Shown here in pieces: positions 1 through 64,000 of a stretch of DNA of 64,000 nt. The DNA comes from Escherichia phage teqskov. Below the pieces are notes generated by a model. That model did no database searches and was not told the origin of the DNA. It was given only the letters and a program-made list of their open reading frames with translations. How positions within the stretch are numbered: the first letter of the stretch is position 1; each line of letters opens with the position of its first letter. The stretch lies in sequence record NC_054934.1, one strand, 5' to 3'. The translations under genes and the position numbers were made by a program.

Positions 1-70
1 TCGTATCGGTAGGATCAAATTTTACATAACGAGATTCATTAGAAACGTGTTGATATGTATTATTACTCAT
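1..70 (-). CDS. 12: short tail fiber gp12, N-terminal fragment (gene continues beyond window start)
   Basis: minus-strand ATG at 68-70 overlapping the gp11 stop; translation [23 protein letters not shown] matches remembered T-even gp12 N-terminus; synteny. Confidence 0.8.
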
Positions 71-726
71 GCTGTTCTCTCAAAATGATAAAGTACTGTA
101 GGAGTCTGCTGATTATCTAAAGTTACAGTTTGTGCGCCTAATAAATTCCATGTACCATAGCCAGGTTTAGACTCAGAAATAATTTCCTGCGAAATAGTTA
201 TTCCATATGTAGAATATGTGCTTAATACATGTTTTTGATTGTCTAAATAAGTAACTTCTAATTTACTACCATCTGTTGGATGGTCTTTATATGAATTGAT
301 AGCAGTAAATGACGCAATAGCTTCTTGTAGTGCAACACGAACTTTGGCAACAAACTCGATAGCTGTCATTCCGGTTGTTGCTGAAACTGGAAGACCAAAT
401 ACTAATACAGTAACAGGAGAACCAGGAGGAAGCGAATCATCTGTCACAGTTCCTGAAAATGCCCAATAATCAGTTTGAGAAACGCCCTCAGGAGAAACAC
501 CAGTTTTATTAGTAATAATTGTACCAACGTCTTTTATAGAAAAATTATGAACGTCATTAATAGCTGATTCTACGTTTGGTTCATAAAATCCTTTCGCTAA
601 TTGAGAAATTGTCACTGACCCAACTGATTGACGATTCATTACATCTATATTACCAGCTTTAGGTCTAAAACCAAGAAAATCGGCTAAGCGGGAAATAACT
701 CCCGCTTTATTATTAAGTAAACTCAT
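67..726 (-). CDS. 11: baseplate wedge protein gp11 (219 aa from internal Met MSLLNNKAG)
   Basis: ORF track 67..744; start set to ATG at 724-726, which overlaps the gp10 stop; length and sequence match T4 gp11. Confidence 0.9.
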
Positions 727-2534
727 TATGCAATCCTTATCCAACGATAAACTGTAATATATGGTTGAATGTTAGTTATTGATGTTGGCGGAGTGTGAGT
801 AGAGTTAGTAGATGCTTTAGCTTCACGGTATTTAGTGTAGATTGGACCGGATTCATCTGGATCGTATTGACACCCACCAACAATGACTGATCCATTTTCA
901 TCAACTATTAGAACTTCTTCATCTGTTTCAGTTGCAGGAAGATTAGCATTTTCCAATGTAACAGAAGTAGAACCACCTGTTCCACCTGCAGTATGTGAAG
1001 GATTTCCACCCGAATCTAAATCGTTGTTATTTAGAGCAAAGTTAGGGTCCGAAATATCTTCATTCCATCCAACTAAAACTTTTCCTTGCCCAAATAATTT
1101 CCATGAGCCGAATCCCATATATGTAACAGGGTTATTTGGATTAACAGCGTTTTCATATATAGTTCCAATAGGATAAATCGTATCAAAGATATTTGAAACA
1201 GCATTAAATTCGCGTTGGTAAGATTGAACTGCTTCTACATTTGGCCAACCAATTTTATCGAAGTCTGTTAAATTTACATCACCAGAAATATCTACTCCCG
1301 GTCCTTGCGATACATAAAGATTATCAGTTTCATCAATAATCTCATCTTTTGTTAATAATGTACCCAAATCATTATTAAACCAGGTGATATTGATAATGTC
1401 ACCATGCTCAAATACTCTATCGAAATGTAAAATTTCCGGTATGCCGTTTTCATCAGTTTCAACTGAATAATCGGTATGAGATTGTTCCCAAGTTCCACCT
1501 AAAACAGAGCATTCTACTTCATCGTCTGAATCGGCACCAACACAATGAAATAATGGCATTCCAACTGTTCCAGCCAATTCCTGCAAAATCCCGTTAAAAC
1601 GAACCTCAAGAGAATTAGGATTAATAGGTTCTCCTGGAATTAATCCAAAAGCAGAAAATGGAATTGATTTCATTGTTGATAAATCAGTAACGTAAATACT
1701 TCCTTCTAAAGAAGTTTTTGACGTTAATTTTGAATCTAACAATCTAATTTGACGTCTTGTATATGAACTTCTCCACTGCGATACACCATCCATAAATGTT
1801 TCAATTTGAACAGTGTCACCAATATTACAAGGCTGTCTTAATCGAATATTAAATCCATCAAGAGGAACTAGTTCTCCTTCATTTTCGCCCGGAGAGCCAA
1901 AATCGCTGTTTTCGCTAAACACATCGCCGTAATACAATTCGTTACCACGATGTTTTACTCTGATGTTATTTACATTATAACTGGTTCCACGGAAAACATC
2001 TAAAAAGTCTGTTTGTCCTTGGACTTCGACTAAAAATTCTTTACGAGCTACATTACTAATGTCTGAACTGGTAATTTTGTCAATTTGTTTATTTTTGACA
2101 TATTCCCAACGTCCTGGGGCACAATACACTAGTTCTAAATCGCTGAATTGAACATTAATTTCAACTGGTACTGCAGACCCTTTAATCGTATCGCCGGAAG
2201 CAGCTACTAGTGTAACTGGGTTGACGTTCCATGTAGCAAATACGTCTCTAGCTCTAATTACCTTGTTGTAATCATTAACTGTACCCTTTGGAAGATTTAT
2301 AGTCACTCTTCCAGAAGATGTATTAATAGCGTACGATTTTCCCCATTCTGCTGTTAATGTTTGTCCTGATGAAGCATTATAAGTTTTCCAGGCACCGGCT
2401 GAATATGGAACATCACCATCACCGAGTTCATAATAAAGCTCATCAAAGTTTTCATTTATTTTTATACCACCTTTACGCAGGTAGTCACCGGTACCATCAT
2501 CTACAACATTACCGATATTAATATTTTGTTTCAT
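726..2534 (-). CDS. 10: baseplate wedge protein gp10
   Basis: 602 aa ORF, same length as T4 gp10; synteny 9-10-11. Confidence 0.9.
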
Positions 2535-3400
2535 TATTGAGCCACCCCGATTTTCTGCGTAGCGATAACTTTAACTGCTGCTCTCATACCGACAGTTGAA
2601 GAACTTATAGTCGCCGTTACGTAATTTTCTTTAATACTAAATGCAATATTAGCGATTTCGTCTTCTTCGGTTTCATTCCCAACTTGCATGACAGCATATT
2701 CAGAAGAAATTACCTCTGAATTGACAGTATCCACAAGAATATTTATTTCTGCTGTTTTAATTTTTCTTCCATCTACCGATTGGCATGTAACTAGTAATTT
2801 AGCCATATTGTATTCAGTGCGATGAAATAGTGGAATATCAACTGATCCAGATGTAGAAATATTCCATGTACCTTCAGCTGGTGATTCCTTTTGTCCAAAC
2901 ATACTTTCAATAGAATAATTCCAAACCGACGTAGAATTATCAGATGAAATACAGCGTAAAGTAACTTTACTATATGGGCTAGTTACTACTAAATTACCTG
3001 AAACACCTTTAATTGAATCAATAGCTTGAATTGTCAAAGGATTAGTAACTGATATTGATCCGTTAGAATTAATGAATTCAACACAATCGCCGAGTTCGCC
3101 TCTTTCAATGATAACTTTAACACCTACAGTAGAGGTATCAATATCATGCCTAGTGCCAACTTTTACTGGAGTTGCATACTCTGCAATAGAGTGTTTTTGA
3201 TAATATCCAGTAGCATGGATAATTTGACCATCTGCTCCGGTGCCATTTGCTACTGCCATTTTACGTTGATCGCCAAACGCATTATAAATTGCGTTAAAAT
3301 CACTATTAATTTTATTACCACCGTCGAATAAGATATCACCAGTAGAAGCGTTACCAATTTCGCCGGTATCAATCAATTTCTTTGGTTCTTGAATGAACAT
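2534..3400 (-). CDS. 9: baseplate wedge protein gp9 (long tail fiber attachment)
   Basis: 288 aa ORF, same length as T4 gp9; preceded by late promoter. Confidence 0.9.
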   Translation of the reverse strand: MFIQEPKKLIDTGEIGNASTGDILFDGGNKINSDFNAIYNAFGDQRKMAVANGTGADGQIIHATGYYQKHSIAEYATPVKVGTRHDIDTSTVGVKVIIERGELGDCVEFINSNGSISVTNPLTIQAIDSIKGVSGNLVVTSPYSKVTLRCISSDNSTSVWNYSIESMFGQKESPAEGTWNISTSGSVDIPLFHRTEYNMAKLLVTCQSVDGRKIKTAEINILVDTVNSEVISSEYAVMQVGNETEEDEIANIAFSIKENYVTATISSSTVGMRAAVKVIATQKIGVAQ

Positions 3401-3424
3401 AGCGGTTTCCTTATGAGTTTATAG

Positions 3425-3432
3425 TATTTATA
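3425..3432 (-). promoter_or_regulatory. T4-type late promoter TATAAATA upstream of gene 9
   Basis: plus-strand text tatttata = TATAAATA on minus strand, about 25 nt upstream of gp9 ATG. Confidence 0.6.
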
Positions 3433-3458
3433 AAGAAAAAGGGAGCCCATGGGCTCCC
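3433..3458 (-). terminator. hairpin terminator after gene 8
   Basis: palindrome gggagcccatgggctccc followed on the minus strand by a T-run. Confidence 0.5.
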
Positions 3459-3463
3459 TTAAT

Positions 3464-4468
3464 TTAAAATGTAAACAGAATATTGATTTCTTCTGTCTGA
3501 TCCATTGCCATAATAATAGGTGGCCTATTTTCCATATAAATCATTTCGCCCGAATGCCTCATTAAATCTTCCGGATCATAATAATCCTTTTCAGCTTTAA
3601 CGTTTGGGTCATTTGGATGAGCTTTAGCTTCAAGAGGATTCGTGATTATTGATATTTGTCTAAATCCTTTATTTCCTGGCAATGCAGCTTCAGGAAAATA
3701 AACTGAATCTAAATATGCTTTAAAACGGATAGTATTTGCCTTAACACGGTAAATTAATCCAAAATCATCTTGCTGCCAAGTGAGATTATCTTCATACCCC
3801 CATCTAGTCGGGTCTTCTTTTAATTCCTCAGGCCAAGGAACCACGATATATTCATTCGTGCATCTATTTATAGATACATCAGGCGGAATCTCAAATAGAT
3901 ATTCCCACACATACCCGTCCCCAGGTTCAATTGTTCCTTCAGCATCTCCTCGACCTTCAGGAGGAGTCATTGACCTAGCAGAAGGAGTCCATTTTCCACC
4001 TAACTTAAGGCATTCATCCTTATCAGTTAAAGATGCGATTGAACACATTCCGGTATCAGGAACATCTAAACAACGATATACTAACCAGCCTGCGCCTGAT
4101 TCAGTAGCGTTGTAAGGAGCTGAGTTACACACTACAATATCGTTAATTCTAAATGTGTATGGATCCGGATATCTAGTATCTCCCCAATCTCTGCGAGGAA
4201 TAACAGCATCAAGCATTGATGGAAGAACTTTTACTGTTCCCATCATATGAGTCCACATGTCAGTTACACCTAATACAGAATCGGTAGGATAAGGTGGGGC
4301 AAAGCCCACCTCATTTTCATTTGATGACCACGGTTCTGATCTTCCAAATGTGATAAAGATAGTGTTTTTATCCGGACCACTTCCAATTGAATTATAAAAA
4401 TTCAACATTTTTTCTGTTCTAAATTTTGAAGTAACTATCGCACGATAGATAACACTTGAATCATTCAT
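3464..4468 (-). CDS. 8: baseplate wedge protein gp8
   Basis: 334 aa ORF, same length as T4 gp8; synteny. Confidence 0.9.
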   Translation of the reverse strand: MNDSSVIYRAIVTSKFRTEKMLNFYNSIGSGPDKNTIFITFGRSEPWSSNENEVGFAPPYPTDSVLGVTDMWTHMMGTVKVLPSMLDAVIPRRDWGDTRYPDPYTFRINDIVVCNSAPYNATESGAGWLVYRCLDVPDTGMCSIASLTDKDECLKLGGKWTPSARSMTPPEGRGDAEGTIEPGDGYVWEYLFEIPPDVSINRCTNEYIVVPWPEELKEDPTRWGYEDNLTWQQDDFGLIYRVKANTIRFKAYLDSVYFPEAALPGNKGFRQISIITNPLEAKAHPNDPNVKAEKDYYDPEDLMRHSGEMIYMENRPPIIMAMDQTEEINILFTF

Positions 4469-7400
4469 CTATTTTAACCTGTGTTGGATTTTCAGGGTCT
4501 CTTGGATTTCCTATATTATCTTTTAGACGTTTATTAACTAAATCTCTAAATTGCGCAAATGTTGTTCCAGATGCATCAAATAAAGGACTCATTAATTTAC
4601 GTCGTTCAGACGGCAATTGACCTTGAAATATTGAATTATTATTTTCAGCATTATAGTCATCAGGAAGAGGATATTCTACACCAGCCATTGGGCCAGGCTC
4701 ATAAATTGCTTCGCCTGTTACCGAATCATGCTCAATTTCACCAGTTGGAGTCAATTTAGCTACTCTATCAGCATATTCAGTAGGCAATCCAGAATCCCAT
4801 TTATAGTTTTTGTATTTATTAATTATAGTCTCTGTGTGTTTAAGAGTTAAACCAACATTAATAAACATCGTTAAAAGGGTAATTGCTATAAATCCAAATC
4901 CTACTGGATGAACAAAACGAATAACGTCAGATTTCCAACGAGAAGAAGGTAAATTGGATTTAATTTTCATTACATAATATGATCGACTTCTATTAATATA
5001 GTCTATATTATTTTGAAGCAAATCCTTTCCTTTAACCCCACGAATAATTTCGCCTTCAAAACTAGGAAGTCTTTCTGCTTTAACTTCTTGGCCAGCAATT
5101 AATCGTCCCAAAAGATTATGAATAGTTACGGTCCATTGCAATTTACCATTAGAATAGCTTCTTTCTATATAAGTAACATTACATCTTCCTGTAGCTGTAT
5201 AAATCGTTTGTCCTACTAAGTCTTCAGTCAAAGAATCAGATTGAACGATTATATCATATTCAGTACCAGCCCCAGATTCAATTTCAATTTCAACCTCTTC
5301 ATTATAAAGAACTTTAAAAAGAAATTTGTATGATGCTTCAATTCCTTTAGTAGAATAAAAATCATAGCTACGTGATTCGAAAAATCTTGCAACAGCATCA
5401 CGTTTGTCAGCATTTAAATAAATGTTTCTTTTATATATCTCTGACCACAAATATTCCCATGCATGCTCTTCTCGTGGATATTTGTTACGAATTAAATTTC
5501 GTAAATTGTTATACTGAGTTCCATATCCATCAGAAAGATACTGAATATATGCTTCGCAAAATGCCTCAAAATTCGAATCCTGCAACAAATAAGAATCAGG
5601 CATCATTGTGCCAATCAATGGTCTTAAATCAGGGTCAGCCAATCCACGCTCTTCTTCAGGCGACCAAGGAGTTTCATGCTCTTGGTTTTGTAAAAATGCT
5701 TTTAAAAATACTTCAGTTGGCTTCCAAATAATTTCTACTGTATCTCTCACGCGATAGTTAAAATCATAGTAAGAAATTATTTCACCAGAGGCTTTATAGA
5801 AAAGCATCCCAGATGCATATTTTTTAAATCCAGTGAATTTAACATTTGGCATTACTATAGTGCAATCGCCATCATCCCAGTATTCATGAACTAATCTATC
5901 TGGTGATGTTTCCGGAATATTTTCTATAACTTTAGTGTATTTTAAATCAGCATAAACTACTACAACCCTATCAGAGTTGTTTATCCAACAACGTGTGTTA
6001 GATTTTTTAGACCAGTTAAAGAATGGTTCTGCATAGTATTTCATCGGCTGAGGAGTAAAAGTTTCCCAATCAGACTTTTCATCTGCTATAAATGCCATCA
6101 TATGATAATGCTTATCAGCTAACCATTCACGAGGAAATTCATATTTAACAGCACCGATTAACTGATATTTTGCTGCAGTTTCAGGGTCATTAACAACATT
6201 ATCACTTAAAAATTTAAAATTACTCGAAGACAGAGAAACTAATTTACCGTCAGTTGACATATTCGCATATCCGGGTTGAATACGTCTTCTTTCTTCTTCG
6301 GTATTACCAAAAACTCTTTTCCATGTTTTTTCGTCATGATTTAAAACATATATTCCTTTATCAGCGGAATCAATTATTTTTGATGTTCTAGGATTAGCAT
6401 TTAATGTTTCAACTTCACCAATAATAAGAGCAAAAACTTTATCACCGATAGAATCCATTTTATAGCATACTGCTTTAGGATTTCCGGTTATAGTCATTGT
6501 ATCAGGCTCAAAAAGCCTTTCCGAATATGTTGGAGATAATGGATCAGAATCTATAGGTGCATTACTCGTTTTTATGTATCTAACTTTGTCTCTGGCGACA
6601 ACGTAAATGTAATCATCGGTGCAAGTAATAGCTTCTGCAATGCGATATACATTCGCTGGCAAAGTTGCGTAAGTTGCAAAAATTTCTACATCAAATCCTA
6701 AATGTAATTGGTCGCCAAGTTTAGCGAATGTTATATCCTGAGAACTAAATCTGACATCGTCAGCTGACCATCTAACATCAGTCGATTTGCGGCCATAGAA
6801 AATCTTGTCGTATCCTAGAACGTATGTTGTGTTCGCAGATTGGTAATATACTGTCTTAGATAAAGGATATCCTACGCGGTCATTGAAGAGCTTTACAGCT
6901 TTCCAAGTTTGTCCTTTATCATTGGATACTTTAACTACAGGTTGATAACGCTCAAAAAGATATAGAATTCCTTCTGATTCCATCAAATAAACTCGGTTAA
7001 TATCCTTACATACTTGCTGAATAGAACCTTGTATTTCATGATACTCATTTTCACCAATAATAAAATTACTTATTGATGAAACATCAACATATGATGGGCT
7101 GAATTGAAATGATTCATTCATCAATGCAGCCATTATAGTGTCATTATTAAAATTAACATAATCAGAATTATTAAGAGTAAATTTTTCCTGAATGAATTTA
7201 TTGGCTAATTGCATTTCAATCATGTTTTGAAATGTATAAGCATTTGTAGCAAAAGTTTCAAACTCTTCGGTATAAATCCAATCAGACTGCTCAAAATCTT
7301 GTGCAGCTGTAGCTACTCTAATAACGTATGATGTCAATGGGTCAGCATCATCAAAAAAGAAGCTGTTATTTGCAGTATATCCTAAGTTAATCCATCTGTA

Positions 7401-7559
7401 TTGATTACTCGGGAGATTTTCCCCCGAGTTTGTTTTTGTCTCAGCGATTTCTACAAAATAGTAGAAATTAGCACCAACGTCATCCCAGCGTACTTGCACC
7501 TGATTTGCGGATAACTTGGAAATTCTGAGACTAGTGACTGAAGGTGCTTTTACTGTCAT
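4461..7559 (-). CDS. 7: baseplate wedge protein gp7
   Basis: 1032 aa ORF, same length as T4 gp7; synteny. Confidence 0.9.
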   Translation of the reverse strand: MTVKAPSVTSLRISKLSANQVQVRWDDVGANFYYFVEIAETKTNSGENLPSNQYRWINLGYTANNSFFFDDADPLTSYVIRVATAAQDFEQSDWIYTEEFETFATNAYTFQNMIEMQLANKFIQEKFTLNNSDYVNFNNDTIMAALMNESFQFSPSYVDVSSISNFIIGENEYHEIQGSIQQVCKDINRVYLMESEGILYLFERYQPVVKVSNDKGQTWKAVKLFNDRVGYPLSKTVYYQSANTTYVLGYDKIFYGRKSTDVRWSADDVRFSSQDITFAKLGDQLHLGFDVEIFATYATLPANVYRIAEAITCTDDYIYVVARDKVRYIKTSNAPIDSDPLSPTYSERLFEPDTMTITGNPKAVCYKMDSIGDKVFALIIGEVETLNANPRTSKIIDSADKGIYVLNHDEKTWKRVFGNTEEERRRIQPGYANMSTDGKLVSLSSSNFKFLSDNVVNDPETAAKYQLIGAVKYEFPREWLADKHYHMMAFIADEKSDWETFTPQPMKYYAEPFFNWSKKSNTRCWINNSDRVVVVYADLKYTKVIENIPETSPDRLVHEYWDDGDCTIVMPNVKFTGFKKYASGMLFYKASGEIISYYDFNYRVRDTVEIIWKPTEVFLKAFLQNQEHETPWSPEEERGLADPDLRPLIGTMMPDSYLLQDSNFEAFCEAYIQYLSDGYGTQYNNLRNLIRNKYPREEHAWEYLWSEIYKRNIYLNADKRDAVARFFESRSYDFYSTKGIEASYKFLFKVLYNEEVEIEIESGAGTEYDIIVQSDSLTEDLVGQTIYTATGRCNVTYIERSYSNGKLQWTVTIHNLLGRLIAGQEVKAERLPSFEGEIIRGVKGKDLLQNNIDYINRSRSYYVMKIKSNLPSSRWKSDVIRFVHPVGFGFIAITLLTMFINVGLTLKHTETIINKYKNYKWDSGLPTEYADRVAKLTPTGEIEHDSVTGEAIYEPGPMAGVEYPLPDDYNAENNNSIFQGQLPSERRKLMSPLFDASGTTFAQFRDLVNKRLKDNIGNPRDPENPTQVKIDE

Positions 7560-9538
7560 TGTGATATAGGCTCCAAATCGATAGTTAAGTATTGTGGACG
7601 TAAGTCATTTTCAAATACAATCAGTGAACCGTCGCGAGTAAAGATAACATCATCGGTTGGGTCAGAATATAATTCGATGGTCTGAACTTCAAATTTTTCA
7701 GATGTTAAATTAATTTTAGCGATATTCCAATAAATCACATCAGCTGGATAATTTATTTCACCGATAACATAGTATTTGTCGCGTCCATCAGAATTTGCTA
7801 ATTTGTTAAAATCGTTGCCTGTATACGGCTGAATGTTTTCATTTTCTGTAACATCGCCAGAAGCAAATGGACCAATAATAACTTTACCAATTCCTTTAGA
7901 ATCTCGGTCTGTTGATACTATACGAACGTCATATAATACATCTTCTTCTAAACCAGTATCAGGATTTACAACCTTTCGTCCAGAATTAAATGAAAACGTA
8001 TTAGATTCCATAGAACGATCTTTTATTTGATTATTGTATTTAATACCTGCTTCAGGTGTTTTATAGAAGTTTTGTACTTCACGAACAATTTGAATTGTCG
8101 CTGATGAACCAATGATAGAATGATCTGCATCATCTACATATGTCAACATCTTAGACTTGGCAAAAGACGAGTTAAAAATTTCTACATCTTCGGTATAATA
8201 ACGATCAATTTTATCAATTATTTGACCTTCGAGCCACTGTTCGGATTCTTGCAGCTTATTTAAAGCATATGTGACTTTTAAATTAGTCTTAATAAAAAGA
8301 TAATTAGGAGAAATAATTGATGGCGTAATAGGAGCTAAATTATAGTCTTTGAGATAATTTTTAATATCTTCACGTTGCACAGTAGTTAAATACAATCCTG
8401 ATTTAGGTTTAGCAGCAATAAATGCATACCCAGGTTTAGTAGAATCAGTGAAAGTCTGAACAGCTTGAATAATAGAACCAAATCTCTCTGAAACGAATGT
8501 ATCGTAGTCAGTCGCAGTTACGCAGCGTTGCTGGGTTTCGCGTTTAATAGTACCCAATTCGCGAATACGCTCAATATCTTCTGGATCACCGCCGCCATCT
8601 GCTCCGACAAAATCTGGGTCGTCGTTTGGATTTTCATTAATATTGATGACAGTTATATTTGTTAATGTATCTGCATATGAAAATCCGACTGCGCCATTCG
8701 CATCTGCACCGTTAGTACTGATGTACTCAATAACAATCGTAGAGTTCTGGGTAGGTTTAAGACCTCCGATATAATTAGCGGTCAAAGCTCCTTCAGAAGC
8801 ATTAACAGAAATTTCACCTTCGCCAAAATAGAATTCAGTGTTTCCATCAATAGTTTCACGCATATAGTAAATCGTTGATGTTGAACCAGCATGAACCATT
8901 GACTTTCTTGTCCAGTTAATCCATTCCGCTCCATCAACATATAATTTAACCTGGTTTCTATCAATATTTTTATCATAAATGATAATAGGTGTTAATTTAT
9001 CATAAATGATTTCAGTTCTTACTATACGTCCCTGGGCCAATTTTAAACGTGGAAAATATTGGTTATTTTTATCACGAATAGCAATAACGTCTTCGGTAGA
9101 AACGAAGTTATATGGATTAACAGAAGTATCTTTTGCATATGCTAAAAAGCGAGTTCCGCGAGGAATTGTAATGTAATTCCTATTCAATGCGTCGGTGCAT
9201 GTTAACATAATTTCGGTCTGCGCAGCGGATTTTGAAGTAGGTAAATATCCGTTATCTTGTGCAGCTTGAACAACTGAACTTCGTAAGTTAGCAGTACGCA
9301 TAAAGCTTTCATACACAGCAGCATTACCAAACTGTTGAATGTACAACGTATTATAAGCCAAAAGGTCACACAGAACGTTTAATCTTGAGCCTTCAAAATC
9401 ATAATCCAAAAATTCATTTTGGCCATTAAGCCATTCAATGAGGTTTTGTTTTATTTCAGCAAACGTACCCCCGACGAATATCTCGGGAATAGCATTTGCT
9501 GTTCTTGTTAATTGATAATTTACAGGGGTATTTGCCAT
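7556..9538 (-). CDS. 6: baseplate wedge protein gp6
   Basis: 660 aa ORF, same length as T4 gp6; synteny. Confidence 0.9.
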   Translation of the reverse strand: MANTPVNYQLTRTANAIPEIFVGGTFAEIKQNLIEWLNGQNEFLDYDFEGSRLNVLCDLLAYNTLYIQQFGNAAVYESFMRTANLRSSVVQAAQDNGYLPTSKSAAQTEIMLTCTDALNRNYITIPRGTRFLAYAKDTSVNPYNFVSTEDVIAIRDKNNQYFPRLKLAQGRIVRTEIIYDKLTPIIIYDKNIDRNQVKLYVDGAEWINWTRKSMVHAGSTSTIYYMRETIDGNTEFYFGEGEISVNASEGALTANYIGGLKPTQNSTIVIEYISTNGADANGAVGFSYADTLTNITVININENPNDDPDFVGADGGGDPEDIERIRELGTIKRETQQRCVTATDYDTFVSERFGSIIQAVQTFTDSTKPGYAFIAAKPKSGLYLTTVQREDIKNYLKDYNLAPITPSIISPNYLFIKTNLKVTYALNKLQESEQWLEGQIIDKIDRYYTEDVEIFNSSFAKSKMLTYVDDADHSIIGSSATIQIVREVQNFYKTPEAGIKYNNQIKDRSMESNTFSFNSGRKVVNPDTGLEEDVLYDVRIVSTDRDSKGIGKVIIGPFASGDVTENENIQPYTGNDFNKLANSDGRDKYYVIGEINYPADVIYWNIAKINLTSEKFEVQTIELYSDPTDDVIFTRDGSLIVFENDLRPQYLTIDLEPISQ

Positions 9539-9546
9539 TTTAAATC

Positions 9547-9840
9547 CTATTTAATGAATACTTTAGATGATGCCTGAGCCACAGTATCACCGCATGATAT
9601 TGGATCAGCCATTTGAACAGCTTTCTTTCCAGTGACATATACCTTAGAAGTTCTGGGTTGTGTCACTCCGCCATGTGTTTCATATGGCTTTTTAATTTCT
9701 GTATGTTCTGTAATTGGATCGCCTGCTACTAGAACAGCAATTCCTCCAGTGAATACTTTGCTTTGTGTAGCATTCACAACTGTTGGAGGCCACGCTTCAT
9801 GGCCAGCAGTAACACACTTATCATAACTTAATCCTGACAT
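9547..9840 (-). CDS. 5.4: gp5.4 PAAR-repeat spike tip protein
   Basis: 97 aa ORF directly downstream of gene 5; position and size as T4 gp5.4. Confidence 0.8.
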
Positions 9841-10398
9841 TTATGGCCTCTCATACACATAGCTTCTCAATTTATTAGCCCAACGACTCCAATTTCCAAC
9901 TATAGTTTTAGTATAATTTTTAACGAGAGTTTTTCTTACTGGAGCAGGAGGATCCGTCGGTTCAGTAGTATCAGAAGATGACCTAGAATTACTGCCAGAA
10001 CCTCCAGATTCACTTTGTTCTTGGTAGTCATATATTAATGTTACTTCGTAAGTGAATGTCTTCTGGAGATTTTGAGGAGCTTTCCACAAATACAACTGAG
10101 TATCAGAATCAGTAGGAAGTTCTTCCCATGAAGCAGCAGTTTTAAATTCATCGCCTAAACGATATTTCAACGCGTCATTTCCGAAACCAAATACAGATTC
10201 ATATGTTCCATATAAGCGATTTTCTTCTACTAAAACCCCAGGAGTTTCTTCGTAACTAGTTATATTTATAGATACTAACGTTTCACCTGTTTCTAATTGA
10301 GCGGTAAAGGTGACGTCGATAGAAGAACCTTCCATGGATTCTCCTAAATCAGCGCTCATTGGAAGTATATTAGCCAATGTCAATCCTCGATCCATCAA
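9841..10398 (-). CDS. 5.1: gene 5.1-like protein
   Basis: 185 aa ORF between gene 5 and 5.4; overlaps the gene 5 stop region, so the true start may be further downstream. Confidence 0.6.
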
Positions 10399-12097
10399 TT
10401 GTGTATTGACCAGATGAAATAGAACTCATAGATGCAATTTTTTCTGTCCAATCACCACCAACGTCCCAATCAACTGTCCCAGCAACTTTCCAAGAAAGAT
10501 TTCCATTTACTGTATTAGTCTGATTTCCTTCAACTAAAGTGGTAGCATCTCCTTTAACTGTAATGTCAGCATTACCTTCAACTACAATAGTAACATTACC
10601 TTTAACTAGGATAGTTCCATTACCTTCAACCGTCTTAGTTTCATCGCCTCGAACAAATATCGTATTGCTTCCATCTATTTGGTGAAGACGATTATCCATG
10701 TTGTAATAAATTTCTGATCCACCGACGTTAGTCTTTTTATCACCGGCTACCAAAAAATTACCATCAGCGTTGGTTATATCATACAAATTATCAACAGTTT
10801 TTCTTGTTCTTCTCCCTGACGGTGATACTTCTTCATAAGTTCCAGTTGGATGAACTAATCTATATCGTTCTTGCCCAGGGGTATCATCAAATTCCTGAAT
10901 ATGTCCACTTTCAGTTTCCATTGTATGCACATAAGGATATTCGCCTTTATATGAAGAAACTGGTTCTTTGAATAAAATTCTCGAGTCATTTGGAATAGGA
11001 GGGTCAGCAGGGTCAGAAGATTTAGTTACAGTCGCAGCCATTGCCGATAAAGACCTAGCTGGAGTTTTCACTTCAACACCATATGATTCCAAATTCCCCG
11101 TAAGAATAATCATGGTAACACGGGATGCACGGCCTTTTGTTTGTTGATACCACAATGAATCACGACCGGCTTTATATGCTTTTTCCCAATCTCCTGCTAA
11201 CATAGCAGTTAACATTGTGTTAAATTTAGCTACACCGCCAACCCCCATCTGAAATGCCATATTTTCTAATGCCATTTGACGAGAACGGTTGACAGCTTGC
11301 CAGACTGGTCCTACTTTAGAATGCGATTTAATGTCACGTTGCATATCAGCCAAATCACGCTCAAATAAAGTCGTCGCCTCTTCCATTGTAATAGAACCTG
11401 GATTTCCTGTAATTTCACGACCAACTTGTTTTGATAAAACTTTATTAATTTGAGCCATATCACGAACTGGCTGCTTCATGATAAGATGACCAATACCAAT
11501 TGTCGGATATCCTTCGGTATCCCAATAAACTTTTAATCTTAATCCTTCATCACGGCGAAGCATTTCAGCCATTGACATATTTGGATTATCATCAGTTGGA
11601 ATCTCTGATAGTGGTCTATCATCGGGATTTATTGCGGTGTCTAAGTTACTATCTTGAATAACATTAGAAGAGGAATCATATCCTACTTCTCCGCCTTGGT
11701 TTAATACGTTAGTATCATTTCCTAAACGTCTAGGATACTGCCCAGTTGGGTCAGAAAATCCTTCAAGTCTATTCGGTTTTTCGCGAACTATTCCACCATA
11801 CGTGCCAAGGACAATTCCGTTAGTTTTCCATTTGTCTAAAAAATGACCGTAAACTCTAGTTCCTTCTACCGGTCCAGTAACAGAACCTCCAATTCCTGAC
11901 ATTGCTGCAGAAGTTATAGGTTGAATAACTGACATCCATGGTAATTTTTCAGTTGGAATACCCATTACATCACCTTGTGCTCTTTGAGGTGGATGCAGAC
12001 CAACAACACGAACACGAACACGACCTAATTTTAATGGGTCCATTCTATCTTCAACAACACCAACAAACCAATTAAGGTTATTACTTATCATTTCCAT
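10370..12097 (-). CDS. 5: baseplate hub and tail lysozyme gp5
   Basis: 575 aa as in T4 gp5; internal T4-lysozyme-like segment EGLRLKVYWDTEGYPTIGIGHLI; C-terminal beta-helix repeats (VEGN, VKGD). Confidence 0.95.
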   Translation of the reverse strand: MEMISNNLNWFVGVVEDRMDPLKLGRVRVRVVGLHPPQRAQGDVMGIPTEKLPWMSVIQPITSAAMSGIGGSVTGPVEGTRVYGHFLDKWKTNGIVLGTYGGIVREKPNRLEGFSDPTGQYPRRLGNDTNVLNQGGEVGYDSSSNVIQDSNLDTAINPDDRPLSEIPTDDNPNMSMAEMLRRDEGLRLKVYWDTEGYPTIGIGHLIMKQPVRDMAQINKVLSKQVGREITGNPGSITMEEATTLFERDLADMQRDIKSHSKVGPVWQAVNRSRQMALENMAFQMGVGGVAKFNTMLTAMLAGDWEKAYKAGRDSLWYQQTKGRASRVTMIILTGNLESYGVEVKTPARSLSAMAATVTKSSDPADPPIPNDSRILFKEPVSSYKGEYPYVHTMETESGHIQEFDDTPGQERYRLVHPTGTYEEVSPSGRRTRKTVDNLYDITNADGNFLVAGDKKTNVGGSEIYYNMDNRLHQIDGSNTIFVRGDETKTVEGNGTILVKGNVTIVVEGNADITVKGDATTLVEGNQTNTVNGNLSWKVAGTVDWDVGGDWTEKIASMSSISSGQYTIDGSRIDIG

Positions 12098-12671
12098 AAG
12101 ATTTCTCCATTATACGTATAAGGTCGTTCATAAATGAATTAATGTCTGATTTTGCTATTATTTTTATTTGACGAAGTTTTTCATTTTCAAGAACAGCCGC
12201 TTCATACGTATCGACCGCAGCAAGTGCTCCTTCATATTGAGGATATTTTCTAGCTTTATCGCCTTTGTCATACCAAACATATGGATTATCATCGTATGAT
12301 ATTAAATTATAAAATTTTTCACCGTTCTCATTCACATGATATACTATCTGGTCTCCACCCACATTTTTGTATTTTTGTATAGATGCTTGATAAGCAGCTT
12401 CTTGTGAAGTAATCCATCCATAATACGGATCATAATTATCATTACACATCAATAAAACCCAATACAACTGTGGATTTCCGTATATAGTATTTGCTAATTC
12501 TTCCGGGCGTGGTGAACCTTTAATATAATAAGTACGTAAGCGGTATCCCGCAAGAGCACGTTTGAAATAGTCTTTATAGTTTCTAAAAATATCTGTCATA
12601 GGAATAGTCGGCGCGTTTTTATTCACCGTTTTGGCCGCATATTCAATCGGATCAAAAAATGTAAAGAGCAT
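12081..12671 (-). CDS. 53: baseplate wedge protein gp53
   Basis: 196 aa ORF, size and position as T4 gp53; overlaps gene 5 start. Confidence 0.85.
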   Translation of the reverse strand: MLFTFFDPIEYAAKTVNKNAPTIPMTDIFRNYKDYFKRALAGYRLRTYYIKGSPRPEELANTIYGNPQLYWVLLMCNDNYDPYYGWITSQEAAYQASIQKYKNVGGDQIVYHVNENGEKFYNLISYDDNPYVWYDKGDKARKYPQYEGALAAVDTYEAAVLENEKLRQIKIIAKSDINSFMNDLIRIMEKSYGNDK

Positions 12672-12684
12672 GGGCCCTCCTGTT

Positions 12685-12692
12685 TATAAATA
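12685..12692 (+). promoter_or_regulatory. late promoter TATAAATA for gene 4
   Basis: exact TATAAATA about 27 nt upstream of gp4 ATG. Confidence 0.6.
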
Positions 12693-12699
12693 TATTATC

Positions 12700-12707
12700 T
12701 ATTTATA
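12700..12707 (-). promoter_or_regulatory. late promoter TATAAATA for gene 53 (divergent)
   Basis: tatttata on plus strand = TATAAATA on minus, about 30 nt upstream of gp53 ATG. Confidence 0.6.
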
Positions 12708-12718
12708 AGGAGAATCCA

Positions 12719-13171
12719 ATGGCATATTCTGGAAAATGGGTTCCTAAAAATATATCAAAATATAGAGGTGACCCTAAAAAAATTACGTATAGATCAAATT
12801 GGGAAAAATTCTTTTTTGAATGGTTAGATAAAAATCCAGAAATTATTGCATGGGGTAGTGAAACAGCAGTAATTCCTTATTTTTGTAATGCAGAAGGGAA
12901 AAAACGTAGATACTTCATGGATATTTGGATGAAAGATTCTTCTGGACAAGAATTTTTTATTGAAATAAAACCTAAAAAAGAAACACAACCACCAGTTAAA
13001 CCAGCACATCTAACAACTGCAGCGAAGAAAAGATTTATGAATGAAATTTATACATATTCCGTTAATACCGACAAATGGAAAGCAGCGCAAGCTTTAGCTG
13101 AAAAGCGTGGAATAAAATTTAGAATTCTAACAGAAGATGGATTACGAGCTCTTGGCTTTAAGGGGGCATAA
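12719..13171 (+). CDS. 4: head completion protein gp4
   Basis: 150 aa ORF, size and position as T4 gp4. Confidence 0.9.
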
Positions 13172-13995
13172 TGGCTATTTTTCAAATAATTAATGAAAGC
13201 ACTCCCCAAGTTCCAAAGGTTAAGCAATCATTAAACGAAAAGAAATGGATTCAAATAGGTCTTGAATATAAAAAGGCCAAAGCAAAAGGAATGACAGGAA
13301 AGCAATTTGCTGAAGAAAGAGGAATCAAATACTCTACGTTTACTTCAGCAATGTCAAAATATGCTTCAGGAATTAAAACAGCTGAAAAGATTCAAAAGCT
13401 TGAATCAAAACCAATGAATAAACTCAATAAGCAAGAAAGACAACTGCTTATGATAAATTCATTCAGACAAACATTGCGCGATAAAATTCGTAATGAAGGT
13501 GCAGCAATTAATAATAAAACCAGAAAATGGTTTGCTGAAACTATTAAGCAAGTAAAAGGACATAAAGTTGTTCGCCCGCAGCCGGGACGAATATATGCTT
13601 TTGCTTATGACGCTAAACACAAGGAAACTCTTCCTTACTGGGATAAATTTCCTTTGATAATTTATCTTGGTTTAGGTAAGCATAACTTAATGTACGGATT
13701 AAACTTGCACTATATTCCACCTAAAGCTCGTCAGCAATTCCTAGAAGAGCTTTTAAAGCAATATGCAAATACACCTACTATTACTAATAAAACGAAATTA
13801 AAAATTGATTGGAGTCAAGTGAAAGGATTTAGGGGTGCAGACCAAATGATTAAGGCATATATACCTGGTAATATTATGGGTAGCCTTGTTGAAATCGCCC
13901 CGAAAGACTGGGCGAACGTTGTGTTGATGCCACTTCAGCAGTTCGTTTCAAAAGGAAAACGTTTCTCTGCAAACAAAGTCTGGTCAAATATCTAA
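13171..13995 (+). CDS. 2: DNA end protector protein gp2
   Basis: 274 aa ORF, size and position as T4 gp2. Confidence 0.9.
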
Positions 13996-14101
13996 TTCTA
14001 TTATCTTCCATTCTTTTCTGTTGTTTGTTCTAAATGGAATTGAATGGAAGGAACTTAGACCCATTATACCACCAACAGTTATAAAGCATTATGAGGAATA
14101 T

Positions 14102-14632
14102 ATGTCGCAAGCTCTGCAGCAAATTTTTAACCAAGCAAATACAACTAATTTTGTAGTATCAATACCACATAGTAATACTACATCTGCTTTTACTTTAAAT
14201 GCTCAGTCAGTTCCTATTCCAGGAATTAGAATACCTGTTACTGATACCGTGACTGGGCCGTTTGGACTAGGCCGAGCACAACGTCCAGGTGTTACATTTG
14301 AGTACGACCCACTCATCGTGAGATTTATAGTTGATGAAGAGCTTAAGTCATGGATAGGAATGTATGAATGGATGCTAGGAACTAGTAACTATCTTACAGG
14401 CGAAAATACTGCCCAAAAAACAGGTCCTGAGTACATTACGCTTTACATTTTAGATAATAGCAAAACTGAAATCGTGATGTCAATAAATTTTTATAAGCCT
14501 TGGGTTTCTGACCTGTCTGAAGTAGAATTTAGCTACACAGAAGATTCAGACCCAGCCTTAGTATGCACAGCAACGATTCCTTATACGTATTTTCAAGTAG
14601 AAAAAGATGGAAAAATTATAGCAGAAGTTTAA
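14102..14632 (+). CDS. 3: tail completion / sheath stabilizer gp3
   Basis: 176 aa from in-frame ATG (MSQALQQ); ORF track start 14021 appears to be a non-ATG upstream extension. Confidence 0.8.
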   Translation: MSQALQQIFNQANTTNFVVSIPHSNTTSAFTLNAQSVPIPGIRIPVTDTVTGPFGLGRAQRPGVTFEYDPLIVRFIVDEELKSWIGMYEWMLGTSNYLTGENTAQKTGPEYITLYILDNSKTEIVMSINFYKPWVSDLSEVEFSYTEDSDPALVCTATIPYTYFQVEKDGKIIAEV

Positions 14633-14656
14633 TGCTTCAGTTTCATGTGTTATAAT
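14627..14656 (+). promoter_or_regulatory. sigma70-type early promoter upstream of gene 1
   Basis: GTTTAA -35-like box, extended -10 TGtTATAAT, then SD GAGGAG before the ATG. Confidence 0.5.
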
Positions 14657-14681
14657 CTTAACTAAATTTGAGGAGAAACAT

Positions 14682-15406
14682 ATGAAACTAATCTTTTTAA
14701 GTGGTGTAAAGCGTAGTGGAAAAGATACTACTGCAGATTTTATTATGAATAATTATTCTGCAGTTAAATATCAACTTGCTGGTCCTATTAAGGATGCATT
14801 GGCTTATGCATGGGGTGTATTTGCAGCAAACACTGACTATCCTTGTTTAACTCGTAAAGAGTTTGAAGGAATTGACTATGATCGTGAAACTAATTTAAAT
14901 CTGACTAAATTAGAAGTAATTACGATTATGGAACAAGCATTTTGCTATCTTAATAGTAAAAGCCCAATTAAAGGTGTGTTTGTTTTTGATGACGAAGGAA
15001 AAGAATCAGTTACTTTCGTAGCATTTAATAAGATTGCTGACGTTATAAATAATATTGAAGATCAATGGTCAGTCCGTCGTCTGATGCAAGCCCTAGGTAC
15101 GGATTTGATTGTTAATAACTTCGACCGCATGTATTGGGTAAAATTATTTGCTTTAGATTATCTTGATAAATTTAACTCAGGTTATGATTATTATATCGTT
15201 CCTGATACTCGTCAAGATCATGAAATGGATGCGGCTAGGGCGATGGGTGCTACAGTAATTCATGTAGTTCGTCCTGGTCAAAAATCCAATGATACACATA
15301 TTACAGAAGCTGGATTGCCAATTCGTGATGGCGATTTAGTAATTACAAACGATGGTTCTCTTGAAGAACTTTTTTCTAAAATTAAAAATACACTAAAGGT
15401 ACTATA

Positions 15407-15407
<1 letters not shown>
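14682..15407 (+). CDS. 1: deoxynucleoside monophosphate kinase gp1
   Basis: 241 aa ORF; P-loop GVKRSGKDT near N-terminus; size and position as T4 gp1. Confidence 0.9.
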
Positions 15408-16104
<697 letters not shown>

Positions 16105-16116
16105 CTTCATAAAGTT

Positions 16117-16156
16117 GTTTACACGCTGATGAGGTAGTGATACTATTACCTCATCA
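16117..16156 (+). promoter_or_regulatory. early promoter cassette with inverted repeat (PeSL-like)
   Basis: GTTTAC box followed by 10-bp inverted repeat tgatgaggta/tacctcatca flanking gtgatactat. Confidence 0.5.
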
Positions 16157-16176
16157 AAATTAATTAGGAAAATAAA

Positions 16177-16434
16177 ATGAAAACTTATAAAGAGTTTGCT
16201 ACAGAAACTATTATCACTGAATCTTCTCATGGTATGGAAGTAAAGCTTGGAATGGCTTTAGCTGAAGCTGAGCGTCTTTTTTCTCGTATTAAAGAACTTG
16301 CTGCTGCAGTCGATCCTTCATCTTTTAAAGGAGACCAAACTAAAGTTAAAGCACTTTTAGCATTATGCTCTGATGCAGGAGAAATCGCTAAGAACGGTTC
16401 TAAGATGAAGAAACGATTAGAAGATTTAAAATAA
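16177..16434 (+). CDS. internal-protein-like small protein with capsid-targeting-type N-terminus
   Basis: 85 aa; N-terminus MKTYKEFATE resembles the T-even internal protein leader MKTYQEFIAEA. Confidence 0.6.
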   Translation: MKTYKEFATETIITESSHGMEVKLGMALAEAERLFSRIKELAAAVDPSSFKGDQTKVKALLALCSDAGEIAKNGSKMKKRLEDLK

Positions 16435-16446
16435 TTTCACAAAGTT

Positions 16447-16490
16447 GTTTACACGGGGTTTTAGTAGTGATACTATTACCCTATCAAAAC
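16447..16490 (+). promoter_or_regulatory. early promoter cassette (second copy)
   Basis: aaagttgtttacac plus gtagtgatactattaccctatc, near-identical to the copies at 16111 and 16741. Confidence 0.5.
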
Positions 16491-16512
16491 AAATGTGAAA
16501 TTGGAGAATAAA

Positions 16513-16746
16513 ATGAAAACGTATCAAGAATTTATTGCTGAAGCTGCTGATGTAAAAGTTGAGTTTATTTACATTGGCAAGAAAGATAAAATGGGCGAAA
16601 TGCCTCATGGAGTTCTTCGTGATGCATTAGATAATTTCGGTCAACTCGGTGGTGAAGAGTTTGGTGATTATTTTGTTATCTATGGACCAGAAAAAGTCAT
16701 CGAGAAATGGGCTGATAAATATAAATCAATTTTTCGTAAAAAATAA
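16513..16746 (+). CDS. internal-protein-like small protein
   Basis: 77 aa from ATG (MKTYQEFIAEA); track start 16495 is a GTG extension. Confidence 0.6.
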   Translation: MKTYQEFIAEAADVKVEFIYIGKKDKMGEMPHGVLRDALDNFGQLGGEEFGDYFVIYGPEKVIEKWADKYKSIFRKK

Positions 16747-16786
16747 GTTTACTTTTAGATAGGGTAGTGATACTATTACCCTATCT
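16747..16786 (+). promoter_or_regulatory. early promoter cassette (third copy)
   Basis: GTTTAC followed by perfect 10-bp inverted repeat agatagggta/taccctatct. Confidence 0.5.
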
Positions 16787-16804
16787 ACTACTGAGGAGAA
16801 TAAA

Positions 16805-16990
16805 ATGAAACGTTGTGAATTAATTCGAAATGTTGCTATTGCAATTTCTGCTTCCGCTTTTAGTTTTTCAATGTTTGTTGGATTTATATGCGGATTATTA
16901 ACTACAGCAGAAAATGTGTTTTCACTTGTAGTAGCATTTTTAATTGGTTTAATCGCTATCGTTATGGATAAAATTTCTAAAGGTGAATAG
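16805..16990 (+). CDS. small membrane protein
   Basis: 61 aa, two hydrophobic segments. Confidence 0.5.
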   Translation: MKRCELIRNVAIAISASAFSFSMFVGFICGLLTTAENVFSLVVAFLIGLIAIVMDKISKGE

Positions 16991-17401
16991 ATGAGTATTA
17001 ACGAATATTATGTTTATGCCGGGGATTATGCAAATCCTTCTCATTTTGAAGGTAATTTAATACCTGATAAAGTTTTTAATACTCCTTTTGAAGCGTGGAG
17101 TTGGATTGAAAGTAAAAATGGATTTTCTTACCGTTATGTTGAAGTAACTGATTGGAGAGGAACTAAATATCCTAAAGACCATTATTACGTAAATCCATCT
17201 AAGGTAAATTTTCTTTTATTCGCAGGTGATAATTATTATCCTTGTGGCGGATATGATGATTTAATTGCGTATGCTGAAACAGAAGATAAACTGCGTGATA
17301 TCATTAAAGAAAATGAAAATAAACCAGATTATGGTTCCAATCGTTTCGACTGGTGGCAAATCGTAAATGCCCATACTCATGCTATCGTTGATAGAGGCTG
17401 A
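16991..17401 (+). CDS. hypothetical protein
   Basis: 136 aa ORF immediately after the previous stop. Confidence 0.5.
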   Translation: MSINEYYVYAGDYANPSHFEGNLIPDKVFNTPFEAWSWIESKNGFSYRYVEVTDWRGTKYPKDHYYVNPSKVNFLLFAGDNYYPCGGYDDLIAYAETEDKLRDIIKENENKPDYGSNRFDWWQIVNAHTHAIVDRG

Positions 17402-17403
17402 TA

Positions 17404-17697
17404 ATGATTCTTTATGCTAAAGTATCATCCATTGAAAATGGATATAAATATGATCAAGAAGCAGCTAAAGCCTTGATTGATGATTATGGCATTTTAACAT
17501 GTTTTGAAGTTGAAAAGGTTTACATTGACCGTTCATCTTCTCAGGTTAAATTAGTGAAGGAAGACCGTAAATTTAATACAGTAAATTTTGATTTCTTTAT
17601 TGAAACGGAAAAAGGTCCTCTTGAATATGATATTTTCAAGAATCCTTTGGGTCTTGAATGTATTGAATATACTTACATTAATATGGTGAGCAAATGA
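17404..17697 (+). CDS. hypothetical protein
   Basis: 97 aa ORF, tight spacing. Confidence 0.5.
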   Translation: MILYAKVSSIENGYKYDQEAAKALIDDYGILTCFEVEKVYIDRSSSQVKLVKEDRKFNTVNFDFFIETEKGPLEYDIFKNPLGLECIEYTYINMVSK

Positions 17698-18209
17698 ATA
17701 TTTGTTTAGGTACTACAATTCCACAGGGTTACGTAATTGATGTCACTACCTGGGAAAATGATGGTGACAACTATAAAACTAAAACACTGTTTGGCGTAGA
17801 AGAGCATGAAATCTTACAATTCCAATATCTTTTAAAGAAGTTTAAAAGCAGACATTCTAGTACTAAAGCTGAACGTTATTGTGGTAATGGCTTGTTCAGC
17901 GAGCAATCGCTTTTTATTTATGAATACTTGGTTGAAGGACTGTTCTCAGAACAACTTTATCCAGAATTCATTAAAAAGGTCTTTGATATAGAAGTTGACC
18001 TTGGTAATAAATCCGAAGAAGACGAAGAACGCATATTTGACTTATTCTTTGTGAATGGTAATAAAGTGCTTGAAGGACTTATTAATATTTTAGGTAATGC
18101 TTCTGAGTATTATGATTATGATTTTTTGCGTGTAGTTGAGAGTGTTAAATACTCTTATATAGAAGAAGAAATTGTTTTGCCGACCGTTAAAATGTTTAAT
18201 TTGCTTTAA
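17694..18209 (+). CDS. hypothetical protein
   Basis: 171 aa ORF overlapping previous stop. Confidence 0.5.
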   Translation: MNICLGTTIPQGYVIDVTTWENDGDNYKTKTLFGVEEHEILQFQYLLKKFKSRHSSTKAERYCGNGLFSEQSLFIYEYLVEGLFSEQLYPEFIKKVFDIEVDLGNKSEEDEERIFDLFFVNGNKVLEGLINILGNASEYYDYDFLRVVESVKYSYIEEEIVLPTVKMFNLL

Positions 18210-18295
18210 GAATTATTTGTTATTATTAACTCATACCGCACTGATTAATACCCTCTATCATCAAGGGTTCTTGTTTGAGAGCCTTTGTTAATAAT

Positions 18296-18368
18296 TGGGA
18301 ATTAGCCAAGTTGGTAAGGCATAGCACTTTGACTGCTAGATGCAAAGGTTCGAGTCCTTTATTCCCAG
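18296..18368 (+). tRNA. tRNA-Gln (anticodon UUG)
   Basis: cloverleaf read by hand: acceptor tgggaat/attccca, anticodon loop cTTTGac, T-loop ttcgagt. Confidence 0.8.
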
Positions 18369-18369
18369 C

Positions 18370-18456
18370 GCGAGAATGGTCAAATTGGTAAAGGCACAGC
18401 ACTTAAAATGCTGCGGAATGATTTCCTTGTGGGTTCGAGTCCCACTTCTCGCACCA
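18370..18456 (+). tRNA. tRNA-Leu (anticodon UAA), long variable arm, CCA encoded
   Basis: acceptor gcgagaa/ttctcgc, anticodon loop cTTAAaa, T-loop gggttcgagtccc. Confidence 0.8.
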
Positions 18457-18461
18457 AATTT

Positions 18462-18535
<74 letters not shown>

Positions 18536-18545
18536 ATTTAATTTA

Positions 18546-18619
18546 CTCCGTGTAGCTCAGTTTGGTAGAGCGTCTGCTTTGGGAGCAGAATGTCGTAGGT
18601 TCAAATCCTGCCGCGGAGA
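18546..18619 (+). tRNA. tRNA-Pro (anticodon UGG)
   Basis: acceptor ctccgtg/cgcggag (one G-U), anticodon loop tTTGGga. Confidence 0.75.
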
Positions 18620-18621
18620 CT

Positions 18622-18711
18622 GGAGGCGTGGCAGAGTGGTTTAATGCACCGGTCTTGAAAACCGGCAGTCGCTCCGGCGACTCATAGGTTCAAATCCTAT
18701 CGCCTCCGCCA
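18622..18711 (+). tRNA. tRNA-Ser (anticodon UGA), long variable arm, CCA encoded
   Basis: acceptor ggaggcg/cgcctcc, anticodon loop cTTGAaa. Confidence 0.8.
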
Positions 18712-18716
18712 GTTTT

Positions 18717-18792
18717 GCTGATTTAGCTCAGTAGGTAGAGCAGTTGACTGTTAATCAATTGGTCCATGGTTCGAATCCATGCATGTCCGCCA
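18717..18792 (+). tRNA. tRNA-like gene, probably chimeric or defective (anticodon position reads GUU)
   Basis: normal D, anticodon and T arms, but 5' acceptor gctgatt pairs with 3' catgtcc at only 3 of 7 positions. Confidence 0.5.
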
Positions 18793-18918
18793 AACTTGTG
18801 ACAGTTGTCACATTAATATCTACTTGACGCGATTATAGGGGTTGAACTGATCACACTTCTCTTAATTTCGTGTGAAGACATCTTGATTGTTGGAGTAGGT
18901 ATTGCTGTGAACTAATTA

Positions 18919-18995
18919 CGGGGTGTAACTCAATTGTATAGAGTAGCGGTCCTCTAAACCGCAGGTTAAAGGTTAGAATCCTTTCACCCTGACCA
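18919..18995 (+). tRNA. tRNA-Arg (anticodon UCU), CCA encoded
   Basis: acceptor cggggtg/caccctg, anticodon stem gcggt/accgc with loop ccTCTaa. Confidence 0.75.
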
Positions 18996-19016
18996 AATTA
19001 TTGAGAGAATAATATT

Positions 19017-19571
19017 ATGAGAAGTGATGTAGACTGGGACCAAATTAATTTGGCTATAAAAGCTGGATTAATATACCATGGTAATTTTGAAATAACACAA
19101 GAACTAATTGAAAATGTTGCTTTTCTTAAAATAACAGATAAGAAAAAATTCTTTTCTATGACTGAAGCCAAACGCTTGTCAAAATGGAAAGTATTTTGTA
19201 GGACTGCCGCCCTAAATCTTTTGAAATTTAAAGATGAATTTGATATAGAAAAAAGCTATCGACAGGCTTTCGTATACATAATGGTAGATACTACAAATCC
19301 TAATTATTATAAAATAGGAAGAAGTATAGAACCTGATGTTAGAGTTATAACAGCAAATACATTTTCACCGTTTAAAAGTTTTAAAATAGTATCATTTAGA
19401 TATTCCCAGGATGCAGTAGAACTTGAAAAATATATGCACAGCATTTATAATCAGGACCATATAAATGGTGAATGGTTTTTCTTTCATGACATAAGTTCCA
19501 TAGTTAAAAAATTAGATACTAAATCTACACAATTTGAAATACCAAATGAGAAACCGGGTCGCTACCGGTAA
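19017..19571 (+). CDS. T5orf172 / GIY-YIG-related domain protein
   Basis: 184 aa; segment VYIMVDTTNPNYYKIGRS ... R ... E..Y.H ... GEWFFF fits the T5orf172 pattern; no N-terminal GIY-YIG as in segB. Confidence 0.55.
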   Translation: MRSDVDWDQINLAIKAGLIYHGNFEITQELIENVAFLKITDKKKFFSMTEAKRLSKWKVFCRTAALNLLKFKDEFDIEKSYRQAFVYIMVDTTNPNYYKIGRSIEPDVRVITANTFSPFKSFKIVSFRYSQDAVELEKYMHSIYNQDHINGEWFFFHDISSIVKKLDTKSTQFEIPNEKPGRYR

Positions 19572-19859
19572 GTCGTCGGACTGATGTTCCCTGAGTAAGG
19601 AATTGCGTTAATAATCTTTGCGTTTATTGATGCCCTCTTACATCACAGCAGAAACGGCGCACCGAATTATCGATTCGAGGAAATATCTTTGCCGTAAGCC
19701 GAGTAGCGTTTTTGACGGAACGTTCGGATATGGTCGAGATATGGCCTTTTAAAAATATTGAGTAGCGTCAACTACTTAATAACCGGGTTCAAGTCCCGGC
19801 GTTTCGTACAAACACTTGCCTTAGCAGGTGGAACCCCGACAAGGTTGCCGCAAGGCTTA
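19572..19859 (+). ncRNA. probable stable RNA region (T4 species 1/2-like), boundaries not resolved
   Basis: non-coding, GC-richer, contains tRNA-like T-arm ccgggTTCAAGTcccgg; same position relative to tRNA-Arg as the T4 stable RNAs. Confidence 0.35.
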
Positions 19860-19886
19860 GCCCCGACCGAAAGGTTGGGGCTTTTT
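19860..19886 (+). terminator. rho-independent terminator
   Basis: 9-bp stem with GAAA loop (gccccgacc gaaa ggttggggc) followed by TTTTT. Confidence 0.7.
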
Positions 19887-19888
19887 AG

Positions 19889-19896
19889 TATAAATA
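19889..19896 (+). promoter_or_regulatory. late promoter TATAAATA
   Basis: exact TATAAATA about 35 nt upstream of the ATG at 19933. Confidence 0.5.
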
Positions 19897-19932
19897 AGTA
19901 TATTAAAACCACGAATTAAAACAGGAAATAAG

Positions 19933-20406
19933 ATGAAATCATATGCTCAATTTTTAAATGAAGCGGTGTTAAATGAAGCATCTAGCACTGAAATTCAAGC
20001 TGTTGCAAAAGCTGCCATTGCCGCGGGTAAATATTCCTATAAAGATGCTTCCGATGAATCACGATTCCAATTTGCTCGTGATATGAAAGCCGAAGGATTT
20101 ACAGGGAATGCAGTTAGTATGGCTTGGAAAAGTTTAGTTGCTACTGGAGCTGCTTTTGCAAAGGCTTCAGGTAAACCTGCTCCTAAGGCTGATCCTAAAG
20201 CAGCACAAGAAAAAAATATTGCTAAAGGAATTATCTCTAGGTATGAAGCAATTCTTAAAGAACTTTTGATAATCAAAACTGAAGGCCAAAAGCTAGCTCG
20301 TGCTTATAGTTTCAAAGATAACCCACATGTTCACTCTCTTGAATATGTTGAAGACATCCAAAAAATTATTAAAGACCGCATTTGGTCTGCTAAACAAATC
20401 AAATAA
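19933..20406 (+). CDS. internal-protein-like protein, Ala/Lys-rich
   Basis: 157 aa; N-terminus MKSYAQFLNEA resembles the internal protein leader. Confidence 0.55.
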   Translation: MKSYAQFLNEAVLNEASSTEIQAVAKAAIAAGKYSYKDASDESRFQFARDMKAEGFTGNAVSMAWKSLVATGAAFAKASGKPAPKADPKAAQEKNIAKGIISRYEAILKELLIIKTEGQKLARAYSFKDNPHVHSLEYVEDIQKIIKDRIWSAKQIK

Positions 20407-20414
20407 CATTCTTA

Positions 20415-20441
20415 GCCCCAGCCGAAAGGTTGGGGCTTTTT
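20415..20441 (+). terminator. rho-independent terminator (near-duplicate of 19860-19886)
   Basis: gccccagcc gaaa ggttggggc followed by TTTTT. Confidence 0.7.
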
Positions 20442-20575
20442 GGTATCTAGGCCTTTCCGGGCCTCTCTGGGCATCATTTAGTTTATACCCTTTATAATAT
20501 ATTATCCTACCTTTTAATTGTCCCTCCTGACCCTAGAATTCCCTAAAACTTTTTAAAAAATTTTTTCACAAAACT

Positions 20576-20605
20576 GTTTACATCCCTGTTCTTCCATGGT
20601 ACTAT
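20576..20605 (+). promoter_or_regulatory. early promoter cassette (PeSL-like)
   Basis: ttttcacaaaactGTTTACa ... tgGTACTATacaactatcaactactgatacag; near-identical copy at 61825-61890. Confidence 0.55.
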
Positions 20606-20648
20606 ACAACTATCAACTACTGATACAGAAAACAATTTGGAGAATGAA

Positions 20649-20912
20649 ATGGATAATTACGGCGAACTGTTCAACTTCTTTATGAAATGTGTTTCAGAAG
20701 ATTTCGGTCGTACAGTGAATGATATTAAAGTTATCGGTCCTGATCATCCGATGTTTGAAACTTACGCAGTAATGGGTAATGAAGACGGTCAGTGGTATAC
20801 TGTAAAGGTTGTGATTAACATGTTCACGGCAGAAGGTTATGTTAAACTGTCTTCTAAAGTTTACCATGATAACGACGAAATCGCAGAAGAATATTTCAAT
20901 AATATGAAATAA
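20649..20912 (+). CDS. hypothetical protein
   Basis: 87 aa from ATG with SD GGAG 6 nt upstream; track start 20637 is TTG. Confidence 0.5.
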   Translation: MDNYGELFNFFMKCVSEDFGRTVNDIKVIGPDHPMFETYAVMGNEDGQWYTVKVVINMFTAEGYVKLSSKVYHDNDEIAEEYFNNMK

Positions 20913-20981
20913 TTGTGTACAAACACCAAGGACGGTGTTATTATAGACTTATCAAAAACAAATACAGAAACGGAGAAATAA

Positions 20982-21194
20982 ATGACTACTTTAATTATTT
21001 GGTTCGACGAAAATGAAGAAACATACTGCGTGAACATTGGCGAAAGCCCAATGCCAGAATTTGAATCTTCAGATAAAAACTCGGTTGTATCTTGGGCTGA
21101 AGGTTATAAAGCAGCAAAAGGCGATGTTGAAATAGTTTACAAACTCTTGGGAGTAGAGTATAATACTCCCACGGATTATAAAACCCTTAATTAA
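20982..21194 (+). CDS. hypothetical protein
   Basis: 70 aa ORF with SD GGAGAA. Confidence 0.5.
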
Positions 21195-21208
21195 CTAAAG
21201 GAAATGCT

Positions 21209-21802
21209 ATGAACATGCTGAAGAAAATTGTTGAGTTTATTCGCACTAAACTTGGTTCTGCTATGGCTAAAAATTTATCTGTTGAAGAACAGTATACTGC
21301 TGCGGCAGCAAAACTACTTGATAAGATTAAAGATCTAAAAACTGCTTCTGTTAAATCTATTAATGAAGAAAAACGTATTCGTGAACTTATTGTCGAAAAG
21401 AATCGACAGGCCGAATCAAAAGAGCGTGAAATTCGCAAGCTTCTTTCTGAAGGTCAAGATGTAACAATGCATGCTAAACTCGGCTTGCTATATCGTCGAA
21501 CAGCTGAACAGTTGACTACTAAAGCTGATGGTTATGCTGAAATGCGAATTGAAATCGCCAAGAAAGTAGTTGAATTGGATGATGCTCGCCAAGAACTTGC
21601 AGTTAAATTGGAATATATCCGTGAAACTCGTGCAGCAAATGCCCTTGGAATTAGTACTGCTGATGATGTAGTTGAAATTGCAGCGCTAACTAAAGTTGAT
21701 ATTGAAGATACTCTCGCCCGAGTTGAAACCTTTAATGGTAATATTTCTGGGGTTGAAACTACCTCTGCCGATGTTCAGGAATATATTAATTCTCTGAAAT
21801 AA
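21209..21802 (+). CDS. coiled-coil protein, possibly PspA/IM30-like
   Basis: 197 aa, almost entirely heptad-like helical sequence; PspA resemblance is weak and from memory. Confidence 0.5.
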
Positions 21803-21807
21803 TGATA

Positions 21808-21823
21808 AGGGGCTTCGGCCCCT
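21808..21823 (+). terminator. hairpin (aggggcTTCGgcccct), weak T-run
   Basis: GC stem with TTCG loop directly after the stop codon. Confidence 0.45.
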
Positions 21824-21849
21824 ATTACTTGGAGTAAGTAGGAATGAAA

Positions 21850-22449
21850 ATGCAAAGTGATTTCAATTCAATGTTTGAAGAGTTCCAAAGACAGGTTGAT
21901 GTTCCAGACCAATTACTAAATGCTCTTAAACGCATGGCAGAAGGACGTAATTACTATTGGGGGTCTTCATATGAAACTGATGAAAGTCTTTCTGGATTTT
22001 ATAAAGGTAAAAAGTCTTTAATACGTCCTGGAATACTTATTAACAGTATTGAATCAATTCATTTATTAACATGCGATTTTGACGTTGAATTTACTGATTT
22101 TGTTTCTCCTGAATGGACGGTCTGTTATTTAAACGACGATTATGATTATCTTGGCGTTTATAGTTTAAGTGATGCATGGTTTAAACGTAATTTACAAAAG
22201 TCAAATTTATTCTATATTGATACTACTGTAAAATTTCAGGGCAAGAAATATTTCTTTACTCTTATAGTTGATTCTGAAACGAAGCATGAAAATAAACGTA
22301 TTCTTAGTAAAAAGAATATCTTAACTATTGTCGATGTTCTTTTTGATAAATTCGTAGAAAATCCTAATTTTGAAAGCGATTTATTATTAGAAAAATTTGT
22401 TAAGGAATGTAGAGAATATGTCAAAGCCATCACTATACCTTCCAAGTAA
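21850..22449 (+). CDS. hypothetical protein
   Basis: 199 aa from second ATG (better SD spacing). Confidence 0.5.
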   Translation: MQSDFNSMFEEFQRQVDVPDQLLNALKRMAEGRNYYWGSSYETDESLSGFYKGKKSLIRPGILINSIESIHLLTCDFDVEFTDFVSPEWTVCYLNDDYDYLGVYSLSDAWFKRNLQKSNLFYIDTTVKFQGKKYFFTLIVDSETKHENKRILSKKNILTIVDVLFDKFVENPNFESDLLLEKFVKECREYVKAITIPSK

Positions 22450-22810
22450 ACCCTTAAAGTATGAATTAAAGCGTCAGATAATTTCTACTGATGTGTTAAT
22501 AGGTCCTGTGGTAGCTGTATCATTTGTGATTCTGCTGATTGCTGGAATGGTTATAGACGTTATGACTGATATTGAATCTGGTGCAATATTTGGAGCAACA
22601 CTAATTCTTCCATTGGTAGTTCCGCTTTTATTAGTACCTATAAATTGGATAGGATATTGGTATCAAGGAAGACACTATCGTAAACGTGTACGTGATTGGA
22701 AAGCTCAGTGTAAAAAGATTAAAAAGGAACATCAGCTTAAACTTGCTGCGCATGAATTTGATGAAATTATGAAATTTGTTAAGGAATCACGATGCAAAAG
22801 CCAAAACTAA
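22418..22810 (+). CDS. membrane protein, member of tandem triplet with C-terminal CRK motif
   Basis: 130 aa; central hydrophobic helices; C-terminus FVKESRCKSQN. Confidence 0.45.
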   Translation: MSKPSLYLPSKPLKYELKRQIISTDVLIGPVVAVSFVILLIAGMVIDVMTDIESGAIFGATLILPLVVPLLLVPINWIGYWYQGRHYRKRVRDWKAQCKKIKKEHQLKLAAHEFDEIMKFVKESRCKSQN

Positions 22811-23154
22811 ATAAAGTCAAATATTCTCTTCCTGAGGCACTATTAATTCTTGCCGTATCAGCATTTGCAGCTCTTGCAGGTAGTCTTATTGGATTGTTAA
22901 TTGACTGTTTTATTTTAAACATCGACGGCACAGTAATTATAACAGAGGTTTGGAGTGAACTTCGTTTTACTATAGCGATTTCATTATTTTCATTCTTTGG
23001 TACAATGTTATATTTTCATTATGATAATTTTAAAATAAATTGGCAAAGAAAAAAGGATTACAAAATACAATTAAAGGAATATAATAGCTACATGTCTTAT
23101 ATTGAAAAAGAATCAATGGAAGAGTTTGTGAGTGATTGTAGGAAAATTAAATGA
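22792..23154 (+). CDS. membrane protein, second member of tandem triplet
   Basis: 120 aa; hydrophobic N-terminal half; C-terminus FVSDCRKIK. Confidence 0.5.
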   Translation: MQKPKLNKVKYSLPEALLILAVSAFAALAGSLIGLLIDCFILNIDGTVIITEVWSELRFTIAISLFSFFGTMLYFHYDNFKINWQRKKDYKIQLKEYNSYMSYIEKESMEEFVSDCRKIK

Positions 23155-23639
23155 TTTTAAAAACTCGCTGGTATGATTTAGATGATGGGGACGATGGCAT
23201 TTCAGTTGATAGAGTTGATTGGAGTGGCTGTTCTGAAGATACAAAGAAACGATTAATTAGGGAGTTTAGAATGGGATATCAAGCAGCTAAGCCATCTACT
23301 GTAACAGATGATAAATTCGTGTGTATTCAAAATGGTCGTGCTAAGTTAACGAACGCTGATTGGTTCACAGATAAGAAGGTTATTCTGTGGTATATTATTA
23401 GTTTTCCTGTGACATCATTTGTATTTTGCTTCTTTGGAGAAAGTCCAGTAGGCAGAACGGAAGATTGGATTCTTTTAATTATACTTGTTAATATTTTTAC
23501 AGCAACAGTACTATCAGGAATATGGTGCGTGTTCATTGAAATGCCATGGCGGTTACGTAGGCAGCAAAAGATTTTTGATGAAAAGAAATATACTCAAAAT
23601 TTAAATAATTTTATCACTGAATGCAGGAAATTAAAATGA
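23151..23639 (+). CDS. membrane protein, third member of tandem triplet
   Basis: 162 aa; hydrophobic segments; C-terminus FITECRKLK. Confidence 0.5.
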   Translation: MILKTRWYDLDDGDDGISVDRVDWSGCSEDTKKRLIREFRMGYQAAKPSTVTDDKFVCIQNGRAKLTNADWFTDKKVILWYIISFPVTSFVFCFFGESPVGRTEDWILLIILVNIFTATVLSGIWCVFIEMPWRLRRQQKIFDEKKYTQNLNNFITECRKLK

Positions 23640-24076
23640 AAACATTATCAGCTGGTATTATCTTTATGACAGAAGATAAAGATTTATTTATGGGACGAGT
23701 TACTGGTTCTCGTAAGCCTGGAATGATGGCACATCGCTGGGATATTCCAAAGGGGCGTGTAGAAAATTCTGATTTAAGCGCATTAGATGCAGCACGAAGA
23801 GAATGCTCAGAAGAGACTGGTTTTAACAATTATAATCCAGACCTTCTAGAAGACCTAGGTGTATTTAAATATTCTAGTAATAAAGACTTACAGTTATTTT
23901 ATTATACGATTCCAGTAGAGCATGAGATGTTCAGAAATTGCCATTGCGAGTCTTATTTTGAAAATAAAGATGGTGTTATGATTCCAGAGATGGATGCTTT
24001 TGCCCTTATTCCTCGTACTCAGTGGCAATATGTGATGGGTCCTTCACTTTACCGAATAATGAACAGCCTCTTTTAA
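23636..24076 (+). CDS. nudE: Nudix hydrolase (T4 e.1/NudE-like)
   Basis: Nudix-box-like segment GRVENSDLSALDAARRECSEETGF; start chosen at the ATG with SD AGGA; alternative ATG at 23621. Confidence 0.7.
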   Translation: MKTLSAGIIFMTEDKDLFMGRVTGSRKPGMMAHRWDIPKGRVENSDLSALDAARRECSEETGFNNYNPDLLEDLGVFKYSSNKDLQLFYYTIPVEHEMFRNCHCESYFENKDGVMIPEMDAFALIPRTQWQYVMGPSLYRIMNSLF

Positions 24077-24607
<531 letters not shown>

Positions 24608-24611
24608 AGTT

Positions 24612-24645
24612 GTTTACTTTCTCCTAGAATTGTGATAGTATATTC
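24612..24645 (+). promoter_or_regulatory. early promoter upstream of denV
   Basis: GTTTAC box followed by tgtgatagtatatt -10-like region with flanking inverted repeat. Confidence 0.45.
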
Positions 24646-24666
24646 ACAGTTACTTGGAGGGATAAA

Positions 24667-25083
24667 ATGACTCGTATTAATTTGACTTTAGTATCTGAAC
24701 TTGCTGATCAACATTTAATCGCAGAATACCGTGAATTGCCACGTGTTTTTGGTATAGTTCGTAAGCATGTGGCAAACGGTAAGCGCGTTAAAGATTTTAA
24801 AATATCTTCCGAGTTTATTTTAGGTTCTGGTCATGTTACGTTCTTTTACGATAAGTTAGAATTTTTGCGAAAGCGTCAATTAGACATTATAACGGAATGC
24901 TTAAAACGAGGGTTCAGTATAAAAGATACTGAAGTTCCTGACATCAGCGATATTCCAGTAGAATGGAAAAATGATTATAATCCATGCAAATCAGCTATTA
25001 AATTGAGTCAACAACGACTTGATGAAAAAATTTTAATGAAACCACATTGGTATAAGTATTACGGTAAAAATATTTACATTTAA
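24667..25083 (+). CDS. denV: endonuclease V (pyrimidine dimer glycosylase) denV
   Basis: 138 aa; N-terminus [17 protein letters not shown] and overall pattern match remembered T4 endoV, with divergence in the C-terminal third. Confidence 0.9.
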
Positions 25084-25092
25084 AGGAAACAT

Positions 25093-25566
25093 ATGAAAAC
25101 ATATCAAGAATTTATCACTGAAGCAGCTATTAATTCTCAAATTATTGCTGAATCTTTTACCGATCTTTTGAAATTTAAAAAAGGTCAAAAAATCACTGCT
25201 GTATTGGATGATGGTACAGAAGTTGAGATGGATGTACAGGGATATAATTATGCAGTAGATGGAAAACTGTATAATAAATCTCATGCTAAATTTGATTCAT
25301 TTGACGACTTTGTTAATACAGTTGAAGATGAAAAAACTCGTAGATCCATTGCAACTGGTGATGCTAAGGTTCTTATGGCACATGGTCATGAACGCATTCG
25401 CGCTAAACAGAATAAAATGGGTGAAGATAATTTTGCATTAGTTGGTTATCAATCTGGTAAACAAACTTATGGCTATCAACGTACTGCTACCATGTATAAT
25501 AAAAATGGTAAAATCGCTTTCGTGAATAGTAAAGGTTCTATTCAGTACGTTAAATCGTTCAAATAA
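25093..25566 (+). CDS. internal-protein-like protein
   Basis: 157 aa; N-terminus MKTYQEFITEA matches the internal protein leader. Confidence 0.6.
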   Translation: MKTYQEFITEAAINSQIIAESFTDLLKFKKGQKITAVLDDGTEVEMDVQGYNYAVDGKLYNKSHAKFDSFDDFVNTVEDEKTRRSIATGDAKVLMAHGHERIRAKQNKMGEDNFALVGYQSGKQTYGYQRTATMYNKNGKIAFVNSKGSIQYVKSFK

Positions 25567-25706
25567 TATGGGAACAACCTGGACCTCATGATTCTATGAG
25601 GGATTCCCGCCAACCTGTAATAAGGTCGAGCCTGAGTGCGGTAATGGGTAAATACAGAAATGGACAATTCATGCGCCACGGAATGGCCCAAATTTAGAGA
25701 GAATAA

Positions 25707-26247
25707 AATGAGAACATTTTTAACTGGTCCTTATCTATCCCTGATGAATGCTTTTACACACCATTCTGACGCTAGAGTAGAAGAAATTTGTAAAAACGAA
25801 TATATCCCGCCATTTGAAGAATTACTTAAACAGTACTGCACACTTCGACTAGATGGTGGACGTCAATCTGGTAAATCAACTGCAGTAACTAATTTTGCCG
25901 CTAATTGGTTGTATGACGGTGGAACAGTTATTGTTCTTTCTAATACTTCAGCTTACGCTAAAATTTCTGCAAATAACATTAAAAAGGAATTTTCGCGTTA
26001 TTCTAATGATGATATACGTTTTCGTTTATTTACTGATTCTGTACGCAGTTTTATTGGTAATAAAGGAAGTAAGTTCAGAGGTTTATCGCTTTCGCGAATT
26101 TTGTATATAATTGACGAGCCTGTCAAATCTCCTGATATGGATAAGATTTATAGTGTCCATATTGACACTGTACACTGCTGCTGTAATATTAAATGTTGTA
26201 TTGGTGGTATTACTCGTCCACAGTTTTTCGTAATCGGAATGCAATGA
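25707..26247 (+). CDS. small P-loop NTPase-like protein
   Basis: 180 aa from ATG with SD; Walker A GGRQSGKST and Walker B-like ILYIIDEP. Confidence 0.5.
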
Positions 26248-26573
26248 TGACAGACACTCAGCTTTTCGAATATCTTTATTTTTCGCCAAAAACTATTAAA
26301 AATAAATTGGTGAATCATTTTGAAATTTTGGCAAATAATAACACTTTGAGCGAATTTTATCCCAAGCAATACAAATTACAAAAAGGTATATTCAAAGGAT
26401 GCAGAGTTTTGTGCACTGCTCCTAATGCACGGCTAATGAATAAAATTCCATATTTTACCATGGAATTTATTGATGGACCTTTTAAAGGATTAATTACCCA
26501 AAGTTTAATGGCATATGATTCTGAGCCATTTTTAATTAAAGAACAATCTTGGATAAATTTATTTTCTAATTGA
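26244..26573 (+). CDS. hypothetical protein
   Basis: 109 aa, ATG overlapping the upstream stop. Confidence 0.45.
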
Positions 26574-26580
26574 GGTTTAT

Positions 26581-26943
26581 ATGAAAGCATATCAAATTCT
26601 TGAAGGCACACATAAAGGCACTATTTATTTTGAAGATGGTATTCAAGCACGAATTATTGTCTCTAAAACCTTTAAAGAGGACTCTTTTGTAGACCCAGAA
26701 ATTTTCTACGGTTTGCATGCCCGTGAAATTGAAATTGAGCCACAGCCTACAGTTAAAATTGAAGGTGGTCAACACCTGAACGTTAACGTTCTGCGTCGTG
26801 AAACTCTGGAAGATGCAGTTAAGCATCCGGAAAAATATCCGCAGCTGACCATCCGTGTATCCGGTTATGCAGTTCGCTTTAACTCTCTGACTCCGGAACA
26901 GCAGCGCGACGTTATCGCTCGTACCTTCACCGAGAGTTTGTAA
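26581..26943 (+). CDS. autonomous glycyl radical cofactor (GrcA/YfiD-like)
   Basis: 120 aa; C-terminal about 60 aa ([60 protein letters not shown]) carries the RVSGY glycyl-radical motif. Confidence 0.8.
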
Positions 26944-27164
26944 TGGCAAAGATAATTATTGAAGGTTCTAAAGATGTGCTAAATGCTTTCGCCGAGTGGT
27001 TTAGTAATTCAGGCGAACAGCAATTTAACGAAGCGTGGAATATGGGTGATATTGATGGAATTTATCCTACTACAGAAATTTCTGTTCAGGGATATGGCAT
27101 TCATGAACCTATTCGTTTAGTTGAATACGATTTATGTACTGGTGAGGAAGTCAAATATGATTGA
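26943..27164 (+). CDS. hypothetical protein
   Basis: 73 aa ORF overlapping upstream stop. Confidence 0.5.
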   Translation: MAKIIIEGSKDVLNAFAEWFSNSGEQQFNEAWNMGDIDGIYPTTEISVQGYGIHEPIRLVEYDLCTGEEVKYD

Positions 27165-27453
27165 AGATATTAAAGGTTATAAGCCACATACCGACGAAAA
27201 AATCGGTAAAGTAAATGCTATTAAAGACGCTGAAGTTCGTTTAGGACTTATCTTTGATGCTTTATACGATGAATTTTGGGAAGCATTTGATAGCTGTGAA
27301 GATGATGAACTCGCGAAGAATTACGCCGAAAGCCTCGATCAGTTAACTATTGCTAAACGAAACTCAAAGAAGCCAGTATGTGGGCTTGTCGTGCAGTGTT
27401 CCAACCAGAGGAAAAATACTAATGGCTCAATTAAGTGCAGGGTTTGGTTATGA
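27157..27453 (+). CDS. hypothetical protein
   Basis: 98 aa from ATG overlapping previous stop; 3' end overlaps the next ORF in another frame. Confidence 0.4.
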
Positions 27454-27700
27454 GTATTATACTGCCCCTCGTCGTGTATCTGTCGCTCCTAAGAAAATTC
27501 AAAGTCTTGATGACTTCCAGGAAGTAGTCCGTAAAGCTTTCCAGGACTATGCACGTTATCTTAAAGAAGATTCACAGGACTGTCTCGAAGAAGATGAAAT
27601 TGCTTACTATGAGCAGCGTCTTGAACAGCTTAAAAACTTACATGAGGTTCGTGCAGAAGTTTCAAAGTCTATGAATAAATTGATTAGATTTAAAGAATAA
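27422..27700 (+). CDS. hypothetical protein
   Basis: 92 aa from ATG with purine-rich SD. Confidence 0.45.
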
Positions 27701-27702
27701 CT

Positions 27703-27732
27703 GTTTACTTTTCCTCTTGACTGTGGTATAAT
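27703..27732 (+). promoter_or_regulatory. early promoter upstream of regB
   Basis: GTTTAC, 18-nt spacer, TGgTATAAT. Confidence 0.55.
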
Positions 27733-27759
27733 TTTTCTATCAGTTAAGAGGAGAATAAC

Positions 27760-28221
27760 ATGACTATCAATACAGAAGTTTTTATCCGTCGAAATAAGCT
27801 TCGTCGTCACTTTGAGTCGGAGTTTCGTCAAATTAACAATGAGATTCGTGAGGCATCAAAAGCAGCAGGAGTCTCATCGTTTCATCTAAAATATTCTCAA
27901 CATCTTCTTGATCGTGCAATTCAACGGGAGATTGATGAGACATATGTTTTTGAATTATTCCATAAAATAAAAGACCATGTTTTAGAAGTTAATGAATTCC
28001 TGAGTATGCCTCCGCGTCCTGACATTGACGAGGATTTTATTGATGGGGTTGAATATCGTCCTGGACGTTTAGAAATCACAGATGGAAATCTTTGGCTTGG
28101 ATTTACGGTTTGTAAGCCTAATGAGAAGTTCAAAAACCCGTCACTTCAATGCAGGATGGCAATTATCAACAGTCGTCGTTTACCAGGAAAGGCTTCTAAA
28201 GCAGTAATTAAAACTCAATGA
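27760..28221 (+). CDS. regB: probable RegB site-specific endoribonuclease
   Basis: 153 aa (T4 RegB size), located upstream of vs.1/tk as in T4. Confidence 0.65.
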   Translation: MTINTEVFIRRNKLRRHFESEFRQINNEIREASKAAGVSSFHLKYSQHLLDRAIQREIDETYVFELFHKIKDHVLEVNEFLSMPPRPDIDEDFIDGVEYRPGRLEITDGNLWLGFTVCKPNEKFKNPSLQCRMAIINSRRLPGKASKAVIKTQ

Positions 28222-28228
28222 GGTAAGC

Positions 28229-28774
28229 ATGAGAAAAGCACTACTCGCTGGTCTATTGGCCATTTCAATGATGGCACATAGCTCCGAGCATACTTTCAGT
28301 AATGTCCAACTCGATAACATGCGTTACGCGTATCAATTCGGGGAACAATTTTCTAAGGATGGAAAATATAAAACACACAAAAATATCCACAAGAGCGGAT
28401 TAGGTCATATAATGGCTGCTATTTTATGGCAAGAAAGCTCTGGCGGAGTTAATTTAAAATCTAAACCAAAGCATCACGCCTACGGAATGTTCCAAAATTA
28501 TTTGCCTACTATGCGAGCAAGAGTTAAGGAACTTGGTTATAATATGACCGATGCTGAAATAAAAAGAATGTTGAATAAACGGTCCAATTCAGCTTCCTGG
28601 GCGTACATTGAACTTTCTTATTGGTTAAATATACATAAGGGCGATATAAGAAAAGCAATATCCTCTTATAATTCGGGATGGAATGTTAAAGCAGGTTCTA
28701 AATATGCTTCTGAAGTCCTAGAAAAGGCTAATTACCTTAAAAATAATAAACTTTTGGAAATAGTAAATGACTAA
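28229..28774 (+). CDS. secreted lytic transglycosylase-like protein (T4 vs.1-like)
   Basis: 181 aa; N-terminal signal-like segment; SLT motifs ILWQESSGG, YGMFQN, SSYNSGW. Confidence 0.65.
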   Translation: MRKALLAGLLAISMMAHSSEHTFSNVQLDNMRYAYQFGEQFSKDGKYKTHKNIHKSGLGHIMAAILWQESSGGVNLKSKPKHHAYGMFQNYLPTMRARVKELGYNMTDAEIKRMLNKRSNSASWAYIELSYWLNIHKGDIRKAISSYNSGWNVKAGSKYASEVLEKANYLKNNKLLEIVND

Positions 28775-29108
28775 AATTTTGGTTTTATGTATAGGATTAA
28801 TTTCATTTTCTGCGTTAGCAGATACATCATATACTGAAATTAGAGAGTATGTAAACCGTACTGCCGCGGATTATTGTGGGAAAAATAAAGCATGCCAAGC
28901 TGAATTTGCGCAGAAATTAATATATGCATATAAAGACGGAGAAAGAGATAAATCAAGCAGATACAAAAATGATACATTGTTAAAACGATATGCTAAAAAG
29001 TGGAATACCTTAGAATGTTCAGTTGCGGAGGAGAAAGATAAAGCCGCTTGTCATTCAATGGTTGACCGTTTAGTAGATTCTTATAATCGAGGATTGAGTA
29101 CTAGATGA
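28767..29108 (+). CDS. small secreted protein (vs-locus)
   Basis: 113 aa; N-terminal hydrophobic signal-like segment; four Cys. Confidence 0.5.
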   Translation: MTKILVLCIGLISFSALADTSYTEIREYVNRTAADYCGKNKACQAEFAQKLIYAYKDGERDKSSRYKNDTLLKRYAKKWNTLECSVAEEKDKAACHSMVDRLVDSYNRGLSTR

Positions 29109-29584
29109 TTGTAAAATATATCAAGGGCGATATTGTCGCCCTATTTCTTCAAGGTAATATTATTGCGCATGGGTGCAATTGCTTCCACACAATGGACTCT
29201 GGCGTAGCAGGTCAATTAGCAAGAGCCTATCCTAAAATTTTGGAAATAGATAAAACCACTACCGAGTACGGTTCTCGTGATAAATTAGGCGATATGTCTA
29301 TTGTTTTTAAACATAATCCTACAGGATTTGGTATATGCTATAACCTGTATACGCAATATGAACCGGGTCCTAATCTTGATTATGGTGCTTTAGTAAACTG
29401 CATGATAGAATTAAATCTACAGGCAGAAACCCTTTTGTTTAAACCAGTAATTTACATTCCACGCATAGGTTGCGGTATTGCTGGCGGCGATTGGGATAAG
29501 GTTTCTAAATTAATCGACATGTTTACTCCTGATATTGATTTAATAGTGGTGGATTATGAAAGTACATTACCCGCATCCGTTTGA
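29105..29584 (+). CDS. macro-domain-like protein
   Basis: 159 aa; KGDIVALFLQGNIIAHGCNCFHTMDSGVAGQLARAYP and C-terminal IYIPRIGCGIAGGDWDKV fit macro-domain nucleotide-binding loops. Confidence 0.55.
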   Translation: MIVKYIKGDIVALFLQGNIIAHGCNCFHTMDSGVAGQLARAYPKILEIDKTTTEYGSRDKLGDMSIVFKHNPTGFGICYNLYTQYEPGPNLDYGALVNCMIELNLQAETLLFKPVIYIPRIGCGIAGGDWDKVSKLIDMFTPDIDLIVVDYESTLPASV

Positions 29585-29768
29585 TCCTAAAAACAAAGTG
29601 GAAATTATTCGTCAATGGGAACGCATTTGCCGTACTAAATGTCCAATTAATAGTCCGCATGATGTAGATAAAGACTATATTGGAACATTCGTTGAATATA
29701 CCTTTATTGATAAGAAAGGTCGTAAACAGCACGTAGAAGAATATTGCTTAAAGGTTACATGGTTATGA
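29556..29768 (+). CDS. hypothetical Cys/His-containing small protein
   Basis: 70 aa ORF, overlaps upstream gene. Confidence 0.45.
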   Translation: MKVHYPHPFDPKNKVEIIRQWERICRTKCPINSPHDVDKDYIGTFVEYTFIDKKGRKQHVEEYCLKVTWL

Positions 29769-29971
29769 GCCAAACAAGTATTCTTAAAAATGCCCACTGC
29801 GAAAAGTGTGAATGGCCGGTTGTTTTTGCTTTATGTAATGATGAAATGGCTTGTGATTTCGATTATTGGTGCTATTGTTCTAATAAAGGATGCATCAATC
29901 ATAAAGGTGAAGGATTTTATTCAGGATTTTATCCTTATCCTGATTTCGTTAAAGAAGGTAAACCAAAATGA
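29765..29971 (+). CDS. hypothetical Cys-rich small protein
   Basis: 68 aa, Cys-rich, possible zinc-binding. Confidence 0.45.
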   Translation: MSQTSILKNAHCEKCEWPVVFALCNDEMACDFDYWCYCSNKGCINHKGEGFYSGFYPYPDFVKEGKPK

Positions 29972-30141
29972 ATAGTTTTGAGTTACAATATGAAGTGTTA
30001 CGTGAGCTTGATAATTTAATTGAACTCGCTGTCAATAAAGGTTTTGCCATTGGAATCGGTCAAAAAGATACTGGTCATTTAACCATGGAAATATTTAAGC
30101 AAAAGCGAATTATTTTAAAACTCCTGGAAATTAATATATGA
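29968..30141 (+). CDS. hypothetical small protein
   Basis: 57 aa ORF found by hand; both ends overlap neighbours by ATGA. Confidence 0.4.
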   Translation: MNSFELQYEVLRELDNLIELAVNKGFAIGIGQKDTGHLTMEIFKQKRIILKLLEINI

Positions 30142-30323
30142 GTCTGAGTAAAGAACAAAAAGATAAATTGTTTGAGCTTATCCATGAACTTCTAGATGAG
30201 CATACAGAAGCAAACACCTTTTATGATGAATACGGCCCGCTATCTCCCGAACAACAGGAAGAATTTGCTGATCGGTTTGATAAGAAAGAAAACGAATTAA
30301 TAGCTTATGTGAATACGCTTTAA
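30138..30323 (+). CDS. hypothetical acidic small protein
   Basis: 61 aa ORF. Confidence 0.5.
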   Translation: MSLSKEQKDKLFELIHELLDEHTEANTFYDEYGPLSPEQQEEFADRFDKKENELIAYVNTL

Positions 30324-30332
30324 GAAGGTGAT

Positions 30333-30914
30333 ATGGCGAGTTTAATTTTTACTTATGCAGCAATGAATGCTGGAAAATCTGCTTCTCTTTTGACTGCTGC
30401 GCATAATTATAAAGAACGCGGAATGGGTGTATTAGTTCTTAAGCCTGCTATTGATACTCGCGATTCTGTCTGTGAAGTCGTTTCTCGCATTGGAATTAAA
30501 CAGGAAGCGAATATTATTACGGATGATATGGATATTTTTGAGTTCTATAAATGGGCTGAAGCACAAAAAGATATTCATTGCGTATTTGTAGATGAAGCCC
30601 AATTTTTAAAAACTGAACAAGTGCATCAATTGAGCCGAATTGTTGATACATATAATGTTCCTGTTATGGCTTATGGATTAAGGACTGATTTCGCTGGAAA
30701 ATTGTTTGAAGGTTCTAAAGAACTTTTAGCGATTGCAGATAAACTTATTGAACTAAAAGCAGTTTGTCATTGTGGTAAAAAAGCGATTATGACAGCTCGA
30801 TTAATGGAAGATGGAACACCAGTTAAAGAAGGTAATCAAATCTGTATTGGTGATGAAATTTATGTTTCTTTGTGTAGAAAACACTGGAATGAATTAACTA
30901 AAAAGCTCGGTTAG
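30333..30914 (+). CDS. tk: thymidine kinase
   Basis: 193 aa; P-loop AMNAGKS; C-terminal zinc-ribbon cysteines; T4 tk size. Confidence 0.9.
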   Translation: MASLIFTYAAMNAGKSASLLTAAHNYKERGMGVLVLKPAIDTRDSVCEVVSRIGIKQEANIITDDMDIFEFYKWAEAQKDIHCVFVDEAQFLKTEQVHQLSRIVDTYNVPVMAYGLRTDFAGKLFEGSKELLAIADKLIELKAVCHCGKKAIMTARLMEDGTPVKEGNQICIGDEIYVSLCRKHWNELTKKLG

Positions 30915-30956
30915 TGCAAAAGTTATAAATAGGTTTATCTAACTAAAGGGGTATAT

Positions 30957-31169
30957 ATGCTACAATTAACTGAAAAGCAACTTCGCAATCTTACTGTTCT
31001 TCAATTAGATGAAATTCGTAGGGAAGTTGGAAATGTTATTTCAGCTTTGCGTCGAGAAGTATCACTCAACCAATCTCCGGCAGACTATACTAGATTGCGA
31101 AATTTTGAAAAATACCTTGATAAAGTTAAGGCCGTGCATCGGCATAAAGTAAATACAGGACAAAAATGA
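30957..31169 (+). CDS. hypothetical protein (rI.1 position)
   Basis: 70 aa ORF between tk and rI. Confidence 0.5.
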
Positions 31170-31181
31170 TAGGAGGCCTTT

Positions 31182-31475
31182 ATGGCCTTAAAAGCAACGG
31201 CACTATTTGCCATGCTAGGATTGTCATTTGTTTTATCTCCATCGATTGAAGCGAATGTCGATCCTCATTTTGATAAATTTATGGAATCTGGTATTAGGCA
31301 CGTTTATATGCTTTTTGAAAATAAAAGCGTAGAATCGTCTGAACAATTCTATAGTTTTATGAGAACGACCTATAAAAATGACCCGTGCTCTTCTGATTTT
31401 GAATGTATAGAACGAGGCGCGGAGATGGCACAATCATACGCTAGAATTATGAACATTAAATTGGAGACTGAATGA
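31182..31475 (+). CDS. rI: lysis inhibition regulator RI
   Basis: 97 aa; N-terminal signal-anchor MALKATALFAMLGLSFVLSPSIEA; matches remembered T4 RI. Confidence 0.8.
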   Translation: MALKATALFAMLGLSFVLSPSIEANVDPHFDKFMESGIRHVYMLFENKSVESSEQFYSFMRTTYKNDPCSSDFECIERGAEMAQSYARIMNIKLETE

Positions 31476-31858
31476 AATTCAGCGACTTTTCACAAAGTGG
31501 AAAACCTTCAAAGGCAGATGAATACTTAGGTTTATTAATGGCTGCACAAGCTTATTTTCATTCTGCACATTTTGAAACTAAAAGTTATGCTAGACACAAA
31601 GCATACGATTTTATTTTCTCCGAGTTGCCAGATTTGATTGATAAATTTGGTGAGCAATATTTGGGGTATTCTGGTAGAAAATACACACCTTCAATTCCAG
31701 ATGCCAGTAAACTTCCTACCGACACAATTAAAATGATTGATCGCATACTAGACCAATCTAACAGCATTTATAAAGAAATGCCTCCAGCCATTCAAAGCAC
31801 GATAGATGATATTACTGGAATGTTTTACCAGAGTAAGTATCTTCTTTCCCTCGAATAA
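31472..31858 (+). CDS. hypothetical protein (rI.-1 position)
   Basis: 128 aa ORF overlapping rI stop. Confidence 0.55.
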
Positions 31859-31862
31859 CATT

Positions 31863-31886
31863 AGTCTCCTTCGGGAGACTTTTTTC
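31863..31886 (+). terminator. rho-independent terminator
   Basis: agtctccTTCGggagact followed by TTTTTT. Confidence 0.7.
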
Positions 31887-31895
31887 ATTTTACCG

Positions 31896-31925
31896 GTTTA
31901 CTTTCCGTTTGAGCTGTGGTACTAT
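31896..31925 (+). promoter_or_regulatory. early promoter cassette
   Basis: GTTTAC ... tgGTACTATacaac. Confidence 0.5.
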
Positions 31926-31953
31926 ACAACCATCGGATAAAGAGGAGAACATC

Positions 31954-32142
31954 ATGAAAATTGAAGCACTCAATCAAGAAGGAAATATCTACGTCATCAT
32001 TAATGGTGATTTTTTCGTCGACATGGATGAAGTTACTAGTGAAGAACTTGTAGAATTTCTTAAGAAACGTTATAATATGTGTGATGAAGTTGCAACTCAC
32101 ATGGCGTGTGCAATATTCTCTCTTTCATATGTGGTGGAATAA
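31954..32142 (+). CDS. hypothetical small protein
   Basis: 62 aa from ATG with SD GAGGAG. Confidence 0.45.
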
Positions 32143-32345
32143 TGATTAGTATCGAACAAGCGGATAAAATTAAGGAATTGGTAGCTTTAATTCGTAAAGC
32201 AGACGAGGAACGCATTAACTTTGCTTGGTATTCATCGGGTATTTCGAATAAAGGCATTAAAGACTTTGAAGCTAAAGTTGATAATGCTTTAGAAGCGTTA
32301 GATATGTTTCTTGATGAAATTATCGATCATAATACGAGAGTTTAA
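32142..32345 (+). CDS. hypothetical small protein
   Basis: 67 aa ORF. Confidence 0.45.
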   Translation: MISIEQADKIKELVALIRKADEERINFAWYSSGISNKGIKDFEAKVDNALEALDMFLDEIIDHNTRV

Positions 32346-32347
32346 GT

Positions 32348-32542
32348 ATGCTAACACGCGAACAGTTTGAAAAAATCATTAAATTAGCACGTGATATTGA
32401 AATAGATTCATATCAATTAGCAGTTGAGCATTGTGAAGGATATTCATACGACGGTATAGAAGCAGCTAAAAAGGATTTGGATAAATCCAAAGCTAAGTTA
32501 GTTCAATATCTTGAAATGATTAGGTGGAATAATGAAAACTGA
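32348..32542 (+). CDS. hypothetical small protein
   Basis: 64 aa ORF. Confidence 0.45.
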   Translation: MLTREQFEKIIKLARDIEIDSYQLAVEHCEGYSYDGIEAAKKDLDKSKAKLVQYLEMIRWNNEN

Positions 32543-32869
32543 AAAGCAGATGTTTTTAATGAAGCTAATTGAAGAATATGCTAATGCAGTTTCTGACTAT
32601 GAGTATTCTGCTCGGGAAAGAGGTACAGCTTTCGCAAAGGAAGAAATGAAAATCATGGTTGATGCTCATACAAAGCTTCAGAATTTTATCGAAAACGTCA
32701 TTTAATGGTTTACAAGTTGGCAAGGTTATGGTATAGTAATCTTGTCAACTGCCAAGGAGAAGAGAATGAAAGTTTTGTTTGTTGTGTATGTGATGATTCA
32801 ATATAATTACCCAATGTTTACTTATAATCTGGTGAACAACATTATTGATATGATTCAGAGGAGTATGTA

Positions 32870-33415
32870 ATGATGGGCGAGGCGAAACGATTAGTATTAG
32901 AAGTTAGTTCACTTTTTGGTGAATTGGCTATAGAAAAAGTAAATAATATGTATCGTTTGACACAAGAAGACGATATGCTATATTTTACTCCTAACGAAAT
33001 TATTCATTTAACCCAAATTGAAAATTCTTATACTGATAAAATTGTAAGCATTAATGATGAGCATAAAATTCATTTTTATTCTTTATGCCCAGGATTTAAC
33101 ATTGAAAGCGAGTCAATATGCTTATCAATTAATAATTGGGATAATTTTATAACTAAGATTAAATATTTTTATTATTCTAATGAAAGAAAACACAGTTTAA
33201 AATGGCTTAAAAATTGCAATGCTATTATTACTAACGCTTGCGATCAGAATGATGAAACTGTTTTAAATGTATCAAAATGTTATGAAGATGGAGATGTCTT
33301 AACTATTCGTCAAATTGATGATTTTCGAGCGCATATTGTCACATTTACCAAAGACGAAGCTATTGCACTAAAGACTTATCTTGATTCTGTTATTCCAACT
33401 ATGATTTCAAAGTGA
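32870..33415 (+). CDS. hypothetical protein, paralog A
   Basis: 181 aa; shares GFNIE[SD]E and C-terminal IRQ...KxEA.A...YL..V.P.M with the next ORF. Confidence 0.5.
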   Translation: MMGEAKRLVLEVSSLFGELAIEKVNNMYRLTQEDDMLYFTPNEIIHLTQIENSYTDKIVSINDEHKIHFYSLCPGFNIESESICLSINNWDNFITKIKYFYYSNERKHSLKWLKNCNAIITNACDQNDETVLNVSKCYEDGDVLTIRQIDDFRAHIVTFTKDEAIALKTYLDSVIPTMISK

Positions 33416-33421
33416 GGAAAT

Positions 33422-33943
33422 ATGTTTATTTCAAGTGGAAGCGGTTTAATTCGTGTTGAATTTAAAAATGACATCTTCCTTAGTCAAGGAGATGATATTA
33501 TTAAAATGAGTTATGACGAAATCAAGAAAATTTGTCATGCTCTTGAAAGTCATGGAAAAGTGAACGCTGTTATTGATATTGGCGATTTATGGGTGACACT
33601 TTATGAAGTATCCGAAGGATTTAACATTGAAGATGAAAATAACATTTTAGCTATTGATAAAAGAAGTGATTTGTTTGATGTATTAAAAGTTTATGAACAG
33701 TCAAATGGCGGAAGAAAAGCTGCATTGATTTATCAAAAACCGCATTCATGTGGAACTGCTTCAATCATTTCAAATATTGAAGATGAAGTTGATACTTATA
33801 TGTGTGTTTTAAAAGCTGGTGGTGACCGTCATCCGGATTTTATTTCTATTCGTCAAAACAATGGAGAAATTTCATTATCAAAATCAGAAGCTGAAGCTAT
33901 GATTAAGTATTTAACAACTGTTACGCCTTCAATGAAAGGATAA
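33422..33943 (+). CDS. hypothetical protein, paralog B
   Basis: 173 aa; same motifs as 32870..33415. Confidence 0.5.
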   Translation: MFISSGSGLIRVEFKNDIFLSQGDDIIKMSYDEIKKICHALESHGKVNAVIDIGDLWVTLYEVSEGFNIEDENNILAIDKRSDLFDVLKVYEQSNGGRKAALIYQKPHSCGTASIISNIEDEVDTYMCVLKAGGDRHPDFISIRQNNGEISLSKSEAEAMIKYLTTVTPSMKG

Positions 33944-33945
33944 TT

Positions 33946-34407
33946 ATGATTATTAATGAAAACTCTTGGCACTATAAATTATTCAAATTGTTTAACGATG
34001 AATGGCAACGACCTAAGACACTATGCGCATATTTTTGGTCTATTGCCATTCCTACATTTTTCGTTTCTATTTTTGGATGTGCTATACTCGTAGGGCTAAC
34101 AATTATTTGTGCAGAAAGCCTACAACGTTGGCTTATTTTTGGTAGTTTATGGACTTTGCTTCCATCAGCATTTATACTTGCGCTTTTGGTTGTTTTACTT
34201 ATTATCGGTTCATTTGTTATTCCTGCACATTTGCGTGAAAAATATAAAGATTATAAATGGAAAAAGGATTATGCTTTACACGTAGAAAATATTGATAGGG
34301 CGTATAAAGGTTTACCTCCTATTCAACCTAAGAAATCGATTATCGTCGAATTTTTAAAAGCTCGTAAAGCTAAAGTATGTCCTGTTATTGAATATAAGGC
34401 TGAATGA
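33946..34407 (+). CDS. membrane protein
   Basis: 153 aa with hydrophobic helices; stop overlaps next ATG. Confidence 0.5.
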   Translation: MIINENSWHYKLFKLFNDEWQRPKTLCAYFWSIAIPTFFVSIFGCAILVGLTIICAESLQRWLIFGSLWTLLPSAFILALLVVLLIIGSFVIPAHLREKYKDYKWKKDYALHVENIDRAYKGLPPIQPKKSIIVEFLKARKAKVCPVIEYKAE

Positions 34408-35417
34408 TGAAAACAGTAATGAAAAGCTATTTTGGTAGTCATCTTTATGGAACTTCTACCCCAGAATCTGATGTAGATTTTAAAGAAATCTTTGTTCCTC
34501 CTGCTCGCGATATTCTTATCGGAAATGTCAAAGAGCACATGAGTAAAAACACTAACAATACATCATCTAAAAACACTAAAGATGATATTGACCATGAACT
34601 ATACAGTCTTAAATATTTCTTTAAATTAGCAGCAGATGGTGAAACTGTAGCATTGGATATGCTTCACACTCCACCTGAACTAGTGGTTAAATCTGATTTG
34701 CCTGATGTGTGGAAGTTTATTCAAGACAACCGTTCTCGTTTTTATACGACTAACATGAAATCCTATTTAGGATATGTCCGCAAGCAAGCTTCTAAATACG
34801 GTGTCAAGGGTTCTCGTTTGGCTGCATTACGCGATGTATTGAAAGTAGTTAATCAAATCCCTGAGCAATGGGTTGATTACCAAGAAGACGGTTCCATTAA
34901 GCAGCGTCGTACTAAAGTTGAAGATATTAAGCATCGTCTTCCAGAAAACGAATTCTGTGAATGGGTGTTCCATAATCATGAGAAAACAGGCCCACAGACG
35001 TTTTACACAGTGTTGGGTCGTAAATATCAGACAACGCTTTCTCTTATTGAGCTTAAGCAGTCACTGAACAAATTAGATGCTGAATACGGTGAACGTGCTC
35101 GTAAGGCTGAAGCCAATGAAGGTATTGATTGGAAAGCACTAAGTCATGCTTGTCGTGGTGGACTTCAACTATTGGAAATTTACAAAACTGGCGACTTGAT
35201 TTATCCACTCCAAGATGCTCCATTTATTCTCGACGTGAAGTTGGGTAAACATCCATTTAAAACAGTTCAAGAGTTTTTGGAAGATGTGGTCGATCAAGTA
35301 GAAGCAGCATCTACTGAAGCTTCTAAGAACGGTATGCAGCAAAAAGTAGACATGAGTTTCTGGGATGACTTCCTTGAGAAGGTCTATCTTGAAAACCACC
35401 GAAGTTATTATAAATGA
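34404..35417 (+). CDS. predicted Pol-beta-superfamily nucleotidyltransferase
   Basis: 337 aa; N-terminal GSHLYGTSTPESDVDF fits G[SG]-x9-13-DxD. Confidence 0.55.
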   Translation: MMKTVMKSYFGSHLYGTSTPESDVDFKEIFVPPARDILIGNVKEHMSKNTNNTSSKNTKDDIDHELYSLKYFFKLAADGETVALDMLHTPPELVVKSDLPDVWKFIQDNRSRFYTTNMKSYLGYVRKQASKYGVKGSRLAALRDVLKVVNQIPEQWVDYQEDGSIKQRRTKVEDIKHRLPENEFCEWVFHNHEKTGPQTFYTVLGRKYQTTLSLIELKQSLNKLDAEYGERARKAEANEGIDWKALSHACRGGLQLLEIYKTGDLIYPLQDAPFILDVKLGKHPFKTVQEFLEDVVDQVEAASTEASKNGMQQKVDMSFWDDFLEKVYLENHRSYYK

Positions 35418-35419
35418 TA

Positions 35420-35444
35420 GGGAGCCTTCGGGCTCCCTTTTTTA
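35420..35444 (+). terminator. rho-independent terminator
   Basis: gggagccTTCGggctccc followed by TTTTTT. Confidence 0.7.
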
Positions 35445-35465
35445 TTTAAATTTTTTCACAAAATG

Positions 35466-35500
35466 GTTTACAAGCATAAAGCTTTGTGGTACTATACAAC
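35466..35500 (+). promoter_or_regulatory. early promoter cassette (PeSL-like)
   Basis: ttttcacaaaatgGTTTACa ... tgGTACTATacaactatcaactgatac. Confidence 0.55.
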
Positions 35501-35529
35501 TATCAACTGATACGGATTTGGAGAATAAA

Positions 35530-36498
35530 ATGAAAACTGTAACTATCAATAAGGGTATCTACTTCGGTAAAGAAATCTCTGGAACTTTTGAGCTCTTAGG
35601 CGAATGGTTCCCAGATAATGCTCCGGTAGATGCACAAGGAGATGGTAAAGTTTTTGTTGAAATTGACGGTAAGCGTCGCGGTGTTTGGGTTTACAAATCA
35701 GACATTTCATATGATGGTGTAAAAGTTGAAGAAGTTAAAGAATCGTATGAAGATATGAAAACCCGCATTAATAAAAGATTTAATGTTATGGGAATGATGA
35801 CGAATGGTATTATTAATGGAAATATTCGTTCATTAATTATCTCTGGCGCAGCAGGTATCGGTAAAACGTATTCTTTAGATAAAGCTTTAAATAAAGCAAA
35901 TGATATTGGATACATTGAATATAAAAGCATTAACGGTAAAATCTCCGGTATCGGTCTTTATGAACAGCTTTGGAATAATCGTGAAGAGAATTCTGTCCTT
36001 TTGATTGATGATGTGGATGTTTTCTCTGATATGGACATTCTTAATCTTCTGAAAGCTGCTCTGGACACTGGAGAGACCCGTAAAGTCTGCTGGAGCACTG
36101 CATCTTCTTACTTGGAAGAAAAAGGCATTGACCGTGAGTTTGAATTTAAAGGAACGATTGTTTTTATCACAAACGTTGACATTGACCGCGAATTAGACCG
36201 TGGTACTAAACTTGCTCCACATTTACAAGCATTAGTGTCCCGCTCGGTTTATTTGGATTTGGGTGTTCACACTAATGAAGAAATTATGGTCAGGGTTGAA
36301 GATGTTATTCTTTCAACTGACATGATGCAAAAGCGCGGTCTTTCTGATGAAGAAACTTATAAAGCATTATCATGGATGAAAGTCAATGTTAATCGTTTAC
36401 GCAATGTTTCACTGCGTACTGCTCTTTATCTTGCTGACTTTATTATGACCGACAAAAATGGTTGGGAAGAAATTGCTGAGGTTACTCTTCTGAAATAA
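35530..36498 (+). CDS. P-loop ATPase (AAA-like)
   Basis: 322 aa from ATG after SD GGAG; Walker A GAAGIGKT, Walker B VLLIDDVD, sensor-like TIVFITN. Confidence 0.55.
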   Translation: MKTVTINKGIYFGKEISGTFELLGEWFPDNAPVDAQGDGKVFVEIDGKRRGVWVYKSDISYDGVKVEEVKESYEDMKTRINKRFNVMGMMTNGIINGNIRSLIISGAAGIGKTYSLDKALNKANDIGYIEYKSINGKISGIGLYEQLWNNREENSVLLIDDVDVFSDMDILNLLKAALDTGETRKVCWSTASSYLEEKGIDREFEFKGTIVFITNVDIDRELDRGTKLAPHLQALVSRSVYLDLGVHTNEEIMVRVEDVILSTDMMQKRGLSDEETYKALSWMKVNVNRLRNVSLRTALYLADFIMTDKNGWEEIAEVTLLK

Positions 36499-36599
36499 TT
36501 CATAAGAGGCCTTCTATGACAAAAAGGCAGTTCAGAAATAGATTATATGGACTGCCATCAAAAAGATGACTAGAATTAAACTGGTAAATGGAGGTAATG

Positions 36600-36902
36600 A
36601 TGTTATACTCAAAGGCTCGTGAAATTTACGAAACTAAAATTAAAGAAGCAGTATTTCAGTTCGCAACGACAATGCGTTGGACAAATGACTGGGAGTATTC
36701 AAAAAATCATAAGAAGCCCATGGTGACAAGAAAGGCTCATATGTTAGTGTTAATAGACCGTGAGCAGATTAAAGCCCGAGAAGCCCTCCAGAATCATAAA
36801 AAGGCTGCCTTTGAATGGTTTATGGATAACACTGCTCCTGAGACTAAGAAAGCGGTAAGTGCATGGTTCAGTGGAAAAAATTGTGAAAGAAGTTTCTTTT
36901 AG
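36600..36902 (+). CDS. hypothetical protein
   Basis: 100 aa from ATG 5 nt after GGAGG. Confidence 0.45.
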   Translation: MLYSKAREIYETKIKEAVFQFATTMRWTNDWEYSKNHKKPMVTRKAHMLVLIDREQIKAREALQNHKKAAFEWFMDNTAPETKKAVSAWFSGKNCERSFF

Positions 36903-36904
36903 TG

Positions 36905-36940
36905 GTTTACAAGACTGTTCCTCTGTGGTACTATACAACT
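36905..36940 (+). promoter_or_regulatory. early promoter cassette
   Basis: GTTTACaagactgttcctctgtgGTACTATacaactatcaactac, same core as 61842-61890. Confidence 0.55.
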
Positions 36941-36962
36941 ATCAACTACGGAGGAACACAAA

Positions 36963-37490
36963 ATGAACGCTAAAGATATTTTCAACCTGGTAAATTACAA
37001 CGATGGTAAATTTAAATCAGAAGCACAAAGAAAGTTCTTTAATGACATCTCAATCGGAGGTGAAATCACTGTTGATGGAGGACAAATTTACAAATCTCGT
37101 TGGAATTGGATCGTTATTATCGATGAGATTGGTATTGTAGAAATTTACAAGAATACGAATAAAAATCGTACATTACACTGGTCTCGTGATACTAACGAAC
37201 AGTACAAAAAGGATAAAGCATCTAAATTATCTCGTGTAACTCAAGAAGATATTGAGTTCATCAAGAAAGATATTTTGATGTATGATAACTTAATTGCTGA
37301 AGAGCAAGCTGTTATTGATAAATTTGACGAGATTAAAGCTTCTCGTGAAATTCCTGATTTTATGAAAGAATCAGTAAATGAACGATACACTCTCATTTCA
37401 GAGCGTATTGAAACTTACAAAAAGCAAAGAGCTGAACGCCAAAATACTCTTCGGAAGTTTGAAGAACGGTTAAAGACGGTACTCGCATAA
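36963..37490 (+). CDS. hypothetical protein with C-terminal coiled coil
   Basis: 175 aa ORF. Confidence 0.5.
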   Translation: MNAKDIFNLVNYNDGKFKSEAQRKFFNDISIGGEITVDGGQIYKSRWNWIVIIDEIGIVEIYKNTNKNRTLHWSRDTNEQYKKDKASKLSRVTQEDIEFIKKDILMYDNLIAEEQAVIDKFDEIKASREIPDFMKESVNERYTLISERIETYKKQRAERQNTLRKFEERLKTVLA

Positions 37491-37545
37491 CCGCTTTATA
37501 CCAAGGATGGTATAATGGTTCTAAGCCCTTTTAATTGAGATTATT

Positions 37546-37953
37546 ATGAAACAGTTGATAATTAAAAGATTGAATTTATTGATATGTTGTTTATGTATAG
37601 TAATTGCATATGGTTATTACGCAATTAATGATTATATGCATTATAAAGATTATGATGTTACTGTAGTTAATACCCTTACAGGAACTCAAGGAAAGGGGTC
37701 TAGTTTATCGTTTATTGCTGTATATGAACTCAAAGACGGTTATAGATTTAGTGAATATATTTCCCCAGAGATGTATTCATCAATAGAAAAAGGCGATAAT
37801 ATTACTGTAAGTTTACGTCCTTTCGACGTAAAACAGACATTGTTTGATAATATTGTTTGGTTCTTTGGAATGGTATTAGTTCAATCTGTGTGTGGTGCTT
37901 ATATAGTCTGTTCTATCTTATTCTGTATATTTAGTAAAATTGAAATTGAGTGA
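37546..37953 (+). CDS. membrane protein
   Basis: 135 aa, N- and C-terminal hydrophobic helices. Confidence 0.5.
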   Translation: MKQLIIKRLNLLICCLCIVIAYGYYAINDYMHYKDYDVTVVNTLTGTQGKGSSLSFIAVYELKDGYRFSEYISPEMYSSIEKGDNITVSLRPFDVKQTLFDNIVWFFGMVLVQSVCGAYIVCSILFCIFSKIEIE

Positions 37954-37960
37954 GGAAAAT

Positions 37961-38851
37961 ATGTCAGTAGTAATTAATAATGTCAATGCAGTAATTAAAT
38001 CTTTAGTTAATAAGAAAATGATGAATGAATGGACTGTACTTCGTCGTGGAGAGCCAGATAAATTTTTTCATAGATTTAACCCAACTTTGGATTTGAATGT
38101 TATTGATAAAGATGTTCATGCAGAAATTTTAGATAAGTTTAAAGTTGATATTGGATTTGGATTAGAAAAACATTTACAGCGAACAAACGGATCTGGAATG
38201 AGTTTATCTAATCGCATTATGAAAGCACTTAATAAAATTGGAGCATTGTCTCGTATTAACGCGAGTGAAATCCTTCGCAATTATAATAAAGGATACGACC
38301 TTTATGGTCGACTAATGCCGAAATTATCATTTGACCAAATGATTGCGGATTTGTGGGAAAATCAACGACGATTATTAGCATTAGGCGCTCGATTAGCTAA
38401 AGGTCTAGATAAACAAATGATTTTTAAGACCAATAATACAGAAGACCTTAAATGCTTTAAATTTAGTATTCGCGGAGATGATTATTACATCAGAGCTCGC
38501 TCTACAGATTATGTTAATATGGGGCATCATCTCTGTTTAGCTTTTGAAGTTTTAAAAGAAGTCGGAACATTAGAATATTCATCTGGTGCAAAATGTCCAA
38601 TTGGTTCAAGTTGTATTTTAATTTATCGCCCGGATGAATCCAGTTCAACTAAATTGCCTACAAAACCTGTACCAGTTCGTAGTAACGAAAAACATTCTGA
38701 ACAAATTGATTATTTTAATAAGCAAATTGAAGAGCTGAATATTTCTATTCAACAGTATGACGATGAAATTTTCAGACTATCTGGATTGAGTAGTAAAGCT
38801 AAATCTGAGCGTGAAAAATTAATTAAAATTGTTGATTTACTTAAATCTTAA
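37961..38851 (+). CDS. hypothetical protein with C-terminal coiled coil (tandem set 1 of 4)
   Basis: 296 aa from ATG after SD GAGGAAAA; track start 37940 is TTG. Confidence 0.5.
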   Translation: MSVVINNVNAVIKSLVNKKMMNEWTVLRRGEPDKFFHRFNPTLDLNVIDKDVHAEILDKFKVDIGFGLEKHLQRTNGSGMSLSNRIMKALNKIGALSRINASEILRNYNKGYDLYGRLMPKLSFDQMIADLWENQRRLLALGARLAKGLDKQMIFKTNNTEDLKCFKFSIRGDDYYIRARSTDYVNMGHHLCLAFEVLKEVGTLEYSSGAKCPIGSSCILIYRPDESSSTKLPTKPVPVRSNEKHSEQIDYFNKQIEELNISIQQYDDEIFRLSGLSSKAKSEREKLIKIVDLLKS

Positions 38852-38859
38852 GGAACACT

Positions 38860-39885
38860 ATGAAAACTCGTTCTCAAATTGAAGATATGGTTCGTAATGC
38901 CAGCTATACTCGTGATGTTATGACATTTTTGTGCCAAAATAATTTAGACCCTGATAAAGTTAATCGTGATATTCACTTTAAGTATATGAATAGCAGTGAA
39001 TGGTTACGTCATTTTGATAAAGCTGGATATATTACACAAATGACTGCTCGTGAGCAGCTCACCGATTTCTGTAAAACTATTGATTATAAAAATCCTCTAT
39101 TTGTTCAAGGCGTCGGTCAGAGTAAGGTTGATTTATCAACAGGATTTTTTAATCCAAATCATTATCGTCTTGAATGGAGATTTATTGCTCTATTCCGTAA
39201 ACAATTAAAGCAAATTTTGTCTACTGCTAGTCGATTAAAAGGCTCTGATATTAACTTAAAGAATTTGAAATTTGATGGTTATACTCTTCAGATGGAAGTA
39301 AGACCGTTAAAAGAAAATAATAGAACTGCACGAATTAGCTTTAAACCTAATACAAAAAATTCTCTTTCAATTTGTGAATGTCTTAAATCACAGTTGACAG
39401 AAGCATTTAAGTATATGGATGTTGTTGCTGCTGTTCAATCTAAGATTTTACCTCGTTTTGAACGATTTAAATTAGACACAACAACATATGAACTTGATAT
39501 GGTTGTTTCATTTAAATATGATTTTTTGAGAAAGGACGAAGTCCCGCAAGAGAAAAAGCAGGAAGTACAAGATAACTTAAATTTAAATTTATCCAATTAC
39601 TTATCAAACGATCCTAAATTTTGGATGTATAGTTCAGGTAATAAAGATGCATGGAAATTTAATAAAGTGAATTTTCTTCCTATTGAAAATCCGAGTCTTA
39701 AACCTGTTGAAAAATGGCACGCGGATGCGATTGAGAAGTCTATCAAGGCAGTAGATGATGAACTCGTTAAAGCTACCAATGAAGTGTTAGAAGCTGAAAA
39801 GATGCTAGAAAAAGCACAAGAAAAAGTCAAAAATCTGACAAAGCAACGTTCTAAACTGAACAATGCACTAAATGCACTAAACTAG
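38860..39885 (+). CDS. hypothetical protein with C-terminal coiled coil (set 2 of 4)
   Basis: 341 aa; N-terminus MKTR; C-terminal 60 aa heptad-rich. Confidence 0.5.
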   Translation: MKTRSQIEDMVRNASYTRDVMTFLCQNNLDPDKVNRDIHFKYMNSSEWLRHFDKAGYITQMTAREQLTDFCKTIDYKNPLFVQGVGQSKVDLSTGFFNPNHYRLEWRFIALFRKQLKQILSTASRLKGSDINLKNLKFDGYTLQMEVRPLKENNRTARISFKPNTKNSLSICECLKSQLTEAFKYMDVVAAVQSKILPRFERFKLDTTTYELDMVVSFKYDFLRKDEVPQEKKQEVQDNLNLNLSNYLSNDPKFWMYSSGNKDAWKFNKVNFLPIENPSLKPVEKWHADAIEKSIKAVDDELVKATNEVLEAEKMLEKAQEKVKNLTKQRSKLNNALNALN

Positions 39886-39914
39886 TTTACTTTGCCACAA
39901 GGATGTGGTATAAT
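39885..39914 (+). promoter_or_regulatory. early promoter
   Basis: GTTTAC, spacer, TGgTATAAT. Confidence 0.55.
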
Positions 39915-39942
39915 GTTCTTACTTTCTACTGAGGAGATTATT

Positions 39943-40944
39943 ATGACTCGTAACGAATATATCAAATCATTCAATAGCGTTATTGATGATAAAGCTATAC
40001 CGATGTTTGGTCAAAATATCATTCTTTCTATTATCAATCAATGGCTCAATAGTGTTGATGCAAGTATTGTTTCTTCTACTAAATTTATTCATGAAATTCG
40101 TAAAATTTCTAGCCGTGTAGATAAAGATGTTATCAAGAAAACTTTTAAAGAGTCTCGTCTTCTTTCATATTTGGTTAATCGGGATATTCTTGGTAATTTT
40201 GGGAAAGAAATTAAACGAACCAAAGATGTAGTAGGATATAATTGGTTCGGTGATGTTAATTCTTATCATCTTAATAATAAAGAAGACCCTGAGAATATTT
40301 TTACTCGTCGTTGGATTAGTAATTTCAGACTTTTCAAAGGACAAATTCTAAAATCAGCTTCTAAATTATGTTATGGCGATTATCGTCAAATTCATCCTTT
40401 GGCTTCTGATATGATTATCGTAAAAGAATATGAGCTTGATGAAAATAAAGTAGCTATTTTTGTGAATTATGGATTTTTTACACCAAACGCTAACCAAAAG
40501 AATATTAATAAATTTTTCTCAATTGCTAGCACTATAACTCGTCAGTTAGAGACTGCATTACTTTGTATGGAAACAGTAGAAAATATTCATACATATCCTT
40601 TTAAGAATATATGCGGATGGGAAGGATATAAAATTGTAATTAGTCTTCGTGAAGTGAAATGTGCTTATTCACCTACTGATAAAGAAATTTATCAACAAAA
40701 ATGTGAGGAAATTGTGAATACTCCTAAAGAAGAAACTACTCTTGAGGAACTAATGGATAATCTTGATGATTCGCCTGAACCGGTAGAAATTCGTCCAGAA
40801 GTTATTGCATTAGAAAAAGCTTATAAAGAAGTTCTAGAAATTTCTAATAAAGCGCAGAAAGAATATGAGCAGGCTAAAAAGATTTGGGAAGAATCCGTTA
40901 ATCGTCTTGATCGTCTTGAACAAGCTTTACAGTTAATTAAGTAA
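39943..40944 (+). CDS. hypothetical protein with C-terminal coiled coil (set 3 of 4)
   Basis: 333 aa from ATG after SD GAGGAG; track start is TTG inside the promoter. Confidence 0.5.
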   Translation: MTRNEYIKSFNSVIDDKAIPMFGQNIILSIINQWLNSVDASIVSSTKFIHEIRKISSRVDKDVIKKTFKESRLLSYLVNRDILGNFGKEIKRTKDVVGYNWFGDVNSYHLNNKEDPENIFTRRWISNFRLFKGQILKSASKLCYGDYRQIHPLASDMIIVKEYELDENKVAIFVNYGFFTPNANQKNINKFFSIASTITRQLETALLCMETVENIHTYPFKNICGWEGYKIVISLREVKCAYSPTDKEIYQQKCEEIVNTPKEETTLEELMDNLDDSPEPVEIRPEVIALEKAYKEVLEISNKAQKEYEQAKKIWEESVNRLDRLEQALQLIK

Positions 40945-40996
40945 TTTAAAGCCAAGGATGGCTCGGAGTATAAATCATTAACCAAGTGAGAAGAAC

Positions 40997-41923
40997 ATGA
41001 AAACTCGTAAACATTATATTGATTATTTTGACAGTCTTATTACTAAACATCGTGATTATCAGAAAGGACATAGAGAAGTAATCAATAATATTCTTCGTGA
41101 TTTTTTAGACTATATTGGATGGGAAAACCATATTTGTAAAGATACACAAAATGCGTATTCACATTCTCTTGGTTCTTTGCTCGAGTGGTTCAAACGTTCC
41201 CGATTACTATCTTCTGTGATAGCTGTTAATAATGTTAAAAAATTTATGTATCCAAGCTACATTGAGACTAATGTATCAAATGCTAGTGTTGTTACATTTA
41301 ATATTATTAACGACGTGAAAAGAACTTATTTAGAAGAATGGTTTTCTAAAGATAGTAAAGAAAAATTTGCTAGTGAATTTTCACACGAATTCAATAATAA
41401 CGTGAATATGCTTTTTAAGCATTCTCGTAGACTGTTTTGTCATGGTGATAACCGTACTATTAATGTGAATGTAAAAGACTGGGTTACGGCTAAATTCACT
41501 CCATCGTCCCAGAATGGACAATTTGAATTGTCAATTATCGTTTGCGCTCCGCACGAGATATATAAAAATCTTCCGTATATGAAACCACGCGAAGCTAATA
41601 AACACAATGAAACTATTAGTTCTTTGGCTTATAATTTGCGCGTGTTATTATCTGATATGGATGTAGTCAAATCCTTTGATGATAATACGAATTATGGTCT
41701 TTCACTGTTTGAAACTAAATTTGTTATTAAATTAAAGGACCCTAGTGAATTTAAACCTACGCCAAAATTCAATCATGGGAATGATACTATGAAAGAAGAA
41801 CGCGAATATCTCAATGCTCGTTTGATTGAAGTTGAAAAACAAATTGAAGAGCATACTAAAGTTCTTAAGGTTTTAACCGCCAAAGCAAATGGTTTACGTA
41901 ATGCTATTGAGGTATTGAAATGA
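40997..41923 (+). CDS. hypothetical protein with C-terminal coiled coil (set 4 of 4)
   Basis: 308 aa; N-terminus MKTR as in 38860. Confidence 0.5.
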   Translation: MKTRKHYIDYFDSLITKHRDYQKGHREVINNILRDFLDYIGWENHICKDTQNAYSHSLGSLLEWFKRSRLLSSVIAVNNVKKFMYPSYIETNVSNASVVTFNIINDVKRTYLEEWFSKDSKEKFASEFSHEFNNNVNMLFKHSRRLFCHGDNRTINVNVKDWVTAKFTPSSQNGQFELSIIVCAPHEIYKNLPYMKPREANKHNETISSLAYNLRVLLSDMDVVKSFDDNTNYGLSLFETKFVIKLKDPSEFKPTPKFNHGNDTMKEEREYLNARLIEVEKQIEEHTKVLKVLTAKANGLRNAIEVLK

Positions 41924-42216
41924 AAAAGCGTCTATTAGAAGACATTGCAGAAGCTTCAGATTTTCCTGAATGGACTCCATGCGCCGGGTTTGATAAAGGA
42001 CTGCTAGTTACTGACGATTTAGATTTTAAACCTCCAGCATGGGATGCCATTATGGCTATGGTTAAACGTCGCGAAAGGGCTTCTAAAAACGTTCCTAATT
42101 GCCCTGAATGTGGAACTGAACAGGTGCAATTGGTCCATTGGCAGACTAGTAATCTTCGTTATAAATGCCGCCATTGTAAACACCGATTTGACCGAGAAGA
42201 AAATGACAAAGCGTAA
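41920..42216 (+). CDS. zinc-ribbon protein
   Basis: 98 aa; CPECG ... CRHCKH four-Cys motif. Confidence 0.5.
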
Positions 42217-42445
42217 AGAATATATGGAGACTGCTGAAAAGGCAGTCCGTGAATTAGCAATAGCGTATTATAATGAACATGGTAAATTTCCTGATAGATA
42301 CAGCGTGCTTAAATCTGCTTTAACTCGTTCATATAAAAATATGCTATCAGAAGTAAGTGATATTATATACAAACATAAAGAACAAACGGGCCAAAGTCTT
42401 GATTACGATGAGACTTTTAAACAAGTACTAGGAATTAAGGAATAA
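42203..42445 (+). CDS. hypothetical protein
   Basis: 80 aa from in-frame ATG (MTKRKEY). Confidence 0.45.
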
Positions 42446-42446
42446 T

Positions 42447-42710
42447 ATGTTTAAAGTATATGGTTATGATAGCAACATCCATAAATGCGTGTATTGCGAT
42501 AATGCAAAACGTCTTTTGACTGTAAAGAAACAGCCATTTGAATTTATCAACATTATGCCGGAAAAAGGTGTTTTTGATGATGAGAAAATCGCTGAGCTTC
42601 TAACGAAACTAGGTCGTGATACTCAAATTGGTTTGACGATGCCACAAGTATTTGCTCCTGATGGAAGTCATATTGGTGGATTTGACCAATTGCGGGAATA
42701 CTTTAAATGA
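42447..42710 (+). CDS. nrdC: thioredoxin/glutaredoxin NrdC
   Basis: 87 aa; CVYC active site; T4 NrdC size. Confidence 0.85.
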   Translation: MFKVYGYDSNIHKCVYCDNAKRLLTVKKQPFEFINIMPEKGVFDDEKIAELLTKLGRDTQIGLTMPQVFAPDGSHIGGFDQLREYFK

Positions 42711-42922
42711 TTCTCGAAGGAACTGATTATATCCATGATTATCGCGGAAGCGCGGTATATGTAGGTGATGAAGTTGCAGTTTACTATGGGTATGGAACTT
42801 TGATGACAGCCAAGGTTATTCAAATTAAAAATAATCGTGCTAAACTCGAAGTTTATTATTCTAACGGCGAAAAGTCTATTTCTAAATGGAAATACGGCGA
42901 TTGCATGGTCAAACTGGGGTAA
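42707..42922 (+). CDS. hypothetical protein
   Basis: 71 aa ORF. Confidence 0.45.
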   Translation: MILEGTDYIHDYRGSAVYVGDEVAVYYGYGTLMTAKVIQIKNNRAKLEVYYSNGEKSISKWKYGDCMVKLG

Positions 42923-42924
42923 AT

Positions 42925-43095
42925 ATGATTTACGATATTAGTGCAGCAAGAGCTCCATCAATGGTTACTATTCCAGCTGAAGAATTAGATCGTCTTCATA
43001 AAATTGAAGAACTTCTTTGGGAAATTGAATCTGATTTGCCATCAGGATTAGAATCCTGGATTGATTATGAAGAACTTAATAAATTGCGAAATTAA
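42925..43095 (+). CDS. hypothetical small protein
   Basis: 56 aa from ATG (MIYDISAAR). Confidence 0.4.
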   Translation: MIYDISAARAPSMVTIPAEELDRLHKIEELLWEIESDLPSGLESWIDYEELNKLRN

Positions 43096-43106
43096 TTGGT
43101 GAAAAA

Positions 43107-43427
43107 ATGAATACTGAAAATAAATTAGATGTTGATGCAGTTCTGAGCGAAATCATTGAAGACCATGATGCATTTTCGGAAAACTATGATTTCGATTTTT
43201 CCGATTATCTTAAACCTGTCGAAATAGAAGACTGGGTGCAAGATGGTAAATGTCAATATCGTCAGTGTGTTTACTTTAGTCCAAAACATAATGTACATGT
43301 GGCTGTAAATGAATCTCGTTCAGGTTCTTACCATTCTGACTGGTATTATGCAGTTCCTACCGTTGAACTGGTTGAGCTTCGAGAACGCGTAGTAACTCAG
43401 ACAGTAAGAGAATGGATTACGTTATAA
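43107..43427 (+). CDS. hypothetical acidic protein
   Basis: 106 aa ORF. Confidence 0.5.
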   Translation: MNTENKLDVDAVLSEIIEDHDAFSENYDFDFSDYLKPVEIEDWVQDGKCQYRQCVYFSPKHNVHVAVNESRSGSYHSDWYYAVPTVELVELRERVVTQTVREWITL

Positions 43428-43550
43428 AACCTTGGTGGGCGGCTAGATGGGAAACTGTAGAGCCAGAGCCGGAAGAACCGGTTTACACTGATGAAGAAAC
43501 AGTATATAATGAACCAACGATAAATGACTTAATTGATATGGAGATGGGAC

Positions 43551-44036
43551 ATGATTACAGTAGATAAGTGGTTTAGAATTAATCGTGTTGATACAGGGCT
43601 ATGTAATTACTGGCCGGAACTTAGTGCAGGTACTGTCTTTAAAGTTCGTGAACTTGCAAAAGAATGTGAAGATGATATAGAACCTGATACTGGAATTATT
43701 GAAATTGAACTTTCTGATGGAAAGATTATTAACATCTACGATAAGCCAATTACGTATTGGTGTTTGTGGAATACTGAATCAGTAGAAAATGGCGAAATTG
43801 AAGAAGTTGTAGAGCGAACTAATCAAGTTGTTCAGAAGCCTAAAGCCGATTTTCAAGGTGAACGTATTTCATACGCATTAGCTAAATTAGCTGCACAAGA
43901 AAATAACGATGGCTATGAAGGAAATTTGATGCAAGCTGCGGCAGAATATATTGAATGGCTTGAAACCCAAATTTCTTTTTCTGACCAAAAGATTCGGCAA
44001 TATAAGCGATTGAATCAAATGTTTTACAATACTTGA
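43551..44036 (+). CDS. pin: probable Pin (inhibitor of host Lon protease)
   Basis: 161 aa from ATG after SD GGAG; size and position upstream of gene 49 as T4 pin. Confidence 0.6.
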   Translation: MITVDKWFRINRVDTGLCNYWPELSAGTVFKVRELAKECEDDIEPDTGIIEIELSDGKIINIYDKPITYWCLWNTESVENGEIEEVVERTNQVVQKPKADFQGERISYALAKLAAQENNDGYEGNLMQAAAEYIEWLETQISFSDQKIRQYKRLNQMFYNT

Positions 44037-44078
44037 AAAATAATAAATACCCTTATCTATTTAAGGTAAGGGTTTATT

Positions 44079-44552
44079 ATGTTATTGACTGGCAAATTAT
44101 ATAAAGAAGAAAAACAAAAATTTTATAATGCACAAAACGGTAAATGCTTAATTTGCCAACGAGAACTAAATCCTGATGTTCAAGCTAATCACCTCGATCA
44201 TGACCATGAATTAAATGGACCAAAAGCAGGAAAGGTACGTGGATTGCTTTGTAATCTCTGCAATGCTGCAGAAGGTCAAATGAAGCACAAATTTAATCGT
44301 TCTGGCTTAAAGGGACAAGGTGTTGATTATCTTGAATGGTTAGAAAATTTACTTACTTATTTAAAATCCGATTACACCCAAAATAATATTCACCCTAACT
44401 TTGTTGGAGATAAATCAAAGGAATTTTCTCGTTTAGGAAAAGAGGAAATGATGGCCGAGATGCTTCAAAGAGGATTTGAATATAATGAATCTGACACCAA
44501 AACACAATTAATAGCTTCATTCAAGAAGCAGCTTAGAAAGAGTTTAAAATGA
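44079..44552 (+). CDS. 49: endonuclease VII (Holliday junction resolvase) gp49
   Basis: 157 aa; zinc motif CLICQ ... HLDHDH; matches remembered T4 gp49. Confidence 0.85.
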   Translation: MLLTGKLYKEEKQKFYNAQNGKCLICQRELNPDVQANHLDHDHELNGPKAGKVRGLLCNLCNAAEGQMKHKFNRSGLKGQGVDYLEWLENLLTYLKSDYTQNNIHPNFVGDKSKEFSRLGKEEMMAEMLQRGFEYNESDTKTQLIASFKKQLRKSLK

Positions 44553-46366
44553 CAATTGAAAAAGAAATTGAAGGATTGATTCATAAAACTAATAAAGACC
44601 TTTTAAACGAGAATGCTAATAAAGATTCTCGTGTTTTTCCAACTCAACGGGACCTTATGGCTGGTATTGTGTCTAAACACATTGCCAAAAATATGGTCCC
44701 GTCTTTTATTATGAAAGCGCATGAAAGCGGAATTATTCATTTCCATGATATTGATTATTCCCCTGCTCTTCCATTTACTAATTGTTGTTTAGTAGATTTA
44801 AAAGGAATGCTTGAAAACGGATTTAAGCTAGGTAATGCGCAGATTGAAACTCCTAAATCAATTGGAGTTGCTACTGCAATTATGGCACAAATTACTGCGC
44901 AAGTTGCTTCTCACCAATACGGCGGAACGACTTTTGCGAATGTAGATAAAGTACTTTCTCCTTATGTTAAACGCACCTATGCAAAACATATTGAGGATGC
45001 AGAAAAATGGCAAATCGCTGATGCGTTGAATTATGCTCAATCTAAAACAGAAAAAGACGTATACGATGCATTTCAAGCTTATGAATATGAAGTAAATACT
45101 CTCTTTAGTTCAAACGGACAAACGCCTTTTGTAACAATTACATTTGGTACAGGAACTGACTGGACTGAACGAATGATTCAGAAAGCAATTCTGAAAAATC
45201 GTATTAAAGGTCTTGGTCGTGATGGGATAACTCCTATTTTCCCTAAGCTTGTTATGTTTGTTGAAGAAGGTGTTAATCTTTATAAAGACGATCCGAACTA
45301 TGATATTAAACAGCTTGCTCTAGAGTGCGCAAGCAAAAGAATGTATCCTGATATTATTTCAGCTAAGAACAATAAAGCTATCACTGGTTCATCTATTCCT
45401 GTTTCTCCGATGGGATGCCGTAGTTTCTTGAGCGTATGGAAAGATTCGACTGGTAATGAAATTCTTGATGGACGTAATAATCTTGGTGTTGTAACACTGA
45501 ATCTTCCTCGCATCGCGTTAGATTCTTATATTGGAACACAATTCAATGAACAGAAATTTATCGAATTGTTCAATGAACGAATGGATTTATGTTTTGAAGC
45601 ATTGATGTGTAGAATTAGTTCCTTAAAAGGAGTTAAAGCGACTGTTGCTCCTATTCTTTACCAAGAAGGTGCATTCGGGGTTCGTCTTAAACCTGATGAC
45701 GATATAATTGAGTTATTTAAAAACGGCAGAAGTTCAGTGTCTCTAGGATACATTGGTATTCACGAATTAAATATTCTTGTCGGTCGTGATATTGGACAAG
45801 AAATTTTAACTAAAATGAATGCTCATCTTAAGCAGTGGACTGAAAGAACCGGATTTGCTTTTAGTTTGTATTCTACTCCTGCTGAAAACCTTTGTTATCG
45901 CTTCTGTAAACTTGATACAGAAAAATATGGAAGTGTAAAGGATGTTACTGATAAAGGCTGGTACACTAACAGTTTTCATGTTTCAGTAGAAGAAAATATT
46001 ACTCCGTTTGAAAAGATTTCTCGTGAAGCGCCATATCATTTCATTGCGACAGGTGGTCACATTTCTTATGTTGAACTTCCTGATATGAAAAATAACTTAA
46101 AAGGTCTTGAGGCCGTGTGGGATTATGCTGCACAGCATTTAGATTATTTTGGTGTTAATATGCCAGTAGATAAGTGTTTTACATGCGGAAGCACCCATGA
46201 AATGACTCCTACTGAAAACGGATTTGTTTGTTCTATTTGTGGAGAAACTGATCCTAAAAAGATGAACACAATAAGAAGAACATGTGGTTATTTGGGAAAT
46301 CCGAACGAACGCGGATTTAATCTCGGTAAAAATAAAGAAATCATGCATAGGGTTAAACACCAATGA
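44549..46366 (+). CDS. nrdD: anaerobic ribonucleotide reductase NrdD, uninterrupted
   Basis: 605 aa; C-terminal glycyl radical region RTCGYLGN; continuous frame, no intron. Confidence 0.9.
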   Translation: MTIEKEIEGLIHKTNKDLLNENANKDSRVFPTQRDLMAGIVSKHIAKNMVPSFIMKAHESGIIHFHDIDYSPALPFTNCCLVDLKGMLENGFKLGNAQIETPKSIGVATAIMAQITAQVASHQYGGTTFANVDKVLSPYVKRTYAKHIEDAEKWQIADALNYAQSKTEKDVYDAFQAYEYEVNTLFSSNGQTPFVTITFGTGTDWTERMIQKAILKNRIKGLGRDGITPIFPKLVMFVEEGVNLYKDDPNYDIKQLALECASKRMYPDIISAKNNKAITGSSIPVSPMGCRSFLSVWKDSTGNEILDGRNNLGVVTLNLPRIALDSYIGTQFNEQKFIELFNERMDLCFEALMCRISSLKGVKATVAPILYQEGAFGVRLKPDDDIIELFKNGRSSVSLGYIGIHELNILVGRDIGQEILTKMNAHLKQWTERTGFAFSLYSTPAENLCYRFCKLDTEKYGSVKDVTDKGWYTNSFHVSVEENITPFEKISREAPYHFIATGGHISYVELPDMKNNLKGLEAVWDYAAQHLDYFGVNMPVDKCFTCGSTHEMTPTENGFVCSICGETDPKKMNTIRRTCGYLGNPNERGFNLGKNKEIMHRVKHQ

Positions 46367-46833
46367 ATTATGATAGATTTTATCCCTGTGATTTTGTGAA
46401 CGGCCCTGGATGCAGGGCCGTTCTTTTCGTTACAGGTTGTTTGCATAAATGCGAAGGGTGTTATAATAAATCAACATGGAATGCTAGAAATGGTATTCCA
46501 TTTACTGGTGAAACACTAGAACAATTGATTGAATGTTTGAATAATGATTATATAGAAGGATTGACTATAACTGGAGGTGACCCTCTCTATCCTGATAACC
46601 GAGATGTTATTCATTGCATTGTTCAAACTATTAAAAATCTTTATCCCAATAAAAGCATTTGGTTGTGGACAGGATATAAGTTTGAAGATATTAAACAACT
46701 AGAAATGCTTAAATATGTTGATGTTATTATTGATGGGAAGTATGAGAAAAATCTTCCGACCAAAAAGCTGTGGCGAGGATCAGATAATCAGCGACTTTGG
46801 TCAAATACCGATGGGGTGTGGACACATGATTAA
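46363..46833 (+). CDS. nrdG: anaerobic RNR activating protein NrdG
   Basis: 156 aa; radical-SAM-type cysteines CLHKCEGC. Confidence 0.85.
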   Translation: MNYDRFYPCDFVNGPGCRAVLFVTGCLHKCEGCYNKSTWNARNGIPFTGETLEQLIECLNNDYIEGLTITGGDPLYPDNRDVIHCIVQTIKNLYPNKSIWLWTGYKFEDIKQLEMLKYVDVIIDGKYEKNLPTKKLWRGSDNQRLWSNTDGVWTHD

Positions 46834-46948
46834 ATTGAATTACATTATGGATACTATAAATGATATGATTTTTCATTTTGGTCCAGAATTTTATTCGCAA
46901 TATAGTTTAGTGCTTATCAATGCTTGGTTAATCAATTAAGGGTAAAAT

Positions 46949-47161
46949 ATGTATAAATTTCGTAAAGGTTTAGCTGATTTTCTTACAACTGTAACATTCT
47001 TTCTGTTTATGGCAGTTGGAGCTATTTTCCTTATTCCTTTTATTGCTATATTTTTCGTGATTAGTTTAATTTCTCCAGAAAAGGGCTTATCTTCTAGTGA
47101 GTTCAATGAGCGTCTGGATAAAATTACTAACAAGCTGAATGCTGCTCTTAGTAAGGAATAG
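46949..47161 (+). CDS. small membrane protein
   Basis: 70 aa, long hydrophobic segment. Confidence 0.45.
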   Translation: MYKFRKGLADFLTTVTFFLFMAVGAIFLIPFIAIFFVISLISPEKGLSSSEFNERLDKITNKLNAALSKE

Positions 47162-47163
47162 TT

Positions 47164-47472
47164 GTGAAACAAAATAAGATTGAAGTCTATGGAATTCCAG
47201 ATGAAGTAGGTCGTTGTCCTGGATGTCAATCAGTTACAAAACTTCTAAAGGAGCTCAATGCTCCTTTTACTTTCTATAAAGTTCTTACTAATAATGGTAA
47301 GATTGAGTATGATCGTCCACTGATTGTATCTCTTGCCAAACGCGCCGGATTCACATCTCTTAATATTCGGTATCCGGTCATTTTCATTAATGATTCTAGG
47401 CAAAAGAACATTAAACACTTCAAAGAAACTCTCATTTCACTTGGATATGATAGAGATATCATAGAAGATTAA
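47164..47472 (+). CDS. nrdH: glutaredoxin-like protein NrdH (GTG start)
   Basis: 102 aa; CPGC active site; no in-frame ATG near the start. Confidence 0.7.
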   Translation: MKQNKIEVYGIPDEVGRCPGCQSVTKLLKELNAPFTFYKVLTNNGKIEYDRPLIVSLAKRAGFTSLNIRYPVIFINDSRQKNIKHFKETLISLGYDRDIIED

Positions 47473-47475
47473 GAC

Positions 47476-47498
47476 GGGCCCTCTGGGCCTTTCTTTCT
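47476..47498 (+). terminator. hairpin plus T-rich tract
   Basis: ggccc tct gggcc followed by tttctttct. Confidence 0.4.
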
Positions 47499-47569
47499 CG
47501 CATTCTGTATATTACCATTCTAAGCTATCGTTCCCTTCTTGTCATTCCCTAAAATATTTTCACAAAGTT

Positions 47570-47599
47570 GTTTACAAGAAGTTCAAACCGTGGTATTAT
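47570..47599 (+). promoter_or_regulatory. early promoter cassette
   Basis: cattccctaaaatattttcacaaagttGTTTACaag ... tgGTATTATtaacat. Confidence 0.5.
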
Positions 47600-47629
47600 T
47601 AACATATGAATTACCTTTGAGGAATTGAT

Positions 47630-47806
47630 ATGGTTGATAAAGAGATTAAAATTGACCAGTACTATCGTGTTAACGGACATATCGTTATTGTTACAGCAGT
47701 CGATGATTTAGATGTTCATTATACTGTGATTAAATGGAACAAACGTATGATTTGTGATCGTGCTGTATTTAGTTCAGTTGCTAAGGAAATTAAACTCCAT
47801 GGGTAA
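47630..47806 (+). CDS. hypothetical small protein
   Basis: 58 aa ORF found by hand after SD GAGGAA. Confidence 0.4.
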   Translation: MVDKEIKIDQYYRVNGHIVIVTAVDDLDVHYTVIKWNKRMICDRAVFSSVAKEIKLHG

Positions 47807-48092
47807 AACGTATCGTCGTAAAGACTTAAAAGTGCGTGATTATGACTATTTCGGAAAGCGTAAAGCTCCTGATGGGGTAAGTCATAAAGATATGGTTGAA
47901 AACATTTTTCGCTCAGATAAATGGCGTAGAATGAAAGGTATTGATTCAGAAGTTAAAGATGAGTTAAATCGTCAATTACGTGGTGAAGTAAGAAAGTTGA
48001 AAAAATCAGTTTACATTGACGATGATTTTGATTATAATACTTCTCAACGAGTTGCTAAGCGCAAATCAAACGAATGTTATCGTTACAGCTGA
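47799..48092 (+). CDS. hypothetical basic protein
   Basis: 97 aa from ATG (MGKTYRRK); track start is GTG. Confidence 0.45.
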   Translation: MGKTYRRKDLKVRDYDYFGKRKAPDGVSHKDMVENIFRSDKWRRMKGIDSEVKDELNRQLRGEVRKLKKSVYIDDDFDYNTSQRVAKRKSNECYRYS

Positions 48093-48231
48093 GGAAAATA
48101 TGAATATCAAACGAATGCTTTTTAAGCAGGGGTTATACACTTTAAATGTTACTCCAAAAGGTGATACAACTAAGTGGTCAGTAAATGACTGGATTAAATT
48201 TATTGATGAAAACGGTAACTGGAAAATTTAA

Positions 48232-48432
48232 ATGAATCCTGAATCTATGTTATCGCAAAAGCTTCGTGAAGAACGCGCCAAATTTTTCCAGAACATGAAA
48301 CACAATGGTATTGAGGATGAAGTTTTTCTAAATTGGTTCTGGAATAATAAGTACACAGCATGTGAAGGAGCTTTGTTATTGTCAGTCGCAATGATGTACG
48401 AAGGCTGGAAGGGTGCCAAACAGTTTAGCTAA
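48232..48432 (+). CDS. hypothetical protein
   Basis: 66 aa ORF. Confidence 0.45.
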   Translation: MNPESMLSQKLREERAKFFQNMKHNGIEDEVFLNWFWNNKYTACEGALLLSVAMMYEGWKGAKQFS

Positions 48433-48450
48433 GGGCTTCGGCCCTTTTTT
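48432..48450 (+). terminator. rho-independent terminator
   Basis: agggcTTCGgccct followed by TTTTTT. Confidence 0.7.
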
Positions 48451-48485
48451 GGATAATAAAATTTTAATGCAATTGAGGATAATGT

Positions 48486-48812
48486 ATGACTATTCAAATT
48501 AAAAACGCCATCAATTCTTATGCATATGATAAAGTAGTTTCTTTGCTAGAAAAAGGCGATATTGTAACTCCTCAAAGTTTGGATAAATGGGAAAAAGAGC
48601 TTCATCAGACGATGAAACAGAATGATCAGAAGATTGGACGCAATACTGTCCGTGAATTGTTGGTTCAATATATCTTGTCAGAATTTGATGTTAAAGCTTT
48701 TGGCGTAGAATCTAAAGCTTATCAAAAGCATGAAATTTCCGATAAAACTATTCGTCGTATGAAAAATCAACGCAAGAAAAAATTTGCAGACCTGAAAATT
48801 ACTAAGGTATAA
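48486..48812 (+). CDS. hypothetical protein
   Basis: 108 aa ORF. Confidence 0.5.
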   Translation: MTIQIKNAINSYAYDKVVSLLEKGDIVTPQSLDKWEKELHQTMKQNDQKIGRNTVRELLVQYILSEFDVKAFGVESKAYQKHEISDKTIRRMKNQRKKKFADLKITKV

Positions 48813-48814
48813 TT

Positions 48815-49030
48815 ATGAACGAAGCTCTTATTAACGATTTACGTCTTGCTGGGTATGAAGTAAATACAAACGGCAATGGTTTAACTCAAATTGAAGGAAA
48901 TGGATTCATCCTTGAGTATGAATTTAGCCAATGGTGGTTATATGCCAATTACGGCGAATTGATTGAATATGTTGACCAATTTGATTCACTAGATGCAGCT
49001 CTTGGAGCGGCTAAGTTGATGAATGTATGA
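48815..49030 (+). CDS. hypothetical protein
   Basis: 71 aa ORF. Confidence 0.45.
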   Translation: MNEALINDLRLAGYEVNTNGNGLTQIEGNGFILEYEFSQWWLYANYGELIEYVDQFDSLDAALGAAKLMNV

Positions 49031-49296
49031 AATTTATTAATATTTCTATTACTATTGAAAATTATGGCATTTTCTATGTTGACCAATACATGAAAATTTC
49101 ATTTTTCCCAAATAAGACTGGTGTTGGATATTGGGAAAGCCATGTTTCTGAATTAAATGAAAGCGAATATGTTAGCACACATGAAAAGTTTTTAGACTTT
49201 TTATATCATGCTGATCTAACTAGTCATTATATAGATATTCATGAATTTAAAAAGATGATGGAGAAAGTATTCCAAGCATACTGCTTACTTAGATAA
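49027..49296 (+). CDS. hypothetical protein
   Basis: 89 aa ORF. Confidence 0.45.
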   Translation: MKFINISITIENYGIFYVDQYMKISFFPNKTGVGYWESHVSELNESEYVSTHEKFLDFLYHADLTSHYIDIHEFKKMMEKVFQAYCLLR

Positions 49297-49374
49297 CTGA
49301 TATCCTCTATGCTTTAAGATAGATCTTCAAATATTATGATATAATAGATCTATGAATTGAGCTAAGAGGTGAAA

Positions 49375-49932
49375 ATGTCAGAAACTAAGCCTAAATATAA
49401 TTACGTAAACAATAAAGAGCTTTTACAAGCTATTATTGATTGGAAAACAGAATTAGCAAATAATAAAGACCCAAATAAAGTAGTTCGTCAGAATGATACT
49501 ATCGGATTAGCCATTATGCTTATTGCAGAAGGCTTATCTAAGCGTTTCAACTTTTCAGGATACACCCAGTCTTGGAAACAAGAAATGATTGCAGATGGTA
49601 TAGAAGCTTCTATTAAGGGGCTTCACAATTTTGATGAAACGAAATATAAAAACCCACATGCATATATAACTCAAGCTTGTTTTAATGCATTCGTCCAACG
49701 TATTAAAAAAGAACGTAAGGAAGTTGCAAAGAAATATAGTTACTTCGTTCACAATGTCTATGACAGTCGTGACGACGATATGGTTGCGTTAGTAGATGAA
49801 ACTTTTATTCAAGACATCTACGATAAAATGACGCATTACGAAGAATCAACCTATAGAACACCGGGGGCTGAAAAGAAAAGTGTTGTAGACGATTCTCCTA
49901 GTTTGGATTTTTTATATGAGGCTAACGATTAA
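49375..49932 (+). CDS. 55: late-transcription sigma factor gp55
   Basis: 185 aa from [23 protein letters not shown]; matches remembered T4 gp55. Confidence 0.85.
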
Positions 49933-50134
49933 CCTCTCCGGATTCTTGGAAGAAATACCTGAAGTTGAAGCTATTCCCTATTTACTTAAAATGTATCTCA
50001 GGGAAGTTTTAGCTCTTGACATTGATATTGATCCAGAAAATCCGTATGATACCGCTTTTAAATCTAATGGTGTAGAATTAAATTACAGGTATCATTTAAC
50101 AGATGATGATTTTTATTTTATATTAGAGAAATAA
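49916..50134 (+). CDS. hypothetical protein
   Basis: 72 aa ORF. Confidence 0.45.
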
Positions 50135-50135
50135 T

Positions 50136-50453
50136 ATGACTGATAAACCCGAAATTAATGATGAAGTGGAAAAGCTTATTTCTTCTATTGAAGAAAAGAA
50201 CCGTCTTGAAGCAGAAAGAAAAGCAAATAAGTTATTGTCTAAAAACAAACGCGAACTGAATCGTCTTTATAAGCACGCTCAGACTGCAGCTGAAAACAAT
50301 AATTTTGCTCAATACGAATATGCTATCAAGAAAAGTCGGGATATTCTAAAACAGCCATATAACGATGAACTCATCAGTATTCTTTGGAAGACTACTAGAT
50401 CGCAAATTGAGGATATGATTGATGCTTACACACGTAAAATTCAAGCGTCTTAA
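50136..50453 (+). CDS. hypothetical coiled-coil protein
   Basis: 105 aa ORF. Confidence 0.5.
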   Translation: MTDKPEINDEVEKLISSIEEKNRLEAERKANKLLSKNKRELNRLYKHAQTAAENNNFAQYEYAIKKSRDILKQPYNDELISILWKTTRSQIEDMIDAYTRKIQAS

Positions 50454-50868
50454 AATTAATGCAGGATTTACTGAATCTTTGAATGGTCATCTTTGTGTGA
50501 AAATTTCTGAAAAAGAATACCATGATAGTTCAATTAAAGAAGTTAATCCTCCTATTGTAAGAGCAGACCCTAATATGAAAGTGTGGGTTGATTCTTATCA
50601 AGTCAAAAAATGGTGGCAGTTATGAAAGATGAACACCCAGACTTCTGAAATAGATTATAATAAAATTCGTTCCTCTAAAGAGGAAATGATGAGACTCTTT
50701 AAAGCGTCTCATGATAAAGCTAAAGCAGAAGGAACTATAAAATATAAGCGCATAAAATTTAAAAGTTCTAACGAGCCTCTGTATGGCGTATTATGTGGAT
50801 AGGAGCTTCGGCTCCTATATTGCTTTATAAATTTTTGGTAAAATAAACCAAAACAAAGAGGATATTAA

Positions 50869-52071
50869 ATGAAAGTATGTATTTTTATGGCTCGAGGTCT
50901 TGAAGGTTGTGGTGTAACTAAATTTTCTCTTGAGCAACGTGATTGGTTTATTAAGAATGGTCATGAAGTAACTTTGGTTTATGCTAAAGATAAATCATTT
51001 ACTCGTAATTGCGCGCATGATTATAAATCATTTTCAATTCCGGTTTTATTGGCAAAAGAATATGATAAAACACTTAAGCTGGTAAATGATTGTGATATTC
51101 TAATTATCAATTCAGTTCCTGCTACTTCGGTTGAAGAAGACACTATTAATAACTATAAAAAAATTATTGATAACATTAAACCTTCTGTTCGTGTTGTAGT
51201 TTATCAACATGACCATTCTTCTCTTTCTTTGCGCCGAAATTTGGGATTAGAAGAAACTGTTCGTCGAGCTGATGTTATTTTTAGCCATTCTGATAATGGT
51301 GATTTTAATAAAGTTCTGATGAAAGAATGGTATCCTGAAACAGTTTCTCTGTTTGATGATATTGAAGAAGCACCGACAGTATATAACTTTCAGCCTCCTA
51401 TGGATATTGCGAAGGTTCGGTCAACCTACTGGAAAGATGTTTCTGAAATTAACATGAATATCAACCGTTGGATTGGTCGTACGACTACATGGAAAGGTTT
51501 TTATCAGATGTTTGATTTTCATGAAAAACATCTTAAACCTGCAGGACTAAGTACTATTATGGAAGGTCTGGAACGTTCTCCAGCGTTCATTCCTATTAAA
51601 GAAAAAGGAATTCCATACGAGTATTATCGTCTTCATCAAGTAGACCAAATTAAAATTGCTCCTAATTTGCCAACGCAAATTCTTGACCGTTATGTAAATA
51701 GCGAAATGCTTGAACGTATGAGTAAATCCGGTTTTGGTTATCAGCTGAGTAAGTTGGATAAAAAATATCTACAGCGCTCTTTAGAATATACTCATCTCGA
51801 GCTTGGTGCATGTGGAACAATTCCGGTATTTTGGAAATCTACTGGCGAAAATTTAAAATTCCGTGTTGATAATACTCCTTTGACCTCGCATGATAGCGGT
51901 ATCATTTGGTTTGATGAAAATGACATGGAATCAACATTTGAACGTATTAAAGAACTGTCATCTGATCGAACTCTTTATGACCGCGAACGCGAAAAAGCTT
52001 ATGAATTTTTGTATCAGCATCAAGATTCAAGCTTCTGCTTTAAAGAACAGTTTGACATTATTACAAAATAA
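50869..52071 (+). CDS. agt: DNA alpha-glucosyltransferase
   Basis: 400 aa; near-identical to remembered T4 alpha-gt (FMARGLEGCGVTKFSLEQRDWFIKNGHEVTLVYAKDKSF). Confidence 0.9.
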   Translation: MKVCIFMARGLEGCGVTKFSLEQRDWFIKNGHEVTLVYAKDKSFTRNCAHDYKSFSIPVLLAKEYDKTLKLVNDCDILIINSVPATSVEEDTINNYKKIIDNIKPSVRVVVYQHDHSSLSLRRNLGLEETVRRADVIFSHSDNGDFNKVLMKEWYPETVSLFDDIEEAPTVYNFQPPMDIAKVRSTYWKDVSEINMNINRWIGRTTTWKGFYQMFDFHEKHLKPAGLSTIMEGLERSPAFIPIKEKGIPYEYYRLHQVDQIKIAPNLPTQILDRYVNSEMLERMSKSGFGYQLSKLDKKYLQRSLEYTHLELGACGTIPVFWKSTGENLKFRVDNTPLTSHDSGIIWFDENDMESTFERIKELSSDRTLYDREREKAYEFLYQHQDSSFCFKEQFDIITK

Positions 52072-52087
52072 AGGGCTTCGGCCCTTT
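52071..52087 (+). terminator. hairpin aagggcTTCGgccctt
   Basis: GC stem with TTCG loop immediately after agt stop. Confidence 0.5.
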
Positions 52088-52110
52088 AGCTTTATACGGA
52101 GTTTGATATA

Positions 52111-52251
52111 ATGATATTTCTTGGATATGTGATACTTTTTCTCGCATTTTATCTATTCACTAGAGCATGTTGGATTGGATTCTTTAGCACTCCAGATGGA
52201 TTTATTTCAATAATTTTATTTTGCATTTCAATGACGGTTCTTGATATATGA
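52111..52251 (+). CDS. small membrane protein
   Basis: 46 aa hydrophobic ORF found by hand; stop overlaps gp47 start. Confidence 0.4.
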   Translation: MIFLGYVILFLAFYLFTRACWIGFFSTPDGFISIILFCISMTVLDI

Positions 52252-53267
52252 AAATTTTAAATTTAGGTGATTGGCATTTAGGCGTTAAAGCCGATGATGA
52301 GTGGGTTCAATCTATTCAGTTGGATGGAATTAAACAAGCAATAGAATATTCTAAGAAAAATGGAATTACTACATGGATTCAATATGGTGATATTTTTGAT
52401 GTGCGAAAAGCAATCACACATAAAACTATGGAGTTCGCTCGTGAAATAGTTCAAATGCTTGATGATGTTGGTATTACCCTGCATACTGTTGTAGGAAACC
52501 ATGATATGCACTTTAAAAATACTTTAACTCCAAATGCCTCTACTGAGCTTTTGGCTAAATATCCTAATGTTAAAGTATATGATAAGCCTACTACAGTAGA
52601 TTTTGACGGATGTTTAATTGATTTAATTCCTTGGATGTGTGAAGAAAATACTGGTGAAATTCTCGAGCACATAAAAACTTCTTCTGCTTCTTTTTGTGTT
52701 GGTCACTGGGAACTGAATGGATTTTATTTTTATAAAGGAATGAAATCTCACGGTCTTGAACCTGATTTCCTTAAGACTTATAAAGAGGTGTGGTCTGGTC
52801 ACTTCCATACTATTTCTGAGGCTGCAAACGTCAGATATATTGGGACACCATGGACACTAACTGCAGGTGACGAGAATGACCCTCGCGGGTTCTGGATGTT
52901 TGATACAGAAACAGAACGAATGGAATTTATTCCAAACAACACTACCTGGCATCGTAGAATTCATTATCCATTTAAAGGAAAAATTGACTATAAAGATTTT
53001 ACAAATCTATCAGTACGTGTTATAGTAACTGAAGTAGACAAAAATCTAACGAAGTTCGAATCTGAACTAGAAAAAGTTGTGCATTCGTTACGAGTTGTGT
53101 CAAAGATTGATAACTCTGTCGAGTCAGATGACAGCGAAGAGGTTGAAGTTCAATCGCTTCAGACATTGATGGAAGAATACATTAATGCAATTCCAGACAT
53201 CACTGATTCTGACCGTGAAGCACTTATTCAATATGCAAATCAGCTATATGTAGAGGCAACACAATGA
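52248..53267 (+). CDS. 47: recombination endonuclease subunit gp47 (Mre11-like)
   Basis: 339 aa; phosphoesterase motifs GDWHLG, GDIFD, GNHD, GHWE. Confidence 0.9.
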   Translation: MKILNLGDWHLGVKADDEWVQSIQLDGIKQAIEYSKKNGITTWIQYGDIFDVRKAITHKTMEFAREIVQMLDDVGITLHTVVGNHDMHFKNTLTPNASTELLAKYPNVKVYDKPTTVDFDGCLIDLIPWMCEENTGEILEHIKTSSASFCVGHWELNGFYFYKGMKSHGLEPDFLKTYKEVWSGHFHTISEAANVRYIGTPWTLTAGDENDPRGFWMFDTETERMEFIPNNTTWHRRIHYPFKGKIDYKDFTNLSVRVIVTEVDKNLTKFESELEKVVHSLRVVSKIDNSVESDDSEEVEVQSLQTLMEEYINAIPDITDSDREALIQYANQLYVEATQ

Positions 53268-53527
53268 CTTTTGATGAATTTAAAAATGTTATGATGAGTC
53301 AGCATTTTGAATGCGAAGTAAAAGATGATATTGGTCATAAAGAAATTATTGAATATTGGTTTGAACCGCTAGAGGTTGAAGATAATTGTATTAAAAAGGT
53401 TACAGTCTGCACTGACTGGGCTGTATCTTTTAACTTCAACATTTTAGATAATGACACACCTAAATCATTACGAGATATGGCTGTATCTTGTATTAAGGAT
53501 GCATACTGTGAAGTTTTCGACATTTGA
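53264..53527 (+). CDS. hypothetical protein
   Basis: 87 aa ORF. Confidence 0.5.
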   Translation: MTFDEFKNVMMSQHFECEVKDDIGHKEIIEYWFEPLEVEDNCIKKVTVCTDWAVSFNFNILDNDTPKSLRDMAVSCIKDAYCEVFDI

Positions 53528-53714
53528 CATTAATGATGAATTCATAGCAAACATTGATTATACCGAAGAAGATTCTAGATATGTTGGAATAATTTATATT
53601 ACATCAAAAACAGCACAAGGTGTTGTTTGCATGGCTGAATTTGATGAATACTTTTTAGATTATGATGATATGATAGAATGGTCTAAAAGATACATTAAAA
53701 GGAATCTTTTGTGA
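53499..53714 (+). CDS. hypothetical protein
   Basis: 71 aa from internal ATG. Confidence 0.4.
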   Translation: MHTVKFSTFDINDEFIANIDYTEEDSRYVGIIYITSKTAQGVVCMAEFDEYFLDYDDMIEWSKRYIKRNLL

Positions 53715-55393
53715 AGAATTTTAAACTAAACCGAGTTAGGTATCAAAATATAATGTCAGTAGGTGGAAATCCTATTGACATTCAATTAGATAAGGTTCAA
53801 AAAACTCTTATTACTGGCCGAAATGGCGGTGGTAAGTCTACTATGTTAGAAGCCATCACATTTGGGCTTTTTGGCAAGCCATTTCGTGATGTAAAGAAAG
53901 GTCAATTAATAAACAGCACAAATAAGAAAGAACTTTTAGTTGAATTGTGGATGGAATATGATGAGAAAAAGTACTATATCAAAAGAGGACAAAAACCAAA
54001 CGTTTTCGAAATCACCGTTAACGGTACACGTCTTAATGAATCTGCCAGCAGTAAAGATTTCCAAGCAGAATTTGAACAGCTTATCGGAATGTCATATGCC
54101 AGTTTCAAGCAGATTGTTGTTCTTGGTACAGCAGGGTATACCCCTTTCATGGGTTTGTCTACCCCTGCGCGAAGAAAGCTTGTGGAAGACCTGCTTGAGG
54201 TAGGAACATTAGCTGAAATGGATAAGCTTAATAAAGCACTAATACGTGAATTAAATTCACAAAACCAAGTGCTTGATGTTAAAAAAGATAGTATTATCCA
54301 ACAGATTAAAATATATAATGATAACGTTGAACGCCAGAAAAAATTAACTGGTGACAATCTTACTCGTCTGCAAAATATGTATGATGATTTGGCAAAAGAA
54401 GCTAGAACGCTAAAATCGGAAATAGAAGAAGCTAATGAAAGATTAGTTAATATTGTTTTAGACGAAGACCCGACTGATGCATTTAATAAAATCGGTCAAG
54501 AAGCAGTTTTAATTAAATCAAAAATTGACTCGTACAATAAAGTCATTAATATGTATCACGAAGGTGGATTATGTCCAACCTGTTTGTCACAATTAAGTTC
54601 CGGTGATAAAGTTGTTTCTAAAATTAAAGATAAAGTTTCTGAATGTACGCATTCGTTTGAACAGCTTTCAACACATCGTGATAATTTAAAAGTTCTTGTT
54701 GATGAATACCGAGATAATATTAAAACCCAACAGTCGTTGGCAAATGATATTCGCAATAAAAAGCAATCTCTAATCACGACGGTAGATAAAGCCAAAAAAG
54801 TTAAAGCAGCTATAGAAAAAGCATCTTCTGAGTTTATTGACCATGCTGATGAAATAGCACTGCTTCAAGAAGAACTTGATAAAATTGTTAAGACAAAAAC
54901 TAATTTAGTAATGGAAAAATACCACCGAGGAATTTTGACTGATATGCTCAAAGATTCTGGTATTAAAGGTGCTATTATTAAAAAGTACATTCCATTATTT
55001 AATAAGCAGATTAACCATTATCTTAAAATAATGGAAGCGGATTATGTGTTTACATTAGATGAAGAATTTAATGAGACAATTAAATCCCGTGGTCGTGAAG
55101 ATTTTAGTTATGCTTCATTCAGTCAAGGTGAAAAAGCACGAATTGATATTGCTCTTTTATTTACTTGGCGTGATATTGCTGAAAAAGTTTCAGGTGTTAA
55201 AATAAACACGTTAATTCTTGACGAAGTTTTTGATTCAGCGACCGATGTTGAAGGTGTAAAAGCTATTTCAACTATTTTAGATAGTTTAAAAAATACTAAT
55301 GTTTTTGTTATTTCGCATAGAGACCATGACCCACAAGCATATGGTCAGCACCTTCAAATGAAGAAAGTTGGTCGATTTACTGTAATGGTTTAA
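53711..55393 (+). CDS. 46: recombination endonuclease subunit gp46 (Rad50/SbcC-like), GTG start
   Basis: 560 aa; Walker A GRNGGGKST, central coiled coil with CPTC zinc hook, Walker B LILDEVFD. Confidence 0.9.
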   Translation: MKNFKLNRVRYQNIMSVGGNPIDIQLDKVQKTLITGRNGGGKSTMLEAITFGLFGKPFRDVKKGQLINSTNKKELLVELWMEYDEKKYYIKRGQKPNVFEITVNGTRLNESASSKDFQAEFEQLIGMSYASFKQIVVLGTAGYTPFMGLSTPARRKLVEDLLEVGTLAEMDKLNKALIRELNSQNQVLDVKKDSIIQQIKIYNDNVERQKKLTGDNLTRLQNMYDDLAKEARTLKSEIEEANERLVNIVLDEDPTDAFNKIGQEAVLIKSKIDSYNKVINMYHEGGLCPTCLSQLSSGDKVVSKIKDKVSECTHSFEQLSTHRDNLKVLVDEYRDNIKTQQSLANDIRNKKQSLITTVDKAKKVKAAIEKASSEFIDHADEIALLQEELDKIVKTKTNLVMEKYHRGILTDMLKDSGIKGAIIKKYIPLFNKQINHYLKIMEADYVFTLDEEFNETIKSRGREDFSYASFSQGEKARIDIALLFTWRDIAEKVSGVKINTLILDEVFDSATDVEGVKAISTILDSLKNTNVFVISHRDHDPQAYGQHLQMKKVGRFTVMV

Positions 55394-55448
55394 TTTATAA
55401 GAGATTATGCTTTAATTTATTAGAGTATAATCTCTATGGAGGAAAAAC

Positions 55449-55637
55449 ATGGAATATTCAACTGGACAGCATCTATTAACTATTCCTGAAATAAAACGAT
55501 ATATTCTGAGAAATAATTTTTCTAATGAAGAGCATATAGTTACTGAATCTATGCTTAGGAATGCATTTAAAGCAGAATATACAAAAATAATGTCCAATAG
55601 AAATGAAGCTTGGACTGTTACTGATTATTATGACTAA
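55449..55637 (+). CDS. hypothetical protein (45.2 position)
   Basis: 62 aa ORF. Confidence 0.5.
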   Translation: MEYSTGQHLLTIPEIKRYILRNNFSNEEHIVTESMLRNAFKAEYTKIMSNRNEAWTVTDYYD

Positions 55638-55646
55638 AGGTGTATT

Positions 55647-56036
55647 ATGACTAAAATTACTGTGAATTATACTGTTGATGTAAAAGATATTCAGCCAAAA
55701 CACGTGCGTTCTGAATCAAATCCACAAAACCAAAATAAAATCCGTCGAGCATGGGTTTTGTCTCTTTCTGATAACGCAATGGAAGTTATTCAGAACAAAA
55801 TTAAATCTGCACCTGCTCGTCATGCGTATTATGAAGCTATCGATCGTGAAGTAAGTAATAAATGGATTGAACTAATGCGCAAACATACTACAGAATCCCT
55901 AAACGCCGGTGCTAAATTTATTATGACTTCATGCGGTGAACGTCTTGAAGATGATTATTGCGGTAATGCAGATGAACGTCTAATTGTTGCTGCTCAAATT
56001 GTTGCGGAAACAATTGCGGCTGATTTTAATCGTTAA
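55647..56036 (+). CDS. rpbA: RNA polymerase binding protein RpbA
   Basis: 129 aa ORF between 45.2 and 45 positions. Confidence 0.65.
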
Positions 56037-56091
56037 TTGCTTTATTAAATTAGTTATAAAATTAAATCTCATTTGAATTGAAGGAAATTAC

Positions 56092-56778
56092 ATGAAACTG
56101 TCTAAAGATACTACTGCTCTGCTTAAAAATTTCGCTACTATTAACTCCGGTATTATGCTTAAATCCGGTCAATTTATTATGACTCGCGCAGTTAATGGTA
56201 CAACTTATGCGGAAGCAAATATTTCTGACGTTATTGATTTTGATGTAGCAATTTACGATTTGAACGGTTTTCTCGGTATTCTGTCTCTAGTTAATGATGA
56301 TGCAGAAATTTCCCAGTCAGAAGATGGAAATATTAAAATTGCTGATGCTCGTTCAACAATTTTTTGGCCAGCAGCCGATCCGAGTACAGTAGTTGCTCCT
56401 AATAAACCAATTCCATTCCCGGTAGCATCTGTTGTTACTGAAATTAAAGCTGAAGACCTTCAACAACTGTTGCGTGTATCTCGTGGTCTGCAAATTGATA
56501 CAATTGCTATCACGGTAAAAGAAGGTAAAATCGTAATTAACGGTTTTAATAAAGTAGAAGATTCTGCTCTGACCCGTGTTAAATATTCTTTGACTCTTGG
56601 TGATTATGATGGTGAAAATACATTTAATTTCATTATCAATATGGCAAATATGAAAATGCAACCAGGAAATTATAAACTTCTGCTTTGGGCAAAAGGTAAA
56701 CAAGGCGCTGCTAAATTTGAAGGTGAACATGCGAATTATGTAGTAGCTCTTGAAGCTGATTCTACCCACGATTTTTAA
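56092..56778 (+). CDS. 45: sliding clamp gp45
   Basis: 228 aa (T4 gp45 size); synteny with 44/62. Confidence 0.9.
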   Translation: MKLSKDTTALLKNFATINSGIMLKSGQFIMTRAVNGTTYAEANISDVIDFDVAIYDLNGFLGILSLVNDDAEISQSEDGNIKIADARSTIFWPAADPSTVVAPNKPIPFPVASVVTEIKAEDLQQLLRVSRGLQIDTIAITVKEGKIVINGFNKVEDSALTRVKYSLTLGDYDGENTFNFIINMANMKMQPGNYKLLLWAKGKQGAAKFEGEHANYVVALEADSTHDF

Positions 56779-56780
56779 TA

Positions 56781-56800
56781 AAGGGCTTCGGCCCTTTATA
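56781..56800 (+). terminator. rho-independent terminator
   Basis: aagggcTTCGgcccttt after gene 45 stop. Confidence 0.6.
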
Positions 56801-56829
56801 ATTTACACTAAAACTTGAATGAGGAAATT

Positions 56830-57789
56830 ATGATTACCGTAAATGAAAAAGAACACATTCTTGAACAGAAATATCGTCCATCTACTATCGATGAATGTAT
56901 TCTTCCCGCCTTTGATAAAGAAACCTTTAAATCTATTACAAGTAAAGGTAAGATTCCACATATTATTCTTCATTCTCCTTCTCCAGGAACAGGTAAAACA
57001 ACTGTAGCGAAAGCATTGTGTCATGATGTAAATGCTGATATGATGTTTGTGAATGGGTCAGATTGTAAAATTGATTTCGTTCGTGGTCCTTTGACTAATT
57101 TTGCCAGTGCAGCTTCATTTGATGGTCGTCAAAAAGTAATCGTTATTGATGAATTTGACCGCTCAGGGTTAGCAGAGTCTCAGCGACATCTTCGTTCCTT
57201 TATGGAAGCTTATAGTTCAAACTGTAGTATTATTATTACTGCTAACAATATTGATGGTATTATTAAACCGCTTCAGTCACGCTGCCGAGTTATTACATTC
57301 GGTCAACCGACCGATGAAGATAAAATTGAAATGATGAAGCAGATGATTCGTCGATTGACTGAAATCTGCAAGCATGAAGGAATTGCTATAGCTGATATGA
57401 AAGTTGTAGCAGCTTTAGTTAAAAAGAATTTTCCTGATTTTCGTAAAACTATTGGCGAGCTCGATAGTTATTCATCTAAAGGTGTTTTGGATGCTGGTAT
57501 TTTATCATTGGTTACTAACGATCGTGGTGCTATTGATGATGTTCTTGAGTCTCTCAAAAATAAAGATGTTAAACAACTCAGAGCTTTAGCACCAAAATAT
57601 GCAGCTGATTATTCGTGGTTCGTGGGTAAACTTGCCGAAGAAATCTATTCACGTGTAACTCCACAAAGTATTATTCGTATGTACGAAATTGTTGGTGAAA
57701 ATAATCAGTATCATGGTATTGCAGCTAATACTGAATTGCATTTAGCTTATCTTTTCATTCAATTAGCATGTGAAATGCAGTGGAAGTGA
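56830..57789 (+). CDS. 44: clamp loader large subunit gp44
   Basis: 319 aa from ATG; Walker [11 protein letters not shown]; Walker B IVIDEFD; SRC motif. Confidence 0.9.
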
Positions 57790-57790
57790 T

Positions 57791-58354
57791 ATGAGCTTAT
57801 TTCAAGATGATATTCAATTAAACGAGCATCAAGTTGCTTGGTATTCTAAAGATTGGACAGCTGTCCAATCTGCTGCTGATACTTTTAAAGAAAAAGCTGA
57901 AAATGAATTTTTTGAAATAATTGGAGCTATTAATAATAAAACTAAATGCTCTATTGCTCAAAAAGATTATTCAAAATTCATGGTTGAAAATGCATTATCA
58001 CAATTTCCAGAGTGCATGTCAGCTGTATATGCTATGAATTTAATTGGATCAGGCTTAAGTGATGAAGCTCATTTTAATTATCTAATGGCTGCAGTTCCTC
58101 GTGGTAAAAGATATGGTAAATGGGCAAAACTAGTTGAAGATTCCACCGAAGTATTGATTATTAAGTTACTTGCTAAGCGGTATCAAGTTAATACAAATGA
58201 TGCAATTAACTATAAATCAATTCTTACTAAAAATGGAAAACTACCTTTAGTATTAAAAGAACTTAAAGGATTAGTCACGGATGATTTTTTGAAAGAAGTG
58301 ACTAAGAACGTAAAAGAACAGAAACAACTCAAAAAACTAGCATTGGAATGGTAA
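57791..58354 (+). CDS. 62: clamp loader small subunit gp62
   Basis: 187 aa from MSLFQDD; overlaps gene 44 stop. Confidence 0.85.
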
Positions 58355-58355
58355 A

Positions 58356-58724
58356 ATGATTGAAATTACTCTTAAAAAACCTGAAGATTTTCTGAAAGTA
58401 AAAGAAACTTTGACTCGTATGGGAATTGCTAATAATAAAGATAAAGTTCTGTATCAGTCCTGTCATATTCTTCAGAAAAAAGGACTATACTATATCGTTC
58501 ATTTTAAAGAAATGCTTCGTATGGATGGTCGCCAGGTTGAAATGACAGAAGAAGATGAAGTTCGTCGTGATTCGATTGCATGGCTATTAGAAGATTGGGG
58601 ACTGATTGAAATCGTCCCTGGTCAAAGAACTTTTATGAAAGATTTAACTAATAACTTCCGAGTTATTTCTTTTAAACAAAAACATGAATGGAAACTCGTT
58701 CCTAAATATACGATTGGTAATTAA
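58356..58724 (+). CDS. regA: translational repressor RegA
   Basis: 122 aa; size and position between 62 and 43. Confidence 0.85.
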   Translation: MIEITLKKPEDFLKVKETLTRMGIANNKDKVLYQSCHILQKKGLYYIVHFKEMLRMDGRQVEMTEEDEVRRDSIAWLLEDWGLIEIVPGQRTFMKDLTNNFRVISFKQKHEWKLVPKYTIGN

Positions 58725-58725
58725 T

Positions 58726-58947
58726 ATGACTGCTATAACTCCACAAGAATACATGGCGTCTCTTAAAGAAAAATATAATCTTTCTGCAACAGAAACACTT
58801 TTTGATTTACCAGAAAACCTCCAACTAAAATTTCAGGTAGAATTTCAAAAATTAATTCATCCAGAACAAAAACACTTTACCGCAGTCGTTAAGTCAATTA
58901 ATGCAGATGGAATGACAATTTTTCACCGACAAATAGTACTAATTTAA
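58726..58947 (+). CDS. hypothetical protein
   Basis: 73 aa ORF between regA and gene 43. Confidence 0.45.
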   Translation: MTAITPQEYMASLKEKYNLSATETLFDLPENLQLKFQVEFQKLIHPEQKHFTAVVKSINADGMTIFHRQIVLI

Positions 58948-58949
58948 GC

Positions 58950-58970
58950 AAGGGGCTTCGGCCCCTTATT
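58950..58970 (+). terminator. hairpin aaggggcTTCGgcccctt
   Basis: GC stem with TTCG loop, then ATTT. Confidence 0.5.
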
Positions 58971-59027
58971 TGGAGTATAATATATATCAAGAGCCTAATA
59001 ACTCGGGCTATAAACTAAGGAATATCT

Positions 59028-61724
59028 ATGAAAGAATTTTATATCTCTATTGAAACAGTCGGAAATAACATTGTTGAACGTTATATTGATGAAAACGGAA
59101 AGGAACGTACCCGTGAAGTAGAATATCTTCCGACTATGTTTAGGCATTGTAAGGAAGAGTCAAAATACAAAGACATCTATGGTAAAAACTGCGCTCCTCA
59201 AAAATTTCCATCAATGAAAGATGCTCGAGATTGGATGAAGCGAATGGAAGACATCGGTCTCGAAGCTCTCGGTATGAACGATTTTAAACTCGCTTATATC
59301 AGTGATACATATGGTTCAGAAATTGTTTATGACCGAAAATTTGTTCGTGTAGCTAACTGTGACATTGAGGTTACTGGTGATAAATTTCCTGACCCAATGA
59401 AAGCTGAATATGAAATTGATGCTATCACTCATTACGATTCAATTGATGACCGTTTTTATGTTTTCGACCTTTTGAATTCAATGTACGGTTCAGTATCAAA
59501 ATGGGATGCAAAGTTAGCTGCTAAGCTTGACTGTGAAGGTGGTGATGAAGTTCCTCAAGAAATTCTTGACCGAGTAATTTATATGCCATTCGATAATGAG
59601 CGTGATATGCTCATGGAATATATCAATCTCTGGGAACAGAAACGACCTGCTATTTTTACTGGTTGGAATATTGAGGGATTTGACGTTCCGTATATCATGA
59701 ATCGCGTTAAAATGGTTCTCGGTGAACGTAGTATGAAACGCTTCTCTCCAATCGGTCGAGTAAAATCTAAACTAATTCAAAATATGTACGGTAGCAAAGA
59801 AATTTATTCTATTGATGGCGTATCTATTCTTGATTATTTAGATTTGTACAAGAAATTCGCTTTTACTAATTTGCCGTCATTCTCTTTGGAATCAGTTGCT
59901 CAACATGAAACCAAAAAAGGTAAATTACCATACGACGGTCCTATTAATAAACTTCGTGAGACTAATCATCAACGATACATTAGTTATAACATCATTGACG
60001 TAGAATCAGTTCAAGCAATTGATAAAATTCGCGGGTTTATCGATCTAGTTTTAAGTATGTCTTATTACGCTAAAATGCCTTTTTCCGGTGTAATGAGTCC
60101 TATTAAAACCTGGGATGCCATTATTTTTAACTCATTGAAAGGTGAACATAAGGTTATTCCTCAACAAGGTTCGCACGTTAAACAGAGTTTTCCGGGTGCA
60201 TTCGTATTTGAACCTAAACCAATTGCTCGTCGATATATTATGAGTTTTGACTTGACGTCTCTGTATCCGAGCATTATTCGTCAGGTTAACATTAGTCCTG
60301 AGACTATTCGTGGTCAGTTTAAAGTTCATCCAATTCATGAATATATCGCAGGAACAGCTCCTAAACCGAGTGATGAATATTCTTGTTCTCCGAATGGATG
60401 GATGTACGATAAGCATCAAGAAGGTATCATTCCAAAGGAAATCGCTAAAGTATTTTTCCAGCGTAAAGATTGGAAAAAGAAAATGTTCGCTGAAGAAATG
60501 AATGCCGAAGCTATTAAAAAGATTATTATGAAAGGCGCAGGGTCTTGTTCAACTAAACCTGAAGTTGAACGATATGTTAAGTTCAGTGATGATTTCTTAA
60601 ATGAACTATCGAATTATACTGAATCTGTTCTCAATAGTTTGATTGAAGAATGTGAAAAAGCGGCTACACTTGCTAACACAAATCAGCTGAACCGTAAAAT
60701 TCTTATTAACAGCCTTTACGGTGCTCTTGGTAATATTCATTTCCGTTACTATGATTTGCGAAATGCTACTGCTATCACAATTTTCGGCCAAGTTGGTATT
60801 CAGTGGATTGCTCGTAAAATTAATGAGTATCTGAATAAAGTATGTGGAACTAATGGCGAAGATTTCATCGCAGCAGGTGATACTGATTCGGTATATGTTT
60901 GTGTAGATAAAGTTATTGAAAAAGTTGGTCTTGACCGATTCAAAGAGCAGAACGATTTAGTTGAATTCATGAATCAGTTCGGTAAGAAAAAGATGGAACC
61001 TATGATTGATGTTGCATATCGTGAGTTATGTGATTATATGAATAACCGCGAGCATCTGATGCATATGGACCGTGAAGCTATTTCTTGCCCTCCACTTGGT
61101 TCAAAGGGCGTTGGTGGATTTTGGAAAGCGAAAAAGCGTTATGCTCTGAACGTATATGATATGGAAGATAAGCGATTTGCTGAACCGCATTTAAAAATCA
61201 TGGGTATGGAAACTCAGCAGAGTTCAACGCCTAAAGCGGTCCAAGAAGCTCTCGAAGAAAGTATTCGTCGTATTCTTCAGGAAGGTGAAGAGTCTGTCCA
61301 AGAATATTACAAGAACTTCGAGAAAGAATATCGTCAACTTGACTATAAAGTTATTGCTGAAGTAAAAACTGCGAACGATATAGCGAAATATGATGATAAA
61401 GGTTGGCCAGGATTTAAATGTCCGTTCCATATTCGTGGTGTGCTAACTTATCGTCGAGCTGTTAGCGGTTTAGGTGTAGCTCCAATTTTGGATGGAAATA
61501 AAGTAATGGTTCTTCCATTGCGTGAAGGAAATCCATTTGGTGACAAATGCATTGCTTGGCCGTCGGGTACAGAACTTCCAAAAGAAATTCGTTCTGACGT
61601 ACTGTCTTGGATTGACTACTCAACTTTGTTCCAAAAATCGTTTGTTAAACCGCTTGCAGGCATGTGTGAATCGGCTGGTATGGACTATGAAGAAAAAGCT
61701 TCGTTAGACTTCCTGTTTGGCTGA
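59028..61724 (+). CDS. 43: DNA polymerase gp43 (family B)
   Basis: 898 aa; exo motif FDIE, polymerase motifs DLTSLYPS and AAGDTDSVY; near-identical to remembered T4 gp43. Confidence 0.95.
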   Translation: MKEFYISIETVGNNIVERYIDENGKERTREVEYLPTMFRHCKEESKYKDIYGKNCAPQKFPSMKDARDWMKRMEDIGLEALGMNDFKLAYISDTYGSEIVYDRKFVRVANCDIEVTGDKFPDPMKAEYEIDAITHYDSIDDRFYVFDLLNSMYGSVSKWDAKLAAKLDCEGGDEVPQEILDRVIYMPFDNERDMLMEYINLWEQKRPAIFTGWNIEGFDVPYIMNRVKMVLGERSMKRFSPIGRVKSKLIQNMYGSKEIYSIDGVSILDYLDLYKKFAFTNLPSFSLESVAQHETKKGKLPYDGPINKLRETNHQRYISYNIIDVESVQAIDKIRGFIDLVLSMSYYAKMPFSGVMSPIKTWDAIIFNSLKGEHKVIPQQGSHVKQSFPGAFVFEPKPIARRYIMSFDLTSLYPSIIRQVNISPETIRGQFKVHPIHEYIAGTAPKPSDEYSCSPNGWMYDKHQEGIIPKEIAKVFFQRKDWKKKMFAEEMNAEAIKKIIMKGAGSCSTKPEVERYVKFSDDFLNELSNYTESVLNSLIEECEKAATLANTNQLNRKILINSLYGALGNIHFRYYDLRNATAITIFGQVGIQWIARKINEYLNKVCGTNGEDFIAAGDTDSVYVCVDKVIEKVGLDRFKEQNDLVEFMNQFGKKKMEPMIDVAYRELCDYMNNREHLMHMDREAISCPPLGSKGVGGFWKAKKRYALNVYDMEDKRFAEPHLKIMGMETQQSSTPKAVQEALEESIRRILQEGEESVQEYYKNFEKEYRQLDYKVIAEVKTANDIAKYDDKGWPGFKCPFHIRGVLTYRRAVSGLGVAPILDGNKVMVLPLREGNPFGDKCIAWPSGTELPKEIRSDVLSWIDYSTLFQKSFVKPLAGMCESAGMDYEEKASLDFLFG

Positions 61725-61736
61725 TAGAATAAATCT

Positions 61737-61758
61737 AGGGACCTCCGGGTCCCTTTTT
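61737..61758 (+). terminator. rho-independent terminator
   Basis: agggaccTCCGggtccct followed by TTTTT. Confidence 0.7.
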
Positions 61759-61841
61759 CATACAAGTAATATAAATCTATACTTATGAAAAACAGATGAT
61801 TCTGGACCTTTAGAATTCCCTAAAAAATTTTTCACAAAACT

Positions 61842-61871
61842 GTTTACAAGACTGTTCCTCTGTGGTATTAT
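61842..61871 (+). promoter_or_regulatory. early promoter cassette (PeSL-like)
   Basis: tagaattccctaaaaaattttttcacaaaactGTTTACaag ... tgGTATTATacaactatcaactactgatacag. Confidence 0.55.
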
Positions 61872-61908
61872 ACAACTATCAACTACTGATACAGATTTGG
61901 AGAATAAA

Positions 61909-62145
61909 ATGAAAATTGTTATGGGATGCTTAGCAGTTTGTTTAGTTGCATTAGCAGCAGTTCCATTTGTTAGTGTTGAAAATGATACTCAACCTGTGAT
62001 TGAATCTAGCACCGTTATTCACACTAATGGTAAAATATCAGTTAAAATTGATGATAATCTTCATGTGAATACAAATGGATCTTTAGGTGTGCAAATGGGT
62101 AATACCTGCATAAGCACTACTGGAGTAATTACTACTTGCATTTGA
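61909..62145 (+). CDS. small secreted protein
   Basis: 78 aa from ATG after SD GGAG; N-terminal signal-like MKIVMGCLAVCLVALAAVPF. Confidence 0.5.
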   Translation: MKIVMGCLAVCLVALAAVPFVSVENDTQPVIESSTVIHTNGKISVKIDDNLHVNTNGSLGVQMGNTCISTTGVITTCI

Positions 62146-62155
62146 GGAAATTATT

Positions 62156-62536
62156 ATGAAAATCGCTATTTTGGTTATTGCATTAGGTCTTACTGGTTGT
62201 GTAGCTCAAGGACCGGTAGTAAATCAGTCTGATGTAGGAAAAATTGTAAACTGTTCAAGCAAATTTTATAATCCTAATGTCAAGTGTTATAAAGAAGCTC
62301 CAAAGCAAACAGTCGAACAAATGCAGGCGAATTTTGACGAAGCTATTCGTCCAGATGAATCTGCTCAAGCATATCGTAATTCTGATGTAATTACACGCGA
62401 AGAAAAAATTGAAAACTACTGCGCCGAAATTTGGGCTAATTGGGCTAATAATTACCAATGGCGTACTGGTAAAAATGCTCCGATGGAGTATGTAGTGAAT
62501 TCTTATAATTCATGTGTAAAAAATTTGACTAAGTGA
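62156..62536 (+). CDS. predicted lipoprotein
   Basis: 126 aa; signal peptide with lipobox LTGC; several Cys in mature part. Confidence 0.55.
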   Translation: MKIAILVIALGLTGCVAQGPVVNQSDVGKIVNCSSKFYNPNVKCYKEAPKQTVEQMQANFDEAIRPDESAQAYRNSDVITREEKIENYCAEIWANWANNYQWRTGKNAPMEYVVNSYNSCVKNLTK

Positions 62537-62543
62537 GGAAAAC

Positions 62544-62795
62544 ATGGAAACTTTAGTAGCAGGTTCAATTTTTATGGTTTTAGTTTCAGGCGTGTTGGCT
62601 ATTATTATATACATGCTTCCATGGTTTATCGCCTTGATGCGTGGGTCAAAATCGACAGTAGGAATCTTTTTCACATCTTTACTGTTTAACTGGTCAATTA
62701 TTGGTTGGTTTATTACATTTATTTGGTCAATTGCGGGTGAAACTAAAAAATCTGTACAGCAAAATCAAGTAATTATCATCAGAGAGAAGGAATGA
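62544..62795 (+). CDS. imm: superinfection immunity protein Imm
   Basis: 83 aa two-TM protein; size and position upstream of gene 42. Confidence 0.75.
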   Translation: METLVAGSIFMVLVSGVLAIIIYMLPWFIALMRGSKSTVGIFFTSLLFNWSIIGWFITFIWSIAGETKKSVQQNQVIIIREKE

Positions 62796-62941
62796 AAAGC
62801 AAAATTTTAGCAGTATTGCTTTTAATCTTGATGATTATAATAAGTATATACTATAGCGTAACAGTTCCTCTTATGATTCCGCCACTTATTATAGGTTGGA
62901 GTTTATTACTGTTACAAGTTAAATATGAATGCATCAATTGA
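62792..62941 (+). CDS. small membrane protein
   Basis: 49 aa hydrophobic ORF found by hand; ATG overlaps imm stop. Confidence 0.4.
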   Translation: MKSKILAVLLLILMIIISIYYSVTVPLMIPPLIIGWSLLLLQVKYECIN

Positions 62942-62948
62942 GGTTTAA

Positions 62949-63689
62949 ATGATTAACGATTATATGACAGTTGAAGAAATCCGTCTTGATTTGGGTCTTG
63001 CATTAAAGGAAAAAGATTTCGTAATTGATAAAACCGGTGTTAAAACTATTGAAATTATTGGTGCATCATTTGTAGCAGATGAACCTTTTATTTTTGGCGC
63101 TCTTAATGATGAATACATTCAGCGTGAACTTGAATGGTATAAATCTAAGAGCTTGTTTGTTAAAGATATTCCAGGTGAAACACCAAAGATTTGGCAGCAG
63201 GTAGCATCTTCTAAAGGCGAAATTAATTCGAATTATGGTTGGGCCATCTGGTCAGAAGATAACTATGCCCAATATGATATGTGTTTAGCTGAACTTGGTC
63301 AAAATCCTGATTCTCGACGTGGTATCATGATTTATACTCGTCCATCTATGCAGTTTGACTACAACAAAGACGGCATGTCAGATTTCATGTGTACGAATAC
63401 AGTACAGTACCTGATTCGTGATAAGAAAGTTAATGCAGTAGTAAGCATGCGTTCAAATGACGTGGTCTTCGGATTCCGTAATGATTATGCATGGCAAAAA
63501 TACGTATTAGATAAATTAGTATCTGATTTGAATGCAGGCGATTCAACTCGTCAGTATAAAGCAGGTTCTATTATATGGAATGTTGGAAGTCTTCATGTAT
63601 ATTCTCGTCATTTTTACTTGGTTGATCATTGGTGGAATACTGGCGAAACTCATATTGTGAAAAAAGATTATAACGGTGAGTGGAAATGA
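62949..63689 (+). CDS. 42: dCMP hydroxymethylase gp42
   Basis: 246 aa; thymidylate-synthase-like fold; matches remembered T4 gp42. Confidence 0.9.
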   Translation: MINDYMTVEEIRLDLGLALKEKDFVIDKTGVKTIEIIGASFVADEPFIFGALNDEYIQRELEWYKSKSLFVKDIPGETPKIWQQVASSKGEINSNYGWAIWSEDNYAQYDMCLAELGQNPDSRRGIMIYTRPSMQFDYNKDGMSDFMCTNTVQYLIRDKKVNAVVSMRSNDVVFGFRNDYAWQKYVLDKLVSDLNAGDSTRQYKAGSIIWNVGSLHVYSRHFYLVDHWWNTGETHIVKKDYNGEWK

Positions 63690-64000
63690 TTCAATTCGTA
63701 ATTCCGAGCTATCAACGTGTAGGGGCAGTTTCTGCCCTTGATATGTTTCCGACTGATTATGAACCTCATATCGTAGTACGTGAACATGAAGAAAAAGCTT
63801 ATTATGACGCCTATGGGTCTAGAGCTAAAATTATAACTATTCCTGATGATGTAAACGGAATTGCCGGTACTCGTAAAGCAATTACTGATATGTATGCAGG
63901 TCAACGAATCTGGATGATTGACGATGATACTACTATTCGTATGAGTTCAATGCGAAAAAGAGATGATCGTCGTTGCGTAGATAAAGTCAATCAATTGACT
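63686..64000 (+). CDS. glycosyltransferase, N-terminal fragment (runs off window end); not T4 beta-gt-like
   Basis: ATG overlaps gp42 stop; DXD-type motif WMIDDDT; sits in the beta-gt position but N-terminus unlike remembered T4 beta-gt. Confidence 0.6.
   Translation, partial: MIQFVIPSYQRVGAVSALDMFPTDYEPHIVVREHEEKAYYDAYGSRAKIITIPDDVNGIAGTRKAITDMYAGQRIWMIDDDTTIRMSSMRKRDDRRCVDKVNQLT

Follow-up and report, generated by a model that had tools for sequence, protein, structure and literature searches.

The stretch of DNA analyzed here, referred to throughout as the window, is a 64-kb segment (64,000 nt) of a Tequatrovirus (T4/T2-like) genome whose + strand corresponds to the direction of T4 early transcription. 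Downstream of the lysozyme gene e, the window carries the endonuclease V gene denV, which ends with a stop codon at 25081-25083, and 9 nt further on begins an open reading frame encoding a protein of 157 amino acids that we refer to as ip4. The ORF listing and the sequence confirm this frame as it had been described in the first-pass annotation, directly after denV and with a leader beginning MKTYQEFITEA. The locus is made up of the following features, in which an arrow marks a known or predicted site of proteolytic cleavage.

23621-24076: nudE, upstream of ip4
24079-24086 and 24092-24099, + strand: two perfect T4 late-promoter motifs (TATAAATA), upstream of e
24113-24607: lysozyme gene e, upstream of ip4
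24606-24650, + strand: early-promoter-like block (AAAGTTGTTTAC...GTGATAGTAT) just past gene e, the shared left border of the cassette
24667-25083, + strand: denV (endonuclease V), a divergent allele that lies upstream of ip4, shares its transcription unit and belongs to the variable cassette
25083-25089, + strand: ribosome-binding site (RBS) of ip4, AAGGAAA, 3 nt ahead of the ATG, assigned from sequence and alignment
25093-25566, + strand: ip4 coding sequence, with an ATG start and a precursor of 157 aa, 17.8 kDa and pI 8.9, from the ORF listing
25093-25122, + strand: capsid-targeting sequence MKTYQEFITE, codons 1-10, with predicted gp21 cleavage after Glu10 (I-T-E↓A)
25144-25152, + strand: possible second gp21 site, I-A-E↓S, codons 18-20, from family conservation
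25567-25659, + strand: G+C-rich conserved intergenic element, forming the cassette's shared right border

Translation of ip4 starts with MKTYQEFITEAAINS, and the mature protein is computed to comprise 147 aa if it starts at A11 or 137 aa if it starts at S21, with a pI of 9.1-9.3. The RBS belongs to a 28-nt upstream block that is identical in type to the block ahead of T4 ipII. From 24600 to 26300, the window shares 99.2% identity with Escherichia phage REP2, and matches to this region occur in 726 phage records. Homologs of vs.8, vs.7 and vs.6 follow downstream. The equivalent of the T4 vs.8 start codon opens an ORF of just 33 codons in the window (25596-25697), and the long ORF of the vs.8 region (25660-26247; 195 aa, with the P-loop GGRQSGKST) lies in another frame and has an N terminus matching that of a Klebsiella phage homolog (MDSLHAPRNG...). 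Three starts are used for the vs.8 homolog in public records, of which 25660 fits this Klebsiella N terminus, 25708 is that of REP2 and 25744 that of GiZh. The vs.8 homolog of Klebsiella phages ValerieMcCarty05 and ValerieMcCarty04 is annotated as a 'putative terminase large subunit' and looks like a misannotated small P-loop protein.

No late promoter precedes ip4 itself, which sits behind the early-promoter-like block. On the + strand, no terminator-like site was found between 23500 and 26300, and late read-through from the TATAAATA pair upstream of e could transcribe denV and ip4. To judge from these motifs, the late-promoter pair, the lack of a terminator and the early-type block at 24606 would together allow both early and late transcription of ip4.

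The Ip4 leader is identical to that of T4 IPII and IPIII (MKTYQEFIAE↓A) at 9 of its 10 positions, with T9 in place of A9. GenBank entry X04567 annotates IPII and IPIII as precursors that shed residues -10 to -1. As recounted in PMC9026906, Mullaney and Black (1996) found that IPIII needs no more than its first 10 residues for packaging, and assigned residues 4 and 7 to targeting and residues 8 and 10 to processing. Ip4 retains the determinants of both kinds, Y4 and F7 for targeting and I8 and E10 for processing. The first-pass annotation had taken the leader to be of the capsid-targeting type, and the cleavage context of the prohead protease gp21 is indeed present: the gp21 motif, (I/L)-x-E with a small residue next, occurs as I8-T9-E10↓A11 and, at a possible second site, as I18-A19-E20↓S21. 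Both Glu10 and Glu20 show at least 90% conservation across the family, with I, L or M at the P3 position of the Glu20 site. Two of the three distant members described below have a canonical LNE↓S at the second site, and members with as little as 34-36% identity still have the leader and the I/L-x-E motif in their protein sequence. In the structure model, residues 1-20 form a low-confidence appendage (pLDDT <55, about 50) to a well-defined domain. The propeptide of T4 IPI/IPI*, the injected inhibitor of the GmrS/GmrD type IV restriction enzyme, likewise ends in I-T-E↓A, and the 19 residues that IPI sheds are comparable to the possible 20-residue propeptide of Ip4.

Leaders of this type were sought throughout the window in two ways. 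A degenerate DNA pattern for MKTYQEF (ATGAARACNTAYCARGARTT), scanned with up to 2 mismatches, matched at 16177, 16513 and 25093, against a chance expectation of 0.04. A six-frame scan of the 64 kb for M[KN]x[YF]xx[FI] at the start of an ORF, combined with an I/LxE site no later than residue 15, returned exactly four ORFs, those at 16177, 16513, 19933 and 25093, which are the four leader-bearing genes that had been counted at first pass. Besides ip4, these are:

16177-16434, + strand: second leader-bearing gene, 85 aa, leader MKTYKEFATETIITE↓S, ipI locus; PHROG 3499 'internal head protein', E = 3.7e-50
16513-16746, + strand: third leader-bearing gene, 77 aa, leader MKTYQEFIAE↓A, ipI locus; PHROG 8111 'internal virion protein', E = 1.8e-50
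19933-20406, + strand: fourth leader-bearing gene, 157 aa, leader MKSYAQFLNE↓AVLNE↓A, with two LxE sites

The gene at 16177 has an internal-protein annotation in many phage records. The ipI locus (16102-16746) consists of two tandem cassettes, each behind the same promoter-like and RBS block of ~70 nt (AAAGTTGTTTACAC...GTGATACTATTACC); T4 has a single ipI at this locus, unrelated to the two genes of the window. The ORF at 19933 occurs in 510 phage records, is called a 'hypothetical protein' in every record among those listed, and falls into PHROG 2280, which has no function assigned. A perfect late promoter (TATAAATA, 19889-19896) lies 36 nt upstream of it, itself after a terminator-like hairpin, and the homolog in Klebsiella phage KpV477 also has TATAAATA. 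The leader is kept in homologs, reading MKSYAEFLTE in Mosigvirus mogra and MKFKEFLAE↓A in KpV477. No homolog was found in the corresponding stretch of T4 (rnaC to e.8), and the product was not found among the rows listed from the VMC03/04 proteomics supplement. From its sequence, 19933-20406 plausibly encodes an internal protein that has escaped annotation as such. In the same part of the window, a 184-aa ORF (19017-19571) follows the tRNA cluster, and a G+C-rich stretch (19572-19890) lies at the position of the T4 small stable RNAs rnaC and rnaD; Rfam identified only tRNAs in the window.

Ip4 is covered from end to end by two family profiles, Pfam DUF7412 (PF24183; residues 1-157, E = 5.7e-96, 319 bits where the curated cut-off is 27) and PHROG 3155 'internal virion protein' (E = 6e-102); a search of NCBIfam gave sub-threshold noise only. 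By tblastn, it is 100% identical to proteins of T2, RB6, PP01, GiZh and many other phages, in which the gene is labeled ipIV (GiZh and PP01), and it is named Ip4 in ime09. UniProt entry Q38388, 'Ip4 [Enterobacteria phage K3]', is 99% identical and is also the sole significant match of the structure model in a viral structure library. In K3, T2, RB6, PP01 and GiZh, the same protein of the same length is encoded in the same place next to e/denV. The window gene is what the older T-even literature calls Ip4; it is already known, named, annotated and represented in curated families. Descriptions of the gene, its leader and the polymorphism of its locus date from the 1990s onward, and the name is decades old. 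A passage of Silas et al. (2025; PMC12373910) that cites Repoila et al. (1994) counts at least 10 leader-bearing internal proteins.

We found ip4 in 469 phage records, 289 of them at ≥99% identity and ~160 at 60-80% identity, the latter from Klebsiella phages (Jiaodavirus and related) and Salmonella T4-like phages. T4's IPIII is found in 261 records and IPII in 198. Ip4 is the commonest occupant of the e-denV locus among sequenced relatives, and T4 represents a minority configuration, such that the initial description of ip4 as an "additional" gene does not hold in the sense of a novel one. Among 5.8 billion proteins, the family itself makes up 14 clusters (90% identity), all of them carrying PF24183. 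It is narrow, as an exhaustive profile search of 1.84 billion representatives returned just 7 proteins, of which 3 are metagenomic at 34-36% identity. Among these distant members, P0016 has no match among cultured phages, and P0015 lies on a contig too short to show gene context.

Evidence for packaging comes from an ortholog in Klebsiella phage ValerieMcCarty04 (VMC04), a different phage from that of the window. This protein (WKM80649.1; 159 aa, ~69% identical), encoded directly after an e-type lysozyme gene, accounts for 66 PSM rows in CsCl-purified virions, whereas the IPII-like protein encoded next to it has 26 (PMC13119998, Supplementary Data S2). The row 'internal virion protein gp126/118' in Table 3 of that report was considered as the Ip4 ortholog and rejected, as it corresponds to the IPII-like neighbor, the ortholog being gp119 (WKM80649.1). 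None of the 66 PSMs covers residues 1-12 (no TYQEFLNESR peptide), and the next tryptic peptide, R.LATVGVMTESVGSNLLK.F, was detected 3 times. This pattern, whose basis is an absence of peptides, is consistent with packaging followed by removal of the 10-residue leader through cleavage after E10. The second site in VMC04 has the non-canonical sequence MTE↓S and is spanned by a peptide that was seen 3 times; thus, it is cut at most partly in this phage. In ValerieMcCarty05 and ValerieMcCarty04 (Jiaodavirus), the Ip4 ortholog and an IPII-like gene lie side by side after the lysozyme gene, showing that ip4 and ipII are not mutually exclusive. The leader, the membership in the Ip4/internal virion protein family and the abundance of the ortholog in purified virions bear out the earlier reading of ip4 as an internal-protein gene, and Ip4 of the window is very probably a packaged internal protein.

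The e-denV locus in which ip4 lies is one of two polymorphic internal-protein loci, the other being ipI, and its borders are common to T4 and T2. On the left, homology to T4 (about 95%) and to T2 runs through e as far as 24656 and then breaks; on the right, homology to T4 restarts at 25566, immediately after the ip4 stop and in the place occupied in T4 by the denV stop codon. Between these borders, T4 carries ipIII-ipII-denV, T2 carries ip4 alone, and the window carries the divergent denV followed by ip4. Relative to T2, the neighborhood of ip4 alone differs (e-ip4 without denV, as against e-denV-ip4), and relative to T4 the order is reversed, with ipIII-ipII ahead of denV in T4 and ip4 after denV in the window. 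A 12-mer of the left-border block recurs ahead of each ipI-locus cassette, at 16111 and 16441. The expectation at first pass that the number, sizes and positions of internal-protein genes differ from those of T4 proved correct: T4 has e-ipIII-ipII-denV and a single ipI, whereas the window has e-denV-ip4 and, in the ipI position, two different small internal-protein genes. Nowhere in the 64 kb was a homolog of mature T4 IPI, IPII or IPIII found.

Over 60 nt spanning the RBS and leader, ip4 of the window is 95% identical to the 5′ end of T4 ipII. The block upstream of ip4 is of the ipIII type in T2 and of the ipII type in the window. This conserved RBS-plus-leader DNA is an obvious substrate for recombination that shuffles these genes, and the locus would vary by swaps of whole cassettes, likely through recombination in the near-identical RBS-plus-leader DNA on the left and in the conserved intergenic element on the right. 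The idea of recombination at the RBS and leader reportedly goes back to the 1994 study of T-even internal-protein polymorphism by Repoila et al. We considered the spacer at 25567-25659 as a structured RNA, an intron remnant or a terminator and rejected these assignments (no Rfam match but tRNAs in the window, a fold z of -0.42 and no terminator-like site); it is read here as a conserved cassette border. The denV allele has 71% nucleotide identity to T4 denV, compared with 95-96% in the flanks, and differs from it by 31 nonsynonymous and 46 synonymous codons. T2 has no denV at this position. Divergent within conserved flanks and missing there in T2, denV thus behaves like one of the cassette's exchangeable parts.

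Within this exchangeable setting, ip4 differs from the window sequence by 10 nucleotides in T2, 5 in REP2 and 9 in GiZh. Every one of these differences is synonymous, indicating strong purifying selection on the protein. The first-pass annotation had invoked a fast-evolving repertoire, a description that is wrong for the sequence of Ip4, which is identical in T2; what varies is the presence or absence of the cassette.

Past the leader, Ip4 aligns with none of the T4 internal proteins, a comparison that had been proposed at first pass: the leaderless protein shows no similarity to T4 IPI, IPII or IPIII (best E-values 0.59 or worse) or to the products of the other three leader-bearing ORFs. T4 IPII and IPIII, encoded between e and denV, share with Ip4 the locus, the left promoter block, a near-identical RBS and leader, and the character of small basic proteins, but no similarity is detectable after about residue 12 (E above 0.5). 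A profile of Ip4 found nothing below E = 0.5 among PDB sequences, and the structure model had no informative relative in the PDB. The model has a mean pLDDT of 83.8, exceeding 90 for most of residues 31-157 and lower in 121-130 and 141-150, and the predicted fold is a small beta-barrel with a helical insert. Seventeen invariant positions, mostly uncharged, persist down to 34% identity, and the residues kept in distant members are mostly glycines and hydrophobics, with a few Lys, Asn, Gln and Tyr. An enzymatic role involving the conserved His64, His99, Glu111 and Asp112 was considered and rejected, as such histidines and acidic residues, though invariant in close relatives, are not kept in the distant members. 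This pattern suggests that Ip4 is a binding module and not an enzyme.

T4 Ip1, Ip2 and Ip3 each inhibit one distinct GmrSD variant, without cross-protection (Silas et al., 2025; PMC12373910), and T4 IPI* has a compact non-enzymatic fold (PMC3012670). When ip4-10 were assayed against representatives of 15 GmrSD groups, no reproducible inhibition was seen (Silas et al., 2025; PMC12373910). GmrSD targets have been identified for T4 IPII and IPIII and none for Ip4 (PMC12373910), and our literature searches found no described function of Ip4. The anti-restriction role raised in the first-pass annotation is one of analogy, and the result for ip4-10 implies that the target of Ip4 would be either a GmrSD variant outside the tested set or a different kind of system. 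By analogy with the T4 proteins, we put the chance that Ip4 is a specific anti-defence inhibitor at somewhat less than even.

The best explanation overall, to which we assign a probability of roughly 0.8, is that ip4 is an alternative T-even internal (head) protein gene whose product would be packaged, processed, injected and active in the host. The Ip4 precursor would be made from the denV-ip4 transcription unit, and its first 10 residues, MKTYQEFITE, would bind the scaffolding core of the assembling prohead. The protease gp21 would cut behind Glu10 (I-T-E↓A) and perhaps again behind Glu20 (I-A-E↓S), releasing a basic protein of 15.5-16.5 kDa that remains with the DNA inside the head and accompanies it into the cell, ahead of any phage gene expression. 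Once in the cell, Ip4 would most likely act, by analogy with T4 Ip1, Ip2 and Ip3, as a non-enzymatic, stoichiometric blocker of a host factor that attacks the incoming modified DNA.

A packaged Ip4 might instead have no specific host target and serve as a generic basic, DNA-associated head protein, contributing to charge neutralisation or to the organisation or exit of the DNA. The mature pI of 9.1-9.3 would suit this role, as would the lysine-phosphate contacts reported for internal proteins (PMC3012670). However, the net charge of Ip4 is small, and electrostatics would explain neither the conservation of every residue across hundreds of phages nor the invariant, mostly uncharged positions retained in the most distant members. 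In addition, related phages have unrelated proteins in this same position, an argument against a required structural part, and all three of the T4 internal proteins tested are specific inhibitors (PMC12373910). Because unrelated proteins substitute freely and the conservation spans a mostly uncharged surface, we rank a generic DNA role below specific inhibition and regard it as unlikely.

Far less probable is that the leader represents a recombination scar and that Ip4 is an ordinary intracellular early protein, co-transcribed with denV and untargeted to the head. The placement of ip4 9 nt after denV, behind an early-promoter-like block and with no late promoter of its own, is compatible with such an origin, and leader DNA 95% identical to that of T4 ipII would be expected after a recent recombination. 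Nevertheless, the ortholog yields 66 PSMs in CsCl-purified virions against 26 for its IPII-like neighbor, and the retention of the leader and the I/L-x-E motif in members of 34-36% identity lies beyond what conservation of DNA by recombination would account for. Moreover, the 10-residue leader alone packages foreign proteins in T4, according to the account in PMC9026906. Although an A+T-rich genome yields many ORFs, the notion that ip4 is a chance ORF or a mis-called gene without a product is refuted by its full-length family matches, synonymous-only divergence, ortholog peptides and confident fold prediction.

Returning to Ip4 as a presumably injected internal protein, a more specific pair of proposals can be offered, the two jointly being more tentative than specific inhibition as such. 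Ip4 may inhibit a common host defence beyond the tested GmrSDs, such as another modification-dependent nuclease or glycosylase or a sensor of incoming hmC DNA, by means of a small beta-barrel unrelated to IPI*; separately, the product of 19933-20406 may represent an unrecognised class of injected internal proteins. As a discovery, the gene offers little that is new, and the interest that remains lies in the target of a very widespread internal protein. Ip4 is more widespread than IPII or IPIII and is carried by T2 and by many therapeutic-type Tequatrovirus and Klebsiella phages. Finding its target would reveal a defence that these phages commonly meet and would help to predict their host range.

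Follow-up and report, generated by a model that had tools for sequence, protein, structure and literature searches.

A T4-type phage gene for a glycyl-radical spare part carries a tract identical to Escherichia coli grcA and is very probably a host-patched mosaic

The closest described relative of the gene considered here is vs.6 of phage T4. Its product, Y06I, restores E. coli PFL that has been cleaved by oxygen (Wagner et al. 2001, PMID 11444864, as cited in PMC8683613), and according to PMC8683613 the PFL-activating enzyme of the host puts the glycyl radical on Y06I, which then docks onto the cleaved PFL. The bacterial protein of this kind is E. coli GrcA/YfiD. Residues 1–60 of YfiD are disordered and are required to bind cleaved PFL and to install the radical, while residues 61–127 share the fold of PFL residues 693–759, within which G734 is the glycyl-radical site (PMC8683613). 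The accessible literature on Y06I covers the function of the protein and not a mosaic, host-derived character of its DNA. Mosaicism of that type has been described for cyanophage psbA/psbD, where a host-derived gene in T4-like phages has patchy GC content and supported host–phage recombination (Zeidner 2005; Sullivan et al. 2006, PMC1484495).

The window analysed is a stretch of 64,000 nt from Escherichia phage teqskov (NC_054934.1). The ORF at 26581–26943 is vs.6 (Y06I) of a Tequatrovirus, the T4-type version of GrcA/YfiD. It is the same gene as in T4 and occupies the same genomic position, in the interval from denV to regB with vs.7 on one side and vs.5 on the other. T4 vs.6 (AF158101 63557–63919) differs from the window copy at 7 of 363 nt and in one residue, number 73, which is R in the window protein and in E. 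coli and H in T4. The features of the locus are:

26565–26568, + strand: GAGG Shine–Dalgarno sequence (...aattGAGGtttatATG), 12 nt before the vs.6 ATG at 26581, a long spacing
26581–26943, + strand: vs.6 / Y06I coding sequence, phage autonomous glycyl-radical cofactor, 120 aa plus stop (ORF listing; Pfam Gly_radical, E = 2.8e-18)
26581–26758, + strand: phage-type 5′ half, codons 1–59 plus the first base of codon 60, AT-rich (GC 35.4%), counterpart of the disordered arm of GrcA
26759–26927, + strand: host-derived tract of 169 nt, 100% identical to E. coli grcA (GrcA codons 67–123), covering most of the structured glycyl-radical domain
26863–26865, + strand: GGT codon of Gly95, the predicted glycyl-radical site in an RVSGY motif, read from the sequence; equivalent by alignment to GrcA G102 and PflB G734
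26928–26943, + strand: phage-type tail of 16 nt, from the third base of codon 116 through the stop, with five mismatches to E. coli
26943–27164, + strand: downstream ORF of 73 aa at the position of T4 vs.5 (ORF listing; PHROG 1986, E = 1.3e-43; T4 gene order)

The original prediction of a GrcA/YfiD-like glycyl-radical gene is borne out by the Pfam match, and the vs.6 protein also matches the YfiD structure PDB 6owr at E = 8.6e-42. The further claim that the C-terminal 60 or so codons are essentially those of GrcA proved exact at the protein level: vs.6 residues 61–120 are identical to E. coli GrcA residues 68–127 at all 60 positions, and the glycyl-radical peptide quoted in that prediction corresponds to residues 92–120. 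vs.6 has the same architecture as GrcA, an N-terminal arm followed by a C-terminal domain that mimics PflB 693–759. However, the N-terminal half of vs.6 is only about 28% identical to that of GrcA and 7 residues shorter, and the gene is expressed in a phage early-region gene cluster rather than at the host grcA locus. A promoter and terminator scan of 25000–27800 gave a number of hits not above shuffled expectation.

Membership of the GrcA/YfiD family was assessed against IPR011140 and NCBIfam TIGR04365. At 120 aa, with its own ribosome-binding site and stop codon and with separate phage genes on either side, vs.6 is a stand-alone protein. Its C-terminal domain is PFL-type, bears the RVSGY motif and aligns with PflB 697–759 at E = 5e-26. 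The N-terminal arm is GrcA-like as judged by profile–profile comparison of the N-terminal halves only (hhalign of phage versus bacterial sequences: probability 97.3%, E = 2.1e-11, 28% identity over 60 columns). Under the TIGR04365 equivalog model, on the other hand, vs.6 reaches 153.3 bits where the cut-off is 170 and E. coli GrcA obtains 233.9, and its alignment begins at profile position 25 because the vs.6 N-terminus has diverged. The protein is thus better classed among the GrcA-kind proteins as a phage subfamily (PHROG 1209) than called a strict equivalog. PHROG 1209 carries the label ‘unknown function’, and many GenBank records give the product as hypothetical or as ‘pyruvate formate-lyase’; the present result corrects both the PHROG annotation and the GenBank vs.6 entries.

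At the nucleotide level the two halves of the gene behave differently. In a blastn search of 5,426 complete E. coli genomes only query bases 179–363 (window 26759–26943) aligned, at 97.3% and in every genome; the 5′ half gave no match to E. coli grcA in the same 5,426 genomes. Pairwise alignment to grcA contains 169 consecutive identities, from 26759 to 26927. MaxChi places the breakpoint at aligned column 175 (chi2 = 109.9), with 48.6% identity to its left and 97.3% to its right, and 0 of 1000 permutations reached that value, the highest permuted value being 19.7. The change in identity is abrupt, within a base or two, and not gradual. By our own arithmetic, a run of 169 matches at 85% identity has a probability of about 1e-12. 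The tract begins at GrcA codon 67, six codons past the start of the structured domain at residue 61.

Composition shifts at the same junction. GC content is 49.7% in the tract, 35.4% in the 5′ half and 34.8% in the window as a whole; 0.26% of the 169-nt windows are equally GC-rich, the remainder of these lying within the tRNA cluster and at 19697–19885. The GC3 of vs.6 is 0.47 in the tract versus 0.24 in the 5′ half. The original prediction had set the onset of GC-richer DNA at about 26760, which the tract start refines to exactly 26759, and its description of the 5′ half as AT-rich, phage-like and divergent agrees with the low GC content and with about 49% nucleotide identity to grcA. It had proposed recombination with the host gene, and the grcA alignment and compositional test by which it was to be judged both favour that proposal: the 3′ half stands at 97.3% against about 49% for the 5′ half, and GC and GC3 shift together. 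The 3′ half is thus host-derived and not just host-like. Because the breakpoint is sharp and the 169 nt identity exact, recombination with grcA is the only fitting explanation.

In searches that covered vs.6 itself and window positions 1–25000, 26950–51900 and 51901–64000, the tract is the sole E. coli-matching part: megablast of these three regions against the 5,426 E. coli genomes gave no match. Identity to E. coli of at least 95% over the tract is found in 641 phage records, and roughly 750 Tevenvirinae genomes carry a patch. The T4 reference has the same junction, as do hundreds of isolates that were sequenced independently.

The 3′ end of the gene returns to phage type. All five mismatches of the tail are synonymous and fall in the last five codons, TTC ACC GAG AGT TTG in the phage and TTT ACT GAA AGC CTG in E. 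coli. In T4 the host-identical tract is also present and runs about 9 nt further 3′, with TTT ACT GAA in the host form (T4 tail TTT ACT GAA AGT TTG), and a further variant, TTT ACT GAG AGT CTG, occurs in L004. The 3′ limit of the host-identical tract therefore varies among phages, with the last 3–5 codons being phage-type and GAG AGT being common to distant T4-like phages. The tail holds a GAGAG ahead of the ATG of the downstream ORF, a putative ribosome-binding site for that ORF, whose start overlaps the vs.6 stop codon (TAATG).

Since the N-terminal halves are homologous and the tail keeps phage codons, the full-length phage copy is older than the transfer. What took place was a gene-conversion-like overlay onto a gene that the phage already had and that was homologous throughout. 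A fusion, in which a host fragment joined a phage ORF of unrelated origin, was also considered; it is ruled out by the N-terminal homology and the phage-type tail codons. An old, AT-rich, full-length grcA homologue thus resided in the phage, and its structured-domain part was overwritten by the host allele when E. coli DNA recombined with it homologously (at first homeologously) or served as the template for gene conversion. In infected cells, the UvsX-dependent recombination of T4 readily swaps short homologous stretches with DNA that contains cytosine. Marker rescue and plasmid–phage recombination of this type may be the mechanism by which the tract was installed and is refreshed. They are known, however, from the laboratory and with cloned phage DNA, whereas the donor for vs.6 would be a host chromosomal gene, in nature.

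The donor can be specified from alignments. In the final 185 nt, E. coli grcA stands 15, 23 and 28 differences away from the Citrobacter, Klebsiella and Salmonella genes, respectively (counted from the alignment), while the phage tract has 0 differences from E. coli. Escherichia is identified as the donor because the tract differs from E. coli at no position and the other genera differ at 15–28. Likewise, Citrobacter, Trabulsiella, Pseudocitrobacter and Salmonella are at least 20 differences away from the phage copies in these 185 nt. Among E. coli-type phage genes GC3 is 0.43–0.47 in the tract versus 0.13–0.28 in the 5′ half; E. coli grcA is uniform along its length (0.43 and 0.42). CC31-like, KP15-like, RB43-like, RB49-like and T5-like phages encode nearly the same domain, yet lie 27–55 of 185 nt from the nearest host allele and have lower GC3. 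That these phages encode almost the same domain with so many nucleotide differences indicates that host sequence was laid over the gene later, giving the identical tract. A metagenome scan for T-even copies returned mainly bacterial grcA and only 5 phage loci; it supplied additional host alleles but no useful phage haplotypes.

The gene thus has the features by which recombinant genes of the psbA type were recognized: a supported breakpoint, a host-like shift in composition and a donor that is the host of the phage. Both cases involve host–phage intragenic recombination in a host-derived metabolic gene. vs.6 differs in the perfect identity over 169 nt, with boundaries precise to the base, and in that it encodes a repair (‘spare part’) protein of the best-studied virulent coliphage rather than a core enzyme subunit.

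A second patch is found in Jiaodavirus, whose members are Klebsiella phages. The 3′ halves of these genes have a GC3 of 0.55–0.62 versus 0.16–0.26 in the 5′ halves, and the patch encodes the Klebsiella-type residues LLDAVEH. It lies 17–26 nt from the nearest Klebsiella-type allele and shows 17–29 differences from the E. coli-type phage patch; of the sampled donors (the unlabelled Klebsiella-type alleles L249, L104 and L102) the nearest is only about 93% identical within the patch. The 5′ boundary is identical in the Jiaodavirus and E. coli-type patches. This separate Klebsiella-like patch implies at least two host-to-phage transfers in the Tevenvirinae, an E. coli-type transfer in Tequatrovirus and Mosigvirus and a Klebsiella-type transfer in Jiaodavirus. 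Overall, it is very probable that vs.6 is a spare part for PFL and a host-patched mosaic gene, overwritten at least twice in the Tevenvirinae.

T4, the standard example of a virulent phage, is generally said to break down host DNA and to have no DNA sequence in common with its host; in the window the tract is the one exception. A 169 bp exact identity in a characterized phage gene shows that host-to-phage homologous exchange occurs in nature, even for T-even phages. The exchange replaced most of the domain that must fit the host PflB and be recognized by the host PflA, leaving the phage-specific arm intact. The gene and its function are known from T4; the mosaic origin of vs.6 appears unreported, nothing on it having been found in the searchable full-text literature, although earlier mention elsewhere is possible. 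The tract provides a simple way to measure host-to-phage gene conversion experimentally, and a host-specific signature in T4-like genomes.

Whether exchange with the host has continued is more finely balanced. The identity of the tract with the chromosome may permit repeated marker-rescue-type recombination that keeps the match to the host, a proposal about as likely to be right as wrong. The stronger form, in which the domain is continually re-templated from the chromosome of the current host so that a virulent phage and a host gene evolve in concert, is put forward tentatively, at somewhat below an even chance. If true, different phage genera would carry the allele of their own host, and the tract would offer, in nature, a measurable readout of how genes flow from chromosome to virulent phage as well as a record of recent host history. 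The main competing account, also possible though a little short of evenly poised, is that one E. coli transfer entered the Tequatrovirus/Mosigvirus ancestor and was followed by vertical descent and phage–phage recombination, with no continuing host exchange.

Divergence within the gene argues against a single transfer. Between Tequatrovirus-type and Mosigvirus-type copies there are 9–13 synonymous differences in the 5′ half and 0–6 in the patch, so that the patch is far less diverged than the 5′ half between genera; the window copy and L007, for example, differ by 10 synonymous changes in the 5′ half and 0 in the patch. Records in which the 5′ half is less than 95% identical to the window number 145, whereas the patch falls short of 95% in just 2 E. 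coli-type records. Many phages of both genera are still 100% identical to the modern E. coli consensus. The comparison of JK45 with L007 reverses the imbalance, with 0 differences in the 5′ half and 6 in the patch, which likewise counts against simple descent from one event, as do the non-uniform 3′ ends of the tract. The case for re-conversion is statistical and draws on about a dozen sequences and coarse identity bands.

The 5′ breakpoint, on the other hand, is exactly alike in all E. coli-type phages, which suits one transfer that then spread among co-infecting phages. However, repeated conversion would likewise give a common 5′ boundary, since homology stops there, and the independent Klebsiella-type patch ends at the same 5′ position. 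Patch SNPs common to several phages, such as 195T in L006, JK45 and tp13, favour descent from a single transfer, and so does the retention of the E. coli tract by Yersinia-propagated Tequatroviruses (fPS-90, 100%). Phage patch SNPs coincide with E. coli SNP sites at 5 positions (192, 195, 219, 237 and 282), an overlap that is not significant because about 3 coincidences are expected by chance, and this too sits well with one transfer. The O157:H7 allele has G at position 192, and the L002 patch is no more than 2 mismatches away from about 1,084 of the 5,426 genomes; both L002 SNPs together occur in 0 of the 5,426 E. coli genomes. That several E. coli donor alleles lie behind the phage patch SNPs is suggestive only.

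With regard to function, the spare-part role of the window protein is carried over from T4 Y06I, from which it is one residue apart, and would apply here by similarity. Because infection by T4-type phages shuts down the expression of host genes, the phage may need to bring the spare part itself. Such a part could keep PFL active under microaerobic, gut-like conditions and thereby sustain acetyl-CoA and ATP production. The original prediction was broader, proposing repair of oxygen-damaged glycyl radical enzymes including the NrdD of the phage; the PFL part agrees with what has been described for T4 Y06I (Wagner et al. 2001, as cited in PMC8683613), while the NrdD part did not hold up. The genes concerned are:

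44549–46366, + strand: NrdD, anaerobic ribonucleotide reductase (Pfam NRDD, E = 1.8e-171), with the C-terminus ...RRTCGYLG...
46363–46833, + strand: NrdG, radical-SAM activase for NrdD (Pfam Fer4_12, E = 4.2e-48; Radical_SAM, E = 1.1e-07)

That vs.6 is a spare glycyl-radical domain for the phage NrdD, activated by the phage NrdG, is very improbable. Both NrdD and NrdG are encoded in the window, spare parts for other glycyl-radical enzymes have been speculated on in the field (PMC8683613), and in Aeromonas phage PX29 the vs.6 homologue follows nrdD–nrdG directly, overlapping the nrdG end within the nrd cluster. However, BLASTP finds no similarity between vs.6 and the window NrdD, the radical region of which is of the zinc-ribbon plus RRTCGYLG type, unlike vs.6; by BLASTP and comparison of the C-termini, vs.6 lacks an NrdD-like C-terminal domain. 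The vs.6 domain is instead identical to that of GrcA and PFL-type, as shown by the match to PflB 697–759, and the Aeromonas homologue is likewise PFL-type, ending in RTFTQSM as PflB does. The sole experimental evidence, as presented in PMC8683613, concerns PFL. Direct repair of NrdD was rejected on the lack of similarity between the two proteins. The nrd synteny equally fits a metabolic link: formate from PFL is the reductant for class III ribonucleotide reductases (PMC4493059), and PFL kept active by vs.6 would supply it to the phage NrdD. Because PFL makes the formate that these reductases use, a link between vs.6 and NrdD that is metabolic, via formate, and not physical is the more plausible.

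Three further accounts of the tract itself are far weaker. One holds that there was no transfer and that purifying selection on the protein, together with convergent codon optimization for E. coli, produced the match. The domain is indeed extremely conserved as a protein in all phage and bacterial homologues, but RB43-like phages with identical C-terminal residues are 27–31 nt from the nearest host allele, and T5-like and RB49-like phages of E. coli differ at 36–50 of 185 nt. These synonymous differences in RB43-, T5- and RB49-like phages show that selection at the protein level does not fix synonymous sites, and the boundary, abrupt to within a base or two, also speaks against this account, which same-protein homologues with many synonymous differences effectively refute and to which we give almost no credence.

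Transfer in the reverse direction, with the 3′ half of E. coli grcA taken from a T-even phage, has nothing in its favour besides the shared sequence itself and is exceedingly unlikely; it is already contradicted by composition and orthologue distribution, as the composition and codon usage of the tract are host-like and not phage-like, E. coli grcA is compositionally uniform with orthologues of graded divergence in Enterobacterales and Pasteurellaceae, and the tract is in all 5,426 E. coli genomes.

Chimeric assembly or contamination with host DNA is scarcely credible as the source of the tract, given that the phage-type tail and the overlapping downstream phage gene follow directly in the window and that the T4 reference and hundreds of isolates contain the same mosaic. 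Such chimeras do exist: in one metagenome contig (L171) a phage 5′ half and the tract are continued by the terminator and flank of E. coli grcA, and this contig was excluded as chimeric. The tract explains phage–host chimeric contigs of this kind in metagenome assemblies, of which this is the one found.

The window is from a T4-type phage (Tequatrovirus), with its orientation reversed relative to the T4 map. The 1.5 kb around vs.6 are 99.2 % identical to Escherichia phage AndreasVesalius and 93–98 % identical to hundreds of T-even genomes. The T4 counterpart of ORF 26581–26943 is vs.6 (AF158101 63557–63919), flanked by vs.7 and vs.5; 7 of 363 nt and a single residue (R73 in the window, H73 in T4) separate the two copies. 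The following features are located in this region:

24113–24607, lysozyme e
24667–25083, denV
25660–26247, ORF in the position of T4 vs.8, 195 aa, PHROG 1488 (function label unknown)
26581–26943, + strand, vs.6, 120 aa (from the ORF listing)

The vs.6 protein matches the Pfam Gly_radical family (E = 2.8e-18). Its structural match is E. coli YfiD/GrcA, solved by NMR (6owr; E = 8.6e-42), and it also matches the C-terminal residues 697–759 of pyruvate formate-lyase, PflB (E = 5e-26). Against the NCBIfam GrcA equivalog model TIGR04365 it scores 153.3 bits, under the cut-off of 170, and the most fitting description is a GrcA-like phage subfamily. The gene is annotated inconsistently despite its characterised biochemistry: PHROG 1209, to which it belongs, carries the label ‘unknown function’, and GenBank names include hypothetical, pyruvate formate-lyase, 2-ketobutyrate formate-lyase and acetyltransferase. 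Homologues are present in 1,587 phage records, many annotated GrcA. The ORF at 25660–26247 matches the large terminase ATPase region weakly (phrog_2, E = 3e-6) and contains a P-loop-like motif, GGRQSGKST.

The original prediction held that the C-terminal 60 or so codons of vs.6 encode a segment essentially identical to GrcA, and that from about 26760 the DNA becomes GC-richer with host-preferred codons. Residues 61–120 of vs.6 are indeed identical to GrcA residues 68–127, and in the nucleotide alignment 169 consecutive bases (26759–26927) are identical to E. coli grcA, so that the shift had been placed almost to the base. The 5′ half is ~49 % identical to E. coli grcA, and 3′ of the tract there are five mismatches, all synonymous, so that each of the five final codons carries one. 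Across 5,426 complete E. coli genomes, the sole part of vs.6 aligned by blastn is positions 179–363, at 97.3 % identity in every genome. MaxChi places a breakpoint at aligned column 175 (chi2 = 109.9; highest value among 1000 permutations, 19.7). The GC rise and codon shift are also evident: GC is 49.7 % for the tract, 35.4 % for the 5′ half and 34.8 % for the window as a whole. Within the phage genes, third-position GC (GC3) is 0.43–0.47 in the patch and only 0.13–0.28 in the 5′ half. GC3 barely changes along E. coli grcA (0.43 and 0.42); the composition of the tract is of the host type.

A GC content as high as that of the tract occurs in only 0.26 % of 169-nt windows, which are located in a tRNA cluster (18296–18995) and at 19697–19885. 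The cluster holds six tRNA genes by ARAGORN (Gln, Leu, Gly, Pro, Ser, Arg); a seventh, partial tRNA-like match, at 18724–18781, comes from Rfam and not from ARAGORN. The second stretch is intergenic, with no Rfam hit that reaches the gathering threshold. Megablast of 1–25000, 26950–51900 and 51901–64000 found no further E. coli matches.

The sharp breakpoint and the 169-nt identity bear out the proposed recombination with the host gene. Protein-level selection cannot account for the identity, since RB43-like phages encode the same C-terminal residues with 27–31 of 185 nt different from the nearest host allele. KP15-like, CC31-like, RB49-like and T5-like phages are 27–55 of 185 nt from the nearest host allele. 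Counted from a printed alignment, E. coli grcA differs from that of Citrobacter, Klebsiella and Salmonella at 15, 23 and 28 positions, respectively, in the last 185 nt, whereas the phage tract does not differ from E. coli at all; these distances identify Escherichia as the donor, with transfer from host to phage. An assembly artefact in the window is excluded, because the identical junction is found in T4 itself and 641 phage records carry the tract at ≥95 % identity (389 of them within 1–2 mismatches). A separate case is L171, a locus near the end of a metagenome contig (OCHD01000040.1, 170,927 bp; positions 168434–169587), in which a phage-type vs.6 5′ half runs through the shared tract and on into E. 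coli sequence, comprising the grcA stop codon, its terminator and the downstream chromosomal flank, with no phage vs.5. The contig is a phage–host chimera, most likely joined by the assembler across an identical tract of at least 169 nt.

When only the N-terminal halves are compared, profile against profile, the phage and bacterial sequences match with 97.3 % probability (E = 2.1e-11, 28 % identity), and the N-termini are intermediate in metagenomic phages whose homologues are nearest Pasteurellaceae grcA. The last 3–5 codons of vs.6 retain phage-type synonymous codons, of which GAG AGT is common to distant T4-like phages. Homologous N-terminal halves and phage-type tail codons imply that a complete, diverged phage grcA homologue predated the transfer. 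Its middle-to-3′ part was overwritten by host sequence, as an overlay and not a fusion. Both exchange points are intragenic: the 5′ point is at a conserved GTTGAAGGTGGTCAACA block, and the 3′ point is in the last 16 nt of vs.6, alongside the start of the downstream gene (TAATG) and a GAGAG/GAGG motif with a putative ribosome-binding role.

The vs.6 gene and its biochemical role are already known. As recounted in PMC8683613, Knappe and co-workers found in 2001 that YfiD and T4 Y06I (the vs.6 product) both restore function to oxygen-cleaved pyruvate formate-lyase (PFL); the PFL-activating enzyme (PflA) installs the radical, after which a complex forms with the cleaved enzyme. These two are the only validated spare-part proteins (PMC8683613). 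An earlier comparative study had only the Gly_radical match and guessed at a role in nucleotide metabolism (PMC1524935). YfiD residues 61–127 share the fold of PFL residues 693–759, and residues 1–60 are disordered yet required for binding of cleaved PFL and radical installation (PMC8683613). The tract begins at GrcA codon 67, so that the domain inserted into host PflB and acted on by host PflA is mostly encoded by it, and the flexible arm is the portion specific to the phage. No PflA homologue is encoded in the window, NrdG being the activase of the anaerobic ribonucleotide reductase NrdD, so vs.6 must act with host PflA and PflB, and this dependence would exert strong pressure to match the host domain. 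Infection by T4 shuts off host gene expression, which would be why the phage supplies the spare part.

Searchable literature yielded no description of mosaic, host-identical DNA in vs.6, although earlier notice is possible. The cyanophage genes psbA and psbD, also auxiliary metabolic genes, are an established case of intragenic host–phage recombination with patchy GC (PMC1484495). The vs.6 mosaic is of interest because it is precise, near a structural domain boundary, present in T4 itself and experimentally tractable.

It had also been suggested that vs.6 could repair oxygen-damaged glycyl radical enzymes, the phage's own NrdD among them. The enzyme is encoded in the window as claimed:

44549–46366, NrdD
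46363–46833, NrdG

Direct repair finds no support: pairwise comparison of vs.6 with the window NrdD found no similarity, and NrdD has at its C-terminus a zinc-ribbon and then RRTCGYLG. More plausible is a link through metabolism. Most characterised class III reductases use formate, which PFL produces, as their reductant, and a formate site has been discussed in T4 NrdD (PMC4493059). In Aeromonas phage PX29 (GU396103; locus L251:1359-4947) the genes run nrdD-nrdG-vs.6-nrdC-nrdH, and the start of vs.6 overlaps the end of nrdG. The PX29 homologue is PFL-type and shares its C-terminal peptide, RTFTQSM, with E. coli PflB. The gene order argues for a common anaerobic-nucleotide context and not for direct NrdD repair.

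The same mosaic architecture with a different patch is found in Klebsiella phages of Jiaodavirus (PKO111, W14-2, Shinkou, KPV15 and two metagenome contigs). Here GC3 is 0.55–0.62 in the 3′ part versus 0.16–0.26 in the 5′ half, and the patch encodes LLDAVEH (Klebsiella/Salmonella type), not LEDAVKH (E. coli type). The 5′ boundary is that of the E. coli-type patch. The nearest allele is Klebsiella-type, at 17–26 of 185 differences (~6 of these in the phage-specific tail), and the E. coli-type phage patch is 17–29 differences away. Each phage patch being nearer its own host group than the other phage patch, these distances require at least two host-to-phage transfers.

Simple vertical descent does not fit how differences are distributed within the gene. 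Tequatrovirus-type and Mosigvirus-type copies differ by 9–13 synonymous changes in the 5′ half and 0–6 in the patch; between the window and the homologue L007 the counts are 10 and 0, and between JK45 and L007 the imbalance is reversed (0 and 6). The 5′ half is <95 % identical to the window in 145 INPHARED records, yet the patch is <95 % in only 2 E. coli-type records. The 3′ end of the host-identical tract also varies: TTC ACC GAG AGT TTG in the window, TTT ACC... in homologue L003, TTT ACT GAA AGT TTG in T4 and TTT ACT GAG AGT CTG in homologue L004. These patterns are consistent with host grcA repeatedly converting the phage copy, or with co-infecting phages recombining with one another. Phage patch SNPs coincide with E. 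coli polymorphic sites at five positions (~3 expected by chance, not statistically significant), an overlap that could reflect different E. coli donor alleles and is suggestive only. At the equivalent of vs.6 nt 192, O157:H7 grcA (L253) has CAG where the common allele has CAA, and the variant also occurs in phage locus L002; ~1,084 of the 5,426 E. coli genomes are within two mismatches of the L002 patch. Ongoing host-templated conversion and a single transfer followed by phage–phage spread are about equally probable.

Karamvirus (CC31-like) phages have kept the AT-rich version without the patch. GrcA-like genes are also present inside the tRNA-gene region of T5-like Demerecviridae (loci L043–L069; L252:4001-4369) and in jumbo phages of 345–357 kb (L026, L028, L029), e.g. 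Yersinia phage fHe-Yen9-04; these T5-like and jumbo copies have no host-identical tract and are 45–50 of 185 nt from the nearest host allele. The KPV15 gene (L027:600-965) is annotated as two CDS because 1 nt is missing from an A/T run in its 5′ half; this reflects either a pseudogene or a sequencing error. Escherichia phage vB_VIPECOOM03 (L164) has a 6-nt in-frame insertion that lengthens an EIEIE repeat. The patch query splits into two matches spanning 248 nt in phage vB_Eco_Some, suggestive of a partial internal duplication.

Follow-up and report, generated by a model that had tools for sequence, protein, structure and literature searches.

Among the phage genes that counter the host defence system DarTG2, tk.4 of phage T4 is the counterpart of the gene described here. 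When a T4 transposon library was challenged on a DarTG2-expressing host, tk.4 was the single significant hit, and a clean knockout of the gene renders T4 sensitive to DarTG2 (10.1101/2025.11.20.689424, a preprint of November 2025). The gene's new name, adfM, stands for anti-DarT factor Macrodomain. The evidence in this preprint takes the form of plaque and Tn-seq phenotypes, and the enzymatic removal of ADP-ribose from DNA by T4 AdfM is the inference of its authors (10.1101/2025.11.20.689424). The finding fills a gap left by earlier work, in which T4 without adfA and adfN was still resistant to DarTG2; T2 was also reported to be DarTG2-resistant (PMC11825919).

The name AdfM has been given independently to a second phage protein, gp104 of PhiKZ (Cell Reports 2026, PMC13309987). 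It, too, is a free-standing macrodomain with which a phage counteracts DarTG2, although it is imported into the phage nucleus, a structure that T4-like phages do not possess. In vitro, gp104 strips the ADP-ribose added by DarT2 from a TNTC oligonucleotide, and mutation of an asparagine reduces this activity (PMC13309987). By analogy, the activity shows that ADP-ribose removal is a strategy that works in phages.

The third system of relevance is SCO6735 of Streptomyces coelicolor, an enzyme that outperforms both DarG and TARG1 in clearing thymidine-linked ADP-ribose from DNA and saves E. coli from DarT toxicity (PMC9411070). Its activity is fully lost in the Q85A and Q85E variants and nearly all lost in N27S. 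Asn27 positions Gln85, and the proposed mechanism is water-mediated and backbone-assisted (PMC9411070).

The tk.4 locus of phage teqskov

The stretch of DNA analysed here, referred to as the window, comprises 64,000 nucleotides of Escherichia phage teqskov (NC_054934.1). The ORF of interest encodes 159 amino acids from an ATG start codon (Table 1), and the two glycine-rich loops that were quoted for it in a preliminary description, made from the sequence alone, were recovered exactly in its translation. The gene order is regB, vs.1, vs, the tk.4 ORF, tk.3, three small ORFs, tk, rI.1 and rI. The preliminary description had placed the ORF upstream of tk, and tk does indeed lie downstream, though not directly, since four small ORFs separate the two.

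As it is located between vs and tk.3, the ORF holds the position of T4 gene tk.4, and the vs - tk.4 - tk.3 synteny is common to the window, T4 and phage ECP2301. Its product is 57.4% identical to T4 Tk.4 over 155 amino acids (BLASTP, E 1.5e-69), the first 14 residues being the same in both, and on this comparison the ORF is a T4-like tk.4 (adfM) ortholog. A megablast search with positions 28200-31000 matched 753 phage records, nearly all of them Tequatrovirus (T4-like) phages with Escherichia and Shigella as hosts, the best being Escherichia phage ECP2301 at 99.1% identity. GenBank labels for the ORF vary between hypothetical protein, phosphatase, Poa1p-like, Appr-1-p processing protein and macro domain protein.

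Table 1. Features of the tk.4 region in the window, with protein identities to the T4 counterparts
Feature	Position	Strand	Protein identity to T4	Basis or remark
Best sigma-70-like promoter match, TTTACT-17-TATAAT with TG extension, upstream of regB	27704..27732	+		promoter scan
regB	27760-28221		99%	
vs.1	28229-28774		100%	
vs, valyl-tRNA synthetase modifier	28767-29108		97%	
ATGA overlap of vs stop codon and tk.4 start codon	29105..29108	+		coordinates and sequence; identical in T4
tk.4 / adfM CDS, stand-alone macro domain, 159 aa	29105..29584	+	56% (57.4% by BLASTP, 155 aa)	ORF; Pfam; AlphaFold2; fold matches; synteny
Divergent block relative to T4, 40-78% nucleotide identity (60-nt windows)	29143..29600 (end approximate)	.		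sliding identity, boundary alignments
Loop 1, AHGCNCFHTMDSGVAGQLA, residues 21-39, invariant H22-G23-C24-N25-C26 and G33-x-A35	29165..29221	+		invariant alignment columns
Codon AAT, Asn25; equivalents SCO6735 Asn27 and PhiKZ AdfM N23	29177..29179	+		alignments
Codon CAA, Gln84, at the catalytic-Lys position; equivalent SCO6735 Gln85	29354..29356	+		HMM and MAFFT alignments
Loop 2, PRIGCGIAGGDW, residues 119-130, diphosphate-binding G-x-G loop	29459..29494	+		alignments
tk.4 3' end overlapping tk.3 start, 29 nt	29556..29584	+		ORF coordinates
tk.3	29556-29768		93%	
tk, thymidine kinase	30333-30914		99%	
rI.1			99%	
rI			100%	

The ATGA overlap suggests that vs and tk.4 are translationally coupled. 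At the other end of the gene the overlap with tk.3 is much longer than in T4, where it amounts to just 4 nt, and the window protein is 4 amino acids longer than T4 Tk.4. Within positions 27000-31000 a promoter and terminator scan returned 10 promoter-like sites against 16.2 in shuffled sequences, and with fewer sites than in the shuffles, hence no enrichment, the scan is uninformative as a whole. The sole good promoter match in this region is the site upstream of regB, which is a possible early promoter for the packed same-strand run of regB, vs.1, vs and tk.4.

Several further observations concern the surroundings of the gene. The three small ORFs between tk.3 and tk (29744-30323, plus strand) encode 75 (Cys-rich), 57 and 61 amino acids and stand in place of T4 tk.2 and tk.1; the 61-aa ORF, the last before tk, resembles T4 Tk.2 (54%), and the 75-aa and 57-aa ORFs have no T4 counterpart in the region. 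This segment forms a second mosaic patch, adjoining that of tk.4. The tRNA cluster at 18296-18995 (plus strand) contains genes for Gln, Leu, Gly, Pro, Ser and Arg tRNAs according to ARAGORN, and a partial Rfam tRNA match at 18724-18781 (51 bits, model positions 8-63 of 71), not called by ARAGORN, is possibly a truncated tRNA remnant between the Ser and Arg tRNAs. T4 has additional tRNAs at this place. Across the whole window the Rfam scan returned only tRNAs. The annotations of T2 (AP018813) and T6 (AP018814) contain many implausible product names for small ORFs of this early region, such as 'tail sheath monomer', 'terminase small subunit' or 'major capsid protein', and the names in these two records are not to be trusted. 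Finally, in the HIDEN-SEQ preprint growth in minimal medium depleted no T4 gene more strongly than the neighbouring vs (10.1101/2025.11.20.689424) and thus, together with the DarTG2 phenotype of tk.4, two adjacent and overlapping genes have conditional phenotypes.

A macro domain of the ALC1-like/TARG1-like class

The window protein matches the Pfam Macro family PF01661 with 30.8 bits, above the gathering threshold of 22 (E 3.2e-7), across profile positions 2-117 of 118. The AlphaFold2 model, built from a 65-sequence alignment, has a mean pLDDT of 93.7 and a pTM of 0.88 and consists of a single domain with the three-layer alpha/beta macro fold. A Foldseek search of this model against the PDB gave TARG1 (E 1.4e-9, TM 0.73/0.82), Poa1p (E 6.9e-9), BT1257 and the DarG macrodomains as top matches, and the closest structural neighbours belong to the ALC1-like/TARG1-like class, well apart from the MacroD, viral and PARG classes. 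On the basis of the Pfam, AlphaFold2 and Foldseek results together, the window protein as modelled is assigned to the ALC1-like/TARG1-like macrodomain class. A family profile searched against PDB sequences ranks BT1257 first (8e-19), followed by TARG1 (2.8e-16), SCO6735 (2.5e-15), Poa1p (5.6e-15) and Mtb DarG (1.7e-11).

The 65-sequence alignment extends to homologues of 38% identity and shows no variation at G8, H22, G23, N25, C26, G33, A35, D49, L61, N80, Y82, Q84, P119, G122, G124 and W130. The same residues are essentially invariant in two larger sets, one of 121 sequences (the 120 best word-index matches and the window protein) and one of 140 (139 further representatives of clusters at 50% identity and the window protein). 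N25, G33, G122 and G124, all invariant, lie in the N-x(6)-G-G and G-x-G loops, and conservation reaches 90% or more at A126, G127 and G128. The macro-domain reading of the preliminary description, which had been drawn from these two glycine-rich loops, is therefore upheld on three sides, with the Pfam score, the predicted fold and its structural matches all in agreement, and the loops themselves are kept by homologues down to 38% identity.

The family is large. By tblastn a homologue is found in 2749 of 50,697 phage records from many host genera, and a search of a library of 1.84 billion proteins with the family profile recovers 1161 clusters (50% identity) when the E-value limit is 1e-30 and 9225 when it is 1e-10. 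With homologues in this many phage records and a profile family of this size, a chance ORF is ruled out. A survey of viral NAD and ADP-ribose systems reported macro domains in 41% of myoviruses (PMC9503650), so that the presence of one in teqskov is ordinary. A bacterial homologue from Pelagimonas phthalicica (P0096, 40% identity) has neither a DarT-like nor any other toxin gene as neighbour and is a stand-alone gene, a trait it has in common with SCO6735; its genomic context therefore adds no functional clue.

A glutamine at the position of the catalytic lysine

T4 Tk.4 occupies the same vs/tk.3 locus and belongs to the same fold family (155 as opposed to 159 amino acids). Its H-G-C-N-C and Y-T-Q motifs are identical to those of the window protein, and a P-R-I-G-x-G-I loop is present in both, whereas the second loop reads GCGIAGGDW in the window and GAGIGKGNW in T4. 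The calculated pI differs also, at 4.9 for the window protein and 5.9 for T4 Tk.4.

The glutamine of the Y-T-Q motif, Gln84, lies where TARG1 (K84), DarG (K80) and PhiKZ gp104 (P-T-K) have a lysine. In the HMM alignment of the family profile with TARG1, 'tq' stands opposite 'TK' and Ala126 opposite Asp125, and the same placement of Gln84 opposite the catalytic lysine emerges when nine reference sequences are aligned with MAFFT. Every one of the 121 and of the 140 sequences has Gln84, which amounts to all 259 homologues compared and the window protein itself, and Asn25 occurs in 119 of 119 and 140 of 140 homologues; both residues are also kept in the Tk.4 proteins of T4, T2 and T6. The same glutamine is found in BT1257, SCO6735 and ALC1. 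Asn25 and Gln84 align with Asn27 and Gln85 of SCO6735, and alignment to the solved structures would bring N25 close to Q84 in space. Loop 1 aligns with H24-V25-C26-N27 of SCO6735 and with H23-S-C-N-C of Poa1p.

SCO6735 and BT1257 of Bacteroides (PDB 5e3b and 2afc/2fg1) are glutamine-type, ALC1-like proteins and are 25-28% identical to the window protein. Some differences exist between them and the phage protein. Where SCO6735 has H-V-C-N-D, the window protein has H-G-C-N-C, such that the invariant Gly23 aligns with Val25 (or Ile), the residue credited with holding the proposed catalytic water by its backbone carbonyl. As the role proposed for Val25 is a backbone one, the side chain at this position may not matter. 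The DNA-contacting Lys34 of SCO6735 corresponds to Ser32, and the mobile loop that follows the glutamine in SCO6735, a proposed DNA clamp, is about 6 residues longer and carries Lys89, whereas the loop of the window protein is without lysine. SCO6735 is furthermore basic (pI 9.5) and the window protein acidic, as is PhiKZ AdfM (pI 5.05). Given that the DNA-active PhiKZ protein is equally acidic, acidity alone is no argument against a DNA substrate.

The DarG macrodomains (Mtb, 5m3i; T. aquaticus, 5m31/5m3e) are more distant. They rely on a catalytic Lys80 in an F-P-T-K motif, in contrast to Gln84 of the window protein, and DarG possesses a C-terminal DarT-binding domain and an adjacent darT; the window protein has neither, its neighbours being vs and tk.3. 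The NCBIfam DarG model NF048014 gives 22.4 bits on the window protein against a cutoff of 250, and the PADLOC DarG model 22.2 bits, compared with 36 for T4 Tk.4 and 133 for PhiKZ gp104. The description of the T4 protein in the preprint as a DarG homologue was considered and rejected as an account of its closest family, since the scores of the DarG models fall far short of their thresholds and the lysine used in catalysis is missing. PhiKZ gp104, on the other hand, is a close relative of DarG with the P-T-K lysine motif and a match to Mtb DarG at E 9e-25, and a BLASTP alignment of 23 residues between it and the window protein falls short of significance (E 0.012). From the DarG-model scores, the match of gp104 to DarG and this BLASTP result, the two AdfM proteins thus appear to represent different subfamilies of the same macrodomain class. 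One name is now in use for two non-orthologous macrodomains, the DarG-like, lysine-type gp104 of PhiKZ and the SCO6735/BT1257-like, glutamine-type Tk.4 of T4, and the two probably use different chemistry.

The remaining members of the class compared here, human TARG1/OARD1 and yeast Poa1p, also differ at the active site. The Lys84/Asp125 dyad of TARG1 is replaced by Gln84/Ala126. Of the residues mutated in deposited Poa1p structures, His23 corresponds to the invariant H22, Ser30 to T29 (a threonine in 71 of 121 homologues) and Phe152, which is not conserved, to A126. The chemistry of Tk.4 is, by analogy, most likely that of SCO6735 and not that of DarG or TARG1. The grouping of T4-type AdfM with SCO6735 rather than DarG, suggested by these alignments, is a modest new point that goes beyond the literature we found.

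A divergent allele in a conserved region

The neighbours of tk.4 are nearly identical in the window and T4 (Table 1). As far as 29142 the nucleotide identity is mostly 97-100%; it drops to 40-78% in the divergent block and is back at 93-98% within tk.3. Given the limits of the block, the divergence spans essentially the tk.4 coding sequence only. The block starts directly after an 8-bp GC-rich hairpin at 29124-29142, which is identical in the window and T4. This hairpin (AGGGCGATATTGTCGCCCT), followed by a T-rich run, falls within codons 7-13 of tk.4, and the divergence from T4 begins at the next base. The hairpin could mark a recombination boundary or could be a regulatory or attenuating structure.

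An allele of the window type at 90% identity or more is present in 311 phage records. For the T4 type the corresponding number is 224, and another 159 records have it at 80-90%; the window type is the more common of the two in sequence databases. Tequatrovirus genomes thus hold two very different tk.4 alleles, about 57% identical to each other, an observation that also goes beyond the literature we found. The pattern suggests that the alleles are exchanged as a near gene-precise cassette within a region that is otherwise 97-100% identical to T4. All of the family-invariant residues are kept in the window-type allele. Indirect support for this allele by way of the resistance of T2, or by way of T6, was considered and rejected; T2, T4 and T6 all carry the T4-type allele, and the window type is therefore without indirect phenotypic support.

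It is conceivable, if doubtful, that the two alleles are arms-race specialists, directed at different DarT2 variants or, alternatively, at DNA thymidine in the one case and RNA uracil or protein in the other, with T4-type AdfM having become an anti-DarT2 factor independently of the DarG-derived AdfM of PhiKZ.

Proposed function of Tk.4

The reading that we favour, with a probability of roughly 0.7, is that tk.4 of the window encodes an early, single-domain glycohydrolase that removes the ADP-ribose added by DarT2 from phage DNA. The gene would be expressed early, within the packed regB - vs.1 - vs - tk.4 run. According to the literature, the host DarTG2 system would then free DarT2, which ADP-ribosylates thymidines in single-stranded phage DNA and so blocks replication. 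Tk.4 is envisaged to grip the ADP-ribose with its two glycine-rich loops, with Asn25 holding Gln84, which in turn would position the distal ribose. As with SCO6735, a water network may then hydrolyse the N-glycosidic bond between ribose and thymine, releasing ADP-ribose and leaving an intact thymine in a normal template. The fold, family, synteny and identity of the active-site residues are established for the window protein, which would be expected to be active like its 57%-identical T4 counterpart and to act catalytically on DNA. The preliminary description had suggested that an anti-defence role was possible and could be probed with DarT-type toxins, and the DarTG2 sensitivity of the T4 knockout supports that suggestion, although the role is already published for T4 and is thus not new. 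Several points speak against the glycohydrolase reading, the breadth of the family (see below) among them. The window allele differs at 43% of positions from the T4 allele, which is the bearer of the DarTG2 phenotype, and it has neither the catalytic lysine of DarG and TARG1, nor the aspartate of TARG1, nor the Lys34, Lys89 and longer loop of SCO6735.

An unlikely alternative is that Tk.4 removes ADP-ribose from RNA or protein, either instead of or besides DNA. The possible substrates include uracil-ADP-ribose on RNA, Glu/Asp-linked ADP-ribose on protein, the products of other host ADP-ribosyltransferase defences, and the marks made by the phage enzymes Alt, ModA and ModB. T4 Alt and the Mod enzymes modify arginine, and to our knowledge ordinary macrodomains do not cleave arginine-linked ADP-ribose, which would put the Alt and Mod marks out of reach. 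As to the other substrates, SCO6735, the closest characterised enzyme type, also works on protein (PMC9411070) and on RNA uracil-ADP-ribose, and TARG1 is similarly broad. In one paper, nevertheless, the assays shown detect no activity of SCO6735 towards 2'-OH ADP-ribosylation of RNA, and on phosphate-end RNA ADP-ribosylation that paper is inconsistent, describing the enzyme as inactive in its results and active in its discussion. The breadth of the family, with its many host genera, 2749 phage records and 1161 clusters at E<=1e-30, is wider than a counter to a single defence might be and may point to a substrate range beyond the products of DarT2, and it could be that the two alleles, so far apart in sequence, act on different substrates. 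On the other side, DarTG2 is the sole condition with a reported phenotype for T4 tk.4 (10.1101/2025.11.20.689424), and in the CmdTAC paper, searched for a link between a T4 macrodomain and mRNA ADP-ribosylation, only entries in the reference list were found and Tk.4 is unmentioned.

The database names suggest a different role, that of a small-molecule enzyme acting as a Poa1p-like ADP-ribose-1''-phosphate phosphatase or as an O-acetyl-ADP-ribose deacetylase, which would dispose of by-products that arise from NAD in RNA repair or sirtuin reactions. The window protein matches PHROG 335, annotated as 'phosphatase' (E 3e-70), the GenBank labels include 'Poa1p-like' and 'Appr-1-p processing', and Poa1p is a significant match in both sequence and fold, sharing the H-x-C-N-C motif that contains its His23. 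The labels are, however, homology transfers, Phe152 of Poa1p is Ala126 in the window protein, the equivalent of Ser30 is a threonine in only 71 of 121 homologues, and the family profile matches BT1257/SCO6735 and TARG1 better than Poa1p. We know of no 2'-phosphate junction made by T4-type RNA repair (Pnkp and Rnl1), and hence there is no obvious source of Appr1p. Such a role, which would also leave the DarTG2 phenotype of T4 unexplained, is regarded as quite improbable. More improbable still is a non-catalytic mode of action, in which Tk.4 would shield ADP-ribosylated DNA, sequester an ADP-ribose-derived immune signal or inhibit DarT2 directly. Precedents for such a mode do exist, as reader-only macro domains are known, for example ALC1, which also has a glutamine at the Q84 position, DarG neutralises DarT partly through binding, and AdfA and AdfB are direct DarT inhibitors (PMC13309987). 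The window protein, though, is a bare macro domain of 159 amino acids with no counterpart of the toxin-binding C-terminal domain of DarG, and the SCO6735-type catalytic Asn and Gln are invariant in 259 homologues, the pattern expected of an enzyme. The invariance of these catalytic-type residues therefore makes a non-catalytic mode unlikely.

Implications

On sequence grounds, tk.4 of teqskov is a divergent member of the tk.4/adfM macrodomain counter-defence genes. Its recognition in the preliminary description indicates that a reading of the sequence alone is able to pick out a true anti-defence gene, here one whose biology had already been described for T4. The existence of two alleles and the glutamine-type active site both bear on the prediction of which phages are resistant to DarTG2 and on the choice of mutants for biochemistry.

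Follow-up and report, generated by a model that had tools for sequence, protein, structure and literature searches.

The window analysed here is a stretch of 64,000 nt from the genome of Escherichia phage teqskov, a T4-like member of the genus Tequatrovirus, and it is read in the direction of early transcription. Upstream of the region of interest are found, in this order, regB (27760), vs.1, vs, tk.4, which encodes a macro domain, tk (30333), rI.1, rI, rI.-1, a terminator and the small ORFs mobD.5 to mobD.2a, and downstream the genome continues with nrdC.11, nrdC.10 and onward. Between them lie two ORFs, named here ORF1 and ORF2, which are present at exactly the coordinates (32870-33415 and 33422-33943) where an earlier inspection of the letters, hereafter the sequence-only reading, had placed a tandem pair. 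The features of the locus are the following:

32709-32737, + strand: promoter-like site of the sigma-70/T4-early type (TTTACA, a 17-nt spacer and a TG-extended TATAGT; 10 of 12 consensus positions), which is a consensus match only and is placed after mobD.2a
32766-32870, + strand: mobD.2, a small hydrophobic ORF of 34 aa with a strong SD (AAGGAG), named after the T4 annotation AF158101
32870-33415, + strand: ORF1, MobD.1, 181 aa, pI 5.0, with the domains T4_y05I_N and T4_y05I_C
32885-33187, + strand: N-terminal domain of ORF1 (residues 6-106), modelled as two four-strand-plus-helix repeats, PUR I-II-like, pLDDT about 90
33188-33412, + strand: C-terminal domain of ORF1 (residues 107-181), PF24448, modelled as a strand-rich single unit with a C-terminal helix and ending in ...YLDSVIPTMISK; candidate dimerisation or partner-binding unit
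33422-33943, + strand: ORF2, of the type labelled "RB32ORF097c", 173 aa, pI 4.9, with the same two Pfam domains
33422-33712, + strand: predicted PUR I-II-like N-terminal domain of ORF2 (residues 1-97)
33713-33940, + strand: C-terminal y05I_C domain of ORF2 (residues 98-173), ending in ...YLTTVTPSMKG
33946-34407, + strand: basic membrane protein, 153 aa, pI 9.4, PHROG 944, with two hydrophobic segments read as TM helices
34404-35417, + strand: NrdC.11, a nucleotidyltransferase (NTase) of the Pol-beta superfamily, RlaP family PF10127
35419-35438, + strand: intrinsic-terminator-like hairpin (8-bp stem with 6 GC pairs, followed by a T-run), which closes the unit

The mobD.2 stop codon overlaps the start of ORF1 (TAATG), an SD (GAGG) precedes the start of ORF2, and the nrdC.11 start overlaps the stop of the membrane gene (ATGA), so that SD sites and tight or overlapping junctions are found throughout. 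mobD.2, ORF1, ORF2, the gene of the 2-TM membrane protein and nrdC.11 are predicted from this layout to be a single early unit, and nrdC.10 has a promoter-like site of its own at 35467-35495, after the terminator-like hairpin. The sequence-only reading had suggested that the pair forms part of the same module as the membrane protein and the nucleotidyltransferase, which is borne out by the arrangement from promoter-like site to terminator, with its SDs and close junctions, and by the linkage of these genes in five genera of the Tevenvirinae. It had also placed the pair at the start of the operon; the two ORFs do share a unit with the downstream genes, but the first gene of this unit is mobD.2 (32766-32870) and not ORF1. 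The counterpart of mobD.2 in phage AV120 is a CDS of 105 nt. No match to any of the five operon proteins was found in NCBIfam or PADLOC.

ORF1 and ORF2 are similar over approximately their full length (BLASTP: 50.4 bits, E=5e-13, 30% identity and 52% positives over 176 columns). Their Smith-Waterman score is 128, while 2000 shuffles give a mean of 31.2 (sd 5.2, maximum 66), which corresponds to z=18.5, and the two halves of the alignment are separately significant in the shuffle test (z=11.6 for the N half, z=8.0 for the C half). A pairwise alignment with a significance estimate was the check proposed with the sequence-only reading, and the lack of significant similarity that would have spoken against it was not observed. 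The motifs that first suggested the pair are also present: the central segment is GFNIESE in ORF1 (residues 75-81) and GFNIEDE in ORF2 (residues 66-72), and the shared C-terminal pattern runs IRQ...TKDEAIALKTYLDSVIPTM in ORF1 and IRQ...SKSEAEAMIKYLTTVTPSM in ORF2. Pairwise comparison with orthologs indicates purifying selection on both, with dN/dS of 0.19-0.35 for ORF1 and 0.11-0.20 for intact ORF2, and therefore both are constrained coding genes. That the similarity arose by chance or from composition, the two genes being unrelated, has a probability close to nil; the low identity (30%) and the AT-rich genome are all that could be said for it, and it is refuted by the alignment statistics, by the significance of each half alone, by the two curated Pfam domains and the one PHROG that both proteins share, and by the purifying selection on both. 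The proposed diverged tandem duplication is thus upheld in that the two genes, as judged by alignment, are genuine paralogs that follow each other on the + strand with 6 nt between them, and the duplication is old. No third copy was found within the 64,000-nt window.

Both proteins match PF24449 (T4_y05I_N) and PF24448 (T4_y05I_C). For PF24449 the match of ORF1 has 5e-40 and 136.6 bits, covering model positions 1-98 of 99, and that of ORF2 has 2.4e-34 and 118.4 bits; for PF24448 the values are 5.1e-21 and 75.3 bits (model positions 1-69 of 69) for ORF1, and 1.4e-22 and 80.2 bits for ORF2. All of these lie above the Pfam gathering cut-offs of 24.9 bits (PF24449) and 27 bits (PF24448). Both proteins also match the profile of PHROG 1502 at positions 1-178 of 178, with 2e-80 for ORF1 and 2.4e-67 for ORF2. 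Pfam names the two models "y05I-like putative transcription factor". From its sequence, ORF1 is the ortholog of T4 MobD.1 (NP_049711 / AAD42593), to which it has 85% amino-acid identity at the same genomic position, with mobD.2 just before it in both phages. ORF2 corresponds to the gene labelled "RB32ORF097c" in records of the RB14 type; it matches both domain models over their full length, but it belongs to a separate clade that has no counterpart in the T4 reference.

The family is narrow. A gene of the ORF2 type (at least 80% identity) is found in about 432 of 50,697 phage records and the whole family in 718 records, and no more than 29 clusters, formed at 50% identity, came out of a deep profile search that covered 1.84 billion representatives. 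These 29 clusters comprise a few full-length forms and a dozen proteins of 70-87 aa that consist of the C-terminal domain standing alone and end in ...YLNSVIPTMK. The sole large match in the deep search, P0056 (1572 aa, 12 stretches), has repetitive sequence and was judged spurious. By tblastn all family copies are located in the Tevenvirinae, namely in Tequatrovirus, Gaprivervirus, Moonvirus, Jiaodavirus and T4-like phages of Serratia and Erwinia, and a copy in Karamvirus was read directly in the genome.

A neighbour-joining tree and the identity matrix separate at least four clades, which are the ORF1/T4 type, a type about 50% identical to it in other Tequatroviruses such as JK45, a Gaprivervirus type and the ORF2 type. 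Between ORF2 and the three other clades the identity is 27-32%, and ORF2 branches outside all MobD.1 clades, from which it follows that the ORF1/ORF2 duplication is old; at 29% identity, ORF1 is no closer to it than the Gaprivervirus orthologs are. A recent duplication in situ is ruled out by the same branching, and the second copy may have arrived by recombination. ORF1 and ORF2 are, on these comparisons, ancient paralogs within the single Tevenvirinae family defined by Pfam T4_y05I_N/C. Both Pfam and PHROGs list this family already, and ORF1 has a name among the T4 ORFs; the pair is real but ordinary. No publication on the function of the MobD.1/y05I family was found in the literature.

The association of the family with the membrane gene and the NTase is conserved. 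From a membrane-protein alignment, 46 viral-contig loci that encode relatives of the membrane protein were retrieved, 31 of them with an NTase within 3.5 kb. In 29 of these 31 loci the membrane gene starts 5-45 nt after the end of a y05I_C gene, and in the remaining two that y05I_C gene is present but broken by frameshifts. Annotated genomes from five genera (Tequatrovirus, Gaprivervirus, Moonvirus, Jiaodavirus and Karamvirus) keep this order and differ in the form and number of the copies. Genomes of the window type have two full-length copies, and JK45 and VR20 have one, which in JK45 is the single family copy; Moon has two C-only copies in tandem (78 and 77 aa), KpV477 has a DUF7189 gene and one C-only copy, and Pet-CM3-4 has one C-only copy. 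The DUF7189 gene is located immediately upstream of the y05I gene in both KpV477 and VR20. In every annotated arrangement the membrane protein comes next and the NTase follows 0-2 genes further. Because they are kept in all annotated arrangements, the C domain, the membrane protein and the RlaP NTase form an invariant core, to which some genera add the PUR-like N domain. In more distant phages, membrane-protein homologs occur with neither a y05I_C gene nor an NTase, and since all linked loci belong to one subfamily, the Tevenvirinae, the linkage does not count as independent evidence.

Within this fixed order the pair itself is mosaic. The protein P0011 is a fusion of the N domain of ORF1 and the C domain of ORF2; in phage AV120 the ORF1 is only 51% identical to that of the window overall, and at the DNA level its 3' part together with ORF2 is 97% identical; truncated or split copies are found in NR1, ECO4, T2 and fPS-90. 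In T4, the exact space between mobD.1 and nrdC.11 that contains ORF2 and the membrane-protein gene in teqskov is taken up by mobD, which encodes an HNH homing endonuclease, and the nrdC.11/mobD.1 insertion site of the mobD homing endonuclease has been described (PMC2988022). ORF2 is missing from T4 because mobD occupies the place of ORF2 and the membrane-protein gene, so T4 retains MobD.1 and NrdC.11 without ORF2 and the membrane protein. Since truncated copies are common and T4 lacks two of the genes, these genes are dispensable in the laboratory.

This mosaicism bears on a reading in which the two proteins are counter-defence decoys, that is, acidic mimics of nucleic acids or titrators of sensors directed against host immunity, with copy number and allele swaps as the trace of an arms race. 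The proteins are acidic, apparently expressed early, and accessory; the variation is strong, with presence or absence of ORF2, chimeras of the P0011 and AV120 types, at least three divergent MobD.1 clades and frequent truncation; and ORF1 evolves faster than its neighbours, with dN/dS of 0.19-0.35 against 0.01-0.08 for the NTase. This reading is nevertheless considered unlikely, as the constant position beside the membrane-protein and NTase genes points to an internal module and not a free-standing inhibitor, and the literature turned up no anti-defence relative that has been described; the proteins have no PADLOC match either, PADLOC being a resource that covers host defence and not phage anti-defence.

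NrdC.11 of the window matches PF10127 (RlaP) with 1.7e-11 and 44.7 bits, for a cut-off of 23, and has the Pol-beta G[ST]...DxD signature as GSHLYGTSTPESDVDF; no sequence relative of it was found in the PDB. The T4 NrdC.11 has been placed in the same PF10127/RlaP family (PMC12776372). According to this 2025 preprint, RlaP enzymes of Pseudomonas add one or two nucleotides to the 3'-OH ends of RNA, with a preference for damaged RNAs, and restore the aminoacylation of over-trimmed tRNA (PMC12776372). No RNA ligase is seen in the teqskov operon, so the "ligase-associated" context is absent here.

AlphaFold2 monomer models of ORF1 and ORF2, built from an alignment of 22 sequences, give a confident N-terminal domain with the same order of elements in both proteins (E-E-E-E-H-E-E-E-E-H, pLDDT about 85-95); structure prediction of both ORFs had been the second check proposed with the sequence-only reading. 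The C-terminal part of both has a pLDDT of about 40-65 and is modelled as four or five strands followed by a helix. In these models the N domain is a type I PC4-like, or Whirly-like, fold that resembles repeats I-II of Pur-alpha: four strands and a helix, followed by a linker, are repeated and together make one intramolecular domain, as in type I PUR/PC4-like domains. The closest folds are Pur-alpha, PBF-2 p24, PC4/Sub1 and the T5 PC4 homolog, all of which carry names of transcription regulators, and the same fold is found in proteins with no described nucleic-acid-binding role, such as SsgA and the DUF4176 type VII secretion chaperones.

The likeness does not extend to sequence. Hmmscan gave no match to the PurA, DUF3276 or Whirly families at E<=1 for the full proteins or at E<=10 for the C domains, and a search of solved structures with whole-family and C-domain profiles returned only noise (CsoS1D, E 0.32; NMD3, E 0.58). 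In structural alignments the phage proteins are 4-13% identical to Pur-alpha (PURA; PDB 3k44/5fgp for repeats I-II, 5fgo/8chw for repeat III). The binding face of Pur-alpha is basic, whereas the phage proteins are acidic, and their C domain has an apparent extra strand and a conserved VIPTMK tail. Borrelia Pur-alpha (Bpur, 3n8b), PC4/Sub1, YdbC and the T5 PC4 homolog (4bg7), which are single-repeat proteins, would resemble the phage models in fold with no sequence relationship. The Whirly proteins and the trypanosome MRP1/MRP2 (PDB 1l3a, 3n1h, 2gia) are likewise similar at the level of the fold only, with no sequence link, and they form tetramers through extra helices that are absent from the phage proteins. 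The phage proteins are acidic both as a whole (pI 4.9-5.0) and in their N domains (domain pI 4.1-6.0), and E, D, Q and N make up most of the conserved polar positions, those of the sheet included, in place of K, R or aromatic residues. This predicted acidity and the E/D/Q/N-rich conserved positions are atypical for binders of the Pur-alpha, Whirly and PC4 types and argue against nucleic-acid binding.

The Pfam family name suggests a reading of the two proteins as transcription factors, which would bind ssDNA or dsDNA in promoter regions as Pur-alpha, PC4 and Whirly do and modulate early transcription of host or phage. This agrees with the Pfam names, with the regulator names of the closest folds and with the apparent early expression of the genes. 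The Pfam label, however, appears to have been carried over from fold similarity only, the surface charge is acidic, hmmscan against Pfam detects no HTH or other DNA-reading motif, and the genes are dispensable and often truncated, so that a role in transcription is held to be improbable.

A comparison by hhalign of repeat I with the C domain gave a weak match in register (P=0.0016; LTQEDD-MLYFTPNEI against IRQIDD..HIVTFTKDEA), which covers a strand, a Q, an acidic turn, a second strand and the start of a helix. No signal was obtained by hhalign for repeat I against II (E 0.24) or for II against III (E 0.12), III being the C domain, and because only I against III gave a weak in-register match, the presence of three homologous repeats is unproven by sequence. 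In a search with the C-domain HMM, two neighbouring single-repeat DUF7189 proteins and 11 repeat-I sequences score better (E 0.004-0.75) than any of the 545 decoy ORFs taken from the window. DUF7189 in turn has weak matches to ORF2, in its repeat I (2.3e-4), and to five C domains out of 18.

The C domain as modelled seems to resemble single-repeat PC4-like proteins in how its elements are ordered, in size and in that it also occurs as a protein by itself. Such proteins fold only as dimers. The low pLDDT of the C domain in the monomer models would be expected if a partner were needed, yet it does not count as evidence for one. Pur-alpha dimerises through its repeat III, and according to a 2020 review it is the sole known protein that joins type I and type II PC4-like domains (PMC7549692). 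If the resemblance of the C domain holds, the phage family would be a second case of this combination.

From these elements a reading of the locus can be proposed, to which, as a whole statement that includes paralogy, fold, operon, dimerisation and RNA handling, a probability of roughly 40% is given. The paralogy, the family membership, the fold and the operon are close to certain as parts of this reading. The dimerisation and the RNA handling are speculative parts and are, taken separately, rather doubtful. In the proposed scheme, the C-terminal unit would act like PUR repeat III or like the Borrelia Pur-alpha by pairing with a second copy, and ORF1 and ORF2 would form homodimers, a heterodimer or both, which would carry two PUR-like nucleic-acid-binding domains. 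A heterodimer of this kind has been proposed for Pur-alpha and Pur-beta, and the MRP1/MRP2 heteromer is a second precedent. The dimer may bind single-stranded RNA, or ssDNA, and, to judge from their genetic linkage with NrdC.11, the two proteins could serve as substrate-handling or regulatory subunits of the RlaP module. The invariant C-terminal helix and the VIPTMK tail might dock onto the membrane protein, possibly placing the module at the membrane. Against the scheme speak the acidity of both proteins, the occurrence of the fold in SsgA and the DUF4176 chaperones, the low-confidence models of the C domain, the membrane-protein homologs found with neither partner, and the lack of ORF2 and the membrane protein in T4.

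In the main alternative, which is somewhat unlikely in itself and the most probable of the rivals, ORF1 and ORF2 would bind proteins and not nucleic acids, as adaptors or regulators. Through the acidic PUR-like scaffold and the conserved C-terminal helix with its VIPTMK tail, they would attach to the membrane protein, at its basic cytoplasmic parts, or else to some host protein. They would thereby control an early activity at the membrane, for example exclusion, ion leakage or cross-talk with lysis timing, and the NTase would be a mere neighbour. The strict adjacency of the C domain and the membrane gene fits this alternative, as does the complementarity of charge between the acidic proteins and the basic membrane protein. 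It is less compatible with the retention of MobD.1 in T4 although the membrane gene is gone, with the membrane-protein homologs of more distant phages that have no y05I_C partner, and with the best structural matches, all of which are nucleic-acid binders.

The reading based on dimers and RNA handling can be carried further, to a viral Pur-alpha architecture, with a two-repeat type I domain linked to a dimerising type II repeat. Diverged paralogs, such as ORF1 and ORF2 or the pair of C-only proteins in Moon, would form heterodimers that are anchored by the small membrane protein and present damaged RNA 3' ends to NrdC.11. This extended version is a long shot, and if true it would describe a new phage module for RNA-end repair or for counteracting nucleases, beside the known Pnk/Rnl system of T4. 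At the level of structure and context, the analysis assigns the predicted PUR/PC4-like fold and a domain logic (a two-repeat domain followed by a single repeat) to T4 MobD.1 and to about 700 "hypothetical proteins", and it gives NrdC.11 a place in a conserved early module with a y05I_C protein and a membrane protein; repair of RNA 3' ends by bacterial enzymes related to NrdC.11 has been demonstrated only recently. T4 itself amounts to a natural partial knockout of this module, since it has neither ORF2 nor the membrane protein, and can easily be compared with T6 or RB14. The pair lies in a known hyperplastic region of T-even genomes, for which the fold, the domain logic, the definition of the module and the partial deletion in T4 are the added value, and the 4.1-kb stretch around the pair is 97-98% identical to hundreds of T-even phages of Escherichia, Shigella and Yersinia.

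The site that ORF2, the paralog of MobD.1 (ORF1), and the membrane-protein gene fill in the window (33422-34407) is exactly where T4 has mobD, which encodes an HNH homing endonuclease (compared loci L002 and L009). The two operon genes appear to have been lost from T4 through the arrival of this mobile gene, so T4 is a natural double knockout. Split, truncated or frame-shifted ORF1, ORF2 or C-only genes are common, as in NR1 (L001 6923-7445), L027 and L035, and broken copies are also found among the BFVD matches, in ECO4, T2 and fPS-90. These broken copies suggest that the genes are dispensable, or, in some records, that sequencing errors are present.

The domains of the y05I family, which are the N domain with its two predicted PUR-like repeats and the y05I_C domain (PF24448), seem to be swapped as modules. 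P0011, from metagenome contigs, is the product of a single gene in which an ORF1 N domain is fused to an ORF2 C domain. The ORF1 of AV120 (L007 2094-2636) is divergent, with 51% identity overall, and its 3' part has almost the same DNA sequence as the window. Both are recombinant alleles. Small proteins are found beside the y05I or membrane gene in other phages:

L005 3314-3505: DUF7189 (PF23819) small protein of KpV477, directly upstream of the y05I gene
L004 3775-3990: DUF7189 (PF23819) small protein of VR20, directly upstream of the y05I gene
L003 4001-4457: two tandem stand-alone C-domain paralogs of Citrobacter phage Moon, 78 and 77 aa, upstream of the membrane gene

The Moon pair is an independent instance of a paralog pair, in a position that matches ORF1/ORF2. 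The DUF7189 proteins have weak similarity to both repeat I, the first PUR-like repeat, and the C domain, and may be another single-repeat relative or a partner.

The operon begins with a small ORF and lies between two hairpins:

31863-31880: GC-rich hairpin with a …CTTCGG… loop, scored as a terminator on both strands
32766-32870, + strand: mobD.2, a very hydrophobic 34-aa ORF with a strong SD
35419-35438: GC-rich hairpin with a …CTTCGG… loop, scored as a terminator on both strands
35467-35495: early-type promoter-like site of nrdC.10, right after the operon terminator
35530-36498, + strand: NrdC.10, an AAA/STAND-like P-loop ATPase with weak Pfam matches, PHROG 1250

The product of mobD.2 is MKVLFVVYVMIQYNYPMFTYNLVNNIIDMIQRSM, and the overlap of its TAA stop with the ATG of ORF1 suggests that the two are translationally coupled. 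The T4 and AV120 records annotate this ORF, and many others leave it unannotated. The hairpins flank the mobD.5-to-nrdC.11 region on either side. The Pfam matches of NrdC.10 (AAA_14, AAA_22 and nSTAND3) are all weak, and its family has no function assigned in PHROG.

The operon membrane protein belongs to a broader phage membrane-protein family, with homologs on more distant and jumbo phage contigs that have neither y05I_C nor the RlaP NTase (L028, L036, L041-L044, L046, L048-L055). These distant homologs carry the motifs NSWHYK, LCPYFW and KARKxKxCP, and some of the proteins are larger, with about 215-225 aa.

Genes of the operon region are systematically misannotated in public records (hits H2, H4, H7, H14, H27, H73 and others). 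MobD.1 is wrongly named 'molybdopterin-guanine dinucleotide biosynthesis protein MobD', a gene-name confusion; nrdC.10 and nrdC.11 are wrongly labelled 'thioredoxin', and a T2 fragment 'prohead core scaffold protein'.
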